NCBI GenBank assembly: GCA_964016885.1 | Contig: OZ024743.1 | Location: 88,412,001-88,476,000, forward strand | DNA length: 64,000 nucleotides | Direction of reading: 5' to 3' | From: Eledone cirrhosa | Lineage: Eukaryota | Part shown: positions 1 through 64,000 of the stretch, piece after piece | Position numbering within the stretch: position 1 is the stretch's first letter | Layout of the letters: each line of letters opens with the position of its first letter | Translations under genes and position numbers: made by a program | The notes under the pieces: model-generated | Database searches by the model: none | Told to the model about the DNA's origin: nothing | The model's input: only the letters and a program-made list of their open reading frames with translations

Positions 1-26
1 GAGAAAGGAAAAAGACTTGAACTACT

Positions 27-1005
27 AACCCTTCTGATACCAAACTACTCCTAGTTATATGATGCAAAACTGTCCATTTTAATATGTCCAAACTAATATT
101 AGAACTTTCTTCTTCTTCTCTTCCCCCTCATCATCCTCCTCCTTCGCCCACTTATTCCTGAGAGGGTTATGCAGGAAGAGTCCTCCAAACACTCCTTCCA
201 GTGGGTCCTGTCAGAAGCAACCGTTTTCAACTGATCTAGCTGAATCCCCAAGCGAGACCAGTCAAGTTCATGGATGTTATCCAACCATCTTGCTCGGGGT
301 CTACCCTTGGGTCTCCTGCCATTTGGTTTTGCCCATAAGATCTATCCAGCAATTCTTTCCTGAGACATTCTAACCACATGCCTACAGTATCAGAGCTGTG
401 ATCTCTCAATTCGGAGAAGTAGCAGCTCTACCTGGAGTGACTCTCTGATTACCGAGCAATGCACTCAATCGAGTAACGTTACTCCAAAGACCCTTCAGAG
501 GAACCCCATTTTGACCACTTGTATTCACAGTTTAGTCAGCATTTGGTAATCCGAAAGGAGGTAATTTTAGAACCTTCCATCATAATATTTTGAAAAAACG
601 TTTTGTTAAATAATGTTTCAAATATCAGCTAACTAATGAAAAGGTCATTTTATTAAATTACTTGAAACTTTTGATTATTTTCCAAATTAATTAAAACATG
701 TAGACAATGTATTTCATCAGAAATATGGTAATGAAGGGATAACTATTTATTTTCTGTCTCTTTCTCTTATGTATGTATCCTTTTGATACCAACTCAGACC
801 AAAATCTGGCTCTGGTTCTAGGAATCAAAACCACCCATTTTAAAGAGTTCCTATAGAAATTAAAATTTCCCAACATAATTTTATATAACAATCATATGTT
901 AAGTTACTATCTTAGTAATAAAAAATAATTTTACTAAATCCCTCAAAATTCTTCATTAATTGAAATTGAGTGTGTTTTATTAGAAATACAGTCACCAAAG
1001 GGTTA
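27..1005. mobile_element. Two adjacent degenerate piggyBac-like MITE copies (CCCTTYTGATACCAA...GAAGGG/AAAGGG termini); the first is interrupted by a LINE fragment
   Basis: AACCCTTCTGATACCAAAC at ~27 with ATGAAGGGATAA at ~740; CCTTTTGATACCAAC at ~779 with CCAAAGGGTTA at ~1004. Similar termini recur at ~18580, ~31930, ~55522, ~56380, ~62070 and ~62616, often next to TTAA. Confidence 0.5.
107..540 (-). mobile_element. Rex3/Expander-like RTE LINE, 3' fragment
   Basis: The minus strand encodes the C-terminal block (VELLLLRIERSQL...GRRPKGRPRARWLDNIHELDWSRLGI) and ends in a (GAA)n-type tail at ~107-147. Homologous to 1073-1760, 31457-31881 and 46510-48680. Confidence 0.8.
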
Positions 1006-1072
1006 CCCTTTTTTATATATATTGTGATCCCTAAGCCTCCCTCTTGTCTATGTCTACCACCACAGCAGACTT

Positions 1073-1760
1073 TCTTCTTCTTCGTCCACTTATTCTTGAG
1101 AGGGTCATGGAAGCAAAGTCCTCAGATATGCCTTCAGAGGGTCCTATCAAAAACATCCATCTCCAAATGATCCAGGTGGTTGTTATCCAACCATCTCGCT
1201 CGTGGTCTACCTCTGCGGCTCCTGACGGTTGTGGTTTTGTGCGTAAAATCTATCTGTCTAGCAATTCTTTCCTGAGACATTCTAGCCATATATGCATAGT
1301 ACTGGAGCTGTAATCTCTTGATGCGGAGAAGTAACGGCTCTACTTGAAGCAATTCTCTGATCTCTGAGCTACGCACTTTATTGAGTATCGTGACTCCTAA
1401 GACCCTTCGGAGGAACCCCATTTCAGCCATTTGGATTCTCGATCATATTCTTTTGGTCATTACTTAAGATTCATGACCATAGGTAAGGGTTGGCACAAAT
1501 TGAAAATAACAATTTTGGCTTTTACACCCACCTCCCTTCTTCTGATTCCTGAATGTTGAAGCTGGCGCATTACTGCACCAGCTCCTGCAATTCTTACACT
1601 TAATTCAGCCTCTTGCCCAGTGATTCTTTCCTTAGACATTGTAACCACATGTGCATAGTACTGGAGCTGTGATCTCTTGATGTGGAGAAGTGACTGCTCT
1701 CCCTGGAGTGACTCCCTGATATCCAAGCTACAAGCCCTATTGAGTAACGTTATAACAGAC
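1073..1760 (-). mobile_element. Rex3/Expander-like RTE LINE, rearranged 3' fragment
   Basis: ORF 1134-1430 reads AEMGFLRRVLGVT...VEPLLLRIKRLQLQYY...RGRPRARW, with a (GAA)n tail at ~1073. Segment ~1620-1760 repeats part of ~1260-1395. Confidence 0.8.
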
Positions 1761-1959
1761 TTTCCATAACACAATCACTTACTTATCTTTTAAACCTAAC
1801 AAAAGAGAGAAAAAAAGGAGGGAGGAATCAATTAAGCCTGCTGTTTTTAGAGTTTCATAAAATTCCTTTATTGGCTGTCTCTTATCAATATGGTGTTATT
1901 TGTTGGAGGAGACAGAGTAGGAAGGGACAGAAGAGGAATTGTTCTATTATCAATGCCTT

Positions 1960-2905
1960 CATCACCAACACTACCACCTTCACCATTTCTGTGACCACTG
2001 CCTCTACCACCACCACCACTACCAGCATTACTATCCCTACTACTACTACTACTACCTTTAACACTACCACCACAAACATCACTACGCCTACCACACCACC
2101 ACCATCATAATAACAATCATCAACACTACCTCTGATATAGTCATAAACACCACCACTACCACTTCCAGCATCACCATCTTTCAGTCATCACTACTACCAA
2201 TTCAGACAGTCACCACCACCACCATGTCACATCCAACAATATCCAACTTTACTCTCACCATCACCACCATCTATCACTCATCCCAAGTCAGCACCACCAC
2301 CACCACTACCGCAACTACCACAACCATTACCACCATTACCATCACCACCGCAACCATTACCAGCATCACCACCACAAGGAACCAACAAGGGAGTCTCTAG
2401 GTGGCCGCACGACTTGTTAGAAATAGCAGTCAAACTTCCCTCAAATTGCGCCTTAGTATATCATATGAAAAAAGGATACGTTGGATAATATGGTCCTCGA
2501 TTTCCTACACGTGAAAAAGACGAGATGGTCGTGGTTGGACGGCATTTGATCAGAAGTCTGCTCAATCAGTGTTCATCTGGGGTTAAACAGAAACTTCTAC
2601 CCTCCACACTAAAAATAGTCATTAAGCTCACTCGCCATTGTCATCACCATAGTTACTACCATTCACCACTATCACAAACACCATCAGCAGTTATTACCAT
2701 TCGCCGCCACCGCCATAGTAACTACAATTAGACACCACCACAGTAACTACCACTAGCCACCACCACCACCGCCAACTACCATTTGCCGTCGTCGCCGCCG
2801 CTATAGTAACTAACATTAACCATCACCACCACTACCATTCGCCGTCACCACCATAGTAACTACCATTCATCACCACCACCACTAACTACTATCCGTCGCC
2901 ACAGT
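1960..2905. repeat. Low-complexity (ACC/ACT/ATC)n tract interrupted by a SINE/L2-tail-like fragment (~2385-2600)
   Basis: Degenerate trinucleotide repeats. The inserted piece ends CTGGGGTTAAACAG and resembles ~23780-23855 and ~40190-40260 (-). Confidence 0.65.
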
Positions 2906-3934
2906 AGCATGTCATGAACAATTTTGTTTCAACTCAAAAGTATGGCAACTATATCCGACCATCTTTACAGAAATATAAGCTTCTTTAAATAATAGAGAAG
3001 GTGAAGGAGAGGGTTTGTTTGTGTTTGTATGACCAATATGACATGAGGGGGAGGTTGAGTGAACAATGTGAAATGGGTGAGAGAGGGGTAGTATGAAAAA
3101 TGTGGCATAGGTGAGAGAAAGAGAGTGGTAGTGTGGAAAATAGGAGAGAGAGAGAGGTAGTGTGAATAATGTGACATGGAAGAGAGGGTGGAGAGATAGA
3201 TAGAAAGAAATACGTAAAGGATTGAGTGTGTTAAAGTGAAAGGAGGAGGGAGAGGAAAGTTACAAAGAAAGAATGGGAGAGGTATAGGAGGGAGAGATGG
3301 AAATAGAGAGGAGGGTGCTACGAGCGAGAAGTAAAGAGAATGATGTTACGAGAAGTTGAGAGGTACAAGAAAGGGAGAAAAGGTGGAAAGATTGTAGGAG
3401 GGGAAGGGAAAGAGAGACAAATGCGATGTGTTAGGCATGACAGGGGGTGTTGAAGAGATGAGATTGAAACATGGAATATTAGGGAGAGATAGGGGCTAGA
3501 ATGATGGCAAATGCAAAGCCACCAGACTGATTGACATGAAATCTCTCAGCAACACACTCTTCTACATAGGCATGCTGTGGCTGTCTGTCTCTCTTACACT
3601 TTCTATTGGTACTACAATGGCCTCTGCTCCTCCAAACTAGCTTGTCTTTATCACAATCACCCAAGGCCACCCGACTGTTTGACATGAACTCTCACAACAA
3701 TACACTTTTCTACACAATCATGCTCTCTATCTATCGCTATTAGTACTGATGTGGTCTCTACTTCTCTCAACTGGCTTGCTTCATGCCACATCCACCCAAT
3801 CCCACATGACCCACCCCATCCCTTCGCTCATCACCCTATGTTCCGCAGTAATCATGACGTCCATTCCTTCTTTATCAGAACATCAATCAAGCATCTAGAA
3901 TTGCCAATCTGCACTTCCCTCTTTCCCGAGCAGC

Positions 3935-4058
3935 CGCCCACCTCGGCGAAATGCTGAGTAATATCTGCCGATCCGATGTACCGGATATTCGAAATACTAC
4001 AGATGTCAACTTTGCCTTTCATCCTTTCTAGGTCGATAGTACCAGTCCAGTATTGGAG
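3935..4058 (+). mobile_element. tRNA-derived SINE (family S1), degenerate
   Basis: Contains the S1 core GTCAACTTTGCCTTTCATCCTTTCTAGGTCGAT...GTACCAG. Confidence 0.65.
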
Positions 4059-4074
4059 CTCTCTTTTTTCAAAG

Positions 4075-4195
4075 GCATGAGCACGATCCCTTCCTCCAGA
4101 CCCGAGGGCATAGGCACAACCCACTTCCACTGGACCTAAGAGTATGTGCATGACTCCCTTCCTCTAGACCCAAGAGTATGGGCAGGACTCCTTGT
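4075..4195. repeat. Short minisatellite, ~30 bp unit, ~3.5 copies
   Basis: Repeats of CCCTTCCTCYAGACCYRAGRGYATRKGCA. Confidence 0.7.
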
Positions 4196-6270
4196 TGTAG
4201 GGACTAGTGAGAGTCTGGGAAATAGAGAAGACACGTTCGCTAGAGAACTAAGATTTAACGAGAACCGAGAAAGAGTAGAGTATCGAATATACAAAACGAG
4301 AAGTGGATAGTGGATATATATATATATATCCACTATCCACTTTTCATTTATATATATATGTGCGTGTGTGTGTGTCGTGGGTAACAACATTTAAAAAAGG
4401 TACTCAATACGTTGGTAGAGTATAGGCATCTTTATTATATATACAGTATTTATTTCATACGAATGAAACAGTTCTAAGCCTGTAGAAGTGGGTGACGGAA
4501 GAAAGATTTAGGAAAAAGTCTATAAGCTAAATAGAATAAGGATATAAAAAAATCAATAAGATTAGAAACCAAGATGTTATTTAGTTCTTTATTCTAAACT
4601 CTCATTATCATTGTATATATAGAGAGAGATAAATAGATAGATAGATACTGATACATGCACACACACACACACACATATATATACATAGAGTGATATCACA
4701 CTTTCTACTCATTTTCTCTCTTACTATTTCATACACTATCTATTCGCCTCTTCCACCTTTTACTCTTCTTTCTTCATTCATTTCCATAGTTTTTTTTCTT
4801 CTCCCTTTAGTGCTCTTTCACTTTAATTTCATCTCCGCCCCTTCGCTTTCTTACTCCACCTGCCCCTCCCTCTCTCTCTCTCTTTCTTTTACCCCTCTCC
4901 CCTCTACTCTGGCTGACTGTCCAACTGAAAACAAAACAAGACATTTTTATTATCAAACTATCTTTTAGCTTTCCAATGATAATAATTGAATCCATTTCCT
5001 ACTACTACTACTACCTTTATATGCCCCCATCCCGCTACGACCACCATCACCCGCTCTGCTGTTGCCCAGATTACAACCTTCTCTCTTTCTCCACACAAGC
5101 ACTCGGTACCTGCATGTTAGTGCTATCCATGTATTTATTTATATAATTTATACATATCACGCAGATCATTCTGGCTACATCTGCCCAGAAACACTTGCGT
5201 CTTGCAAATAATTTACCACCTCAAAACTAGAAACACTATTGTCATCCACATCCACATATATCATCATCATCTTCCGTATATTATTTCATTGTAGTTTCGG
5301 ACGAATATCCTCATCATTTATTTACTTAAACGACATGGTTCCCATAGGCAATATGTAGTCGTTTCCCATACATATGTAGGGAAGCTAAAGACCTTTAGCA
5401 ATGAGGGAATACCAAAAAATCTCCTCAGACCGGGTTACGCTATCCTCCCTTTAAATCTAAGTCTTCCAGATTACGTAAAACGATCATAAATGTTTGTGAA
5501 TGAAAGAACAGCAAATGATGCCGATGATGCATATGTGTGTATAATTTATATTGTGAGAGTGTGGAGAGACAGAGTGAAAGAGAGGAGTGAATTAAACTGA
5601 TTAGTTGGGAGTTAATGGCAGGGAGAAAGTTACAAGTATGCAGGGTATGCTTCTTCGCACTCTCACCCTCTCTCCCACTCTCTCAAGGACCGCAAAACCG
5701 CGAGGGGGTGGAGGTTACCAGGATGGAGGGAGGGTATCTTTTCGCCTCCAAAAAAATCTTCCATTAAAATAGTGAGAAAGGCTGTTAAAATTATATTTCG
5801 GCATTTTAACTACTCGAATATACATATATTTTGTCTGTGTGAGCGCTTCTTTTTATGAGCCATGCCCTCCCTCCCTCTAAAAACAGCTCGGCAGTCCTTG
5901 TCTATAGCCAATTAACTGACACATATTACACACACATACATGCATTTCACTTCCACACATAGGCACTCACTTAAATCTACAGACAAATGTATACACTGAC
6001 ACACAGACACAAATCGTACGTGTTGTACCAGACACGTGCACATAGAAAACAACACTGGTGTACACACTAGCACACACACCAGCGTTTTAGTGAAATAGAG
6101 AAGTAGGCTGTAATAATATAGCACTTAGAACAAAATATGCCAGTGATGTTAGTACACATCAGTGAGCAAATATGACATGTCATAGAAACTAATACAAAAG
6201 ATTTACTGTTATATCGTAAACAGAGCCATATTATTGATAAGGCTTACTATGCCAAAGCTTAGGGATTCCA

Positions 6271-6760
6271 CCAGGGCTGATCAAAAGTAATCGGGTCTAT
6301 GGCGCCTATGGGTGCTTCCGCCAGGGCAATATTTAACGGGGGACAAAGAGGGAAATTACCCCGGGACCCCACCAACGACGGCTGTAGCAATTTATTTATG
6401 TCCTCAGTTGGGCTTTTTAGTTTTAGGGTGGTTAGAATTTTTTAATTTAATACCTGTATGTATAACTTTTCAATTCCAATTACTTGTGCCAAGCTAACTT
6501 TGATATGTAAAATTGGGAGGTTTGCTGTGTATTCTAATTTTTTGTGTATAGGGGGTCCCCCACAAACCCGAAGAATACCCCATCCCACGACTAATAGAGA
6601 CCTCTGTGCTTGAGTACTCTCATCTCACCAAGTACACACAATACACCCAATTAGGCCCATTATTTCCTACGGCTTATCCTGGAAGTCCGTCAAGATTATT
6701 TTTTTGCTGTAGTGAGGGGAAAGACTGAAATGCCAGGGGGAACCCCAAATACCTGAAAGC
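6271..6760. mobile_element. hAT-like MITE, homologous to 18241-18538
   Basis: Starts CAGGGCTG. Internal ~230 bp (…TAGCAATTTATTT…CCAATTACTTGT…AAGCTAACTTTGATATGTAAAATTGG…) is shared with 18255-18500. Confidence 0.55.
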
Positions 6761-6954
6761 CTAGATAACGATTATTATTGTTGAAATCAAGAGGGGTGTT
6801 CTATAATACCATATTGTCTAACAGCGGAGCAATTTATGATAATTGTTAATTACGTTAATTAGTTGGTTAATTAAATATAATTAGTAAACATTTGTACAAA
6901 TATAGTTCATACATGGATTCACAGATTTCTTCCAAGCATTACTGCCATATTGTG

Positions 6955-7115
6955 TTTACTAATAGTAATATGACTATAGTGTGTTGTTGTTTACTGATAG
7001 TATTATTATAGTGTTCACCACTGATAGTAATATCACTATAGTGTGTTCACTATTGATGGTAATATAACTGTAGTGTGTTCACCTCTGATAGTATTATCAC
7101 TAGTGTGTTCACCAA
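6955..7115. repeat. Minisatellite, ~28-30 bp unit
   Basis: Repeats of CTGATAGTAATATCACTATAGTGTGTTCAC. Confidence 0.75.
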
Positions 7116-7652
7116 TGGAAACACAGAAGACAACACTTTTAGATTTTAATTTCTCCTTAAGTGTGTATTTTTAAATGTATATAATAACTAAGGTGATTGC
7201 TGTGTGTATCCAGTTTAGACTAACTACACAAAAATCCTTATGTGTTGTAAGAGGGAACTAAAAGAGTTGATACCAGAAAGAGCATCCAACTGCAAAACCT
7301 TGCCTCATAAGGGATCCCATGATGGGCAGGAAGCCTTTCATGAGGCCTGCAAAACTGACCTCTGCTTCAGCAGGAAAAATGTGGCTGCTTTGTACTCTAA
7401 ATTAAAATCAGACCTACTGGGGTGGTAGACTTAATCCATCACCCAGTACAATAGTAAGACCTGACCCAGGTTGGGGATACCTAATCAGTCTCTGAGGCCC
7501 TGAAAATGGCAATGAGTATTGCCACTCCCTTCCAGCTGCCTTGGCGCCCCAAAAGAGTCATGGGCACTGCCCTTCCCATCCTGAATAAGCAGTAAAAAGC
7601 AATAATAAATAAAGAAAAATTCCATATATATATATATATGAGATATATATAT

Positions 7653-8301
7653 AAAAGAAAATTTCGCTCTACATGGCTGAATACAATAAATGTAATCTGA
7701 GTTTTTCGAATATTAATAATAACATTCGATTCGTTTGCAATTATGCAAACACGCCTCAATTTTATAGCCATGTCAGTAGAATGAACACTTTATTCTTGCT
7801 CTTGTGTTGGCATGCTATAAAATTGAGGCGTGTTTGCATAATTGCAAACGAATCGAATGTTATTATTGATATTCGAAAAACTCAGATTACATTTATCGGA
7901 TTCAGCTATGAAGAGAGAAATTTTCTTTTTTATTTGAATTTGGCAAGGCAGCCATTTATCGCTCGTATACAGGAAACTGACAGGCCAGTCTGCTGATATG
8001 CAAATCTGGCTGATCAGTGGATATGCAGATCTGACTGATCAGCCAATCTGCTAATATGCAAATCAGGCTGATCAGTCACTGTGTATTTTTGAAAATAGCA
8101 TATATTTTCACTAGCTCTGACAGCTTGGCAGGCGAACAGTGAGCTGTACTGATGAAGAGCTGTACTGTTTGAATGCCAACACAAGAGCAAGAATGAAGTA
8201 TTCATTCTACTGATGTTGCTATAAAATTGAGGCTTGTTTGCATAATTGCAAACAAATCGAATGTTATAATTAATATTTGAAAAACTCAGATTACATTTAT
8301 T
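7653..8301. repeat. Compound fold-back (three copies of a ~90-130 bp arm) flanked by TA-rich runs
   Basis: 7653-7768 is inverted at 7814-7930. 7687-7813 (arm plus spacer) is inverted again at ~8173-8301. Short CTGATCAG-containing repeats lie at ~7975-8080. Confidence 0.85.
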
Positions 8302-8584
8302 ATATATAAATATATATATATATTATTCATTGTATAATTACAAATGGCTTAAAACTATTTCCCCTTAGTATTTAATCATGTATTCTTATTCAGTATGCAT
8401 GAAGTTCATTCATTCTTTCAAATGAACCTTGCATATATATGTATTTCCCCTTGCATTTAATCATGTGTTCTTATTTAGTATGCATGAATTAGCCATATGG
8501 CATTTACCCATTTAAATTATGAAATATACTATTTATACTGAATACATATATATATATATCTGTAGCACAGATATGTGCTCTGGT

Positions 8585-8776
8585 CTGGGCTGGATAAATC
8601 ATTAAGCAAAATAAACATATGCTTAGGGTATCAAGGTAAGAGGGGCCCAATTTTATTCAAATTAAATGTATTTGTCATTTGAAAGAAATTTTTCTGTAGA
8701 TTTTATGAGAGTGGGGAGCAGGACACCTATAATCTTTTAAGTACTTAGAGCCTCAAAAAAACTTAAACTAGCCCTG
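8585..8776. mobile_element. hAT-type MITE
   Basis: Imperfect TIRs CTGGGCTGG.../...CTAGCCCTG and an 8 bp TSD GCTCTGGT (8577-8584) / ACTCTGGT (8777-8784). Confidence 0.7.
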
Positions 8777-8861
8777 ACTCTGGTCCATTCAGAGCTACTT
8801 CTCAACTTGGGCAACACCTAGTGTTTTTTTGGTTGTAGTAATAGCAGCAAATATATATATG

Positions 8862-8914
<53 letters not shown>

Positions 8915-8950
8915 GCACACATATATATATACATACATATATATATATAT

Positions 8951-11900
8951 ATCATCATCATCATCACCGTTTTACGTCCGTTCTTCCACGCTACCATGGG
9001 TTAGACGGGTTGTCCTGTTGTGGGTAGTGTCCGGTCGGTTCACCTTGTCTTGCTCATACGGGAACTGATTCTGGCTTGATTTCTACAGCTGGATGCCCTT
9101 CCTAACACCAACCTCATTTACAGTGAGTGCTGGGTGCTTTTTTTCAGTGGCGCCTACACGTCCACTTCACAGTGTGGGCTGGGTGCTTTTTTGCTGCGGC
9201 ACCTCCACAACCACTTTGCCGTGGGAGGGTGTGGGTGCATATTGTCTATATGCTTCAGCTTCGGCTTGTACCCGTGGGGGGGGGGGGTCTTCTGTGTTAC
9301 TGCGTGACGCCAGAGGTCACGGTCGTGTGTCATTGCCTTTGAGAGGTGTAATTGGGTATGGTCGGCTTTTATCACCTCATCCCAGGTCTTCTTGGGTCTC
9401 CCCACTCCGCGGTTTCCATCGACTTCTAGTCCTCTGCACCTTTTTATGCAGCTGTCATCCTTCATATGCATCACATGTCCATACCAACACAACCGCCTCT
9501 TCTGCACACAGCATTTGATTCCTCTTATGCTTAGTCTCTCTCTCAATTCATTTATGCTTTGCCGTTCGCGTATATTACTATTACACATCCATCGGGGCAT
9601 GCAGGCTTTGTTTCTTTCTAATCTACGCAAGTCTTCCACATTCAGCGCCCAGGTCTCACTACCATGTAACATTGCTGTTCGTATACACGCATCATACAGT
9701 CTGCCTTTCATTTTGAGGGAAAAGCCTTTTGCAGCTAACAGTGGCAGTAGCTCCCTGAACTTCTTCCATCCCGTTCTTGTTATTGTACTTTCCGAACACC
9801 CACCTCCGGTGCTAATTCAGTAACCTAGGGAGCAGAAGCTGTCTACTGTTTCTACAGAGCCCTCCCAGAGTTTAGTGGTACTTGTTTCCTGTGGCTGTTT
9901 GCTGCTTGCTTTCCCAGCACAGCTGCTATATGTGAAGCCTACATTCTAAGTTAAGCTTCCTGAGATCCCACTACGTCTCTTGTGTACCCATTGTTTGCAT
10001 TTGTGGCAGAGAATGGAGTTCCTACCTACACCTTTCCTACATACTGAGCAAGGCCATTCCCTGAGGGGATCTGGGTTCTGTTTTCTCGTCTACTTACAAG
10101 GACCTTAGTCTTTGTCAGGTTGACTTTAAGACCCTTTCTTTCTAGTCCCTGCTTCCAAGTTTGGTATTTCTTCTCTAGTTCTACCATAGATTCAGCTATA
10201 AGTGTGAGGTCATCTGCATACAGGAGTTCCCATGGGCATCTGGTCTTAAACTCCTCTGTTATTGCCTGCAGGACTATGATGAACAGGAGAGGGCTAAGAA
10301 CAGAGCCCTGCTGGACACCAACCTGTACGCTAAATTCCTCGCTATAGTCATTGCTAATCCTAACTTTGCTGACTTCTCCCCTATACATGGCTTGTACAAC
10401 TTTCACAAGCCATTCATCTACTCCTAGTTTTCTAAGAGCCCACCAGGTTATAGCATGGGGAACTCTGTCAAAGACTTTCTCGAGATCGACGAATGCCAGG
10501 TAGAGTGGCTTACTTTTAGCTAGGTACTTTTCCTGTAACTGCCTCACAAGGAAGAGGGCATCAGTGGTGCCTCTTCCTGGTACAAACCCAAATTGCATCT
10601 CATCTAGTTTCACCCAGTCCCTAATCAACTGTGCTATAACTCTTTCTGTTACTTTCATGACCTGGTGCATCAGCTTTATACCTCTATAGTTTCCTTTATC
10701 TAGTGCATCACCTTTACCTTTGTAGCAGTTGACAATGATGCTATTGCACCAATCCTTTGGTATGACACCCTCTAGTATTACCTGGTTAACAATACATGTG
10801 GTTATGGTGTGACCTACCGACCCAGATGCCTTCAGCATCTCGGCAGCTATACCCAAAGGACCGGTTGCCTTCCCTGTCTTCATACCTTTGATTGCCTTAC
10901 TTACTATTCTGCTGCTGACTTGTAGTGCTGGCCCCTCTATAGGGTCTACTTGGGGTAGGGTCTCTTCTTCCCATGCATCTCCTCATTTAGTAATCTATCA
11001 TAATGGCTCTTCCATGCATCTTTCTTCTCAGCACTTGTGAGGGAAAGCTCACCTTTATCATTCCGGATACACTTCTCTCCAATGACATCACAATTCTCTC
11101 TGACACACTGCCTCGCAATCTTGAACACCTCCTGTTTCTGGTCCTCGCGTTGTAAAACATGCTTGAATTTTCTATCCTCTGCTTCCCTCCTAGCTAAGTA
11201 TACTAGTCGCCTAGCTTCCCTCCTGGTCTCTATGTAATGTACCCTGCTACCCCCGTTCTTCCATTCTTTCCATGCCTGTCTCTTGGCCTTAACTGCCTCA
11301 TCTACCTTATTGTTCCACCACCAAGTCACTCTCCTCCTGCTTGTGGTCTTTCTCCAGCCACAGATCTCATCCGTCGCCTTTAGTAAGTTATTTTTTATCA
11401 ACTCCCAGTGCTCTTCTACATTGAATGTCTCTATCTGTTCTTCTTTACTGTTATAGGCATCGAGTAAAATATCTTTAAGTCTGTTACTGGCTGAGGGGTC
11501 TTTCAGCTTCCAGATCTTTCTTCTCCAAGTTGGCTTCTGTTTCCAGGTTCGTCTAGTTCTGACCGTGAGGTCACTGACAACTAAGCTATGTTGGGAGGTA
11601 TATTCCTCACTAGGGAAGGCTTTTGTGTTTACGACTGTCCATCTGTCACGTCCTCTGATGAAGATAAAATCTATCTGACTAGAATGCTCCCCTGATCTAT
11701 AGGTCATCAGGTCGTTGTCGGGTTTTTTTGAAGTTTGTGTTACATATCAACATGTCATTGGTATCACAGAATTCTAGAAGCCTGAATCCTTCTTCATTTC
11801 TTGTGCCAACCCCATGGCCTCCATGGACTCTATAGAAGCCATCACGGTTTACTTATGTGTCCGTTAAAATCTCCTGCAATGATTAGGAAGTCATTGTCGT

Positions 11901-12320
11901 TTGTTAGAGCAGTAGTGGGCATTAGAGACTCGTTAATCCTATCCTTAAGTTCGTCTGGCAACTCCGATTGGGGTGCGTAAGCTGATATTATTGTGGTAAT
12001 TGTTTCATTCAGGACTAGTCTGAGTTTAATGATTCTTGCATTCACCCTGTTCACTGAGATTACCTTATCTACCCATTTGTCAGCTAGTAGGATACCTACA
12101 CCACCGATCCCATTGTCATTTCCCACCCAGAAAAATTTGTAGCACTGACTTTTTCCTACACAGCATACATCAATTTCCTTTCGCTCTAGAATCTCTACGA
12201 TTTCTCCTGCTCTTCGTTTCATTGTGCTTACATTGATGGTTCCAACTCGGAGTTTTGGGCATTTGTCAACATTCGTGGGAAAGGGTCGATTTTTGCATGG
12301 GTGTGTGTATGCTTCTTGTC
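8951..12320 (-). mobile_element. Near full-length, disrupted RTE LINE (subfamily A, same family as 26068-29088)
   Basis: Collinear ORF pieces 11842-12399 (APE N-term: LRVGTINV, ISAYAPQ, AGDFNGH), 10946-11707, 10026-10883 (RT: FVDLEK, QGSVLSPLLF, YADD) and 9154-9711, separated by frameshifts and stops. Long 3' UTR and (GAT)n tail at ~8951. Confidence 0.95.
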
Positions 12321-12399
12321 TCTGAATTGAAGCTTCACATGGGTATATATATACACACACACACACACATATATTTATATACATATATATATATATCAA

Positions 12400-12650
12400 C
12401 AGTCAATCGACAAGATCCCAGACCTCATTCACTTAACGAGTGGGGTGGAGCTAGTCAAACCAGACTGAGGAAACAATGTTTCCACTGGTATTTTCAATTA
12501 CTAATACTGTCGGTCACAAACCCAGGCAGAGTGAACAACATGAAATAAAATGTCTTGCTCAAGGACATAAAGCATTGCCCAGTCTGCGAATCAAAATCAC
12601 AACCTAACGATTGCAAATCCAATTCTCAAACCACTCAGCCACATGCCTTC
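12400..12650 (-). mobile_element. tRNA-headed SINE with CORE-like segment (family S2)
   Basis: Minus strand has an A-box-like TGGCTGAGTGG followed by TGTCCTTGAGCAAGACATTTTATTTCA. Related copies at ~24645-24870, ~34316-34645 and ~57960-58065. Confidence 0.6.
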
Positions 12651-13708
12651 ACAATATATATATATACATACATACATATATATATATATATACACACACA
12701 CACATATATACATACAGCCACCCCATGATCCAATATGGTTATTAAATGATATCAAATGATTCCTGTCCATGAAGCTTTTTATAGTGAGGAAAGACCTTGT
12801 ACTGGACCAGTCACCCACACTGAGCAACAACAGCTATAATCTGAAAAGAAGAACAGATCAACATTTGTTACTATTGAACTGCAAGTTTTACATCACAGTT
12901 TTCTTCTTCTAGAACAAGGGTTCTCAACCCATTTCGGCCAAACTTTTGCCCCTCGAAATCACGAAACGCCTCCCTACCCTATTTTTCCATTTTTCAATAT
13001 ACTACTGATTTTGATATCAGTAGATTACTGGGCCAAATCAAGTTATGTTAGAATCTTTAAAAAATACTCGTACAAATTAAATACAAAAAGGTTTCAGTCC
13101 AAAACAAAAGCAAGCTATTTCAAATTCTATATTTTTGAAAAAAAAAAAAGATTTGATCTCAGTCGAAAAAGCTTTTTTTTTTTAAATTCTATATTTGACT
13201 GTTAGCTGTTGTAATATTTTGAGTGGATAGACAATTCTACAATTCAAACTGTAAAGTCAAAATACAAAAGATGCAAAATATGAAGAATTTCTTACCTTTC
13301 TCTGAAATCACAAACTCAGGGGGAAAATAGTACCTTGCAAAATAAAATACTTAGTAGCAACGAATGAATTGAGAAGCTTGGTGACAGTGAGAAAGCCATA
13401 TCTGTATCCCTTATATATATACATAGATAGATACACACACACATAAACGCGCACACACACACACACAAACTGTGTGTGTGCCTTGGTTTTTGTACAGAAA
13501 GAATTTTGTCTCCAGTTTTTATTGCCATGTCAAAGGCCATTGCTCTTTTCAACAACGCCATATATATATATATATATATATATATAAATGAAGAGAGAAA
13601 GAGGGAGGGACAGAGAGAGTAAGAAATGTGTGTGTATGTGTGTGTTTGGTACACAGCTATCTATCTCCAACAGGGGGCTCAAACATGGTAGACCAGACTG
13701 AAAAAAGA

Positions 13709-13771
<63 letters not shown>

Positions 13772-13772
<1 letters not shown>

Positions 13773-15105
13773 AGAGTACAACAGATGCCTTCTTCTTGGT
13801 GAGACAATTACAAGAGAGGTTCTTAGAGAAAAATAAGCCACTATACTTAGCCTTTGTTGACCTAGAGAAGGCCTTTGATAGGGTACCCCGATCTGTCATC
13901 TGGTGGTCCCTAAGGAAACTAGGTGTTGAGGAATGGCTTGTGAGGACAGTGCAAACTTTGTACAGAGGTACTGTCAGTAAAGTCAGGGTAGGAATGGAGT
14001 TTAGTGAGGAATTCCAGATACAAGTAGGAGTACATCACGGTTCGGTCCTCAGCCCGCTCTTGTTCATTATAGTCCTCTAAGCCATAACAGAGGAGTTTAA
14101 GACTGGCTGTCCATAGGAACTTCTCTATGCTGACGATCTGGTTCTTATAGCAGAATCAGTAGAGGAGCTAGAGAATAAATTCTGGCTATGGAAACAGCAG
14201 TTGGAAGCAAGAGGACTGAGAGTGAACCTAGCTAAGACGAAAGTGTTGATGAGTAGAAAAGAGGACAAAACTCTGATTCCGTCAGGGAAATGGCCATGTT
14301 CGATATGCAGAAAAGGAACTGGCATAAATTCTATAAAATGCACACAATGCAGATCCTGGGTACACAAGAGATGTAGTGGGATAGCAGGCAAACTAACAGG
14401 TAGGGAGAAATACGTATGCAGTAGATGTACAGGGAAATTAGACAGTAGATGTCGCATTGATAGACACATTTTTCAAATGCAGGCAGGTGCTATAGAAGTG
14501 GTGGATAGCTTCCGGTACCTAAGAGATCAGATTAGCATGGGGGGGGGGGGTTCCGAGGCCATAGTATCTAGAATAAGGACGGGTTGGAAGAAGTTTAGGG
14601 AGTTGCTTCCTCTGCTGACAAAGAAGGGTTTCTCCCTGCGTACGAAAGGCCGGTTATATGATGCCTGTGTGAGGAGCGCGATGTTGCATGGTAGTGAGAC
14701 ATGGACAGCAACTGCAGAGGATATGCGACGGCTGGAGAGAAATGAGGCAAGCATGCTCCGTTGGATGTGCAATGTCAATGTGCGTGAACGACCCAGCATG
14801 AATGTGTTGAGAGAGATAGAATGTAGTGTGCGAGAGAGGAGACTGAGGTGGTATGGACATATGATGCGCATGGAGGATGACCGATGGGTGAAGAAGTGCC
14901 AGGAAATGCCTGTTGAAGGAAGACGTGGTAGAAGTAGACCACAAAAAACATGGGTGGAGGTGGTGAGAACAGACCTCAGATCGCTGAAGCTCACGGGGGA
15001 GATGATGAAGGACCGTGACAAGTGGAGAGATGCTATGCTGAATAAGACCCGTCCCACCCTTGCAAACAGGGAAAAGTGGATGTAAAATGATCATGATGAT
15101 GATTA
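13772..15105 (+). mobile_element. 5'-truncated RTE LINE (subfamily B, short 3' end)
   Basis: RT motifs STTDAFFLVRQLQE, FVDLEKAFD, GSVLSPLLF and YADD (with two in-frame stops near 14080 and 14115), a PHD-like finger, and a C-terminus running directly into a (GAT)n tail. The 5' end abuts (TA)n. Confidence 0.95.
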
Positions 15106-15107
15106 TA

Positions 15108-15165
<58 letters not shown>

Positions 15166-15176
15166 TATATATATAT

Positions 15177-16096
15177 ATCCTTACATACTTAAATATAAAT
15201 GCATGTATATATATATATACAAATGTATAAATGCATAGCTATATACATATATATTAATTCAAAATATTACAAAAATAGAACTTCTTGTGATCAAGTATAT
15301 TTTATTATACATATTTCAGAGGTACTGAGCTAACTTCAACAGTACGTCCTCATCAGATAAAATAAGATGATGTATGACATACCCTGACATAGTAGATGGT
15401 TAAGATCCAGTCGTGGTAGTGAGTAAGATATGACAAAACTCAATATTTATATACCTTAAGATTGAGACATGAAAAAACTTACATATAATACAGAGGGTGC
15501 GTGTAAGGACATAACTGTTAGAGATTCAAATAATTATTGAACTAATTCTTTGATTTATTCATTGAACCTTGTTTAACCTTTAAATATATATATATATAAA
15601 TCTACATACATACATATATACATACATATATTTACGTATGTATATAGCTATGCATTTATACATTTGTATATATACATACATTTATATGCATGTATATATA
15701 CAAATGTATAAATGCATAAATATATACATACGTAAATGTATGAATGTATATATGTATGTATGTAGATTTATATATATATACAATATATATATATAAATCT
15801 ACATACATCATATATACATACATACATTTACGTATGTATATAGCTATGCATTTATACATTTGTATATATACATACATTTATATGCATGTATATATACAAA
15901 TGTATAAATGCATAAATATATACATACGTAAATGTATGAATGTATATATGTATGTATGTAGATTTATATATATATACAATATATATATATAAATCTACAT
16001 ACATACATATATACATACATACATTTACGTATGTATATAACTATGCATTTATACATTTGTATATATACATGCATTTATATTTAAGTGTGTAAGGAT
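15177..16096. repeat. AT-rich structure bounded by ~70 bp inverted repeats, with internal tandem palindromes (~196 bp unit, ~2.5 copies)
   Basis: ATCCTTACATACTTAAATATAAATGCATG… (15177) is inverted at …CATGCATTTATATTTAAGTGTGTAAGGAT (16096). Units starting AAATCTACATACAT at ~15598, ~15796 and ~15991 each fold back on ATGTATGTAGATTT (third unit partial). Confidence 0.8.
15298..15364 (-). ncRNA. Minimal type I hammerhead ribozyme motif (Penelope-like/retrozyme type)
   Basis: Minus strand: UAUUUUAU-CUGAUGA-[GGA c GUACUG…CAGUAC c UCU]-GAAA-UAUGUAU-A-AUAAAAUA. It has a perfect 8 bp stem I, a paired stem II, a short quasi-palindromic stem III and an AUA cleavage triplet. Confidence 0.85.
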
Positions 16097-16719
16097 GTTG
16101 ACATGATTATTTATGTTTGTTTTTTTTTGGTACGGAGAAAATTCTGTCTCCAGATTTTATTACCTCGGGATATTAAATACCACACCTCTGGCTGAAAGAT
16201 CACCAGATTCTCAACCTCATCAAACACTAACGCAGGCCTGTGTGTGTATATATGTGTGTGTGTGTGAATGTATGTATGTATATACGTATGCATGTTCATA
16301 TGTATATGTATGTATACACCCACACCTTTCATCACCATTGCTTCTTTTTGTTGTCATTTCTGTTGAAGTTCTTGTAACTGTTGTCACAATTGACGTCCTT
16401 ATGTTCATTTTCTTTGATTTCTTTTATCTCCCTAGGGAATTCGTTGACAAGCTTCTTTTATTTATTTTCTTCATTCAAATGCATTCACACTGGCTGTCTA
16501 AGAGACGTACAAATATGACTTATAAAACTTACCAAACTAAAGGGGCTTCCAGCCCCTCCCCCCCCCCCCAAGCTTCAAACGCCCCCTTGCTCCAAAACGT
16601 TGAGAACCTTTGTTCTAGAACAACGATGAGCAGGGGTCTTTCACTCCCAGTCGTCTTACAGCATACTCAGAGACCAGCCTGAATATTTCTATGTCCCTGC
16701 ACATAGATACATAATATTG

Positions 16720-17375
16720 AATGGCCATTGACTCTCACGGGTTCCTCTGCCCTTTGACAAGTTTTGTTTTTCATTTGCAGGATGTCCAAAAATCAAACTC
16801 CTCACCAAGTAAGTTTGCTGCGGTTGCCAGTTTAGTCACTGATGACCCAACCATGCATATATATACATACAAATACACCACACATACATGATGGCTGCAA
16901 ACTCTGCTAAGAGTACTGCAATCGCTTGTCAGATTATAGAATTTGGTGCACTTTTAGGCAATGGCATGCCACACGAATCTGTAACATATCCTGAACAAGA
17001 AATGCCTGTGTTTTGAAGGTTTTTTAAGTGGGGAAAGGACTTGCACTCGACCAATCCCACTCTCTGAGCATCGAAAACACTACCCGAAAAGGAGAACTGG
17101 TCAACATCATCGGATGCTTCAAAAGCCGCAGGTTTTTTTTCAGAGTTTCCCTCTCTTAGGTGTTGACAACAACTGGGGGCCTTTCACTCCAGTGCTACTG
17201 GTAACATGTAACCCAGTACAACCTGTCTCATGGTCGGGCCGTCGGCGACTAAACCGGCAACCCCACCAAGCATACTTGTTAAGGGGGGGGGGGGGGGTAT
17301 TTGGACACCCTGCGGGATGATATACAAGACCCGACAAAGGGCGGAGGAACTCAGCAGAGTCAACGGCCATCCAAA
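16720..17375. repeat. Unclassified interspersed repeat, two diverged copies in inverted orientation
   Basis: 16720-16856 (ATGGCCATTGACTCT…TTTAGTCACTGATGACCCAACCATG) matches the reverse complement of 17229-17371. Confidence 0.65.
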
Positions 17376-18240
17376 CAGTACACACATACATACATACATA
17401 CATACATGCATATGTAATGTAATACAAGCTTCCATTTTAATTTCAGTTTTCCAGAAGAAGACATGTTAGTCAGTATATTACTGGATTGCTTTATTTGTCT
17501 CTCTTTCACATGCACACACACACATACACACACTAACACAAACACACACATTCTCTCTCACACACGCACAAACACAAATACGCACACATACACACACACA
17601 AACAAACACACATACACACACACTCACACTCACAAACATACACACACACAAGGCCAATATTGCAGACACAGACATATACAGTGTTAGCTATACTTCACAC
17701 TACACACACTCACAAACATACACTCACTCTCTCTCTCTCATTACCAGTATTACAGGCACACACGCATATACAGTCACACATATACTTTACACTGACACTT
17801 TCTTAATGTAATTACCATCAGCAATATCATCATCATGCCAGCAGGTTAGATTGCTAATAATATCTTACAGCCAGATGAACAGATGTAGAAAACTTGTGTT
17901 AGATCCTCCTTACTAACAGCCAGCCACAAGAGGGGGAAAGTGGAAAGTTCATTTAATAACAAAACTATAGACTTGATAACTTATGTAAAAGTAGAAAATG
18001 TGGGGACCAGATGTTGATAGGAAAGCAGTAAATTCTATATAAAGTTCACAGCTAAAATATAAAACACTCTATAGTGTTGATTTACCACTTATTATTACCA
18101 AATTACTGGCCTTGTACCTATATAAGAAACCATTGAGGTTAACTTTGCCTTTCATCCTTACGGGGTCGATAAAATAAAGTACCAGTAATGCACTGGGTAT
18201 TTGTTGGCCTTGTGCCAAAAGTAGAAACAATTATTATTAC

Positions 18241-18538
18241 CATGGCTGAATTTAATGGGGATTAAGGGGAGCAATTGCCCCGCGCCATTTACAGTTGGGG
18301 GTCCCACCAGCGACGGCCATAGCAATTTATTTGTACCCTCAGCTGGGCTTTTTAGTTTTAGGATGGTTAGAATTTTTTTATTTAATTTCTCTATGTATAA
18401 CTTTTTAATTCCAATTACTTGTCAAGCTAACTTTGATATGTAAAATTGGTGGGTTTGTTGTGTATTCTATGTTTTTGTGTATGAGGGACCTCCAAACCTG
18501 AAATGCCCCAGGGCCCCCAAGGTCTAAATCAAACCCTG
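18241..18538. mobile_element. hAT-type MITE
   Basis: Imperfect TIRs CATGGCTGAATTTA / TAAATCAAACCCTG, flanked by ATTATTAC / ATTATTTT (6 of 8 bases match as a TSD). Confidence 0.6.
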
Positions 18539-18737
18539 ATTATTTTGCGTACTAATCAGATCCGTGTTTTCAGTGTATTAACCCTTTTGATATCATATTT
18601 ATTATGATAGACACTGCCTATATAAAAAATGTCAATGAATTTAGTAAAATACCAAAATATTTCATTTATCAAACTGATGTCTGCAACATTAACAAAAGTT
18701 CTATCATAAAAATATAACAAAAGGTTTTAATATAAGT

Positions 18738-19090
18738 ATGCATGGACAATGACCAATAGGTGAAGAAATGCCAGGAAATCCCAGTGAAAGGAAGCTGCAG
18801 TAGATGACGATCAAGAAAGACCCGAGCAGAGGTTGTGAGAGCTGACCTCAAATCGCTAAGATTGGCAGAAGAGATGAGGAAAGGACGCAACAAGTGGAGA
18901 GATGCCGTGCTGAAAAAGACCCGTCCAACCCATGCAAGCATGGAAAAGCGGATGTAAAAACAACAACAATGATGAGGATGATGCAGACACCCAGTAAGGT
19001 GATAGTGCTGGAGCCATGACAAAATGCTCTCAGTACCCACTGTAAAGTGGTTGGCATTAGGAAGGGCATCCAGCCATTAGAAACCACTAC
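18738..19090 (+). mobile_element. RTE subfamily B 3' end followed by a SINE-tail fragment
   Basis: Homologous to 14870-15100 (…AAGACCCGTCCAACCCATGCAAGCATGGAAAAGCGGATGTAAAA…GATGATG), then TGGTTGGCATTAGGAAGGGCATCCAGC at ~19050. Confidence 0.8.
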
Positions 19091-19499
19091 AACAGTCCTG
19101 GTTTGTAGTGTTGGTGGTTGTGCCGGCAACACTGTTGACATCCCACCACTACCCTAAAGTGTTTAGATATAAGTTTTGAAAGTAGAGGCAACAGAGAGGA
19201 GTTCCAGCTAGATCCTGTCAACAAAATCTCCATATGGTTTAAACACACAGCAAGTCTCCCATATCCGAATGTTAGCAGGACACCTGGGAGTCATGACCTG
19301 GATGTGGCCTAGTCTTCTAAGAGTGTAAGAAGTTAAAGGTAGAAACACTCGCTTGAGAGAGGTTTCTTCTCTGAAGACCTTCTTCTGCCCAGATGTCCTG
19401 AGAGTTTCTTACCACTGACACTACAACACACCACCACCATAACATTACCATAGTTTTCAACATCAATCCTTATACCTGCCTCCTAATTCTAAAAAGAAG

Positions 19500-19650
19500 G
19501 CAGTGAAATGGCAGAGTCATGAGAATGTTGGGTAGAATGTTTTGCAGTATTTGCTCCAGCTCTCTGAGTTCAACTCTCACTGAAGTCAACTTTGCCTTTT
19601 ATTCTGTCAAAGTTGGTATAAAATAAGTACCAGTCCAATACTGAGATCCA
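19500..19650 (+). mobile_element. tRNA-derived SINE (S1)
   Basis: A-box-like TGGCAGAGTC, B-box-like GAGTTCAACTC, and the core GTCAACTTTGCCTTTT…AAAATAAGTACCAG. Confidence 0.7.
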
Positions 19651-20549
19651 TTTTTCCTCTATATATCCAACTTCTTCTCTCTCCTTCTTTGGAAAAAATC
19701 AGTGGTGTTTAGACCCATCATGGTGATGGACTCTGACGAAGGTCAGTATGCCTGAGCTGGGCAGTGGGGTGAGCTCCTGCTGATCTACAAATGGCTCAAA
19801 TAGGCTGTGTTTATCACCTCTACCAGCCAAATTCCCTCCCATGCGTCCCGGTCATGGCTCTGGCTCCACCAAATTGGGTGAAAGTGAGAGCTCAGTGTTA
19901 TAACCAATGCAATGCTTGGATTGCACTATCCTAAAGTACATCTATTTGCGACTGGGCACTGCTTCTGAAACCAATCACCTGAAGAAACTCCACTGAAATG
20001 AACTAACACCATGAATTCCTTTGCTGGAGCTGGCTCAACTCACCCCAGGTGAACACCGCCACAAGTATATGTACAAGTGACCAAAATACACTGTATGATA
20101 CTACAGTTCCTCTACAACACCATCAGGAGTTACAAGTCCATACATGCAGCCCTACAAGTACTCCAGCTATTAATGCCACATAATACAGTGTAACATCCAC
20201 CATTGATAAACTGAAAATTTTATAAAAAATAAAAAATAAAATTACTAACAACAGTAAGAGGTACGGGGTGAGGTTTACAAAATGGTGAAAACATTGTCAT
20301 GGAGAACAGCCAGTGAAATCTGCTGCATTTACTTCTATGAACTTAATACAAACTTGTCATCTTCATTAATATCATTAATGTAATAGAATATTTATCATGT
20401 ACACATTGTTCTAACTGTTTAGCAAACAATTTCCTCTACTTTAGTTAATCTCTGCCTGAATACCTCATGTATGCATGTATGAACCTATAACTCCAGATGA
20501 AGTTGTAGGGGGCGCTGTAGTGACATACGGCATGTCTTGGGTATTTTAA

Positions 20550-21055
20550 CCCTTTAGCATTTACATTACTCTATATCAGTGATTCCCAACATGGGGCGCA
20601 CACTCCCACAGAGGAGCAATTTGAATATTCAAAGGGTCAATTTGAAAATTATGTTAATGAGAGCAAACTTCAGGTTTTACTTTATTACTTTTATACCAAG
20701 GCAAATTTGAAACAAATTACTATCAGAAACTCCTGTCTTGCCTCCTCCACACATGTTATTGTGCATCTGGCACTACCTATATGTCAATTTGTTTATACTT
20801 TGTAGTTGATCATCGCTATTTTTATATCAAAGTGGGGCATTAAAATGTTTGAGATGTTGAGGTGGGGCATGAGGCACAAAAGGTTGGGAACCACTGCTCT
20901 ATTTATACTATTGTATTTTCATGGTAAAGGCTTTAGATATTATTTATTTTGAGAATAATAGCTTAATATTAGTATGAGCGGTGGGTTACAGTCAGTTTGA
21001 ATAGAAAGTGGTGAGAGAATTCTGACTGGATCCGGCTGGTTTAAATGCTAAAGGG
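20550..21055. mobile_element. piggyBac-type MITE with TTAA TSD, interrupted by a hAT MITE
   Basis: TTAA|CCCTTTAGCATTTA…TAAATGCTAAAGGG|TTAA. An uninterrupted copy lies at 25179-25383. Confidence 0.85.
20577..20896. mobile_element. hAT-type MITE nested in the piggyBac MITE
   Basis: TIRs CAGTGATTCCCAAC / GTTGGGAACCACTG with 8 bp TSD CTCTATAT / CTCTATTT. The empty site CTCTATAT is present in the 25179 copy. Confidence 0.85.
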
Positions 21056-21604
21056 TTAAACCTGGTGGAGCACATCCCTTCTCCAGGTCTGAATACAGCC
21101 ATTTTCTACCAGGGAATGAGAGAGAGTCAGCCCCAGTTCTGGACTGGTACTTTTTTTTTATTGACCTCAAATGGATGCAAGGCAAAGTTGACCAGAAAAA
21201 TCGACAGACAGGGAGGTAGGTTGGTAGATAGAGAGACAGGTATCGGATAGATACATAGGTAGAACAAATTAATCGCAATTTAATGGTGATATGTTTGATA
21301 TGCATAAAGACAGATAGATGTTGTATATATTGCCTGAAGATAGATACATAGGTGTCTAGCTATAGGTAGCTGCTGCTTTGACCACTGAACATATTGTCAA
21401 CGCTGTGAGAGAAAGGGAGAGAGGAAGATATCAAATTATCATTTCCCTGTCAAAGCACAAAGTGGTTGGCACATGATCCTTGTGTTTTCTTATAAATATA
21501 TATAAATATGTGTGTATCACCAGCTGTCTTTTGTATGTAACATGTCTATACTATGTCATTTGTATCACATTACAGTTTCTATGCACACACACAACTTCAA
21601 TAAA

Positions 21605-22095
21605 CCTCTCTAGATAAACTAATGGCTCTCTTCTTTCCTTCCCCTCCTCTTTCCTGAATAAAGGGATATCTAGATAAACTAGTAGCTCTCCTTCTCCACC
21701 TCCCCCTACTCTCTCTCTCTCTTTCCTAAATAAAAGGCTAGCTAGATAAACTAGTAGCTCTCTATCTCCCCATCTCTTTCCTAAATAATGGGATATCTAG
21801 ATAAACTAACGGCTCTCTCTATTTTCTAACTAAAGAGGTAACTAAATAAACTCCCATTTGCATTTAATAGTGAGAGATGAGGAGAGCGAGAAAGACGAAA
21901 GCAGTGAGTGAAAGAGAGACAACATCAACGCACACAGTAAATAAACTAATTACTCTCTCTCTACTAAATAAAGGGAAATCTAGATAAACTAGAGACTCTC
22001 ATTCCCTCTCCTTCTCTTTCCCCAAAAAGGAACAACTAGATAAACTTATAAGTCCACGCCCTCTCTCTCTCTCTCTTTCCTAAAAAAAAGGGATA
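21605..22095. repeat. Degenerate minisatellite, variable ~50-75 bp unit
   Basis: Recurrent CTAGATAAACTARTRGCTCTC…(CT)n…CTTTCCTAAATAAAGGG. Confidence 0.75.
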
Positions 22096-22824
22096 CCCTT
22101 TTTCTATTTTATTTCGATAGAAGCCGACCTATGGAAAAGAACACTAAGTGTGAAGCATGAGTCAATGGGAGTAAGAAAGAAGAATGTAGACAGAAGTTAT
22201 TGAGAGGAAGAGTTGGGGAAAGGGTATTTATGTCTGCAGCAACCCACGTCCCTCTTGTTAGCTTTTGTACTGTGGTTAGAGTACAATTTCTCTTTGTTGA
22301 CCTATTTAGTATACATCTGATATGAGTGGTTGTTTCTTATTTCGTCCTCCTATGTCATGCATGCTTGAAGCATTTTATTTTTGTCTTAATGTCGTAATAG
22401 CATTAGACAGAGGTAAATAGGTAGATAGATAGAGAGATGGATATATATAGAAAGAGAGAGCGACATAAAGATAGATAGATCGATAGCAAGTGGTAAGAGA
22501 GAGAGAGAGCTGTATGGCTAGGAAGAGAAAGAGAGAGGAGATGCAGGATATCTAGACAGACAGAAACAACGGGAGAAGAAAGAAAATGTTGTAAAGCAAA
22601 CATACTTGTGAAACAAATCTTTTTGGCGTTTATCACTGTCAGAAATTTAATAAACAGACATCTGGAACATTTAAGACATTCCCCAGATCATAACTTATGG
22701 ATGGCATCTGCCGATATTAATGGTTTTTTGAAGAAGAATATTTAGTGTAGAAAAATAAGTAAATATTCTGAAACAAATTGAAACATTTTCAAGGAAATAT
22801 ATTAATATTGATTTATAATTCATA

Positions 22825-23335
22825 CATAAGGCCAACAAATTTAGGAGAAGAGCAATGTTGATTAAATTAACCCAGTATTTGACTGGTATTGTTTATTGTG
22901 TTATCGACCCCAGAAGGATGTTGATAGGCAAATGGGATTTGAAGAGTCCAGCCCGATTAGTTGAGAAATAAATATATTCCGTTTATAGTTAAACAGGGCT
23001 ATAGGGAACATATTCACTATGCCCCGTTAGTGTCATTACTCACCCAATGAGACAAAATTTAAACGTATTAAACATAAATTTGTACTTACCAAAGGTTATT
23101 TGTATTGAGGGTATATATATTGGTTTGTGATTTAAGCACAAAGCCAACAATTTTGAGAATAGGAAAGTCGATTAAATCTACCCAGAGCATTACTGGTACT
23201 TTATTTTATCGACCCCATAAAGATGAAAAGCAAAAACTTCGGTAGGATTTGAAATTAAATTGTAAAAGGCCGTAACTCTCTGCCGTAAATCATGTCCGAC
23301 GCTCCACCGATACTACCAATCCACCGCCTTGAGGG
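22825..23335 (-). mobile_element. Two S1 SINE copies (~22825-22940 and ~23118-23335)
   Basis: Reverse-strand core CTGGTACTTTATTTTATCGACCCC…GATGAAA…GGATTTGAA and head …CCGATACTACCAATCCACCGCC. Confidence 0.75.
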
Positions 23336-23457
23336 TATATATTAATAATATTAATATTAATAATTCTTACATTTTATATTATTTTTCAAATGAATCGCTT
23401 CCCCAATAGTTTACATTGAAACCTATTTCAACTGGTCTCATGTAAAGTAATGTTACA

Positions 23458-23730
23458 AGTCAGGTGATCCATGTTGAGTGGAGGTGAGGTGGACCATGTT
23501 CAGTGGAAGTGTGTAAGAGGTGAGGTTGATTACGCTGGGTGGAGGGTGATATGTCTGAGGTGAGGTGGATTATGTTGAGTAGAGGGAGGTGTGTCAGAGG
23601 TGAGGTGGACCATCTTGAGTGGTGGTGTGTCAGCGATCAGATGGACCATATTGAGAGGGGGGAGGTGTGTCAGAGGTGAGGTAAACCATGTTGAGTGGAG
23701 GATGGGTGTACCAGGTCAGATGGACCAGTG
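23458..23730. repeat. Minisatellite, ~36-40 bp unit
   Basis: Repeats of GGTGAGGTGGACCATGTTGAGTGGAGGTGTGTCAGA. Confidence 0.75.
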
Positions 23731-24139
23731 TATGATCTGATGTTGAATGTAAAGTAGAAATTATGACATCAACATGACACAGTGGTCACAGTCAGAATAC
23801 ATTTGACCATAGGTCTGCTGAGTTAAGTTTGATTGGCAGCTAAACAACAACAGCAACCTTGCCTGGCTCTACATAGACAGCTGTTGAGGTTATGCTTGGA
23901 AGGGTTTAGAATAGAGTAATAAGATGTATGTATAGTAGTAATGTATAAAGACAAGGTTGTTTGTAATTACTATATGATTAGGTCTAATCTAAGTAATTAG
24001 ATATATAAAGATCTGTGTAAAGATGGTTAGCTTTAATCTAAGCTTTTGATGCTTAGATTAGATATAAGTAGAGTCTGTGTGAAGACTAGATGGGTATAAT
24101 TTTTTCATTGTAGATCTCTCTATATAATCTTCATTGATG

Positions 24140-24535
24140 GGGTCACAACAAAAAGCACAGTTACCTGTGTAAGGTGGTAGTGCTGGTTCCACAACAAAAA
24201 GCATCCAGTTCACTCTGTAAGGTGCTAGTGTTGGAGCCACAACAAAAAGCACAGTCACTTGTGTAAGGTGGTGGTGCTGGTTCCATGACAAAAAGCACTT
24301 CACCCGGTAAGGTAAGGTGGTAGTGCTGGTGCCATGACAAAAAGCACCCAGTCCCCTGTGTAAGGTGCTAGTGCTGGAGTCTCAACAAAAAGCACCTTGT
24401 CTCCTGTGTAAAATGGTAGTGCTGGGTCTACGACAAAAAGCACCCAGTTCACCTGGTAAGGTGGTAGTGTTGGAGTCATGATAAAATACTCCCAGTTGGC
24501 ATTAGGAAGGACATCCAGCTGTAGAAACCATGCCA
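24140..24535 (+). repeat. Tandem expansion (~48 bp unit, ~7-8 copies) of the SINE/RTE-3'UTR subunit
   Basis: Repeats of CAAAAAGCACCCAGT…TGTAAGGTGSTAGTGCTGG, followed by TTGGCATTAGGAAGGACATCCAGCTGTAGAAACC. Confidence 0.8.
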
Positions 24536-25178
24536 AAACGGAGTGTACGACCAGTCTAGCTTTAGTACATAACAGCCTATGGAAAATAGGTGATGATAAT
24601 GATGACTACCTTGACTATGTTAGTACTTGCTTCCTTGAATTAGTAGGGTTGTGTGGTTAAAAAGTTCTCTTTGTAATCAGGTGGTTTCTTGTTCTATTTC
24701 ACTTGTGTACTACTATGGATAAGTGTCTTCTCCTATTCTCCTATAGCCTTGGCATGACCAATGCTTTGTGGAGGGAAATTTGTTAGACAGAGACTGTACA
24801 GAAGACTATCATGTATATAACCTATGCCAGTGTATAAAAATGGACGTTAAACGGTGATGATGATGATGTTATATATGTAAAAACCATGATGATAGTGATG
24901 ATAATATATATATAGTGTAAATACAGGTCAAGAAGAAACTTCCAAAGGGAATTGTCGTCTATGTGCATTCATAAAGCTGAATGGATGAGGATGGAGGTAG
25001 AAAATGTATAAAGGAAGTTTGGAGTTTAGGGCTTGGATGGAGTGGGGGGCTACAAAAGAAAAGAGTTTACTCATCTGGGGCCAGTTCAGGGCAGATCTAG
25101 TGAGGAAGCTTGTTGATAGCCACTGATCACAAAACACTGACACAGCTGTGATTCATGGCAGTGTTTTACAGCCATTAA

Positions 25179-25383
25179 CCCTTTAGCATTTACATTACTC
25201 TATATTTACTCTTAGATTTTCATGGTAAAGTCTTTATCTCACATAATATTGAATCTATGAGATTTTGATATTTATTTTGAGAATAATACCTTAACATCGA
25301 TATGAATGGCTGGTTACAGCCGGTTTGAACAGAAAGAGGTAAGAGAATTCTGGTCGGATACAGCCGGTTTAAATGATAAAGGA
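25179..25383. mobile_element. piggyBac-type MITE (uninterrupted copy)
   Basis: TTAA|CCCTTTAGCATTTA…TAAATGATAAAGGA|TTAA. Further copies at ~55196-55440, ~58136-58260 and ~63814-64000. Confidence 0.8.
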
Positions 25384-25659
25384 TTAAATGTTAGTATCAA
25401 TAAGGCTTTTAAGGACATGCTAAGAATAACACAAAATAACTAGATGTGTGATAAAAGTAAAAAACATAAATGAAAGGAAATAGAGGCAGTACACAGGTTT
25501 CATCACTGCTTCTGGTCTGTAAATGGATCCTGGATTCTATGAAAGAAATAATAGCTTATAAATACAAATAAATAAATAAGTAAATAAGTGTTGATGTTCT
25601 CTTTCTTTCATTCACTACCTCCACCTCTCTCGCTCTCCCTATCTCTCACTATTATAAGC

Positions 25660-25845
25660 AAATAGGGATCCACGCGCTGGGCAGCCCGTGGCCCTGGTGA
25701 GTAGAATAGAGAAGGCATTTCCCCAGAGGATAGAGACGCATTGGAAGAGCCATTCCAGTTCACAGGGCTCACACCTGTGGGTAGCCAAGTCTGTGCTGAC
25801 TAGGGAGGTGGTCTTAGGGCCAAGGACACCAGAAGTTTCCACTTA
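25660..25845 (-). mobile_element. CRE-clade-like non-LTR retrotransposon 3' fragment (end of restriction-like endonuclease domain)
   Basis: ETSGVLGP…EPCELEWLFQCVSIL-GNAFSIL resembles the CRE C-terminal pattern ET.G..G…E..WLFQRLS.A..RGNA.SIL. Homologues at ~42990-43110 (+) and ~54870-55060 (-). Confidence 0.65.
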
Positions 25846-26067
25846 TTGTCAAATCATTCAAGAAATCTGGAATTTCAAATGCACATTAGATGACAGATAA
25901 GACAATATATCTAAAGCCAAATTCACCTCGTGGACGAGAATGCAAGCACTCCTCCTTGTTTCGGCCCAGGATGGCTAACATAACCCCATCCCCCCCCCCC
26001 CCCCCCCCCCCCCGCGCCCCACCGCTCCCACCCTCCAAACGCAATCCAAAACTTCAGAGTTGGTACC

Positions 26068-29000
26068 ATGAATGTAGGCACCTTAAAGGGTCGCTCTAAC
26101 GAGGTTGTAGAAATGCTTGAACGTAAGGAGGTCGATGTTTGTTGTATTCAAGAGACCAGGTGGAGGGGAGGGTCGGCTAGATTCATCGTGGGTAAAGAGC
26201 GATGCTATAAGCTTTTCTGGGTGGGAAATGACAATGGGTTGGGTGGGGTAGGAATCATGGTAGCAGAAAAGTGGGCAGATAAGATAATAGACGTAAATAG
26301 AGTGAACGACAGAATAATTAAAATAAGACTTGTCCTCAATAAAACTACGGTGACAGTAATATCTGCGTACGCACCCCAATCCGGACTGCCCCGCGCTATA
26401 AAAGACAGATTCTACGAGACACTGATGCTCGCTACCTCCCAAATAACCGACAGTGACTATATAGTTATTGCAGGCGACCTAAATGGTCACGTTGGACAAC
26501 ATTGTGACGGCTATGACGGAATCCATGGAGGCTATGGGTTCGGTACTAGAAATGAGGAAGGCTCCAGAATCCTGGAATTCTGCGACGCAAATAACTTAAC
26601 TATCTGTAACACTAACTTCAAAAAACGAGACAATCACTTGATCACCTATAGATCGGGGGAACACACAAGCCAGGTAGATTATATCCTTACCAGAAGACGT
26701 GACAGAGTGTCTGTTGTTAACACTAAATCCCACCCCCATGAAGAATTCACCTCCCAACATAGACTGATAATTAGCGACCTCATAGTCAGGACGAGACGTA
26801 CTAGACAGCGAAAGAGGACTATCCTCAGGAGAAAAATATGGAAGCTAAAGGACCCCATAGCCAGAAATAAATTTCAAAGCAAATTACTTGACGCTTTCGA
26901 CAGTAAGGAAGAGCAATTAGAGTCGTATAATATAGAGGAACAGTGGGAATTCCTGAGAGCAAACCTGCTGACGGCGGCAGACGAAGTCTGTGGCTGGAGC
27001 AGGCCTGTAGGTAGGAGGAGAGTAACATGGTGGTGGAACAGTAAGGTGGAGGAGTCAATTAAGGCCAAAAAGCAGGCTTGGAAAGTATGGCGGGATGGGG
27101 GAAGTAGAGAAGACTATCAAGTGGCCAGGAGGGAAGCTAGGAGACAAGTGTACTTCGCAAGAAGGGAAGCAGAGGAAAGAAAGTTCAAGCATGTTCTACA
27201 ACGTGAGGACCAAAAACGTGAGGTGTTCAGGATTGCCAGGCAATGTGTCAAGGAAAACCGTGATATTGTCGGGGAGAAGTGTGTACTTAACGATGATGGC
27301 ATACTTGCCATCACCGACGCTGATAAGAAGGTAGCTTGGAAGTGTCACTACGAAAGGCTTCTAAATGAGGAGAACAAATGGGAGAAAGACAGTCTCCCCC
27401 AGATCGATCCAATAGAGGGACCAGCAGTGTTAGTTGAAGGTAGTATAATAAGTAAGGCAATCAAAGATATGAAGACGGGTAAGGCGGCTGGGCCTTCGGA
27501 AATAGTTGCTGAGATGCTGAAGGCATCTGGTTCGGTGGGACACACCATGGTCACCCGGATAGTTAACCAAGTCGTACAGAATGGGGTTGTTCCGAAGGAA
27601 TGGCGTAGCAGCATCATCGTTAACTGCTATAAGGGAAAAGGAGATGCCCTAGATAGGAGTAACTATAGAGGCATTAAATTAATCGACCAGGTCATGAAGG
27701 TCACGGAAAAAGTAATAGCGCAACTAATCAGAGAGAGAATTGATCTAGATGAAATGCAGTTCGGGTTTGTGTCAGGCAAAAGTACCACAGACGCTCTTTT
27801 CATTGTACGACAACTACAGGAGAAGTACCTAGCTAAAAGTAAACCCCTATACTTAGCTTTTGTCGACTTGGAGAAAGCCTTCGACAGAGTCCCCCGTTCC
27901 ATTATCTGGTGGTCTCTTAGAAAACTAGGTGTTGACGAATGGCTTGTGAGAGCTATACAAGCCATGTATAAAGAAACAGTCAGTAAGGTTAGAATTAACA
28001 ACGAATATAGTGAAGAGTTTAGCGTAAAAGTTGGTGTCCATCAGGGCTCTGTACTTAGCCCCCTACTATTTATTATTGCCCTTCAGGCTATAACAGAGGA
28101 GTTCAAGACCGGCTGCCCATGGGAACTCCTATACGCAGATGATCTAACGCTCATAGCTGAATCAATGACCGAACTAGAGAAGAAATTCCAAACGTGGAAG
28201 CACGGCCTAGAATCAAAAGGCCTTAAAATTAACCTGGCTAAGACTAAAGTTCTAGTTTGTAGGAAAGAAAATAAGGCGGCGGTCCCATCGGGGAAATGGC
28301 CATGCTCAGTGTGTAGGAAAGGCGTAGGTAGAAACTCCATTTTATGTCCCAAATGCAAAGTATGGGTGCATAAAAGATGTAGTGGGATCACAGGTAAGCT
28401 AACTAAGAACATAGATTTTACATGTGGCCGGTGCTCTGGTGCAATAAGTAGCAGCAAGTGCCCACAAAATACTAGCTCCTTCAACTGCGCAGAGGGTTCT
28501 ATAGAAATAGTGGACAGCTTCCGTTATCTGGGTGACAAAATCAGCAGTGGGGGAGGGTGCTCTGAAAGTACAGTAGCTAGAGTCAGAACTGGATGGAAAA
28601 AGTTCAGAGAGCTTATACCACTATTAGCCGCTAGAGGGTTCTCCCTAAAAATGAAAGGCAGGTTATACGATGCCTGCATACGAACAGCAATGCTGCATGG
28701 CAGTGAGACCTGGGCATTGTGTGCAGAGGATATACGCAGACTAGAGAGGAACGAAGCTTGCATGCTCCGCTGGATGTGCAATAGTAATATACGTGAACGG
28801 CAAAGCATAAACGAACTAAGGAAAAAATTAGAAATAAGAGGGATCAGATGTTGTTTACTCGAGAGAAGGCTACGTTGGTACGGTCACGTGATGCGCATGA
28901 AAGACGACAGCTGTATAACAAAGTGCAGGGCAATAAAGATAGACGGTAGCCACGGAGTAGGCAGACCCAGAAAAACATGGGACGAGCTGATAAATTCCGA

Positions 29001-29088
29001 CCTCACACGCTTACACCTCTCCAAGACAATGTCACTGGACCGAGACCTTTGGCGGTACTCAGTAATAGAGAAGACCCGCCTTACCTAA
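26068..29088 (+). CDS. RTE LINE polyprotein: APE endonuclease, reverse transcriptase and PHD-like zinc finger
   Basis: APE motifs (T)MNVGTL, CIQETRW, ISAYAPQ, AGDLNGH, QVDYIL and SQHRLI. RT motifs KGKGD…NYRGIKL, QFGF, FVDLEKAFD, GVHQGSVLSPLLF, LYADD, GLKINLAKTKV and FRYLG. RTE C-terminus RRLRWYGHVMR…GRPRKTW. Confidence 0.97.
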   Translation: MNVGTLKGRSNEVVEMLERKEVDVCCIQETRWRGGSARFIVGKERCYKLFWVGNDNGLGGVGIMVAEKWADKIIDVNRVNDRIIKIRLVLNKTTVTVISAYAPQSGLPRAIKDRFYETLMLATSQITDSDYIVIAGDLNGHVGQHCDGYDGIHGGYGFGTRNEEGSRILEFCDANNLTICNTNFKKRDNHLITYRSGEHTSQVDYILTRRRDRVSVVNTKSHPHEEFTSQHRLIISDLIVRTRRTRQRKRTILRRKIWKLKDPIARNKFQSKLLDAFDSKEEQLESYNIEEQWEFLRANLLTAADEVCGWSRPVGRRRVTWWWNSKVEESIKAKKQAWKVWRDGGSREDYQVARREARRQVYFARREAEERKFKHVLQREDQKREVFRIARQCVKENRDIVGEKCVLNDDGILAITDADKKVAWKCHYERLLNEENKWEKDSLPQIDPIEGPAVLVEGSIISKAIKDMKTGKAAGPSEIVAEMLKASGSVGHTMVTRIVNQVVQNGVVPKEWRSSIIVNCYKGKGDALDRSNYRGIKLIDQVMKVTEKVIAQLIRERIDLDEMQFGFVSGKSTTDALFIVRQLQEKYLAKSKPLYLAFVDLEKAFDRVPRSIIWWSLRKLGVDEWLVRAIQAMYKETVSKVRINNEYSEEFSVKVGVHQGSVLSPLLFIIALQAITEEFKTGCPWELLYADDLTLIAESMTELEKKFQTWKHGLESKGLKINLAKTKVLVCRKENKAAVPSGKWPCSVCRKGVGRNSILCPKCKVWVHKRCSGITGKLTKNIDFTCGRCSGAISSSKCPQNTSSFNCAEGSIEIVDSFRYLGDKISSGGGCSESTVARVRTGWKKFRELIPLLAARGFSLKMKGRLYDACIRTAMLHGSETWALCAEDIRRLERNEACMLRWMCNSNIRERQSINELRKKLEIRGIRCCLLERRLRWYGHVMRMKDDSCITKCRAIKIDGSHGVGRPRKTWDELINSDLTRLHLSKTMSLDRDLWRYSVIEKTRLT

Positions 29089-29256
29089 ATACAAAGTAAA
29101 AACCTACTACAGTCAGTAGGCACCTCTATCAAAACACACCCCCGTCCCACCACCTCCACCCCACCCACACCGCCCCTTTCAATGTAAAGTTATGTTGGTC
29201 CCACAACATCCAGGCCGAAACAAATGAGATTGTGTAGGTGTCACGACAAAAAACAC

Positions 29257-29488
29257 ACAGTCCACGCTGTAAATGTGGCCGTGTAGGCAACACGGTAAAA
29301 ACCTCCCAGCCCCACACTGTAAATGTGGTTGGTGTTAGGAAGGGCATCCAGCTGTAGAAAACCCGCCAGACAGTCCACGCTGTAATGTGGCCGTGTAGGC
29401 AACACGGTAAAAACCTCCCAGCCCCACACTGTAAATGTGGTTGGTGTTAGGAAGGGCATCCAACTGTAGAAAACCCGCCAGACAGTCC
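29257..29488 (+). repeat. ~113 bp tandem duplication within the LINE 3' UTR
   Basis: Units start at 29257 and 29370, are nearly identical, and are bounded by ACAGTCC microhomology. The sister copy at ~34098-34215 has a single unit. Confidence 0.9.
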
Positions 29489-30464
29489 TATGCGAGCAAG
29501 ACAACCACTCTTGCCTCAAGTGGGAAAACCCCCGTCCAAACCCATGCAAGCGTGGAACACGGACGCTAAACCTGATGATGATGATGATGATGATGATCTA
29601 TGAGGTGACATGGCTAAAGAAGAAATGGATGATATGTTATCTCAAACTATGGACAGCAATAATGAAGATGATCCTTACGAAGATATCATTCATCCTGGGG
29701 ATTATAAGAGTTATTCTGTGCTGAAAATGATAACGAGTGTGATTTTAATGAACATTGATGTTTGAAATGTTAAAATTGTACCATGTACATTCATTTGGGT
29801 CTCAAATAACCCCTCCCCCCCCAACCGGACTTATTAAATTTTGCTAATCTATCTCCGGCGAAATTTTATTTTAAATGGTAATTAATTTTCTTTAGACATT
29901 TAAAAATATTATACATGATAAAAAAAGAACATTACAAGAAATCTCATACGTTATAAAATAAATAGGATGAGTTGGGGTCTCAATATGTAAACTAAATGAC
30001 TAATTCTGGTTTGTAAAAAAAACCAAGGGAGATAACCTAGAAAAATTACCGATTTCACCTTCCCCCGCTTATTCCACCCCCATCCCCTATTATTTGGGTA
30101 CTTATAATTTAAATCTCTATTAGATTTCTTCGTTTTTTTGTATGCATAAATAAAAGCTAATTCATTTTTGTTTTATTGTCATTTCTTATTTTGATGTTTT
30201 TTTAATATTTTATGGCTTTAAGCTGCATTAAATTTATTAAAAGAATTTGTTAAAGAAAATGAGAGTTCTTAATCCAACCACGAAGAAGAAGAAAACGTTT
30301 TTGGTGGAGATTGTTGTTGGCACAGAGAATGGTGTTGTGTTTCTACATCTTTTATCAATTTTGGTATTTAATAGCTTAAACTTTTTCATACCAACCTGCC
30401 TGAAACTGCCTCTAGCTTTATGATATAAATCTGTTCTTTTTATAGTGTTCATGTTCCCGTAATT

Positions 30465-30743
30465 GGTGCAGCTAGTCGTTGGGGTGCCACTCTAGATGTG
30501 CCACTGCTGCAGCCAATCGTTGGGGTGGGACTCTAGATGTGCCACTGGTACAGCCAGTCATTGAGGTGGGACTCTAAATGTGCCACTGGTACAGCCAGTC
30601 ATTGAGGTGGGACTCTAGATGTGCCACTGGTACAGCCAGTCATTCGAGTGCCATTCAAGATGTGCCACTGGTACAGCCAGTCATTGGAGTGGCACTCTAG
30701 ATGTTCCACTGGTAAAGCAAGTCGTTGAGGTGCCACTCTAGAT
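30465..30743. repeat. Minisatellite, 41 bp unit, ~6.7 copies
   Basis: GGTACAGCCAGTCATTGAGGTGGGACTCTAGATGTGCCACT repeated head-to-tail. Confidence 0.9.
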
Positions 30744-31456
30744 GCTTTCATAGACAGTTGTCTTTATTCTCTGTCATGCGTAGAAGGGTCTCAGATTTGT
30801 AACCAGTCCAGTCTTTGATGTTGTCAGACCAGGATGTTCTTTATCTCTCTTTTCTTCACCCTCCCTCAACTGTGCCCTGAAGGATAGTTTTGGACAAAGA
30901 GTTGTGGTGGGATATAAGACCATGTCAGCTCTTCCCACCCAATGGGGATATTTGCTTTAGCCTTTGGGGTGGGTGAGAGATGTCTTCTCTTGTGAAAATG
31001 GGTATAGTTTTCATTATGTAAAATCTCTCCATTTTGCCTCATTTCGTTCCATTTGGGGGCACTTTTTGTCACGGTACTCCCCGTTTGGGTTTGTAGAGAT
31101 TGGCGGTCTGCCATTATATTTGTTAACTTGCTGCCTGACAAAGTTGTTTGTTTTGTGCACCATGTGTGGTATATGTAGCATCTTTCTGAAGTGTTCATAC
31201 TTTTCTTAAAACCTTTCATTATAATTTCCCGCCAAGGTTAACTTTGCCTTTCATCCTTACGGGGTCGATAAAATAAATTACCAGTAATACACTGGGTAAT
31301 TGCTGGCCTTGTGCCTAACGTAGAAACAATTATAATTATATGTAGAAATACTTTATAAATAATACTCTGAACATGAGCTTAATAACAAAAAAGTAGATTA
31401 TTTTATTAGTTAGATTCCTTCAAATTCTTGATTATTTTCAAAATTAATTGAAACAT

Positions 31457-31881
31457 TGGGTAATAACCGAAAGAATACGATTGTGACTACAAGCAGGCAA
31501 AATGGGGTTCCTCTGAAGGGTCTATGGAGTAACATTGCTTGATAGAATGCGTAGCTCGAAGATCAAAGAGTCGCTCCAGGTAGAGCCACTACTTCTACAA
31601 ATTGAAAGATCATAGCTGCGATACTAACAGGCATGTTGGTTAGAATGTCTCAGGAAAGAATGGTTGGACAGATTTTATGAGCAAAACCAACCAGCAGGAG
31701 ACCCAAGGGTAGGCCCTGAGCAAGATGTTTGGATAACATCCATGAGCTCAGCTGGTCTCGCTTGGGGATCCAGCCGGATCAGTTGAAAATGGTTGCTTCT
31801 GACAGGACCTGCTGGGAGGAGTGTTTGAGGACTCTGCTCCTGCAACTCTTTGAGGAATAAGTTGATGAAGATGAAGGGAAG
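31457..31881 (+). mobile_element. 5'-truncated Rex3/Expander-like RTE insertion with TSD, inside a piggyBac-like MITE
   Basis: Homologous to 107-540. 11 bp TSD AATTGAAACAT at 31446-31456 and 31882-31892. The host MITE ends ATGAAAGGG|TTAA at ~31931. Confidence 0.85.
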
Positions 31882-32699
31882 AATTGAAACATATAGGAAG
31901 TGTTTTCATTAGAAATATGGTCATGAAAGGGTTAAGTTGGATTGAATTAATTAAAAATATAAATACCACACTAATATACCAACCCTATGGTGTGAGGAAC
32001 AATAACCACAAGTATGAAAATAATGTAGTTGGAGAGTTGTAATGTGAAACATAACAACAGAAGATATCAGTTATATGCATAGTATTACAGTATGTTATCG
32101 GTTATATACAATAATTATGAGATGTAAATTTATTTTGTTAAGCTATCTATTTAATGTGACAGATACAAGTAAAGGAGCAAGTGTAAATATTTATAAGAGC
32201 CATGTAGTCATACTTATAGCTGTCGTTATGTAGTAGGATACGGTATATTTACTGTAATTCATTGATTCCTTTTATTCATTTAGAGATCATTTGGACTTCT
32301 ACGATTGATACAGCATTTTGGCTTCTAAGGTGAATTTCAGTCCCTAAAACATAGTATTCATATAATAGTTGACCCCATAAACTTAACCTTAAAAAATGTT
32401 CAAAAGATTTGAGTTTTACATGAGTATATAGTGTAAAATGATTATATATATATATGATTGTTATACTATGTGATAATTCTCCCTCCTAAAAATTCCTCAC
32501 TGGTAGTGGTCAATTCAGGAATTCGTCCTTTCATTGAGGGGGTCCCTTCATAAGCCGATAGCCTCAGGGCCCTGGTGCTCTTTGGCTGCATACCAATCTA
32601 TCAAACTGTACAGTCAGGACTTTGAAGAAAAAATTAGGCATACTTTGTCTATTTGCTCTTTACATTCATTTATAATTGTTATATATATATATATATATA

Positions 32700-34315
32700 T
32701 AGCCTTTGACAGAGTCCCACGCCCCATTATCTGGTGGGCTCTCAGAAAACTAGGTGTTGATGAATGGCTTGTGAGAGCTATACAAGCCATGTATAAAGAA
32801 ACAGTCAGCAAGGTTAGAATTAACAACGAATATAGTGAAGAGTTTAGCGTAAAAGTTGGTATTCATCAGGGCTCCGTCCTTAGCCCCCTCCTATTTATTA
32901 TCACCCTCCAAGCTATAACGGAGGAGTTCCCGGCTGCCCATGGGAACTTCTATACACAGATGATCTAAGGCTCATAGCCGAATCAATGGCTGAACTAGAG
33001 AAGAAATTCCAAACATGGAAGCATGGCCTAGAATCAAAAGGCCTTAAAATTAACTTGTCTAAGACTAAAGTTCTATGTAGGAAGGAGAATAGGGCACTGG
33101 TCCCATCTGGGAAATGGCCATGCTCAGTGTGTAGGAAAGGAGTAGGCAGAAACTCCATTTTATGTCCCAAATGCAAAGTATGGGTGCATAAAAGATGTAG
33201 TGGGATCACAGGTAAGCTAACTAAGAATATAGATTTTATATGTGGCCAGTGCTCTGGTGCAATAAGTAGCAGAATACTAGTTCATTCCATTGCCCACAGA
33301 ATACTAGTTCATTCCATTGCCCAGATGGTTCTATAGAAATAGTGGACACCTTCCGTTACCTGGGTGACAAAATCAGCAGTGGTGGAGGGTGCTCCGAAAG
33401 TACTGTAGCTAAAGTCAGAATGGGATGGAAAAAGTTCAGAGAGCTTATACCACTATTGGCCACTAAGGGTTTCTCTCTAAAAATGAAAGGCAGGCTGTAT
33501 GATGCCTGCATACGAACAGCAATGTTACATGGCAGTGAGACCTGGGCATTGTGTGCAGAGGATCTACGCAGACTGGAGAGGAACGAAGCTTGCATGCTCC
33601 ATTGGATATGTAATAGTAATATACGCGAACAGCAAAGCATAAATGAACTAAGTGAGAAATTAGGAATAAGAGAGATCAGATGCTGTTTACTCGAGAGAAG
33701 ACTACGTTGGTATGGTCATGTGATGCGCATGAAAGACGACGGGTGTATAAAAAAGTGCAGGGCGATCAAAATAGACGGTAGCTACGGAGTAGGCAGACCC
33801 AGAAAAACCTGGGATGATTTGATAAATTCCGACCTCACACACTTACACCTCTACAAGACAATGTCACTGGACCGAGATCTTTGGCACTACGCAGTAATAC
33901 AGAAGACCCGTCTTGCCTAAGTACAAAGCGAAACCTAGTCAGTAGGCACTTCTTAACCAAAATACACCCCCGTCCCACTACCCCTATCCCCACCGCCATT
34001 TACACCACCCCTTTCGATGTAAAGCTGTGTTGGTACCACAACATTCAGTCCTAAATAAATGAGGTCGTGTAGGTGTCATGACAAAAAAAAAAAACACACA
34101 GTCCACGCTGTAATGTGGCCGTGTAGGTAACATGGTAAAAACCTCCCAGTCCACACTGTAAACGTGGTTGGTGTTAGGAAGGGCATCCAGCCGTAGAAAA
34201 CCCACCAGACAGTCCCGAGCAAGACATCCAATCTTGCCTCAAGTGGGACAATTCCCATCCAGACTCATGCTAGCATGGAAGATGGACGTTAAACGACGAT
34301 GATGATGATGATGAT
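32700..34315 (+). mobile_element. 5'-truncated RTE LINE (subfamily A), frameshifted
   Basis: Close similarity to 27877-29597 (ORF pieces 32534-32968, 32986-33336, 33342-33920), long 3' UTR and (GAT)n tail. The 5' end abuts (TA)n. Small tandem duplication at ~33271-33325. Confidence 0.95.
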
Positions 34316-34645
34316 AGCGGTTAGAGTGTCGGATTTACACTCATGAGGTTGTGAGTTCAGTTCTCAGACTGGGCTTTGCATTGTGTTCTTGAGCAAAACT
34401 CTTTATTTCACATTGCTCCAGTTCATTCAGCTGTAGAAATGAGTTGTGATGTCACTGGTGCCAAGCTGTATTGATCGTTGCCTTTCCTTTGGACAACATT
34501 ACGGAGAGGAGAGGTTGGTATGCATGAGCGACTGCTGGGCTTCCACAAACAGCCATGCTTGGACTTGTGCTTTGGAGGGGGACTTTTTAGGTACAAATCC
34601 CATGGTCATTCACAACCGAAGGGGGTCTTTACCCTTACCCTTTAT
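34316..34645 (+). mobile_element. tRNA-headed SINE (S2)
   Basis: tRNA-like head (GGTTAGAGTG…GTGAGTTCAGTTCTC), TGTGTTCTTGAGCAAAACTCTTTATTTCAC, and a 3' end …GGGGGTCTTTACCCTTACCCTTTA. Confidence 0.65.
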
Positions 34646-35604
34646 ATATATGTAATCATTTTATGTTTGTTTTCTATGATAGCATGGGGTGGACAGTTGC
34701 CACTATCAGAGACTAGATGCATTGAGGAACCTCGTCTTGCTCTTACGTTCCACTTTAGCATGGTTTCTATAACTTGATATTCTTCCTAATGCTAACTACT
34801 TTACCAAATGTTTTGAGTGCACTTTCTTGTGGCCCCAGCACTAGAACTTATAGAATCATCATCATCATTGTCATTTTAATCCTGCTAGCAAGGGTTGGAC
34901 AGGTCTACACAGATAGAGTCAGTACTGAAGCAGAGCCACTGATCTCCCAGGCAGGCCAGGGATTTGTGTCTCGCTTTATGTATGGCCGATGCTTCACCGA
35001 GTACACAGGAGAGGTTGTCATGTCTTTGACACAACTAAGGGTCCTTCTAAGCCTTTTGTTTGGCAAGATTTATATGGCTGGATGCCCTTCCTATCACCAA
35101 CCACTTTACAGCATGTACTGGGTGCATTTGCTGTGTAAATCACCAACACTAAGAAGGCTGTCACATCCTTGACATGCCTGAAGGGACCTCCCGGATGCAT
35201 ATATATAATCAAGATCTCGGGCTGATCATCTTCAAAACATGTATTATGTTCAAAAATGAAAATACTTTTAATTGAAACTTCATTCTCTAGCACATAATAT
35301 ATATGATATATATATACTATATTATGGTATAATACATATTTAATATGTATGATGATCATGTTTCTCAATAAATAAGCTCAATAAGTTGGTTCAGAGCATC
35401 AATTATTTAAATTTGCCAAGATATATGTATATATATATATATACAGAGAGAACGGGCAGGGCAGCAAATTGGCCGAGTTATTAGAATGTTGGAGAGAGAA
35501 CTTTGCAATATTTATTTCGGATTTCTGTTCTCTAAGTTCAAATCCAGCCATGGTCAACTTTGCCTTACATCCATTCAAGGTCAATAAAAAAAGAAATCTG
35601 CTGT

Positions 35605-36282
35605 ATTTAGATGTGGAGAAGGGGATGGGCTCTGGATAGCAGGCAAACTAACAGGAAAGGAAAACTTCATATGTAGTAGATGTTCAGGAAAAATTGATAG
35701 TAGAAGTGTCAATAGCCACATTTTCCAAATGTAGGTAGGATAGGTGATCAAATTAGCAAGGGAGGAGGATGCTCCGAGGCCATAGTATTTAGAATAAGGT
35801 TAGGATAGAAGTTTAGGGAGCTGCTTCTTCTGATGAAATTGACAATTAAGGGTTTCTCCCTGCGAACAAAAAGTTAGTTGTATGATGGCTGTGTGAGATG
35901 CGCGATGCTGCATGATAGTGAGACATGGGCAGCAACTGCGGGGAATATGCAAAGGCTGGAGAGAAATGAAGCAAGCATGCTCTGATGGTTGTGCAATGTC
36001 AATGTGTGTGAACAACCAAGCATGGAACCTGTGTATAAGAGGAATAAACTGTAGTGTGCAGGAGAGAAGACTATGTTGGTATGGCCATGTGATGCGCTTG
36101 GATGATGACCACTGGGTGAAGAAGTGCCAAATAATCCCAGTGGAAGGAAGATACAGTAGAAGAAGACCACGGAAAACATGGGCGGAGGTGGTGAAGCTCA
36201 CAGAGGAGATGACAAAGGACCATGAGAAATGGAGAGATAATGTGCTTGCAAGCAGGAAAAAGCAGGCGTAAAATGATGATGA
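35605..36282 (+). mobile_element. Decayed RTE subfamily B 3' fragment
   Basis: Homologous to 14370-15100 (QERRLCWYGHVMR…RPRKTW), with a (GAT)n tail running into (TA)n. Confidence 0.85.
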
Positions 36283-36759
36283 TATATATATATATATATA
36301 CATTATAAACTAAGATTGTCAATTACCTAAACCAGAACATGGACTAATCTACACCAACCAGAATATATCCATGAATTCAAGCAAGCATTAAACCATAATC
36401 CTACAATCACCACCCACTAGACACATACTGCACCAGTCATAAATTAAAATTCAAAAACATCCTTGAAAACCATACTCCAGTCCTGCCAGTTAAAACAACC
36501 AATTGTACACATTTGTGTTTGTCATCACTTATACAAAACATTGAGGTTTGTTCTGTGACTCAGGGGTTTGATGTGCAAAAATGAGTATCATACTTAAAAA
36601 TAAGCAACGATTGGTGTCAGGAAAAGCATCCCGGATGTAGCATGCTACCTCAGAAAAGTATCGTTTACCCCAGAGATGGGGAATGGGGAATCTGCAGCTT
36701 TTTGAAAGAATCAAAAATTTCCAACAAGTTTTTAATTTTTATTATGTTTTTGTCTAGTG

Positions 36760-37160
36760 AATTGGCAGTATCGGTAGAGGGTCGGACGCCATGCTTTGAC
36801 GCATAGAGTTACGGCCCTTGCCATTCTGAGTTCAAATCCCGCCGAGGTTAACTTTGCCTTTCATCCTTACGGTAATTGCTGGCCTTGTGCCAATAGTAGA
36901 AACAATTATTTAAATCCAAACCATAAGATGAACATAATTTAAATACAAAAGTGTAAAAGAAAATTGTACGAAATAATCCACACTGACAGACAGCCAGAAT
37001 TTAAGAAATAGTAGATCATATATAATTATTGTTTCTAAATTTGGCCGTCCGAAGGGGAGCAATTTGAAGGGAAAGGGAAAGTCAACTAAATCGACCCCGT
37101 GCGTTACTAGTACTTTATTTTATAGACCCCGTAAGGATGAAAGGCAAAGCTAATCTCGGT
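36760..37160. mobile_element. Two S1 SINE copies in opposite orientation (~36760-36910 +, ~37025-37160 -)
   Basis: TGGCAGTATCGGTAGAG (A box)…GAGTTCAAATCCC (B box)…AACTTTGCCTTTCATCCTTACGG. Confidence 0.8.
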
Positions 37161-37360
37161 TTCTAAGCATGGAAAAACTGAACGTAAAATCGATATTAGT
37201 AATAAAACTAAAATAACGAAATGTCAAAACAATAACAACTATAAATAGATTTCAGAGAGAGAGAAATGAGAAATATATATATATCAGGATGGATTAATTT
37301 TGAAACTGGTTAGATCATTACTCACCAGAGTACTCGATACTTGGGGTCGTAGCATATGGT

Positions 37361-37475
37361 TATATTATAAAGAGTCGGGACCCCCATGGCTGAGCTCTTG
37401 CCGTTTCAATAGCTAGTTCCAGACCGGAACTAGCTGTTGAAACGGCAAGAGCTCAGCCATAGGGATCCCGACCCT

Positions 37476-37485
<10 letters not shown>
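37361..37485. repeat. Hairpin palindrome, 60 bp arms, 5 nt loop
   Basis: 37361-37420 pairs with 37426-37485 with 4 transition mismatches. The right arm ends in (TA)n. Confidence 0.95.
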
Positions 37486-37517
<32 letters not shown>

Positions 37518-39025
37518 CACGTGTGGACATGTGATTTGTTGTAATAAATAAACTTTTATCTACTCATTACCAACATTTAATAACGATATCATCTACAAAA
37601 ACAAACAAACAAATGAATGATATAATGATTATGTATTTTCATGAAAGAGCTAACGTTAGAAGCTAATAAAGCTTTGAGCTTTTATAACTGTAGGTCATAT
37701 AAGAACATGGTTATACAAGGATAATGCAATGAAGTCAATTCATTTATTGCAGATCATAAAACTGCGAATCTTTCATTAATTTTCAAGACACGACCCAAGT
37801 TTAGTTTTGAACCGGAAAAATCGATAGCCAGTCAGTCCGTAATATTTCACCAGCTTTGCTATTATCAGCTATTTCAAACTGCCAACATCCAGTGTTGATA
37901 TGCACACTTGGCAGAAGCACTTTAACTACACATATGATACAAGAATAAAAAGAACAAAGTAGAAGGGAAAAAAGAAGTAACTTTATTCCTTTACGACCTT
38001 CTCTCTCTTGCTTACCGCCATTGTTGGCATTAAAGACTGCCATATTAAAGACACATTGATGTAAATATTGACATTAGAACAGTGTACGAAATAAAAGGAG
38101 AAATTATAAGCAATGAATGAATGGTAACTGTAACAACGTAGGCGATACAACGTATCTTACAGATTTCTTCACATCTTTTCTGGCATTTAAGCTTTTATTG
38201 TGGAATTGAAATGTAATTTATATGAAAATAAGAACGTTTTAAATAAAATGCCTTTAATGTTTAACGGCAGTTTGTTCAAGACAAATGTTGAAGTCATACG
38301 GTGCTTTTTGTAAACCTTTGCTATTGAGGAAACAATGCCGGCTACTTGTATTACACACTTTTGTTTGTTGAGGGTTTTTTCTTCTTTTATAAAGCAGATG
38401 TCGTCGTTGTTAAAATTTTACCATTGTGTATATAAATAAGTCTCTCCTTGGAATGTTTCCAGTGGCTTTCATCAGATATACTGAAACTTAATATCCCAGG
38501 GAAAGTTGGGAATGGAATATGTGCGAGTCGTTTCTTTTTTAATTACATTAGATAAGTAAGGTGAACCCACTGAAACAGATGATTGATATGCGTGTCTATA
38601 TACACACACATCCACGCCCACATATTTTTAAACAAATCTGTTTAGTGAAGGAGGGAAGAGCGATGGCCATGGCTCTTTTCAGGTCTTCTGCGATTGAGAG
38701 AAGAGAGGGAGGAGGGTAGCCTCAAACTGGAGACTAGATCCGAATCCTTGCAACAGAAATAAGCTCAACTAAAGGGACCCAATAAATAGATGGTGGTCGT
38801 ATTAAACTAGGCGTCGGATTCAGTCAACCCCCAATAAAACACACACACGTATATATATATATATATATATATATATTTAAATCTACTGTGATTTAAAAAT
38901 ATCCGACACTAATTTGCATAATAGTATAAATAAATTTATAACCCCACTATCCGGGAGCTTCCAACAGAAATGGTCGCATTCTTTAAGGGTATGTCAATAT
39001 TTATTTATAAAACTGATCTATATTA

Positions 39026-39090
39026 TATTTTATCTGATGAAAGCACACCATAATTTAACTTGGTGTCCTGGAAATATGTATAATGAAATA
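39026..39090 (+). ncRNA. Minimal type I hammerhead ribozyme motif, near-intact
   Basis: UAUUUUAU-CUGAUGA-[a AG c ACACCA…UGGUGU c CU g]-GAAA-UAUGUAU-A-AUGAAAUA. Stem I pairs with one G:U; the pair closing stem II is A.G. It lies in a ~250 bp segment flanked on both sides by (TA)n. Confidence 0.75.
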
Positions 39091-39128
39091 AATATGGTTT
39101 TATAAATACAGTTTCTATTTGTTAATAT

Positions 39129-39164
<36 letters not shown>

Positions 39165-39336
39165 TTTCTGATTTAGGCACAAGGTCAACAATTAAATTGA
39201 CCCCAGTGCATTATTGGTACTTTATTTTATCGACTCCGTAAGGATGAAAGGCAAAGCTAACCTCGGCGGGATTTGAACTCAGATCGTAAAGGCGCGTAAT
39301 CCTATGTCACAAAGCATGTTGTCCGATGCTCTACCG

Positions 39337-39340
<4 letters not shown>
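39165..39340 (-). mobile_element. S1 SINE
   Basis: …GGATGAAAGGCAAAGCTAACCTCGGCGGGATTTGAACTCAG…GCTCTACCG. Confidence 0.8.
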
Positions 39341-39382
<42 letters not shown>

Positions 39383-39692
39383 GAGAGAGAGCGATTGCAT
39401 CTGAAAGTGTTGGTCAAATTTACGGCCACGAAACCGTTTTGTAAGTGAAACTGTTAATAAAAAATATTCTCAATTATTTCCATATTATGTGTTGATTGCT
39501 CTTTTGTTTCGTTTGTACCCCAACCTATATAATAATATATATAGCCATATCTTATCACTACTTTATAAATTTCTCATATTTTCAATTTAGCTTGTCTTAA
39601 TAAATTATAAGGTTGCCATGAAATCTTCGCCATCAACCCAGCTCCACCCCCACCTTCGTCATTCATCTCATTGTTCTCACTCTTTCGTTTTT

Positions 39693-39830
39693 TCAAAACT
39701 GACTCCCATCCTCTCTCTTTCTCCAAACTGACTCCCCCCTCTTTCTGTCTCTCTCTCTTTTTCTCCAAACTGACTCCCCCGTCTCTCTTTCTTGCTTTCT
39801 CCAAACTGACTCCCCCCCCCCGTCTCTCTC
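39693..39830. repeat. Short tandem repeat, 4 copies
   Basis: TTTCTCCAAACTGACTCCCCC separated by CT-rich spacers. Confidence 0.75.
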
Positions 39831-42177
39831 TCTTTATTTTCGTTCCTATTCATGTAAAAAACATGAGTTTTCTCGTTCGATGTACCTGTTACTGAGAGGG
39901 AGAAAAACAAATAGTGTGAGAGAGAGAGAGGGGGAATAGTAAGAAATAGACGAGGAAAATAGTAAGGGAGAGAGGAGAAAAGTAGTAAGAGGGAGAGAAA
40001 TAGTGTAAAAATGTGGGGAGAAGGCAGAGGTGTAAACGAAGTGATAGACAGAAGAGAAGAAAAAGATAAAGAATCTAATAAGAGAGATAGATAGTGAGAG
40101 AGAGAAGAGGGTTAAAGGGAAATAAAGTAACAATATGAGAGAAGAGTGAGATTGAGTGGAGGAGAGAAGTAGAAAGGGTGGAGATCGGGTTTTTGCTTAG
40201 AGGTCAGCTTTGATTAAATAAACCTACGATGAAATAATACATTTCAGCTATGGCCATTCGTCTTTTATTCATTTATCATCGTGTGGAATTTCAGGGACAT
40301 TTAGCTGTTGTTTCGAGCTGAAAGTGGTGAATGGGTGGGGTGGCAATAGTGAGCGGGTGGACAATAAAGAAGGGTATAAGAAGGGAGAAAAAACGGGATG
40401 AACTGTATTAAATGTAAGGATAGAGGGTGTGTAGAAAGAGAGTGGGAAGTAGAGAGATATGATAGGGGAAGAGAACTGATATATAGATAAATAGATAGAT
40501 AGATATATTTCTTTATTTGCCAGAAGGGCGCATAGATAGATAGATAGATAGGATAGAGAGAGATAAAGAGGTATTAAGAGAGTAAGGTGGCGAGATCGAG
40601 TTGGTAAAGAGAAAGAGAAGTGAGCGAAATGGTAGGGAGACAGAGAAATATGGTAGAGGGAGAGTGGTGGAAGAATGAGAGAGAGAGAGATAGCAATTGT
40701 GGAAAGCTTTATCCTGAAGGTAATTGAAACTAAAAAAAAGAATATCAGTGAAGTAAAGTAATCGACTGGAGAGTGAAGTGTGTGCATGTGTGTGAGTGAG
40801 AAAGAGAGATGAAGATAGATGTAGTAAAAAGAGGAGAGAGAGAGAGAGGTGACATCTCTTAGAGTCAGTAGAGAGAGAGAGAAAATGGGGGAAGGAGATA
40901 GTCCGACATTGCATTCTTTAATTGCCATTCAATGTTATTTGCATTAAATCTGAGATCTCCATGGTTACACTCTCTCTATCTTTCTCGCTGCATCACTATC
41001 ACCATCACCACCACTACCACCATCTCACTTATCTCTTGTGACCGATTTTGCACATTGACATGTGCGTGCATATGACGGGGATGTGGATGGGGTTGATGAG
41101 GGACTTGGTGGAAATCGTAAGTTGTGTGATGGTAATTGGGGAGAAGGATGAAATGCCAGTGATGATGGTGGTGGTGGTGGTGATGATATTGCTTTGCAAT
41201 GGTAGTGATGATAAAGGAACTCCTTAGTAGTTACAGAATTAGTCATGTGTATGTTAGAAACAAACAAGCTTGCTTACACGATGCTTTTTCGCCATTTTTT
41301 TTATTAATATTGTTAACAATGGTGACGTTTAAGGAAGATTAGCTAAAAACAGACGATAAACAAATTCGTCCATATATAATAAGCATTATTTCATTCAGTC
41401 GTCTTCGTGCACTAAGAACGATATTACGTCATGAATGAATAGCGCATAGTATTTTTCAACTATGACAAACAAAATATGGCTGTAGTTGGGGAGCAGAAAA
41501 ACTAGATGACAGCAAAATATAGGGCATTTCATTGAATTATTTGCATGATTTTGAGAGAAAAACATAAAAGTTTTACATGGCGAGCCAGTTCAGTGTAGTG
41601 GTTTAAAATGACAAATCAAATGGAAACGATCGAGAAACGTTATATTAAACAAATACATGCAGATGATATAGCAGAAGGGGGAGGGGGCCCTTAACTCATG
41701 ATAGAGTCGTAGAGGTACCATTTTGACACACGGCATATCTGGCATTTTAAACTTGGCGGAGTCTATCCCTCTCCACCAGGCCAGTTACCCTTGGGGAAGG
41801 GCTGGGGATCAGAATATTCTGGATGCGCACTTTCGCAAGAAACGTATTTCTAGGGATGGAGTGAGGGCAGTGTCATCCAGTAGCCCTTTCAGACCCGTGG
41901 CGACGGACGAGCTCTTCAGATTTGAACATAGCCGGTTTCTTCAAGAAATGGCGTGAGAGAGAGAATTGACTCTAGTACTGGTACGTTAAATATCGATCTC
42001 GAAAGAATGAAAAACAACTTTGATCTCTCCTGCTTACACAGTTATAATATTATAACTATTCCTATACAGATACCAAATCAGTAATGAAAATGACCACCTT
42101 TAGTTAGATAACTTCAATTGTTTCTTTCCCTCGCTCGCTCGCTCTCTCTCTCTCTCACTATATATACATACATACAT

Positions 42178-42210
<33 letters not shown>

Positions 42211-42256
42211 CCCAATGATATTAAATAAATGGAAACTATATTTATAAAACCATATT

Positions 42257-42318
42257 TATTCTATTATAATATATTTCAAGGGTACCAAAGCTTTGGTACG
42301 CTTTCATCAGATAAAATA
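42257..42318 (-). ncRNA. Minimal type I hammerhead ribozyme motif
   Basis: Minus strand: UAUUUUAU-CUGAUGA-[AAG c GUACCA…UGGUAC c CUU]-GAAA-UAUAUUAU-A-AUAGAAUA. All core residues and stems are present. Confidence 0.82.
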
Positions 42319-42348
42319 CGAATTTTATGTTTCATCAGATAAAATTCG

Positions 42349-42409
42349 TATTTTATCTGATGAAAGCATACCAAGGCTTTGGTACCCTGGAAATATATAT
42401 AATAGAATA
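42349..42409 (+). ncRNA. Minimal type I hammerhead ribozyme motif, near-intact
   Basis: UAUUUUAU-CUGAUGA-[aAGcaUACCA…UGGUAccCUg]-GAAA-UAUAUAU-A-AUAGAAUA, with a palindromic stem III and A.G at the base of stem II. Confidence 0.75.
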
Positions 42410-42989
42410 AATATGGTTTTATAAATATAGTTTCCATTTATTTAATATCATTGAATATTATGCTACAGAAAACTTGTCGAGTGCTCTGAATCAGTTATAA
42501 ACATTTATATTTGTTGAATTACCAACAAATTGAATATCCCTTCTGCTTATATATATATAAGCAAATAGATATTTAATTTGTTGGTTATTCAACAAATTTA
42601 TTTATAACAGTTTCGAAGCACTCTACAAATTTTTTCTGGAGTAGATAGTTTCCATGTATTAATATCATTGATATATAAGGTTTCCCTACTAGTACATTTA
42701 CATTCATTAAAAACAACAGAAGGCCGGAACTGGAAATTTTCTTTAAAATTTTAATTCCGCGAAAACGCTACATATATTTCGATGGCCCAGCTTCATCATC
42801 CGATCATGATGCCATACTTAGGCAATTTCACCAGGTGTTAATTAGTTCCATAATGTAACAGGGTTACGGCGAATACAAACAGAGAATAGAAAATAGAGGA
42901 CCGATTTGATTCGGGGATGGCCCGCTAATTCAGTGTTATTGTAACGTGAAACCATCGCCGACTGATTTATGGATGGTTTGTCGTAGTGG

Positions 42990-43110
42990 GAATTTCTGGT
43001 GTCCTTGGCCCGAGGGCCACCTCCCTGCTCACCACTATCGGCATAGTTGGCTACCCGCAGGTGTGAGCCTCGCGAGCTGGAATGGCTTTTCCAACGCGTC
43101 TTCCTCATCA
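42990..43110 (+). mobile_element. CRE-like 3' fragment
   Basis: Encodes SGVLGPRATSLLTT…LATRRCEPRELEWLFQRV across a frameshift; homologous to 25660-25845. Confidence 0.6.
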
Positions 43111-44519
43111 CCCTCCGGGAAAACTCCTCCGTTCTGTCTGCCGAGGCCGCGTGGGCCCCATTTGCTCATAATAGTGAGAGATGGGAAGAGCGGGGCAGAC
43201 GGAGGCAGTGGTAGTTTGCTCCTTTTGTATTCGGAACTTGTGTATGTGTATATGTTTCACGGACACACACTTTAGCAATTGAGAGACAGCGTGACAAACA
43301 GGCAGAACCATTGGAACACGTATGACAGGACAGTGAGAAATATGTTTAAATCACCAACATCTGAACAATTAACTTTCTTGAATTTACATTTGGACTTGAA
43401 ATATAAAGTACGTACTATTTGTATTGTTAACACAGAATGTATTGTGTACTTTTCTACATTTCATAACACTGCGTAAGTGAAGTAAGTGCCTTTTACTATA
43501 AGCCTCTTGTCGACGAAAGCTTTATCAGTAAAACTTAGTAGATGAAATATAGGTCAATCTGAAAAAACCGTTCCTATTTTTAGATAGTAAACTTGGTCGG
43601 TCACCCGGTTTAACACTACCATGTAAACCTTGACTGACTTTAGTGAAAGCCATTCTGTTTATTGTGCAAAGAAATATTACAAAAAATAATATATATATAT
43701 AGAAGTAGGACAGTTCGCTACAGAAAACATTCAGATATCTGTTCTAGCCATCACTTCTTCTACCCCAACCCCCCAATCTCGGTATTTGCCTGTTTTCCTT
43801 TCCTCCACGTTACGTGTGGCAGTGTCTAGGTATGTGGCCCAAACGACAAGGCATGAGGCGGAGAACGTGTTGCAGCATGAGGTGTCCCAGATTAGAGATT
43901 TACTTCCCTCCCTCGAACGGGAAAATGGTTATCCCGTCTGGGTGCTTACCATCACCACGCTCGAGGCTGGCAGGCTCTAGCTATGATGGGAAATCGGCCA
44001 CGTCAAGTTTCCTTCTGAGAGAAGGAGGGGTGATGAGTACAGTCTGTTTGAATTGACCTACTATGCACATGTATTTGGGAGACTAACCGCGTCGAGGTTA
44101 TATTTGTAAAAATGGTATATATATATGTATAATATGAATCAAGACTATGATAGTTAATGGAGTATCTTTAAACTATGTAATATTTTATTGGTTTCACCAG
44201 CAAAGTTATTATAATAGCAGGCACATGGCAACACCTGTTATAAGATGAAATCTAATAGCCAGGACTAACGTCAAACCAGCAGCAGCAGGCAATTTGTAAA
44301 AATCATAGCTATATTGGTCTCTTTTCTTCAGTTGTTGTCACTATTAATAACACATAACAGCCACTGAATGGAAAGAAAAGGCGGTTAAAGATTCTTAACT
44401 TATCCTAATCGTTTTTATTTTCTCTTTATTTCAACATTGCCCTAAATAAACGTTTTTTCCCTCCTTTCTGCTTGAATATGTTGAAGCGTCGTATAATTCT
44501 AATTAAGATATATACATAT

Positions 44520-45285
44520 AATTGTTTCTACTTTTAGGCACAAGGCCAGCAATTATCCAGTGCATTACTGGTACTTTATTTTATCGACCCCGTAAGGATG
44601 AAAGGTAAAGTCAACCTCGGCGGGATTTGAACTCAGATCGTAAAGGGACGTAACTATGCTGGAAAGCATGGCGTCCGACCCTCTACCGATACTGCCAATC
44701 CACTACCCTAATGTTAACTAAATAAGATCTTCAAATATTTATATATTTGTAAAATAATATAGTTCATACCAAGCGGCGAATTGGCAGTTGTATTCGTTTT
44801 GGCTCTATGCTCAAATACCACCAAGGTCAACTTTGCCTTTTATCCTTTCGAGGTCGATAAAACGTACCAACCCAGTTCAGGGGCTCATTACAAGTCCTTT
44901 ACTGGTTTGAAATATTTACATGTACGGTAAACAAAGCAAAGATAATAACAATAAAGATGATTTAAAAAGAAAGAAAAAAGATAAGCGCATATCCTCAACG
45001 ATACACTACCACAGCGAATAATGGTGTTCCCATCTAAACATTTTCGAAGCAAATTTAACACTCACGGTATTAATGGTTTCTGGTTTCGGCACAGGGCCAA
45101 CAATTTGGGGGGAGCGGAAAGTTGATTAAATCGACCGCAGTGACTAGTTCTTTAATTTATCGACCCCGTAAGGATGAATGGCAAAGCCAACTTCAGCGAG
45201 ATTTGAACTCAGAATGTAAAGGGCCGTAACTCTATCCCGCGAAGCAGGGTGTCCGACGCTCTAACGATTCGGCCAATCCACTGAC
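44520..45285. mobile_element. Cluster of three S1 SINEs (~44520-44708 -, ~44772-44880 +, ~45073-45285 -)
   Basis: Same tRNA A/B-box head and CTTTGCCTTTCATCC…GTCGATAAAA core as the other S1 copies. Confidence 0.8.
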
Positions 45286-46089
45286 TTACAGCATTAATGA
45301 TAATATGGCAGAGGTGATGGAAAAGCCAAGCACCCTAACAAGCAAGTTAACTAAAAATTATTAACGGATGTCGCTGGCCATTGTCCTCAGAAATGCTTTT
45401 GTTGTCTTGTCCACAGAGTGTAGCCCCAACACCACCACGCCCTAGGCCCAGAGCCCATCATCCTCTCCCCGTCCCCCTCCTTTTTTTCTGTGGCCCTATA
45501 GTCCTTGTCTTCCCCCTCCTTTTCCATTTATGGATTTAATAGTCCTTTCCTCTACTTTTCCATACAGCCAGATCTGCCTTTTCTTACCACCTCCCCATTT
45601 TGCTTTTATCTTTCTCGTATTTTTTGATAATGATCTCACACACACACGCATACACACACACACAGACAGATTTATATAATTATAATTTGTAAGATAATAT
45701 GGTTCAGAGCTGCTGATTAGACATAATAAAGTGGTTTTAAACTAGAAATAATTTAATCTGTTTTATCAGATGTAAATATTAAAGAAACGGGTTTCGTATA
45801 TTTGTAAGCTACACAATTAGCCATTTACCAGTTCTCTCATTTGGGTTCATTGAATTTTTCACACTTTTGGAGAGAAGAGAAAAGAAAAAAAATGATCGTA
45901 CTGAGGGAACAGAGTTTAACAATATGACATTAATTAGTTACAATCGATCTTCATTAACCTCGACTGAAATAGAAACCTATCCGGGAATTCTTAAAATCAA
46001 TGATTAGAGAAGATATGTAATATATAATATATATTTTTCTTTTTCCGGGCGATGGGAATATTACCATCTTTGTCGTTATATATATATAT

Positions 46090-46209
46090 ATATAGAAATG
46101 GCTTCTACAGGACTAGAACTGTTTCATTCGAGAGAAATCAACAGGAAAGCTTTCCTGGTGATTTCTCCCGAATGAAACAGTTCTAGTCCTGTAGAAGCCA
46201 TTTCTATAT
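46090..46209. repeat. Loopless palindrome (60 bp arms, centre AAGCTT) carrying degenerate hammerhead-like cores
   Basis: Two mismatches between arms. The right arm reads CUUUC-CUGGUGA-uUUCuccCGAAu-GAAA-CAG…CUG-U-A-GAAG; the left arm has CUGUUGA. Confidence 0.9.
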
Positions 46210-46509
46210 TAAATATTTATACCCTGCTATGTATTGAGTACCTTACTTACGGTGGTTACCCCCGATTGACCCCGGGATAAACATATATATATATAACAAA
46301 GAAGGTGTGGAAATATACCAGGTGGACCATAACGAACCACAGTACTCGACACTTAGGGTAGTAGAGTGGGTAATAGGAAAATGATATATATATACATAAT
46401 CACTGGCTTTTCCCTTCTATTCTGCTTACAGTCTCTCGTCCTTAAGTCTATAACTGTACGACACTTCACCTCACCCTATATCTATCTAAATGTATGAATA
46501 CACACATAT

Positions 46510-48680
46510 ATTCTTCTTTGCCCACTTATTACTGGGAGAGTTGTGGAGGCAGAATCCTCAAACATTCCTTCTAGCTGGGCCTGTCAGAAACAACCGTCTC
46601 CAATCGACCCGGCTAAATCCCCAAGCGAGACCAGCCGAGCTCATGGATGTTATCCAACCATTTTGCTCGGAGTCTACTCCTCGGTCTCCGACTGGCTTTG
46701 CCCGTAAAATCTGTCCAGCGATTCTTTCCTGAGACATTCTAACCACATGCCCATAGTGATCTCTCAATTCGGAGAAGTAGCGGCTCTATCTGGAGCGACT
46801 TTTTGATCTCCAAGCTACACACTCTTCAGAGGAACCCCATTTCGGCTGCTTGTGTTCGCGATCGTATTCTTTCGGTCATTACCCAAGATTCATAACCATA
46901 GGTAAGGGTTGGCACGGATACCGAATTGAAGATAGCGAGTTTGGCATTTACACCTACCTTCCTTCTTCTGATAACTGAATGTTGAAGCTGGTGCGCTACT
47001 ACACAAGCGCCTGCAATTCTTGCATCTAATTCACCCCCCCCCCCCCGTCAATTTCTCCATCTGATTCAGTGGAACTCCACTCAAATGTAGAGTTCACTGC
47101 GCAAGGCTTCCTTTGGAGGACGAGTGTCTCAGTCATCGCAGCACTGATTTTCATTCCTGTCGTGCAGTAAAACGCCTATCAAGTGCATTCCGGAGATCAC
47201 CTTCTGACGAGTTATGTTGTACCATGTCATCCGCAAATTCCAGCCAACTGATCCTATACCAGCCAGTCGTTATGCTACATCCAACCTGGCTGCGCATGTC
47301 AATCCTGTTTATGTGCTTTTTCAAGGTCTACGAAACAAGAATACACCACTTGGCAATACTCCCACGATTTCTCAAATACCTGCCGTAGTGTGAATATTTG
47401 GTCGGTTGTGCTGTGCCTGGGGCGAAAACAACAATGTTCATCAGCTACCTTTGACTCAACAATCGCTGTACATCTCTTTGCCAGACATAGACTTTACTGG
47501 GGAGGTTTAACGAAGTGATCCCTCTATAATTAGCGCAATCTCTCTTGTCTCCTTTTTTGAAAATTGAGATTATCTCTCCCGATTGCCATTGCTTAGATGC
47601 TTTTCCAGAGATCCTGGCTTCCCTGCACACACGAGCCAGCCAAAGAATACTTTCTCTATTTAAGACTTTTAACATCTCAGACCGGATTTCACCAGAGGCC
47701 TTGCCATATATGATCTCTTTAATTGCTTTTGTGACCTCAGCCGCCGAGAGGTTAGTCATTGCTCCCAGATGCATCTTATGTACATCAGAAGGTGCAGTTG
47801 TGACCGGGTTTAGAAGATCAACAAAGTATTCTTTCAACATCACGAGAATGCACATCTCCGAAGAGTGAAGAACCCCAGAAACGTTCCTGATAGCAGGCAT
47901 GGGTGCAAGAAGGAGGACTTATTTCCAAGCCAAGCTATGTAAATTTCTTTCTTTGCTCGGATGGCATCTTTGACCATAATATTGAATCAAGGGTTCTTTT
48001 TTCCAACCAGCACCACACCAAGTCGTTTTCGCTCGTAGCATTTGACAGCTGAAGCAGAAACTGCCGAATTGAGCAGCCTTCACTCCGTTTCAATATCTTC
48101 AGTTTGCTCAGGGATTTCTCTGAATTTGGATGCAATAGTATCCGCAAATCTATTCCAGACTTCTTTATCTGCCAGCACTCCCCAGTTTATCTTGTAGGTC
48201 GAGCTGAACCTTGGTTTTAGGTAGTCTCAAGTTGCAGATAACTAGATGGTGATCAGTTGACAGCTCAGCACCTCTCTTAACACGAACATCCAGCACAGAA
48301 TTGAAGAGATCAGAAACGACAACAAAATTAATAATTGATCTCCGTCCTTGATTCCACATATACCATGTATATTTATGGATGTCTCTCTGCTGGAAGAAGG
48401 TGTTCATAATAGACAGTCCATTACTAAAACAGAACTTTAATAAGGCCTCTCCATTCGTATTTGGATCGTTGTTTCTTGCAATCACTCCTTTCCACATCAG
48501 GTAGTCAGTGCCAACATGTACATTGAAGTCTTACATTAGGATATATGACTCAGTCTTAATCACATCTAACGTTGTGACGACTTCATCAAGGAAGGATTTG
48601 TATTCGGGCTCTCTGTTTGGCGCATAAACTTGCACCACCTACAGAGACCTACCTATCTTTCAGCCTAAGCTTCGAGAGGC
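46510..48680 (-). mobile_element. Decayed Rex3/Expander-like RTE LINE (APE to 3' end)
   Basis: APE piece GLSIMNTFF…VLDVRVKRGAELSTDHHLV (48165-48497), RT piece EIRSEMLKVL…IFKKGDKRDCANYRGIT (47445-47900), an FADD codon block near 47225, C-terminus at 46558-46767 and a GAAGAA tail. Confidence 0.9.
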
Positions 48681-51317
48681 AAATCCTCCCTCCCAATGGG
48701 ATCCAGTTCATAGCAGGTTTTTACAGCTGGAGTCTTGTGAGTATCCACCACCGCCTGTGCAGTCTTTTTCGCCATGTTATATTTTTCTTTACATGTTATA
48801 CACAAATTTATCATTTTGGCATCCATGGCATCGCTGAAACAATTGTAAAACATTAAATGAGTTAAGAACTTCATTCGATCTTTTTCTTTATTTAGATATG
48901 CTCTGTGTTTACGTCTATCTTTCTGTATCTTTTGCTACATAAACACATTGAGCTTTCTATTAAAAAAAAAACTATTTGGCTATTATATATTCTCTTATAT
49001 AGCTTTCTACATACAAATAGTTATATTTTTGCCCTTGTCACACACGCGCGCGCGTACAGACAGGCAGACAGACAGATAGATAGATGATAGATAGATATGT
49101 ATGTATGTGTCCAATCATTAGCCATTGATCAGATGTTATTCCTTTTAAGATGAGAAAATACTCAGCCGACATATATTCAAACACCCATTGCTATAGAACA
49201 CTGTCTAAATTACAAATAGCACGTAAAAGATAACGTAGCTAATTGTGTTAGCTGAATATATTCAGTGAACCTTCATCGAATGATTTCACTTGCATTTAAT
49301 AGTCTCCAGCTGACTGCAAGACTAGCTTCCATTAGTGTGAAGAACACAAAGCTTAACAACACACAACACTTATTCATCTCCCAACTCACTCTTATATTTC
49401 ATTATTCACATTCAAATGCAATTTATTTATATTTGTCTCCTGCTAACACTCGCTAGCAAATATTTCGTGTACAGACAGTGTATATCAGCAAAAATGTTGT
49501 TAGATGTGTTAAGGGGCTTCTGGAGATAGTTTGCCAACACTGATCCCTAAAATACCACCACATTCTACTCCTCTTACCCTGCCTCTGTCGACCTTAATTC
49601 CCAATTTTAGAAGGGTTCAAATATTCTCAATTTGTTGCCGTTTCATGGCTCACATCTCACCTTTCCCATACATCACCATCCATACCACTCACACACACGA
49701 TAGCGAATGATTAAGGATGTAAAGCAGGCAATGCACACATAAAATACACATTTGAAAAGCGCGCATTATAATCACTTTGGGACGAAGCCTTTTCGATAAT
49801 AACATTATACATGATTATAATAACAGGCTTACTGTATATATTGCTTTAAGGATTTATATCCACACTCGTAAATCACGCGCCCGAGAGTAATTTACTTACT
49901 TACACACACATACATTCCGTATTTTCATTTCACAAGTAAAAGTACACGCACATACATTTCTATGCACTCACAGAAGTTGTTGCGATCTTCCTGCTTATGT
50001 CTTGCTGTGTGTGTGTGTCTGCGTGTATATAAATAAACAAACAATATATACATTTTTCTCCAGTCCCGCTAAGTGTATTTCAGTCGTTACATCAGCCAGC
50101 AGCTCTTATTACATAGCGCTTCCTACTTTCTTTCCCCACTTACTAATATCACTGCTGACCTCGCACATAAAAGATGTGTTCCGATTTCCTTTGTAATCTT
50201 TTCGTATTATCGAACAAAATATCTAAATGAGCTACTTTTTGCACAGACATATACTATATGTACACAGCTCCTATCAAGCATTTGTTGTATATTATATTTG
50301 GTTATATATGAAAGAGGTTAGCTCCCTTGCCGATGTCACTTAACTTCCTTTGTTTTCACCAAAAGAAATAGGCCGGCACAAATTAATTGGCAATGATTTT
50401 TCAGCTAAGCAATTTAATACATAGAGGAATTTTTTAAAATTATTATTATATTTTTATCTAGTATAGCATGAAAATAATTGAATTCAACATAAGATATAGT
50501 GGATTTTTATTGCTTTTCTTTTATTCTATGTAACAAAGAAATAAAATATAAAAATCTGTTTTTGGTCTTAATTCAAGATGGCGAATCCCATTTATTTTTT
50601 ACTGCGAATCCAAGATATTTAATAGCACAGAGAAACAAGTAAAATATTGCCTCCTCCGCATTCTCTACAGTTCTCCAACATCTCTCATCCAAGCAGAATT
50701 TAATTTAATGAAAACACTATAAAATATTAAACTGAACAAAAAATACATTTTTATCAAACTTGCCGGCCATGACTTATGTTTCTCGAATGTTGACCGGGCG
50801 ATATAGTTTCCAGACTCTTGTTTATTTGTACTACAGCAGTTGTTTTCATAAGAGTAACAAAAATTGGCAGCATCTGCTTCACTCTCAGATGTAACAGCCT
50901 CCCTCTCATTATAGCAACTGCAATGAAGATGACGTTGAATCTACATATTATCTTTAATAATAATGATAATGGTTTCTGATTTAGGCACAAGGCCGGCAAT
51001 TTTGGGAGAAGGGATAACAATAATAATAATTTAGCCGTTACAGCTTGCCAAATAGTGCCCCAGACACAGAGTTCTCTTCCAGCAAAGACATCAATCTACG
51101 AGGAGTCCACAATAACACGTGCCTGGTAGAGAAATTTTCCTAGTGCCAACCCATGGTCTGTCGTGACCAAGGGAAGTCTCACACACACACGTCATATATA
51201 TATTCTTTGGTACAGTGTATGCATGTATTTGTAGACCCGTAACTTCTGATGGAGTCGTTGGGGCACCGTAATGAATCACATGTCTTGGGTATTTTTAACC
51301 TGGCAGTATTATTAAAA

Positions 51318-52019
51318 GGGCAGTGGGGTGTCAGGGAGGGGCATGTACCTCTGTAGGGAGGGCTAGCCATGCCATTTTCAGGACCGCTCGTCCTGCATTG
51401 GGTCCCACCTGATACTCAGCTCTCACCTGTAGAGAGAAGCTGTAGCATGTGATAGCGGCCACACCCCGGTAAACCGCCTTGGCTGGCAGGCCGAACCTGG
51501 TTGAGGGTAGCCGGACGGGTCTGAAACCCCCCGGTGAGTTAGATAGGGGATGCCTGCCCCTGCATGCGAAGACTGGACCCGGTGGAGTGAGTGGGGGAGG
51601 ACAACATCGTCCCAACGGTCACGAAGGCGGCGACAGCAAGTGGTATGGAACACTAGGGCATGGCAAGGCACTAGAGACGTCGTGGCCATCTACTGCAGCC
51701 AAGGAAGTCCCTGGTCGTGACGGTCCTCCGCACCACCGGATTCTGGCTCCTGCGGCCGAGTGATTGGGTCCGTCAATATGCACTGGCCTTCCCACTATAA
51801 ACCTTTCCCCGCACAAGTTTCTTCTTTAGCGTGCACTCCCAAAGCCCTGATGGAGGTAACCTCTGGGAGTTGCCAGTCTGACTCCGGTCTCTTCCCCTGC
51901 CCCTACTGTCCCCAGACCTGCAAGTCAAGGATCGGCCTCCACAGCCACCTTCGTGCCCACGGCAGACGGGAACAACAATAAAGAAGATGTCATCGTTTAC
52001 GATGGACAACCAAGAAGGA
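51318..52019 (+). mobile_element. Internally deleted (bipartite) non-autonomous RTE element; 5' boundary approximate
   Basis: A ~570 bp GC-rich non-coding region resembling RTE 5' UTRs, joined to a C-terminal C2H2 finger FPCPYCPQTCKSRIGLHSHLRAH* (51892-51981) and an RTE-type terminus GTCATCGTTTACGATGGACAACCAAGAAG. No EN or RT sequence. Confidence 0.75.
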
Positions 52020-52310
52020 TTGGTAGTATCGGTAGAGGGCTGGATGCCATGCATTGCAGCAGAGTTATAGCTCTTTACAGTCTGAGTTCAAATCCCACCG
52101 AGATTAACTTTGCCTTTCATCCTTACAGGGGTTGATAAAATAAAGTACCAGCCAATATCTTCCGGAGAAGGAGAGGACGAATTGACTCCTGTACTGGACT
52201 GGTACTTTTTAAAAATATATTTCAAAAGGATGATAAGCCAAGTAGACTTAAATGGGATTTGAACTTAGAGTGCAGAGAGCCAGACTGAATACTCCTAAAG
52301 CATTCTTTCA
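52018..52310. mobile_element. Two S1 SINEs (~52018-52155 +, ~52180-52310 -)
   Basis: TGGTAGTATCGGTAGAG…GAGTTCAAATCCC…TTTGCCTTTCATCCTTAC. Confidence 0.75.
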
Positions 52311-52460
52311 AATGTGTAACCTATACAGAAAGGTATAAACTTCTTGAAAGATCATTGAGCAAGGAGCCACAAAGTCATGGAATGTAGTTGTCCAGTTGAA
52401 TTTATTGGTAACATGTCCTGAGTTTAGCTGGTAGCATTTGTTCTGGCTCTTTATATTCTG

Positions 52461-52660
52461 AGTGACCAGAAACTATGGTCATCTCTATGCTGTTTCTCTT
52501 CACAGTGACCAGAAGTTGTGGTCATCTGTATATTGTGTGTCCCTTCATACTCACCAGAGGCTATGGTCATCTTCACTCTGTCACAGATGCTGTGGTTATC
52601 TGTACTGTCTCGGAAGCTGTGGTCATCTGTTCTGTGTGTCTCTTCACACTGACCAGAAAT
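52461..52660. repeat. Degenerate minisatellite
   Basis: Repeats of TCTTCACASTGACCAGAAGCTRTGGTCATCT. Confidence 0.65.
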
Positions 52661-53694
52661 AAATTAAATATATAGGTCCTAGATATGTGAGAAGACCTGT
52701 TATCTTGAGTTTTATATCACTATTACTGGTAAGCAATGTTCCCTCTTAACTGCACAGCTGTGCACTTGCTGCATCGGTGTCATACACAACAAAATGTTGC
52801 AGCTCAGAGACTTTGAATTGAAAATATTTTTGTTCAAAGCATCAAACATTCAGCTCAGTGGTTGGGGAAAATTCGAGAGAATGATGCCTGTAAGGTAGTA
52901 AATATAACAATTGATGCACTTATGAGTCATTGACCACAGCAAGTTCTAGTAAATGACCCATGGTCAGTTCTTCATTTAATGGCTGGATGGACGTATGGAC
53001 AGATAATATAGTAGGTTACATTGTTAACAGTAGTAGCTAGCTATTTGGTTTCATCTGATAACTCATGTACACACTATCTCTACACTTGTACATGGTATAC
53101 ACCTCTCTCACACTCTCTCTTTCTCACACAAGCACACACACATCCAACAGCCATTCTCCCTCTCTCCCTACACATGCACACACACACATACATCCAACAC
53201 CCCTTCTCTCTCCACACATACTCCCATCACTTCTTGTCCCCCTTCTCTCTCTCACTTTCCACTCATCCACTTCCAACACCTCATCACACTCTCCCCATAT
53301 ATACACTTCTAACCCGCCCCCTCTCCTTTCCAACCCCTCCCCTCACACACTGTTGAAATATGTGTAATATTGAAGTTGAACAAAAATTAAGTGAATGTGT
53401 GAACACCACCTAAAAAATATATGAGAGAAGTAGAAAATTAAATTTCTTTAAAATACATATTGAGAATCTTTCAATTCTTTGTGATATTTCATATATTTAT
53501 ATATATTTAAGGGGTATTTTATATTTTCCTCCTTGACACTTTCCAGCAAAGTTATATTGGTTAATAAATGGATTCCTGTGATTCTAGATGGTTCTGACTG
53601 TATTAGCCCTATTGTATGGCTGTTAGCTTTGCATATAAACTAATGCAATCTGGTATTTCACCAATGCATAACCTCTCACCATTTTATTATTCTC

Positions 53695-54172
53695 TGCCAC
53701 CACACCACCACTGCCCCAAACCTGCTATAGCCTGTCACCACCACTACCACCATCATCACCATTGCCACTAGCCCTACCACCACCATCACCACTGCCAACA
53801 CTGTCACTAGTCCTGCTATAGCCTATCACCATCATCACAACCAGCCCTACTATAACCTACCAACACCACCACCACCACCACCATCAGTCCTACTATTACC
53901 ACCACCACTGCCACCAGACCTGCTATAGCCTATCACCACCACTATCACCATCATCACAACCAGCCCTACTATAACCTACCAACACCACCACCACCATCAG
54001 TCCTACTATTACCACCACCACTGCCACCAGACCTGCTATAGCCTATCACCACCACTATCACCATCATCACAACCAGCCCTACTATAACCTACCAACACCA
54101 CCACCACCAGTCCTACTATTACCATCACCACTGCCACCAGACCTTCTATAGCCTATCACTACCACTACCAAC
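53695..54172. repeat. (ACC)n-derived higher-order tandem repeat, ~110-113 bp unit
   Basis: CAGTCCTACTATTACC… recurs at ~53885, ~53998 and ~54108. Confidence 0.8.
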
Positions 54173-54504
54173 ACCCTTTATAGATTTTTGGTCCTGATGT
54201 GTGTGAGTGTATGTGTTATAACAGTTACTGCTGTCAGAAAGTAAAACAGGAGTAAATGAGACCTGTGAGCATGAATGTGTGTGTATGTGTATATATGAGT
54301 GTGTCTTTGTATGTGTGTGTGTGTGTAAAAAACAAGGCCACCACTGACAATACAACAGTTAATAGTTACATTGTCAGTAAGAAGACTTAGGGGCAATGAA
54401 AAAGCTTGTTTTTCTTTCTCACATTCTAACTCACCTCTCGCTGTCACCACTAACCCCTTCTCTGTTTTTGTTGTGGGAAGATGAAGAGGAACCACTAAGT
54501 AAGG

Positions 54505-54690
54505 ATTTCTACTATAGACACAAGGCCAGCAATTTGGGGGAGGGGAAAGTCGATTAAATCGAACTCAGTGCATTACTGGTGCTTTATTTTATCGACCGGG
54601 TAAGGATGAAAGGCAAAGCTAACCTTGGCGGGATTTGAACTCAGAACGCAAAGGGACGTAACTCTATGCTACAAAGCATGGTGTCTGATG
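54505..54690 (-). mobile_element. S1 SINE (further copies at ~18133-18232, ~31225-31332, ~35460-35590, ~55555-55760, ~58975-59175, ~60600-60750)
   Basis: Shared S1 core and 3' part CACAAGGCCAGCAATTT. Confidence 0.75.
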
Positions 54691-54869
54691 CTGGTACAAT
54701 GGTGTTAAAATCTCAATCTTAATAGGCAGATTGAGAAATATAATTCTAGTTTGAAATACACTTCTATACCATAACCAATACATCAAGATAACTATTTGTA
54801 GCCTATACCATTGTTACCCTAATGATATATACCCAGACAATGAGGGAAAATGCTCTCTGGCATGCAGAA

Positions 54870-55060
54870 CCCCAAGTGTAAGCGACCTAATGGTTCCAGC
54901 AGATAGAATGGAGAAAGTGTTACTCTGGAGAATAGCGATCAAGACATGTTGAAATAGCCATTCCAGTTTGCAGGGCTTTCTCATGCAGGTGGCCAACACT
55001 GCTCTGATAGCTGTGAGTAGGGAGGTGGTTCAGAGACCAAGAATGCCAGAAGTCTTTGCC
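54870..55060 (-). mobile_element. CRE-like 3' fragment
   Basis: ORF 54814-54999 reads LATCMRKPCKLEWLFQHVLIAILQSNTFSIL. Confidence 0.6.
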
Positions 55061-56629
55061 ACTATTTGTTCAGCAACAAAGCTAGTGGAAAGCAGTCAAT
55101 ATTATTAAAATAATTCAAGACACCCATTATGATTATCAGTGTCATCTCAGTGACCATTTCCACTCTGATGACAAGGGTTTGATCAGTTGTCCTTAACCCT
55201 TTAGCCATATCTGGCCAAATTCTTTCACCTCTTCCTGTTCAAACCGGCCCTAACTGGTCTCTCATACCAACTTTAACCCTTTAGCATTTAAACTGGCCGT
55301 ATCTGGTCAGAACTCCCTCACCTGTTCAAACCAGCCATAATTGGCCACTCGTACTGATGTTAAAGTATTGTTCTCAAAATAAACAATATCAAAATCTCAG
55401 ATACGATATTATGTGAGGTAAAGCCTTTAGCGCAAAAATACAATAGTAATTATATAGCAATGTTAATACAGCATGTCTATATATCTGAATCAGATGTGTT
55501 GACACAGTGTAGCTGAATGGTTAACCCTTTTGTTACCATATTCCTAATGAAAAGGGTGGGGGATTGGCAGAACTGATAGAGCGTTAGATAAACTACCATT
55601 CAGGTTTTGTTTTTGCTCTTTATGTTATGAGTTCAATTCCTGCCAAGGTCAGCTTTGCTTTTCAGTTTTATGGGATTGATAAAATAAAGTTCAGTACTGA
55701 GGAGGATTTAATCAACTTTTCACTTCCCACAAATTTGCTGGCCTTGTGCCTAAATTAAATATATATATATTTCTAATGACTCAGTAATTTTGAGAGATTT
55801 AGTTGTAGTCTCTTGTTTATTTCCTGATGTGCATAGGTAATTGAACAAGGAACAGTAATTTATAATTTTCTATTTCAACACAATGAATCACAATAAACTG
55901 TAGAACTGTTGAACTGAAGTGAGTATATAATAATAATAATAACACTGAACGTATTTCTGTGGGGACAGAAAGAATTATGTACTCCTCAAACCGTCAGACT
56001 GTACTTTGAACCTGTTGGATAGAACTATGTACTTCCGTTTAACTGAAGCATAATATGTAAGCAAAAAACATGAGCACACTTGAAATACGTGATTGTGATA
56101 TGATTGGCTGTCGTTAAATAATTAAACAATTACACAGCACATATTAGATAACACTCAATACAACTTCAATACACAACATTAGAATTATAACTAAATTTCT
56201 CATTATTAAGTTGGTGTTTGAAGCAAAGATTATTACATAAAATTATGATGGCAGTGTTTTCGATAAAAATAAACACTTTAAAATATACAGCTTAAAAATA
56301 TACACTTAAAAATATAACACTTTAAAATATACAGGGTCATATAACCAAGGACGGTTTCAGGCAGGTTGGTATCAAAGGGAGTTAAGAAGTTCACTTTGCA
56401 CAATCCCACCGTGTGACATATTAGGCAAGTGTTATTTATTGAGTCAATCCAAGTCTTATGAGTGAAATCAGACTGTACCTGCAATTCAGATGGCCAGCTA
56501 TGTCACATATTGTGTCATGCTGAATCTCCCTGAGAATTACATTAAAGGTACACATATCTGTAGAGTACTTAGCCACTTGCATGTTAATTTCATAAGCAGG
56601 TTGACCTGTTGGTTAAACAATTGAAAAAC

Positions 56630-57690
56630 TCATCATCAAAACCAACAGAGGTCCATTCATTCTACAGATAGTGTGGGATGTGATGAGATAGACAAACTGG
56701 TCAACAGACATTTTGAAACCAATGGAGGTTCATTTCATCCAACTGAAAGTGTGAGAACATGGTGATATACACCCACAGGTAAACAGACAGACATTGATAA
56801 AACTAACAGAGGTCCATTACGTTTTTCTGAGAGTGTGGGATATAGTGAGATAGACCCACTGGTCAACAGATACACAGACACTCATCATATTCTACTGATA
56901 GTGTGTGATATAGTGAGATAGACCCACTGGTCAACAGATACACAGACACTCATCATATTCTACTGATAGTGTGGGATATAGTGAGATAGACCCACTGGTC
57001 AACAGATACACAAACACTCATCATATTCTACTGATAGTGTGGGATATAGTGAGATAGACCCACTGGTCAACAGATACACAAACACTCATCATATTCTACT
57101 GATAGTGTGGGATATAGTGAGATAGACCCACTGGTCAACAGATACACAGACACTCATCATATTCTACTGATAGTGTGGGATATAGTGAGATAGACCCACT
57201 GGTCAACAGATACACAAACACTCATCATATTCTACTGATAGTGTGTGATATAGTGAGATAGACCCACTGGTCAACAGATACACAGACACTCATCATATTC
57301 TACTGATAGTGTGGGATATAGTGAGATAGACCCACTGGTCAACAGATACACAAACATTCATCATATTCTACTGATAGTGTGGGATATAGTGAGATAGACC
57401 CACTGGTCAACAGATACACAGACACTCATCATATTCTACTGATAGTGTGGGATATAGTCAGATAGACCCACTGGTCAAGAGACAGGCATCATTGAAACCA
57501 ATGGAGGTCCATTCCATTCTACTGAGAGTGTGTGATGTTATGAGATAGACAGATGGTCAACAGACACACAGACACTCATCATCAAAATCAATGGAAGTCC
57601 ATTTCATTCTACTGATAGAATGGGATATAGTGAGATAGACTCATTGGTCAACACAGATCATTGAAGCCAACAAAGGCCCATTTCATTCAA
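56630..57690. repeat. Minisatellite: homogeneous 68 bp core (~9.5 copies, 56829-57477) with diverged longer units at the edges
   Basis: Unit GATAGTGTGGGATATAGTGAGATAGACCCACTGGTCAACAGATACACARACACTCATCATATTCTACT, with no unique spacers. Confidence 0.95.
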
Positions 57691-59979
57691 TACCTATTTC
57701 ATCTCATTTAAAGGTTTCAATATTTTCTGGGCTGACTCAATTATACCACAATTCCTGTCTGCTTTGTTTACTTCAGCCTTCCATCAACTATATTTGTACA
57801 TTTTTACTAACTCCTGAGAGTGTTTAAACATGCCTTCCAGAGGGTCCTATTGGAAGCAACCATCTCCATATGATCCAGCTGTATTCCCAACTGAGGCCAG
57901 CCTAGGTTGTGGATGTTATCCAATTCAATATCCAATATGTATTACAAAATTTACAGCTCACCCCTAGGTAGATTTAACTGGCTGCCTATCATGATAAGCA
58001 ATGTTAAATGAATCATCTTGCTCAAGAACGCAATTACCCACCCAGTCAAGGAATCAAACCCATTCATTATCTATTAGTTTCTTCAAACCATCTGCATCCA
58101 GACCTAGCACACACAACAAACCAAATTTTATTTTAACCTTTTAACATTTAAACCGGCTGTATCCGGCCAGAATTCTCTCATTTCTTTCTGTTCAAACCAG
58201 CTGTAACTGGCCACTCATACTGACGTTAATGTATTGTTCACAAAATAAATAACATGAAATGGAAATACTAAAGAGTCAATGTAATACCAAAGCCAAATCA
58301 GCAAGATACAATATGTGACACTGCTGGAGCTTACATTCCATGTCCCAAGCTACTGCAACACATGTTTGAGATGGTTCTTATTTAGAATAACTGCCTTCAC
58401 AAATGAATCAGAGGGACTATGTCTCGTTTGTGCATTCCAAATTTTGGTAGGATTCCTATGGCTGGATGCCTTCCCTAACAGCAACCACTAAGCAATGTAT
58501 TGAGTGCAATTTATCATATCACCAGCTTTACAGAGGTTGTTATGTCTACAACAGGACTAAAGGGTCTTCTCAACTCTATACTGTCTTCATTAATTCACCA
58601 ACCACTTTACAGAGTGTAGTGGGTGTATTTTATTGTAACACCAACTCTAGAGAAATTGTCATGTCCTCAATAAGACTAAACAGTCCTCTTGACCATAAGT
58701 TATCTCTAATTTGATTATACACCACTTTAAGAGTGTACTGGGGGCATTTTATTGAGGCACCAGTATTAGAGATATTGTCATATCCTCAACAAAACTAAAG
58801 AGTTCTTTCCACAAAAAGTTGTCTCTGATTTAATTGTCAACTACATTACAGAGTGTGTTGGATGTATTTTACCATGTAGACAATATTAGAGAGGCTGCCT
58901 TGCTCCTAACTTGTAAAAGAGTCCTCTCCACGTTTTTGCAAGTTAGAACCAATAATAAAGTAGAAACAATAATAATTGTTTCTACTTAAGGCACAAGGCC
59001 AGAAATTTGAAGGGAAAGGAAAGTCGATTAAATTGACTTCAGTACATAACTGGTGCTTTATTTTATCAACCTTGTAAGGATGAAAGACAAAACTATCCTC
59101 GGCAGGATTTGAACTTAGACTATAAAGGGCCATAAACTCTATGCTGCAAAGCATGTTGTCCGACGCTCTACCGAATAATGATAATGATGATGATAATGGT
59201 GATGATGATGGTGTAATTCATAATGTAATAACCTATACAGATATATTTTATTTTGAAATATATTTATATATCAATGTTGCCCTATATGTACAAGTGGAAA
59301 GCTGATATTAAAACGCAAATTTTTTTTCTTATACATATTACTCTTTTACCTGTTCCAGCCATCTGGATGAGGCCATGCTGGGGCAACGCTATTCTTGACA
59401 AAATATAAAAATATAGGGTTTAAAAGAACATCATATTACTGTAGTATGTGTGTATGTGTGTACATAGTTTAACAATGTTAAAATAAGGAAGAAAAACATC
59501 ACATTAAGAAAACACCTAATCTCATCTAAACCACCATTATACTGCTACTACTTCCACCACCACCACCATCAGTATTACTAGTACTACCATCACCATCACT
59601 ACCATTAGTATTAATACTACAACCACCGTCACCACTATAACTACTACTACTACTACTGCTACTACTACACAAGGTATTGTGTCTCTTTTTAATAACAATA
59701 ATAATATAAATGAGAATAAACTCAGTATGGTATTATATAGACTGACAATATAGTTGATAAGGGTGGCATGAGCTTTAAAAGGATCAGAAGCAGCCCCCTC
59801 CCCCTGTTTTATCGTCTGTTCTTTCATCTGTTTTTATGTTATGCAACGATTCCATGCAAATGCATTCCTCGTGGCAAGCCACAGCAGTGAATTGGAAATG
59901 GTAATTTTGGGATTCATTGTCTGTCATTTGAGACTGGGGTGATTTGTCATTGAGTGCTTGCATAACAGTAGCATATATA

Positions 59980-60463
59980 GATGATGATGATGGTGGTTGT
60001 GGTCATGGTTGTGGTGATGATGGTGATGGTGGTTGTGGTGATGGTGATGGTGGTTGTGTTGATGATGGTGATGGTGATGGTGGTTGTGGTGATGATGATG
60101 ATGGTGATGGTGGATGTGGGGGATGGTTGTGGTGATGATGGTGATGGTGGTGGTGGTTGTGCTGATGATGATGGTGATGGCGATGGCAGTGATGGTTGTG
60201 GTGATGGTGGTGATGATGATGTTATGGTGATGGATGTGATGATGCTTGTGGTGATGGTAATGGCAGTGGTGATGATGGTAATGGTGGTGGTGATGGTGAT
60301 GATGATGATGATGATGGTTGTGGTGATGATGATGATGGTGGTAATGGCAGTAGTGATGGTGATGATGATGGTAATGGCAGTAGTGATGGTGATGATGATG
60401 GTAATGGCAGTAGTGATGGTGATTATGATGATGACAATGGTTGTGGTGATGATGGTGATGATG
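59980..60463. repeat. (GAT/GGT)n low-complexity tract
   Basis: Degenerate trinucleotide repeats, which generate the spurious M/V- and D/G-rich ORFs. Confidence 0.9.
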
Positions 60464-61899
60464 CTATCTTTTATTCAGCAGCCAACAACCGACTGCAGGA
60501 AGACCATTGCACTATGCCTGAGATCTAATGTAGTTCTCATGCAGGAAATTATAAAAAAACAACAGACAGCAACAATAACAGCAACAACAACAACAACATT
60601 TGTTTCTACTTTTGGCACAAGGCCAGCAAATACCCCAGTACATTACATGTGCTTTATTTTATCAACCCCGTAACGATGAAAGGCAGTGTCGATATTTTAA
60701 AGCACCAGTAATGCACTGGAGTAATTGCTGGCCTTTTGCCAAAAACGCTTTCTTTATTAGCTACACAGGAGACATTAAAGACAGTACAGGATGATACAGT
60801 GTGTGTGTGTGTGTGGGGGGGGGGGGGTTTATAACATAGATTAAGAAAATAAACATTAAAAAAAAATAATATCAAATTGCCACAAAACACAACAAATAAT
60901 ATAATACAGTGATTATTATTTTATTTTTGTAATCTTTTTGATATTGTCTGGGAAAATACTTGCAGAATATTTATAGAAACTAAAGTGAGTGAACAAATAA
61001 AACAAAAACAAACAAATAAACTTAGTATTTATGTAAATATTTGTGTTAGTATACCTGGACTTTGTTTATTTATGTATTGATGTTGTTGTTGTGGTGGTTG
61101 TTGTTGAATATTTTACAGTTGTGAGAAAACATTTCATATGTGTGTGAGCAATATTTTTTTTAAAGATTTCACTGTGAAGTAAGATGAAAGCTTCACTGAG
61201 GAAGAAAAGGGAAGGAGAGCAGGTGATGGTGGTGGTGGTAGTGGTGGTGGTGGTGGAAGTGAGAAGAATAAAACACAATAACAACAGAATGGTGAATGGA
61301 TGAGGAATATGGTGCATTCTAAAGAGAAGAAATGGTGAAAGACGCACATAGAGAGAGAGAGAGAGAGAGAGAGTGTTTGTGTATGTTTGTAGTAGAGTAT
61401 TTGTGATATCACTAGTTGGAGAAGACACACAGTCACCACCACATGATAGACAAATGTAAAAATAAATTGATGGAAAAGGATACTTGGGAAATAAATGTAA
61501 TAAATTGGTTGAGATAAATCTGTTAAACAGAAAAGGAGAATTGAAGAAATTTTAAAGAGAAAAAGAAAAAAATTGAGAAAAAGATGGAAACTGAGAACTG
61601 AATGAATTCATGTCATATAGACATTAATATACAAGAGTGACAAAAATAGTGAGCTTGTCATAAAACTGAACATATTGGGTGGAGTTGTGTAGTTACAACT
61701 TAATCTTCCCAATAAATTGTTACAAAGTGTTTTAGATGATATACAAACATGTAATTTGATAATACTGAAGGTTTTATGTCAGAAATTAACTAGAAGCCAT
61801 CTTGTTTTCAAGAACAAAAATTGAGTTAGTGACAGGTATGGTTAAGAATGTTTAAGAAGATGGCTTTGTAATCATGAAATCTCAGATTTAGTCTCTCAT

Positions 61900-63600
61900 T
61901 ACATGGTGTCTTTGGTAAACTGTCTTTTATCATAGCCTTGAGTTGACTCTTGGATTGACATTTGGTATACAGATACTATATGGAAGCCCACCAGATGAAA
62001 TGAGCCTATAATTCAAATGTGCAGCCTTGTCACACTACATCATATTAATTCAACTTAAAAATTACATTAGCCCTTTTGCTATCAAACCAACCAAAACTGT
62101 CCCTCATTTTATGGTATAGAACTGTTTGCTTGAAAGTGTTCATATTTATCTGAAACCCTTCCATTATAATTCTATGTAAGAAACTTTGTTAGATTATCTT
62201 CCAAATACTATCTATTACTAAATATTTCCAAATTTTTTTATTCTTTTCAAAATTATTTGGAAATCCTGGACAGTGTCTTTCATTAGACATCATCATCATC
62301 ACCATTTAATGTCCATTTTCCATTCTTGCATGGGTTAGACAGGTCCTCCACGTCGAGAGACAAATCTAGCGAAAATTGGCCACGCCGTATCTTACTCAGA
62401 TGGGACTGTAAATTTGGCTGGGAATTTTACAGCTGGATGCCCTTCCTAGCACCAACCACATTTACCGTGTGGAATATATTAAGAAAAGTGTGGAATACTC
62501 AACCACTTTGCATGTTATTTCAATGAGTAAGTTGATCAAACATTTGGATGCTCAATGAGAAAGTCCATCATCATTACTCACTTTGGTACACCAAATGTAA
62601 GAATGAAGAAATATTAACCTATTTGATACCAAACTACTGCTGCTTCTACATTAGAAAACTGTTTTAAAGTGTATAGCATCATCATCATCACCACTTAAAG
62701 CTTATTTTAAATCTTGCATGGGTTAGATGCACTGTGATGTACTGATGTTAGATTGGTTAGGTAATCATGTCTTCTCATACATTCCATTTTTAGCTTGGTT
62801 TCTATGACTGGATGCCATTCCTAATCTCAACCATTTTTCAGAGTGTACTGGGAGCATTTTAAAGGTTGGACTGGGTGCTGTGTATATTTATCTAAAAATG
62901 TTTCACCATAATTTTATGTAAGAAATGTAACATCTGGTCTAGTCACAAGGTTAACTGTAGTATCTGGTATGGTCACAAGGTTAGTTGTAACATCTAGTCT
63001 GGTCACAAGGTTAACTGGATTGACATTGTGTACACAGACACTATATCGAAGCCCACCAGATGAAATGAGTCTGTAATTCAAATGTGCAGTCTTGTTACAT
63101 TGTGTGATGCTGATTAACATTGGGTATACAGACGCTATATGTAAGCCCACCAGATGAAATGAGCCTAATTCAGACATGCAGCCTTGTTACAATATGTCAT
63201 GCTGATTTGACTATGTGGTGTCTTTGGTAAACTATCTATTACCTTAGCCTTGGATTGACATTTGGTATACAGATACTATATGGAAGCCCAGATGAAATAA
63301 GTCTGTAATTCAGGCATGCAGCCTCATCACACTGTCTCATGCTGATTCAACTTAAGAATAATATTAGGCTTTTTGATATCAAACCACCCAAAACTGTCCC
63401 TGGTTTTATGATAAAGAAGTTTGTTTGAAAGTATTCATATTTATCTGAAACCCTGTAATTAATGTTACAGATTAACTGTAACATCTGGTCTGGTCACAAG
63501 TTTAACTGGATATCTGCTCTGGTTAACTGTAAATCTGGTTTGGTCACAAGATTAGTTGTAACATCTGGTCTGGTTACAATGTTAACTGTGACATCTGGCC
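61900..63600. repeat. Local patchwork duplications and a 27 bp tandem repeat
   Basis: ~61900-62160 recurs at ~63210-63455. GCCCACCAGATGAAATGAG occurs three times, with a variant at ~63286. GTAACATCTGGTCTGGTCACAAGGTTAACT-type repeats lie at ~62925-63020 and ~63470-63600. Confidence 0.75.
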
Positions 63601-64000
63601 ACAAAGAGAGCTGTGGCATCTGATCTGGACACAAGACTAATCCTAATATCTGTTCTGGACCTGAGGTTAAAATCTGGTCTGGGCATAAGATCAATGCTAC
63701 TTCTGACATTCAATTTCATATGTACCAATACAATATGTTAATTAATCCAAAAGTTGTCTCACAATAAATGAGATAAAATATTAATTAAATATTTAGTCAA
63801 GAATTGATCCCTTAACCTTTTAGCATTTAAACTGTCCAGAATTCTCTCACCTCCTTCTGTTCAAACCGGCCGTAACCTGACACTCATACTGATGTTAAGG
63901 TATTGTTCTCAAAATAAACAATCCCAAAATCTCATAGATTTAATATTATGAGATAGTTATGTGAGATAAAGTTTTTACCATGAAAATACAATAGTATATA

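Follow-up and report, generated by a model that had tools for sequence, protein, structure and literature searches.

A type I hammerhead motif in the end repeat of a very abundant, likely Hydra-clade Penelope-like retrotransposon of Eledone cirrhosa

An initial annotation of the window, the 64-kb stretch of Eledone cirrhosa DNA analysed here, described a hammerhead ribozyme on the minus strand at 15298-15364 and called it best-preserved. The locus raises the question of whether this 67-nt motif is a genuine hammerhead, what kind of sequence carries it and whether it is likely to cut. The annotation had reported a complete core (CUGAnGA, GAAA, UH) on the minus strand, which was verified position by position as CUGAUGA/GAAA/UA: the C3-A9 box CUGAUGA lies at 15350-15356, the GAAA box at 15314-15317, followed by UAUGUA, U16.1 (15307) and A17 (15306), so that the CUGANGA and GAAA boxes and a NUH triplet are all present. 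The 5′ arm of helix I, UAUUUUAU (15357-15364), forms eight A-U pairs with its 3′ arm, AUAAAAUA (15298-15305), and this is the perfect 8 bp stem I that had been claimed. Helix II (15318-15349) is a 32-nt hairpin of 10 positions with a 12-nt loop, a G.U at 10.1-11.1 and a C.C mismatch at position 4 (15346/15321). Helix III is represented by the 8-mer AUAUGUAU (15307-15314, from A15.1 to U16.1), which is self-complementary with two G.U pairs, quasi-palindromic as the annotation had it, and is the predicted dimer interface. Cleavage is predicted from the sequence 3′ of A17, between 15306 and 15305, with AUA as the NUH triplet; the annotation placed the cut 3′ of A15306, which agrees with this layout. 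Helix I closes the 5′ and 3′ ends and helix II is a hairpin, i.e. the type I layout, which is also seen in the pair counts of 69 copies described below.

The core pattern by itself has nine matches in the window against a shuffle mean of 4.97, and nine was reached in 8 of 100 shuffles. A descriptor with helix I of at least 8 bp and helix II of at least 3 bp has two matches in the window and none in 200 dinucleotide shuffles. Two further minus-strand CUGAUGA...GAAA matches, at 38456-38475 and 679-720, have no similarity to the family loci; the first has a short helix II-like stretch and no helix I and is probably a chance match or a very old copy. The folding z-score of the 67-mer is −0.76, i.e. 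not better than shuffles, and Rfam returned no hammerhead match for the motif, either at the gathering threshold or among the 98 matches at E ≤ 10. Helix I consists exclusively of A-U pairs and the 10.1-11.1 pair is G.U instead of the canonical G-C; taken together with the z-score and the Rfam result, this argues against easy ribozyme activity.

The motif is present in very many copies. The exact 67-mer occurs letter for letter 269 times in the 3.0-Gb genome, a family pattern (helix I arm, core and GAAAUAU, all exact) 30,764 times and the pattern of a sister family with helix III AUGCGCAU 18,781 times, with a control count of 0 in each case. The two family patterns together put no fewer than 49,545 hammerhead motifs into a single genome, which is a lower bound because the patterns require an intact core, and for the same reason they are uninformative on core conservation. 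Four family copies lie within the window. Besides the one at 15298-15364, family comparison places a copy of another subfamily, with A.G at 10.1-11.1, at 39026-39090 (plus strand), and an inverted, head-to-head pair is formed by 42257-42318 (minus strand, with an extra base in helix III) and 42349-42409 (plus strand, again A.G at 10.1-11.1). The copy at 15298-15364 is without a nearby same-strand partner, the sole other minus-strand family copy in the window being 27 kb off. It equals the majority sequence of its subfamily, with no differences inside the 67-mer. Since the other three have A.G at 10.1-11.1 or the extra base in helix III, the label ‘best-preserved’ is apt among the four copies of the window but not genome-wide, given 269 identical copies. 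In the segment 42190-42645 the head-to-head hammerhead pair is accompanied by a duplicated stretch of the junction and one more inverted piece of tail, which makes it a compact example of the inverted insertions of the family.

Base pairing was counted with an end-anchored script in 69 distinct copies chosen by the core pattern (a MAFFT alignment misplaced the 3′ strand of helix II); by inspection these copies stem from about six subfamilies, so the counts are not independent events. Pairs 1-3 of helix II are kept in 65, 68 and 68 of the 69 copies, with swaps between subfamilies such as G-C/A-U and A-U/G-C, and two-sided changes between subfamilies occur at pairs 2, 3, 5, 6 and 9. We discarded a register that inserts a base after A9 (pairs 1-3 kept in 66, 37 and 0 copies, versus 65-68 of 69 without the insertion). 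Position 4 of helix II is unpaired in every one of the 69 copies (C.C in 64, C.U in 4, U.C in 1) and is C.U in all 13 sister-family copies; a near-invariant C thus sits in a pyrimidine mismatch among covarying pairs. The 10.1-11.1 pair is G.U in 37 copies, A-U in 27 and G-C in one. Each helix I pair is kept in 66-69 of the 69 copies, and the variation there is mostly one-sided, from A-U to G.U. For the usual geometry of a loop 1-loop 2 contact, helix II looks too long. Some subfamilies are predicted to form a distal helix I past an internal loop; no loop 1-loop 2 contact was identified. As far as sequence can establish it, we regard the minus strand of 15298-15364 as confirmed to be a genuine type I hammerhead motif.

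The annotation had judged stem III too short to be stable in a monomer, and the calculation bears this out: closing a 2-bp helix III is predicted to cost 3.5 kcal/mol. Counted with A15.1 and U16.1, helix III is self-complementary in 66 of the 69 copies (AUAUGUAU in 45, AUAUAUAU in 18, AUGCGCAU in 2 and AUGUAUAU in 1). The predicted self-duplex of AUAUGUAU is the weakest of those folded (−2.2 kcal/mol), that of AUAUAUAU reaches −3.2 and that of AUGCGCAU −10.5 kcal/mol. A model in which two hammerheads would pair through helix III gains support from this natural covariation, with self-complementarity in AUAUAUAU, AUAUGUAU and AUGCGCAU alike. The suggestion of dimeric activation made from the window copy is strengthened by the persistence of self-complementarity through four base changes in the sister family, and it agrees with published hammerheads of Penelope-like elements (PLEs).

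Folding with the native flanks suggests that the window copy would be held in an inactive conformation: four core bases are predicted to be paired at a probability of ~0.99 and helix I at ~0. In the minimum free energy fold the stretch at 15366-15386 (minus strand), just upstream, pairs both to the core and to the 5′ strand of helix II, and in the 15270-15400 transcript that had been proposed as an assay construct the core is likewise predicted to be sequestered by upstream sequence. This off fold appears in just three of nine folded copies, and we rejected a conserved ‘anti-helix II’ switch as a family-wide feature.

The sequence shared upstream of the hammerhead varies by copy from ~170 nt to more than 4 kb and reveals the element to which the motif belongs. 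Three long copies (L101, L102 and L104) are colinear at 92-96% identity. L104 carries a 750-aa stop-free frame on the hammerhead strand, ~2 kb upstream of the hammerhead, with the motifs DKT, YRDD, CNCRNRPD (followed by F, or by C in L102) and VYKC..YIG; close to the N-terminus the frame is disrupted. At 97% identity, the window copy matches both the 3′ end of the ORF-bearing L104 and the pLTR of L110. The hammerhead, a tail and an ATG form one continuous stretch in L109 and L110 and run into the ORF at its start, and it is this continuity that defines the pLTR. The unit read from sequence is accordingly pLTR - ORF (RT, then GIY-YIG) - ~2 kb 3′ UTR - pLTR. An intact master of the window subfamily was not seen: the ORF of L104 is broken and the tail-to-ORF junction is matched by just four copies.

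Homologues of the L104 ORF number 189 at E ≤ 0.001 (of 8000 scored candidates). An alignment of the query with 59 of the 120 listed hits (60 sequences) has DK[TS] in all 60 and [AS]DKG in none, the last Cys of CxCX5C in 59, and invariant RT aspartates, CxC and GIY-YIG residues; His and Cys residues in the C-terminal domain are invariant as well. CxCX5C is complete in L102 and in the sister-family ORF of L183, and its last Cys is substituted in L104. Pfam found no family in either ORF (the L104 and L183 frames), and across the 60 aligned members it recognised RVT_1 in only two and GIY-YIG in one; searching PDB sequences with the ORF yielded nothing of use. The AlphaFold model of the ORF has a pLDDT of 82, and telomerase RTs occupy seven of the top eight Foldseek rows.

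In the sister family the RT-GIY-YIG frame is intact at 821 aa (L183:2128-4590, G000:C1 ~1.139-1.142 Mb) and 48% identical to the L104 frame, and five units of this family stand in tandem with a period of ~3.66 kb (L185-L189, G000:C6 ~38.071-38.086 Mb). All 40 scored copies are 100% identical at the ORF start, and the family looks very young and recently active. The distance from cut site to ATG is exactly 212 nt in both families.

Two candidates for the ORF of the hammerhead element were discarded. The GIY-YIG ORF beside the hammerhead in L058 and L063 is part of another PLE family, itself very abundant, that has inserted into the same (TA)n (the subfamily hammerhead lies downstream of such an ORF at just 1 of 30 loci), and the ORF beside L012 is likewise that of a neighbouring element. 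The third family (L063:3380-6900, G000:C2 ~21.123-21.127 Mb) is 34% identical to the L104 frame and gave 64,465 first-look candidates for its endonuclease region. Where CUGANGA would stand, its pLTR has a CAGAAGA...GAAA motif that may be a hammerhead, either diverged or dead. In L003 (1829-2525, plus strand) a frame encoding a C2H2 zinc-finger array adjoins a family copy.

Seen against this element, the insertion in the window is a 5′-truncated, 340-bp copy between two (TA)n-rich target flanks, on the left at 15170-15254 and on the right at 15581-16080, the latter including a 196-bp tandem repeat. Its main part, at 15251-15535 on the minus strand, is the 3′ end of the element (3′ UTR/pLTR) with a short internal deletion near 15508, and ends ~52-55 nt past the cut site at the first of two fixed 3′ ends. 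Next to it, at 15540-15588, lies a tail fragment on the plus strand, which is 98% identical to L110 in the opposite orientation and ends at the second fixed 3′ end, ~150 nt past the cut site. Near and far end thus lie on opposite strands. Inverted tail pieces are also present at other family copies, and contigs of run X1, a run whose kind is not known and which possibly comes from the same source, contain eight distinct joints of body to inverted tail (run X5, a single low-depth contig, was left out). In 61 distinct copies the first (TA)4 run past the cut site comes at ~50 nt in 34, at 55-60 nt in 2 and at 145-160 nt in 19, and there is none within 260 nt in the remaining 6; a run thus lies no more than 165 nt from the cut site in 55 of the 61, 53 of these at two points. 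The tail is ~97 nt in the window family and ~90 nt in the sister family and is longer than the 30-40 bp expected of PLEs. A hairpin, RCUC-loop-GAGYGCU, occurs twice per family, at +61 and +158 past the cut site in L110 and L109 and at +50 and +140 in the sister family (L187), each time ~10 nt beyond a fixed 3′ end; L063, of the third family, has one such hairpin ahead of its ATG as well. We infer that the hairpin is a putative protein-binding handle that sets the start points of reverse transcription.

The surroundings of the insertion contain other repeats. A stop-free frame of 1034 aa that has motifs resembling those of an endonuclease and an RT, presumably an RTE-type LINE, extends over 25984-29088 (plus strand), and broken copies of it lie at 9154-12402 (minus), 13592-15085 (plus) and 32507-33920 (plus). 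The second of these copies stops a short way to the left of the hammerhead insertion and lies on the strand opposite to it. Minisatellites are found at 56827-57482 (68 bp, 9.6 copies), 30464-30744 (41 bp, 6.9 copies) and 24138-24486 (48 bp, 7.3 copies). On the minus strand a donor-like GUAUGU lies upstream of helix I (15378-15383), and a pyrimidine-rich AG lies ~20 nt before the ATG in L110. That the two might bound a 5′-UTR intron enclosing the hammerhead is a weak idea; GUAUGU is absent from the sister family.

A single ORF with a telomerase-like RT and, C-terminally, a GIY-YIG, found in L104 and L183, is the arrangement of the EN+ Penelope-like elements, and the partial-tandem pLTRs, the inverted 5′-truncated copies and the optional tail are Penelope-like traits too. 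Craig et al. (2021; PMC8557442) define the Hydra clade of PLEs and include in it Hydra-1_Obim, which has its own hammerhead. The marks that their account gives for the clade recur here: GIY-YIG C-terminal to the RT, DKT in place of DKG, a CxCX5C linker, insertion into (TA)n, a type I hammerhead near the 3′ end and inverted 5′-truncated copies. Their hammerhead table also has non-G-C pairs at the base of helix II, A-U and G.U included. A further mark named for the clade is an endonuclease that lacks the CCHH motif; in the present family the C-terminal domain contains invariant His and Cys residues. The unit is longer, ~4.6 kb in L104 and 3.66 kb in the sister family, whereas Hydra elements are described there as mostly <3 kb. 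Helix II has 10-15 positions with a C.Y mismatch (~3-7 in the Hydra-clade hammerheads of PMC8557442), helix III is an 8-nt self-complement where theirs has 3-4 bp and a loop of 1-3 nt, and all hammerheads listed in that paper, Hydra-1_Obim included, differ in sequence from the window motif. The element likely belongs to the Hydra clade, an assignment made from motifs. A literature search found no description of this family (Repbase and Dfam, outside the search, may hold it), and we regard it as a new family whose element and ribozyme are both of known kinds.

The nearest published ribozymes in layout are the minimal PLE hammerheads of Cervera and De la Peña (2014; PMC4209133), reported as pLTR hammerheads with a palindromic helix III, no activity as monomers and low activity as dimers. 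They share with the present motif the pLTR location, the long helix II, the palindromic and unstable helix III and the predicted, weak activation by dimerization, and are likewise found mostly as solo truncated copies, with opposite-strand pairs 100-700 bp apart. Their consensus, as given there, has an extra base after A9 and G10.1-C11.1, whereas the present family has the register without insertion and an R-U pair; helix I is 8 bp here and 4-5 bp there. The Poseidon element PAc of Anolis (Frangieh et al., 2024; PMC11167929), for which protein-assisted cleavage, two internal RT starts and an uncut RNA substrate are reported, also has its tail set by two internal start points past the hammerhead, an AT-rich target and an uncleaved template. 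Its ORF starts inside the hammerhead and its tail is 30-40 nt, whereas here the ATG lies 212 nt past the cut site and the tail of ~90-97 nt comes with a conserved hairpin after each end.

Decay was measured in loci chosen by their upstream flanks only, sixty in number, which gave 52 distinct copies including that of the window. Substitutions were found at 7 of 619 core sites (1.1%), and in the 3′ flank 24 of 2218 (1.1%) were rare substitutions, or 41 (1.9%) with shared ones counted; with seven core changes in best-scoring and hence young copies, this comparison has low power. The core is intact in 42 of the 52 copies and the 67-mer identical in 17. The core decays about like neutral DNA, so that the ‘best-preserved’ state of the window copy reflects its youth. 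The cut site is crossed by all 52 copies, of which 30, judged by eye, terminate at the near end and 22 reach into the tail. Among 30 sister-family copies containing the ORF start (five of them from one tandem array), 19 extend upstream through the cut site and 11 begin at scattered points 12-142 nt downstream of it. No pile-up of 5′ ends was found at the cut site in these 30 (none begins there, the nearest at −11 and +12). With copies crossing the site and no starts at it, it follows that reverse transcription used templates that were uncut or rejoined. Uncut templates would fit a ribozyme that is off by default and equally one that hardly cuts in vivo. Neutral decay, run-through copies and the absence of starts at the cut site point to cutting that is weak or regulated.

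The reading that we favour, at a probability of about 0.8, is that the type I hammerhead is part of the pLTR of a very abundant, likely Hydra-clade PLE, that the truncated copy in the window is likely inert and that cutting would take place only with a second hammerhead or the element protein. The initial annotation was right about a hammerhead with a weak helix III and overlooked that it is one of tens of thousands of copies of a retrotransposon end repeat. By this reading the element protein would cut (TA)n and prime reverse transcription on both sides at two start points, from an uncleaved RNA template; two-sided priming at two internal starts is taken from what is shown in vitro for PAc of the lizard (PMC11167929). 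The hammerhead would be mostly off as a monomer and be switched on via the self-complementary helix III, either within tandem transcripts or within a protein-RNA dimer, when it would trim element RNA out of longer transcripts, and selection would work in master elements rather than in scattered copies. A bolder form of this proposal, possible if doubtful, is a distinct switchable subtype of hammerhead in which the C.Y mismatch and the sequence-fixed A-U helix I would serve as a docking or protein site, the ribozyme would stay off until two RNPs pair via helix III and the duplicated hairpin would be the handle by which the protein sets its start points.

The most serious competitor, which we consider unlikely, keeps the hammerhead fold for a structural or protein-binding role in the retrotransposon RNA, with negligible cleavage in vivo. 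The lack of copies beginning at the cut site (0 of 30) speaks for it, as does the conservation of helix I in sequence, beyond pairing, between families whose proteins are 48% identical; for the lizard element, Frangieh et al. (2024; PMC11167929) describe hammerhead mutants without effect on in vitro insertion and no RNA-seq ends at the site. Yet the catalytic boxes and a cleavable NUH are common to both families, the self-complement of helix III has been rebuilt with different bases, which is hard to explain without selection for an active dimer, and the lizard PLE hammerhead is reported in the same paper to cleave with protein. An origin by chance, as a short core pattern in AT-rich repeat DNA, would suit the near-chance frequency of the core pattern by itself, the z-score of −0.76 and the lack of an Rfam match, but is refuted by the full descriptor (0 in 200 shuffles), the two-sided covariation of helix II and the 212-nt spacing from cut site to ORF start that is fixed in two families; we assign it a negligible probability.

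With ~340 bp, a type I hammerhead and a very high copy number, the window copy could also be taken for a non-autonomous retrozyme monomer that spreads via small circular RNAs, the more so as animal retrozymes are said to derive from PLE pLTRs (bioRxiv 10.64898/2026.07.22.740005). The animal non-LTR retrozymes described there and in PMC7229834 do share the type I hammerhead, a weak palindromic helix III and copy numbers in the tens of thousands (126,247 motifs are reported for axolotl). However, such retrozymes are short non-coding tandem repeats, whereas the present element codes for protein and no head-to-tail array lies over the motif. Moreover, the 5′ ends of family copies vary from ~170 nt to >4 kb, reaching the RT-EN ORF, and the two ends of the window copy point in opposite directions; a retrozyme origin is very improbable. 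Hardly credible, too, is that the host has co-opted this copy to cleave a host transcript as an active monomeric ribozyme. Its core is indeed intact, as is helix I, but youth alone predicts as much, with an identical 67-mer in 17 of the 52 flank-selected copies and core decay equal to flank decay, and the unstable helix III and the predicted fold in native flanks, with helix I at a probability of ~0 and the core paired elsewhere, are against a working monomer.

The single copy in the window matters little and the family modestly. The copied RNAs, uncut as read from the ends of the copies, bear on the role of hammerheads in Penelope-like elements, and the paired hairpins offer a lead on how such elements pick internal start sites. 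On the bolder proposal, the sister family, which looks very young, would be a ready system in which to find out what the hammerheads of Penelope elements do.

What the first reader, a model, noticed from the sequence alone, without database searches (positions are those of the whole stretch)
37325..46370. Shared 3' tail motif on the long arm of otherwise unrelated hairpins
The hairpins at 37.4, 42.3 and 46.1 kb differ in arm sequence, yet each has one arm ending at (TA)n and the other extended by a tail with a common motif. The instances are CAGAGTACTCGATAC…GTAGCATA (37326-37356), the reverse complement CAGAGCACTCGACAA…GTAGCATA (42459-42488) and the reverse complement GGTACTCAATAC (~46230-46242). 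Related copies are GGTACTCAATAC (~4399) and AGTACTCGACAC…GTAG (~46341). Inference: this is a conserved cis signal for RT or endonuclease recognition, equivalent to the short 3' tail extension of PLE pLTRs and shared across subfamilies.
Basis: partly seen in the sequence, partly recalled or inferred. Interest (0 to 1): 0.72.

Follow-up and report, generated by a model that had tools for sequence, protein, structure and literature searches.

The report
Shared tail box in Penelope-type stubs
The three hairpins are short non-coding repeats lodged in TA microsatellites, built like the mirror-image end pieces of Penelope-like jumping genes, and their one-sided tails share a short conserved sequence box that likely helps the copying enzyme choose where to start, which is untested.

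Summary
All cited instances are at the stated coordinates. The shared box recurs in the same place and orientation in at least nine tail families, inside and outside the window.

The conserved unit needs correcting. It is RG-YACTC-RAYA plus a second box, (R)GAGT, placed 4-18 nt further on at the tail/arm border. "GTAGCATA" is not conserved: it comes from private mutations of the two window copies.

The hairpins are high-copy repeats of 200-380 bp without ORFs, flanked by (TA)n. Each has two inverted arms with fixed outer ends and a 62-95 nt tail on one arm only. Autonomous RT+GIY-YIG Penelope-like elements in this genome show the same layout: they end in (TA)n, carry an optional tail, and form inverted pairs with 3' ends outward.

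Published biochemistry (PMC11167929) defines the PLE tail as the RNA between two internal reverse-transcription start sites. The box would then lie 9-20 nt 3' of the inner start site. That makes it a plausible enzyme handle, but this is inferred.

Points against:
- None of about eight autonomous families sampled carries the box.
- Rfam finds no hammerheads.
- No conserved RNA fold was found.
- No RNA data were available.

Verdict: a real, new detail on a known kind of element. Its function is unproven.

The parts
37273..37284 (.). (AT/TA)n flank at the outer end of the 37.4-kb tail
   Evidence: genome copies of this family begin to align here
37285..37356 (+). Tail of the 37.4-kb element, read in 'q' orientation. 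The inferred RNA sense is the minus strand.
   Evidence: the tail is part of a repeat of about 205 bp (3624 first-look candidates; 39 scored non-self copies at 83-90% identity)
37326..37340 (+). Box 1 (CAGA-GTACTCGATAC)
   Evidence: its start lies 31 nt before the arm in 10 of 20 family copies
37349..37356 (+). Degenerate box 2 (GTAGCATA here; GTAGAGTA in the family)
   Evidence: 0 of 21 family copies carry TAGCAT and 17 of 21 carry GAGT
37354..37492 (.). Fold-back with two 67-nt arms and a 5-nt loop; the right arm runs into (TA)n at 37481-37516
   Evidence: (I10)
42208..42458 (.). Fold-back of the 42.3-kb element. The short arm starts at (TA)n. The arms carry a CUGAUGA...GAAA hammerhead-like core that reads from centre to outside.
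   Evidence: (I11, I13), (fold); not recognised by Rfam
42459..42547 (-). Tail of the 42.3-kb element (q orientation on the minus strand). Box 1 is at 42474-42488 and degenerate box 2 at 42459-42466.
   Evidence: the tail end is fixed in 39 scored non-self copies while the inner end varies
42560..42670 (+). Second, separate insertion across (TA)6. It has a tail with a diverged box 1 (GCACTCTACAA, 42618-42628) and box 2 (GGAGTA, 42638-42643), joined to only the last ~27 nt of an arm.
   Evidence: read directly from the sequence
46090..46209 (.). Fold-back of the 46.1-kb element: 60-nt arms and no loop
   Evidence: I12; 39 scored non-self copies at 89-95% identity span the whole unit
46210..46283 (-). 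Tail of the 46.1-kb element, with box 1 at 46231-46241 (-)
   Evidence: box-to-arm distance is 20 nt in 18 of 26 copies
46296..46384 (+). Stand-alone tail of another family (T1) between two (TA)n runs. Box 1 is at 46342-46352 and box 2 (TAGAGTGG) at 46362-46369.
   Evidence: the same tail heads complete fold-backs elsewhere (e.g. L052, L066, L014)
4400..4423 (+). Box 1 (4400-4410) and box 2 (GGTAGAGTA, 4415-4423) of a rearranged copy. A piece of the 46.1-kb arm in the distal orientation follows.

Best explanation
The three hairpins are copies of high-copy, ORF-less repeats sitting in (TA)n microsatellites, and they are most likely non-autonomous passengers of Penelope-like retroelements (PLEs). 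Each insertion would then be two cDNAs laid down with their 3' ends outward: one started at an inner RNA start site and the other at an outer one, so only the second carries the tail.

Shown:
- The anatomy of the elements.
- Their copy numbers.
- The fixed outer ends and the variable centre.
- The parallel layout of autonomous RT+GIY-YIG elements in this genome.
- The recurrence, orientation and spacing of the box.

Inferred:
- The RNA sense strand is the complement of the strand on which the box reads GYACTCRAYA. On the RNA the tail then begins, 0-8 nt after the inner start site, with ACUC. The sequence U(R)U(Y)GAGU(R)C follows 9-20 nt from that site, with 41-63 nt more to the outer start site.
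- This bipartite box is likely the handle that the PLE RT-endonuclease binds, 3' of the inner start site, to set internal initiation.
- Selection on master copies would then explain why the box stays constant while the rest of the tails and the arms differ.
For: Anatomy and copy number:
- The three families have 3624, 3351 and 1308 first-look candidates.
- All scored copies keep the tail's outer end at (TA)n.

The tail end is fixed and the inner end varies, as target-primed reverse transcription predicts:
- Of 39 scored non-self e42 copies, 21 are fold-backs like the window's. Another 17 (94-97% identity) have only the tail plus a longer arm, and 1 is partial.
- Of 7 of those 17 examined, 4 have the inverted arm 104-1238 nt further on and 3 have none. 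L085 is a plain copy of about 257 nt running from (TA)n to (TA)n.

Autonomous PLEs of the same genome:
- ORFs carry RVT_1 plus a C-terminal GIY-YIG domain.
- 'fam-1' ends in (TA)n, followed by a 33-nt tail in 5 of 9 copies.
- 'PLE-H' has 39,700 candidates. It ends at ...AACAA(TA)n in 12 of 17 readable copies and carries a tail of roughly 47-65 nt in the other 5.
- Close pairs read from the hit tables and from L116: 9 inverted with 3' ends outward, 0 with 3' ends inward, 4 tandem.

Literature (PMC11167929, main text read): a purified PLE protein starts reverse transcription at two internal RNA sites. The tail is the stretch between them. Both DNA strands are cut and extended. The RNA needed for binding lies 3' of the start sites.

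Orientation:
- The hammerhead-like core in the e42 arms reads from centre to tail.
- In L026 a body 3' end is contiguous with the complement of the tail.
- A 12-nt fragment equal to the outermost 12 nt of a T3 tail (variant L055) sits alone between (TA)17 and (TA)44.

The box:
- 117 hits against about 6 expected, and 105 of 117 correctly oriented to (TA)n.
- The modal distance from box start to arm start is 20, 21, 26 or 31 nt depending on family. The distal arm is followed by TATA in 80 of 92 cases.
- In a motif-blind set, 97 structurally defined tailed fold-backs fall into 26 clusters, 18 of them usable. Box 1 is present in 9 of 18 (shuffle mean 0.13, max 3). Box 2 lies in the last 16 nt in 11 of 18 (shuffle mean 1.08, max 5). 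Box 1 is on the opposite strand in 1 of 18.
- In the unbiased 200-kb sample, 5 clear tails are found.
Against: - No autonomous partner was found. Box 1 is absent from the tails and 3' ends of every autonomous family sampled (fam-1, A, C, D, E, the L111 type, the L100 type and PLE-H).
- Alignments of T-type tails to those ends are not significant. The best is fam-1 tail against the complement of the T1 tail (score 21, reached by 1 of 500 shuffles, among 48 tests).
- RNAalifold finds no consensus structure in 19 tails. The ACUC/GAGU stem is only 4-5 bp, with mixed support at the fifth pair.
- The spacing is bounded but not fixed.
- The families are not all independent. T1 and T2 have related arms, as do T3/T8 and T4/T4b.
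- Most loci were fetched through the three families, so the large counts are biased.
- In the T5 family the usual copy (about 30 of 40) has the tail inverted at the 5' side of the hammerhead-sense body. This needs the two-cDNA model and would be simpler under the opposite orientation.
- Rfam supports no hammerhead.
- There is no RNA evidence.
Confidence: 0.55

Rival explanations
1. Inherited module without function. All box-bearing tails descend from one ancestral non-coding element. The box is simply the slowest-decaying remnant, and arms were swapped by template switching.
For: - Several families are visibly related: T1/T2 tails and arms, T3/T8 and T4/T4b.
- There is no structure and no partner.
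Against: - An 11-nt core stays constant while the flanks in the same tails fall to unalignable levels in at least 9 clusters.
- Box 2 keeps its place at the arm border in 11 of 18 motif-blind clusters.
- Decay in dead copies does hit the box, as in the window's own e37 and e42 copies. Its constancy between families therefore points to selection on master copies.
Confidence: 0.2
2. DNA-level signal. The box, with its inverted ACTC / GAGT half-sites and the GAGTACTC palindrome in T1/T2, is recognised in double-stranded DNA by the GIY-YIG endonuclease or its zinc-finger linker. It would draw new insertions next to old ones.
For: - PMC11167929 reports earlier work in which the Penelope tail was needed for endonuclease recognition of its own sequence.
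- The window shows tails facing each other across (TA)6 at 42.55 kb and at 46.29 kb.
- Stacked insertions are common.
Against: - The palindrome is not conserved. T3 has GGTACTCA and T4 has GAGCACTC.
- Stacking is also expected from simple (TA)n targeting at a density of 512 (TA)>=4 runs per 200 kb.
- No enrichment test of insertions next to tails was made.
Confidence: 0.13
3. Internal promoter. The second box resembles a Pol III A box (TAGTAGAGTGG in T1), so the tail drives transcription of each new copy as in tRNA-derived SINEs.
For: - T1 matches the A-box consensus, as I recall it, at 10 of 11 positions.
- A GTTTCGA hairpin lies about 50 nt further on (read by eye).
Against: - ARAGORN finds no tRNA-like gene in the window.
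- T4, T5 and the other families keep only GGAGT.
- Box 1 does not fit a B box on either strand.
- About 75 nt of element would lie upstream of the supposed A box.
Confidence: 0.07
4. Chance resemblance among AT-rich hairpin flanks.
For: In the window alone the excess is marginal.
Against:: 20-fold excess, fixed orientation and bounded spacing, seen also in sequence that was not selected for the motif.
Confidence: 0.02

Closest known systems
Complex insertions of endonuclease-positive Penelope-like elements: inverted 5'-truncated copy plus one-sided 30-40 bp 'tail' (PMC8557442, sections 6 and 11 and passages read; PMC11167929, main text read)
   Same: - Insertion into (TA)n or AT-rich DNA.
- An inverted truncated copy with 3' ends outward.
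- An extension on one end only.
- The same layout in the RT+GIY-YIG elements of this genome.
   Different: - No ORF.
- Tails are 62-95 nt instead of 30-40.
- The tails carry a conserved bipartite box that the sampled autonomous tails lack.
- Whole hairpin units recur with the same centre in thousands of copies.
Two internal RT start sites flanking the tail in the Poseidon element of Anolis (PMC11167929)
   Same: It gives a mechanism for a tail present or absent at one end, and for priming on both DNA strands. The RNA needed by the protein lies 3' of the start sites, where the box would sit.
   Different: - The clade and host are different.
- There the start sites lie in an AC-rich stem-loop inside the ORF.
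- Here the sites are only inferred from copy ends.
- No biochemical test was done.
Animal non-LTR retrozymes, proposed to be non-autonomous PLE derivatives (PMC7229834, abstract in search listing; bioRxiv 10.64898/2026.07.22.740005, abstract and outline)
   Same: Short non-coding repeats with hammerhead-like cores (e42 and T5 families), presumably mobilised in trans by PLEs.
   Different: - They are dispersed fold-backs, not tandem arrays.
- Most box-bearing families (T1, T2, T3) lack a canonical CUGAUGA core.
- Rfam finds none.
- Circular RNA was not examined.
Stringent LINE/SINE pairs that share a 3' recognition element (recalled; no call)
   Same: The logic: a parasite keeps only the piece that the enzyme recognises.
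   Different: Here the matching piece was not found in any autonomous element sampled.

Membership tests
PLE-type insertion product (stub with tail) | Insertion into (TA)n or AT-rich target | tested here: met
   Both ends of all three window elements lie in (TA)n. 105 of 117 boxes have (TA)>=4 within 100 nt upstream. TATA follows the distal arm in 80 of 92 cases.
PLE-type insertion product (stub with tail) | Adjacent inverted 5'-truncated copy, with fixed 3' ends outward and a variable centre | tested here: met
   Autonomous pairs: 9 with 3' ends outward, 0 inward, 4 tandem.
PLE-type insertion product (stub with tail) | Short extension (tail) on one end only | tested here: met
   97 one-sided tailed fold-backs were found without using the motif. 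Median tail length is 62-85 nt in the four largest clusters, longer than the published 30-40 bp.
PLE-type insertion product (stub with tail) | Hammerhead ribozyme in the repeat | tested here: inconclusive
   No Rfam hammerhead at gathering score, nor at E<=10 or E<=1. CUGAUGA...GAAA cores with helices I and II are read in e42 and T5. The core pattern lies near 51 of 136 boxes, against 197 of 3000 random segments.
Autonomous PLE | ORF with RT and GIY-YIG endonuclease | tested here: not met
   tblastn with four PLE proteins finds no PLE coding sequence beside the box-bearing elements, apart from one locus edge. The elements are 200-380 bp long.
Non-autonomous partner of a named autonomous PLE | 3' end or tail shared with the autonomous element | tested here: not met
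   No significant alignment to fam-1, A, C, D or PLE-H ends. Box 1 is absent from their tails. Only about eight families were sampled.
Hydra clade of PLEs (PMC8557442, section 11) | No CCHH in the endonuclease, DKT instead of DKG, CxCX5C linker | tested here: not met
   The Pfam-detectable families read here have DKG, a CX4CxxC linker and CxxC...H...H in the endonuclease (sequences), which looks more Neptune-like. The divergent, very abundant PLE-H was not assigned to a clade.
tRNA-derived SINE | tRNA-like 5' part with A and B boxes | tested here: not met
   ARAGORN finds 0 genes in the window. Only T1-T3 have an A-box-like word.
Fold-back or MITE DNA transposon | Terminal inverted repeats at both ends plus a target-site duplication | tested here: inconclusive
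   The ends are asymmetric (tail on one side only), and the centre rather than the ends varies. Duplications cannot be read inside (TA)n.

The most novel reading that the evidence does not exclude
The ACUC...GAGU(R)C box is a telomerase-like anchor or template-boundary element of Penelope-type reverse transcriptases. A dimeric RT-endonuclease grips this short RNA handle and starts copying on either side of it. Tens of thousands of non-coding parasites in this genome have kept little more than the handle and a hairpin.
Probability: 0.22. Interest if true: 0.75.

Novelty: new variant of a known kind. Interest (0 to 1): 0.5.

Why it matters
How Penelope-like elements choose their internal start sites is known from a single in vitro study of one vertebrate element, and the RNA feature that the enzyme recognises has not been defined.

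A short box that many unrelated passengers keep at a bounded distance from the inferred start site is a concrete candidate that can be mutated. The passengers are abundant here: 5 clear tails in 200 kb, which would scale to tens of thousands per genome, though that extrapolation is rough. They also explain much of the perfect-hairpin DNA in (TA)n tracts.

If the box proves to be only an inherited remnant, the finding reduces to ordinary annotation of PLE-derived repeats.

Tried and rejected
- Rfam at gathering score and at permissive E-values: no hammerhead family. The hits are hairpin or microsatellite look-alikes of miRNA models.
- RNAalifold on 19 tails: no consensus pairs.
- Candidate ACTC/GAGT stem: the four core pairs are invariant and therefore uninformative, and the fifth pair is mixed.
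- Single-sequence folds of tails on both strands: z-scores from -2.0 to +0.9.
- Search for an autonomous partner. Result: no tail with box 1.
- Alignment tests in both orientations: nothing significant after allowing for the number of tests.
- By-eye resemblances that did not survive a test or a chance estimate: PLE-A 'ACTCCAG...TCGATTTC' failed the shuffle test; for PLE-H 'CCCCAAGTAT', my own estimate is about one such 10-mer match by chance, and the regional alignments were not significant.
- Truncated-tail census meant to settle orientation: confounded by cross-family partial homology. Only 2 informative cases came out.
- tRNA scan: none found.
- Sequencing runs: no RNA holder listed; no reads were laid.
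- Earlier-findings look-ups by place and by sequence: nothing. Look-ups by words gave leads only.

Full report
**What is there**

The three hairpins are near-perfect inverted repeats:
- 37354-37420 / 37426-37492
- 42208-42328 / 42339-42458
- 46090-46149 / 46150-46209

In each, one arm runs straight into (TA)n. The other arm is prolonged by 72, 89 or 74 nt, and this extension itself ends in (TA)n. The arms of the three elements share nothing beyond 7-mers. The tails share only the 8-12 nt motif pieces.

**They are repeats, and the tail belongs to the repeat**

Each element is one copy of a large family in the 3.0-Gb genome that holds the window (C4:88412001-88476000). First-look candidates number 3624, 3351 and 1308. 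The 39 scored non-self copies of each family are 83-90%, 89-95% and 82-97% identical. Copies align from the (TA)n at the tail's outer end to the (TA)n after the distal arm.

I call the strand on which the box reads GYACTCRAYA 'q'. On that strand the order is (TA)n - tail - arm - loop - arm' - (TA)n.

**Fixed outer ends, variable centre**

In the 42.3-kb family the 39 scored non-self copies divide as follows:
- 21 are fold-backs like the window's.
- 17 (94-97% identical) match only the tail plus a longer arm.
- 1 is partial.

Of 7 of those 17 that I examined, 4 have the inverted short arm 104-1238 nt further on. Three have none, and L085 is a plain copy of about 257 nt running from (TA)n to (TA)n. 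The tail end is therefore constant and the inner end varies. [quoted passage not shown]

The arms of this family carry CUGAUGA, a 10-bp helix II, GAAA and an 8-bp helix I, reading from the centre outwards towards the tail. Rfam does not recognise it.

**Autonomous relatives in the same genome**

A GIY-YIG family search gives 10,596 candidates. [quoted passage not shown]

- One family ('fam-1') ends its ~690-nt 3' UTR in (TA)n. In 5 of 9 copies a 33-nt piece and a second (TA)n follow. Two of three more copies show the same.
- A second, very abundant and very uniform family ('PLE-H') has 39,700 candidates, and 150 scored copies are 93-100% identical in protein. Pfam sees no domain in it. It ends at ...AACAA(TA)n in 12 of 17 readable copies and carries an extension of roughly 47-65 nt before (TA)n in the other 5.
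- Close pairs of autonomous copies, read from the hit tables and from L116, are inverted with 3' ends outward 9 times, never with 3' ends inward, and tandem 4 times.

The small hairpins are thus miniature versions of what the coding elements do. No PLE coding sequence lies beside them.

By the criteria of PMC8557442 (section 11 read), the Pfam-detectable families are not Hydra-like. They have DKG, a CX4CxxC linker and CxxC...H...H in the endonuclease. I did not assign PLE-H to a clade. The same paper notes (TA)n bias for Neptune and Naiad as well.

**What the tail is**

PMC11167929 (main text read) shows the following for a purified PLE protein:
- Reverse transcription starts at two adjacent internal RNA sites.
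- The genomic 'tail' is the stretch between those sites.
- Both DNA strands are cut and extended.
- The RNA needed for activity extends 3' of the start sites.

Applied here, this is an inference: each fold-back is two cDNAs with their 3' ends outward. The arm without a tail began at the inner site and the arm with a tail at the outer site.

Supporting details:
- In L026 a body 3' end is contiguous with the complement of the tail.
- Solo tails exist between two (TA)n runs (window 46296-46384).
- A 12-nt fragment equal to the outermost 12 nt of a T3 tail (variant L055) sits alone between (TA)17 and (TA)44.

A difficulty is the T5 family, where about 30 of 40 scored copies have the tail inverted at the 5' side of a hammerhead-sense body, always with the same junction. 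The published picture of an inverted truncated copy at the 5' end covers this case. The opposite orientation would explain it more simply, however. I therefore rate the orientation at about 0.7.

**The box**

- The regex G[TC]ACTC[GA]A[TC]A hits 117 times in 473,579 nt of window plus loci, against 1-11 in 20 shuffles.
- 105 of 117 hits have (TA)>=4 ending within 100 nt upstream in the motif's orientation, against 1280 of 5000 random positions.
- Most of those loci were fetched through the three families. Even so, of 34 bystander hits in their flanks, 29 show the same context at 41-63 nt.
- The hits fall into 19 clusters.
- The distance from box start to arm start has family modes of 20, 21, 26 and 31 nt.

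A motif-blind screen found 97 one-sided tailed fold-backs in 26 clusters, 18 of them usable:
- Box 1 is present in 9 of 18 (shuffle mean 0.13, max 3).
- A second box, RGAGY, lies in the last 16 nt before the arm in 11 of 18 (shuffle mean 1.08, max 5).
- Both boxes are present in 8 of 18.
- Box 1 is on the other strand in 1 of 18.

In 200 kb taken at arbitrary coordinates there are 7 hits (shuffle mean 2.4, max 5), and 5 of them are clear tails.

The part 'GTAGCATA' is not conserved. Family copies read GTAGTAGAGTATGG and CTGGAGTATAATATT, and TAGCAT occurs in 0 of 21 and 1 of 28 copies.

**What the box is not shown to be**

- RNAalifold gives no consensus fold for 19 tails.
- The ACTC/GAGT stem is 4-5 bp without convincing covariation.
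- Box 1 is absent from every autonomous tail sampled. Three families begin their tails with (T)AACTCGTGT followed by a GTGT/ACAC hairpin, and PLE-H begins with TATTTGTTTCGACAC.
- Alignments to those ends are not significant.
- A hammerhead-like core pattern lies near 51 of 136 boxes, against 197 of 3000 random segments. The association with hammerheads is therefore partial.

**Verdict**

The equation with the PLE tail is well supported by anatomy and by the coding elements of this genome. The reading as an enzyme-recognition signal is the best available, but it is unproven.

Literature searches (full text of the held library) returned no paper that, by title or abstract, describes such a box. 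Supplements of PMC8557442 were not opened and may list octopus families.

Noticed in passing
window 42459-42670 and 46210-46384: At both sites two separate insertions sit with their tails facing each other across only (TA)6. In each pair the second insertion has little or no arm.
   Followed up: partly
G000:C4:344749325-344752393 (L152/L154): A divergent RT-endonuclease element ('PLE-H') that Pfam does not recognise is extremely abundant and uniform. It has 39,700 first-look candidates, and 150 scored copies are 93-100% identical in protein, many with long open frames. Its clade was not assigned.
   Followed up: partly
L152, about 660-700 nt downstream of the PLE-H stop: A 12-nt fragment identical to the outermost end of a T3 tail (variant L055) lies alone between (TA)17 and (TA)44. 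It looks like an aborted copying event.
   Followed up: no
window 25984-29088 (+); also 10026-12402 (-) and 14117-15085 (+): A non-LTR retrotransposon ORF with an AP-endonuclease, an RT and a PHD finger (1034 aa open from stop to stop), plus fragments of similar elements.
   Followed up: no
window 37095-37160 and 52070-52280: A SINE-like repeat (…GACCCCGTAAGGATGAAAGGCAAAG…) recurs in several fetched loci (L004, L007, L030; L093). At 52.1 kb it forms a 55-nt inverted pair (I24).
   Followed up: no
window 7649-8305 and 15587-16091: Large nested palindromic arrays of AT/GT-rich units, with arms of 95-168 nt at 91-95% complementarity. They produce most of the spurious miRNA-model hits in Rfam.
   Followed up: no
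20 arbitrary 10-kb stretches (L184-L203): (TA)>=4 runs are very dense: 512 in 200 kb.
   Followed up: no
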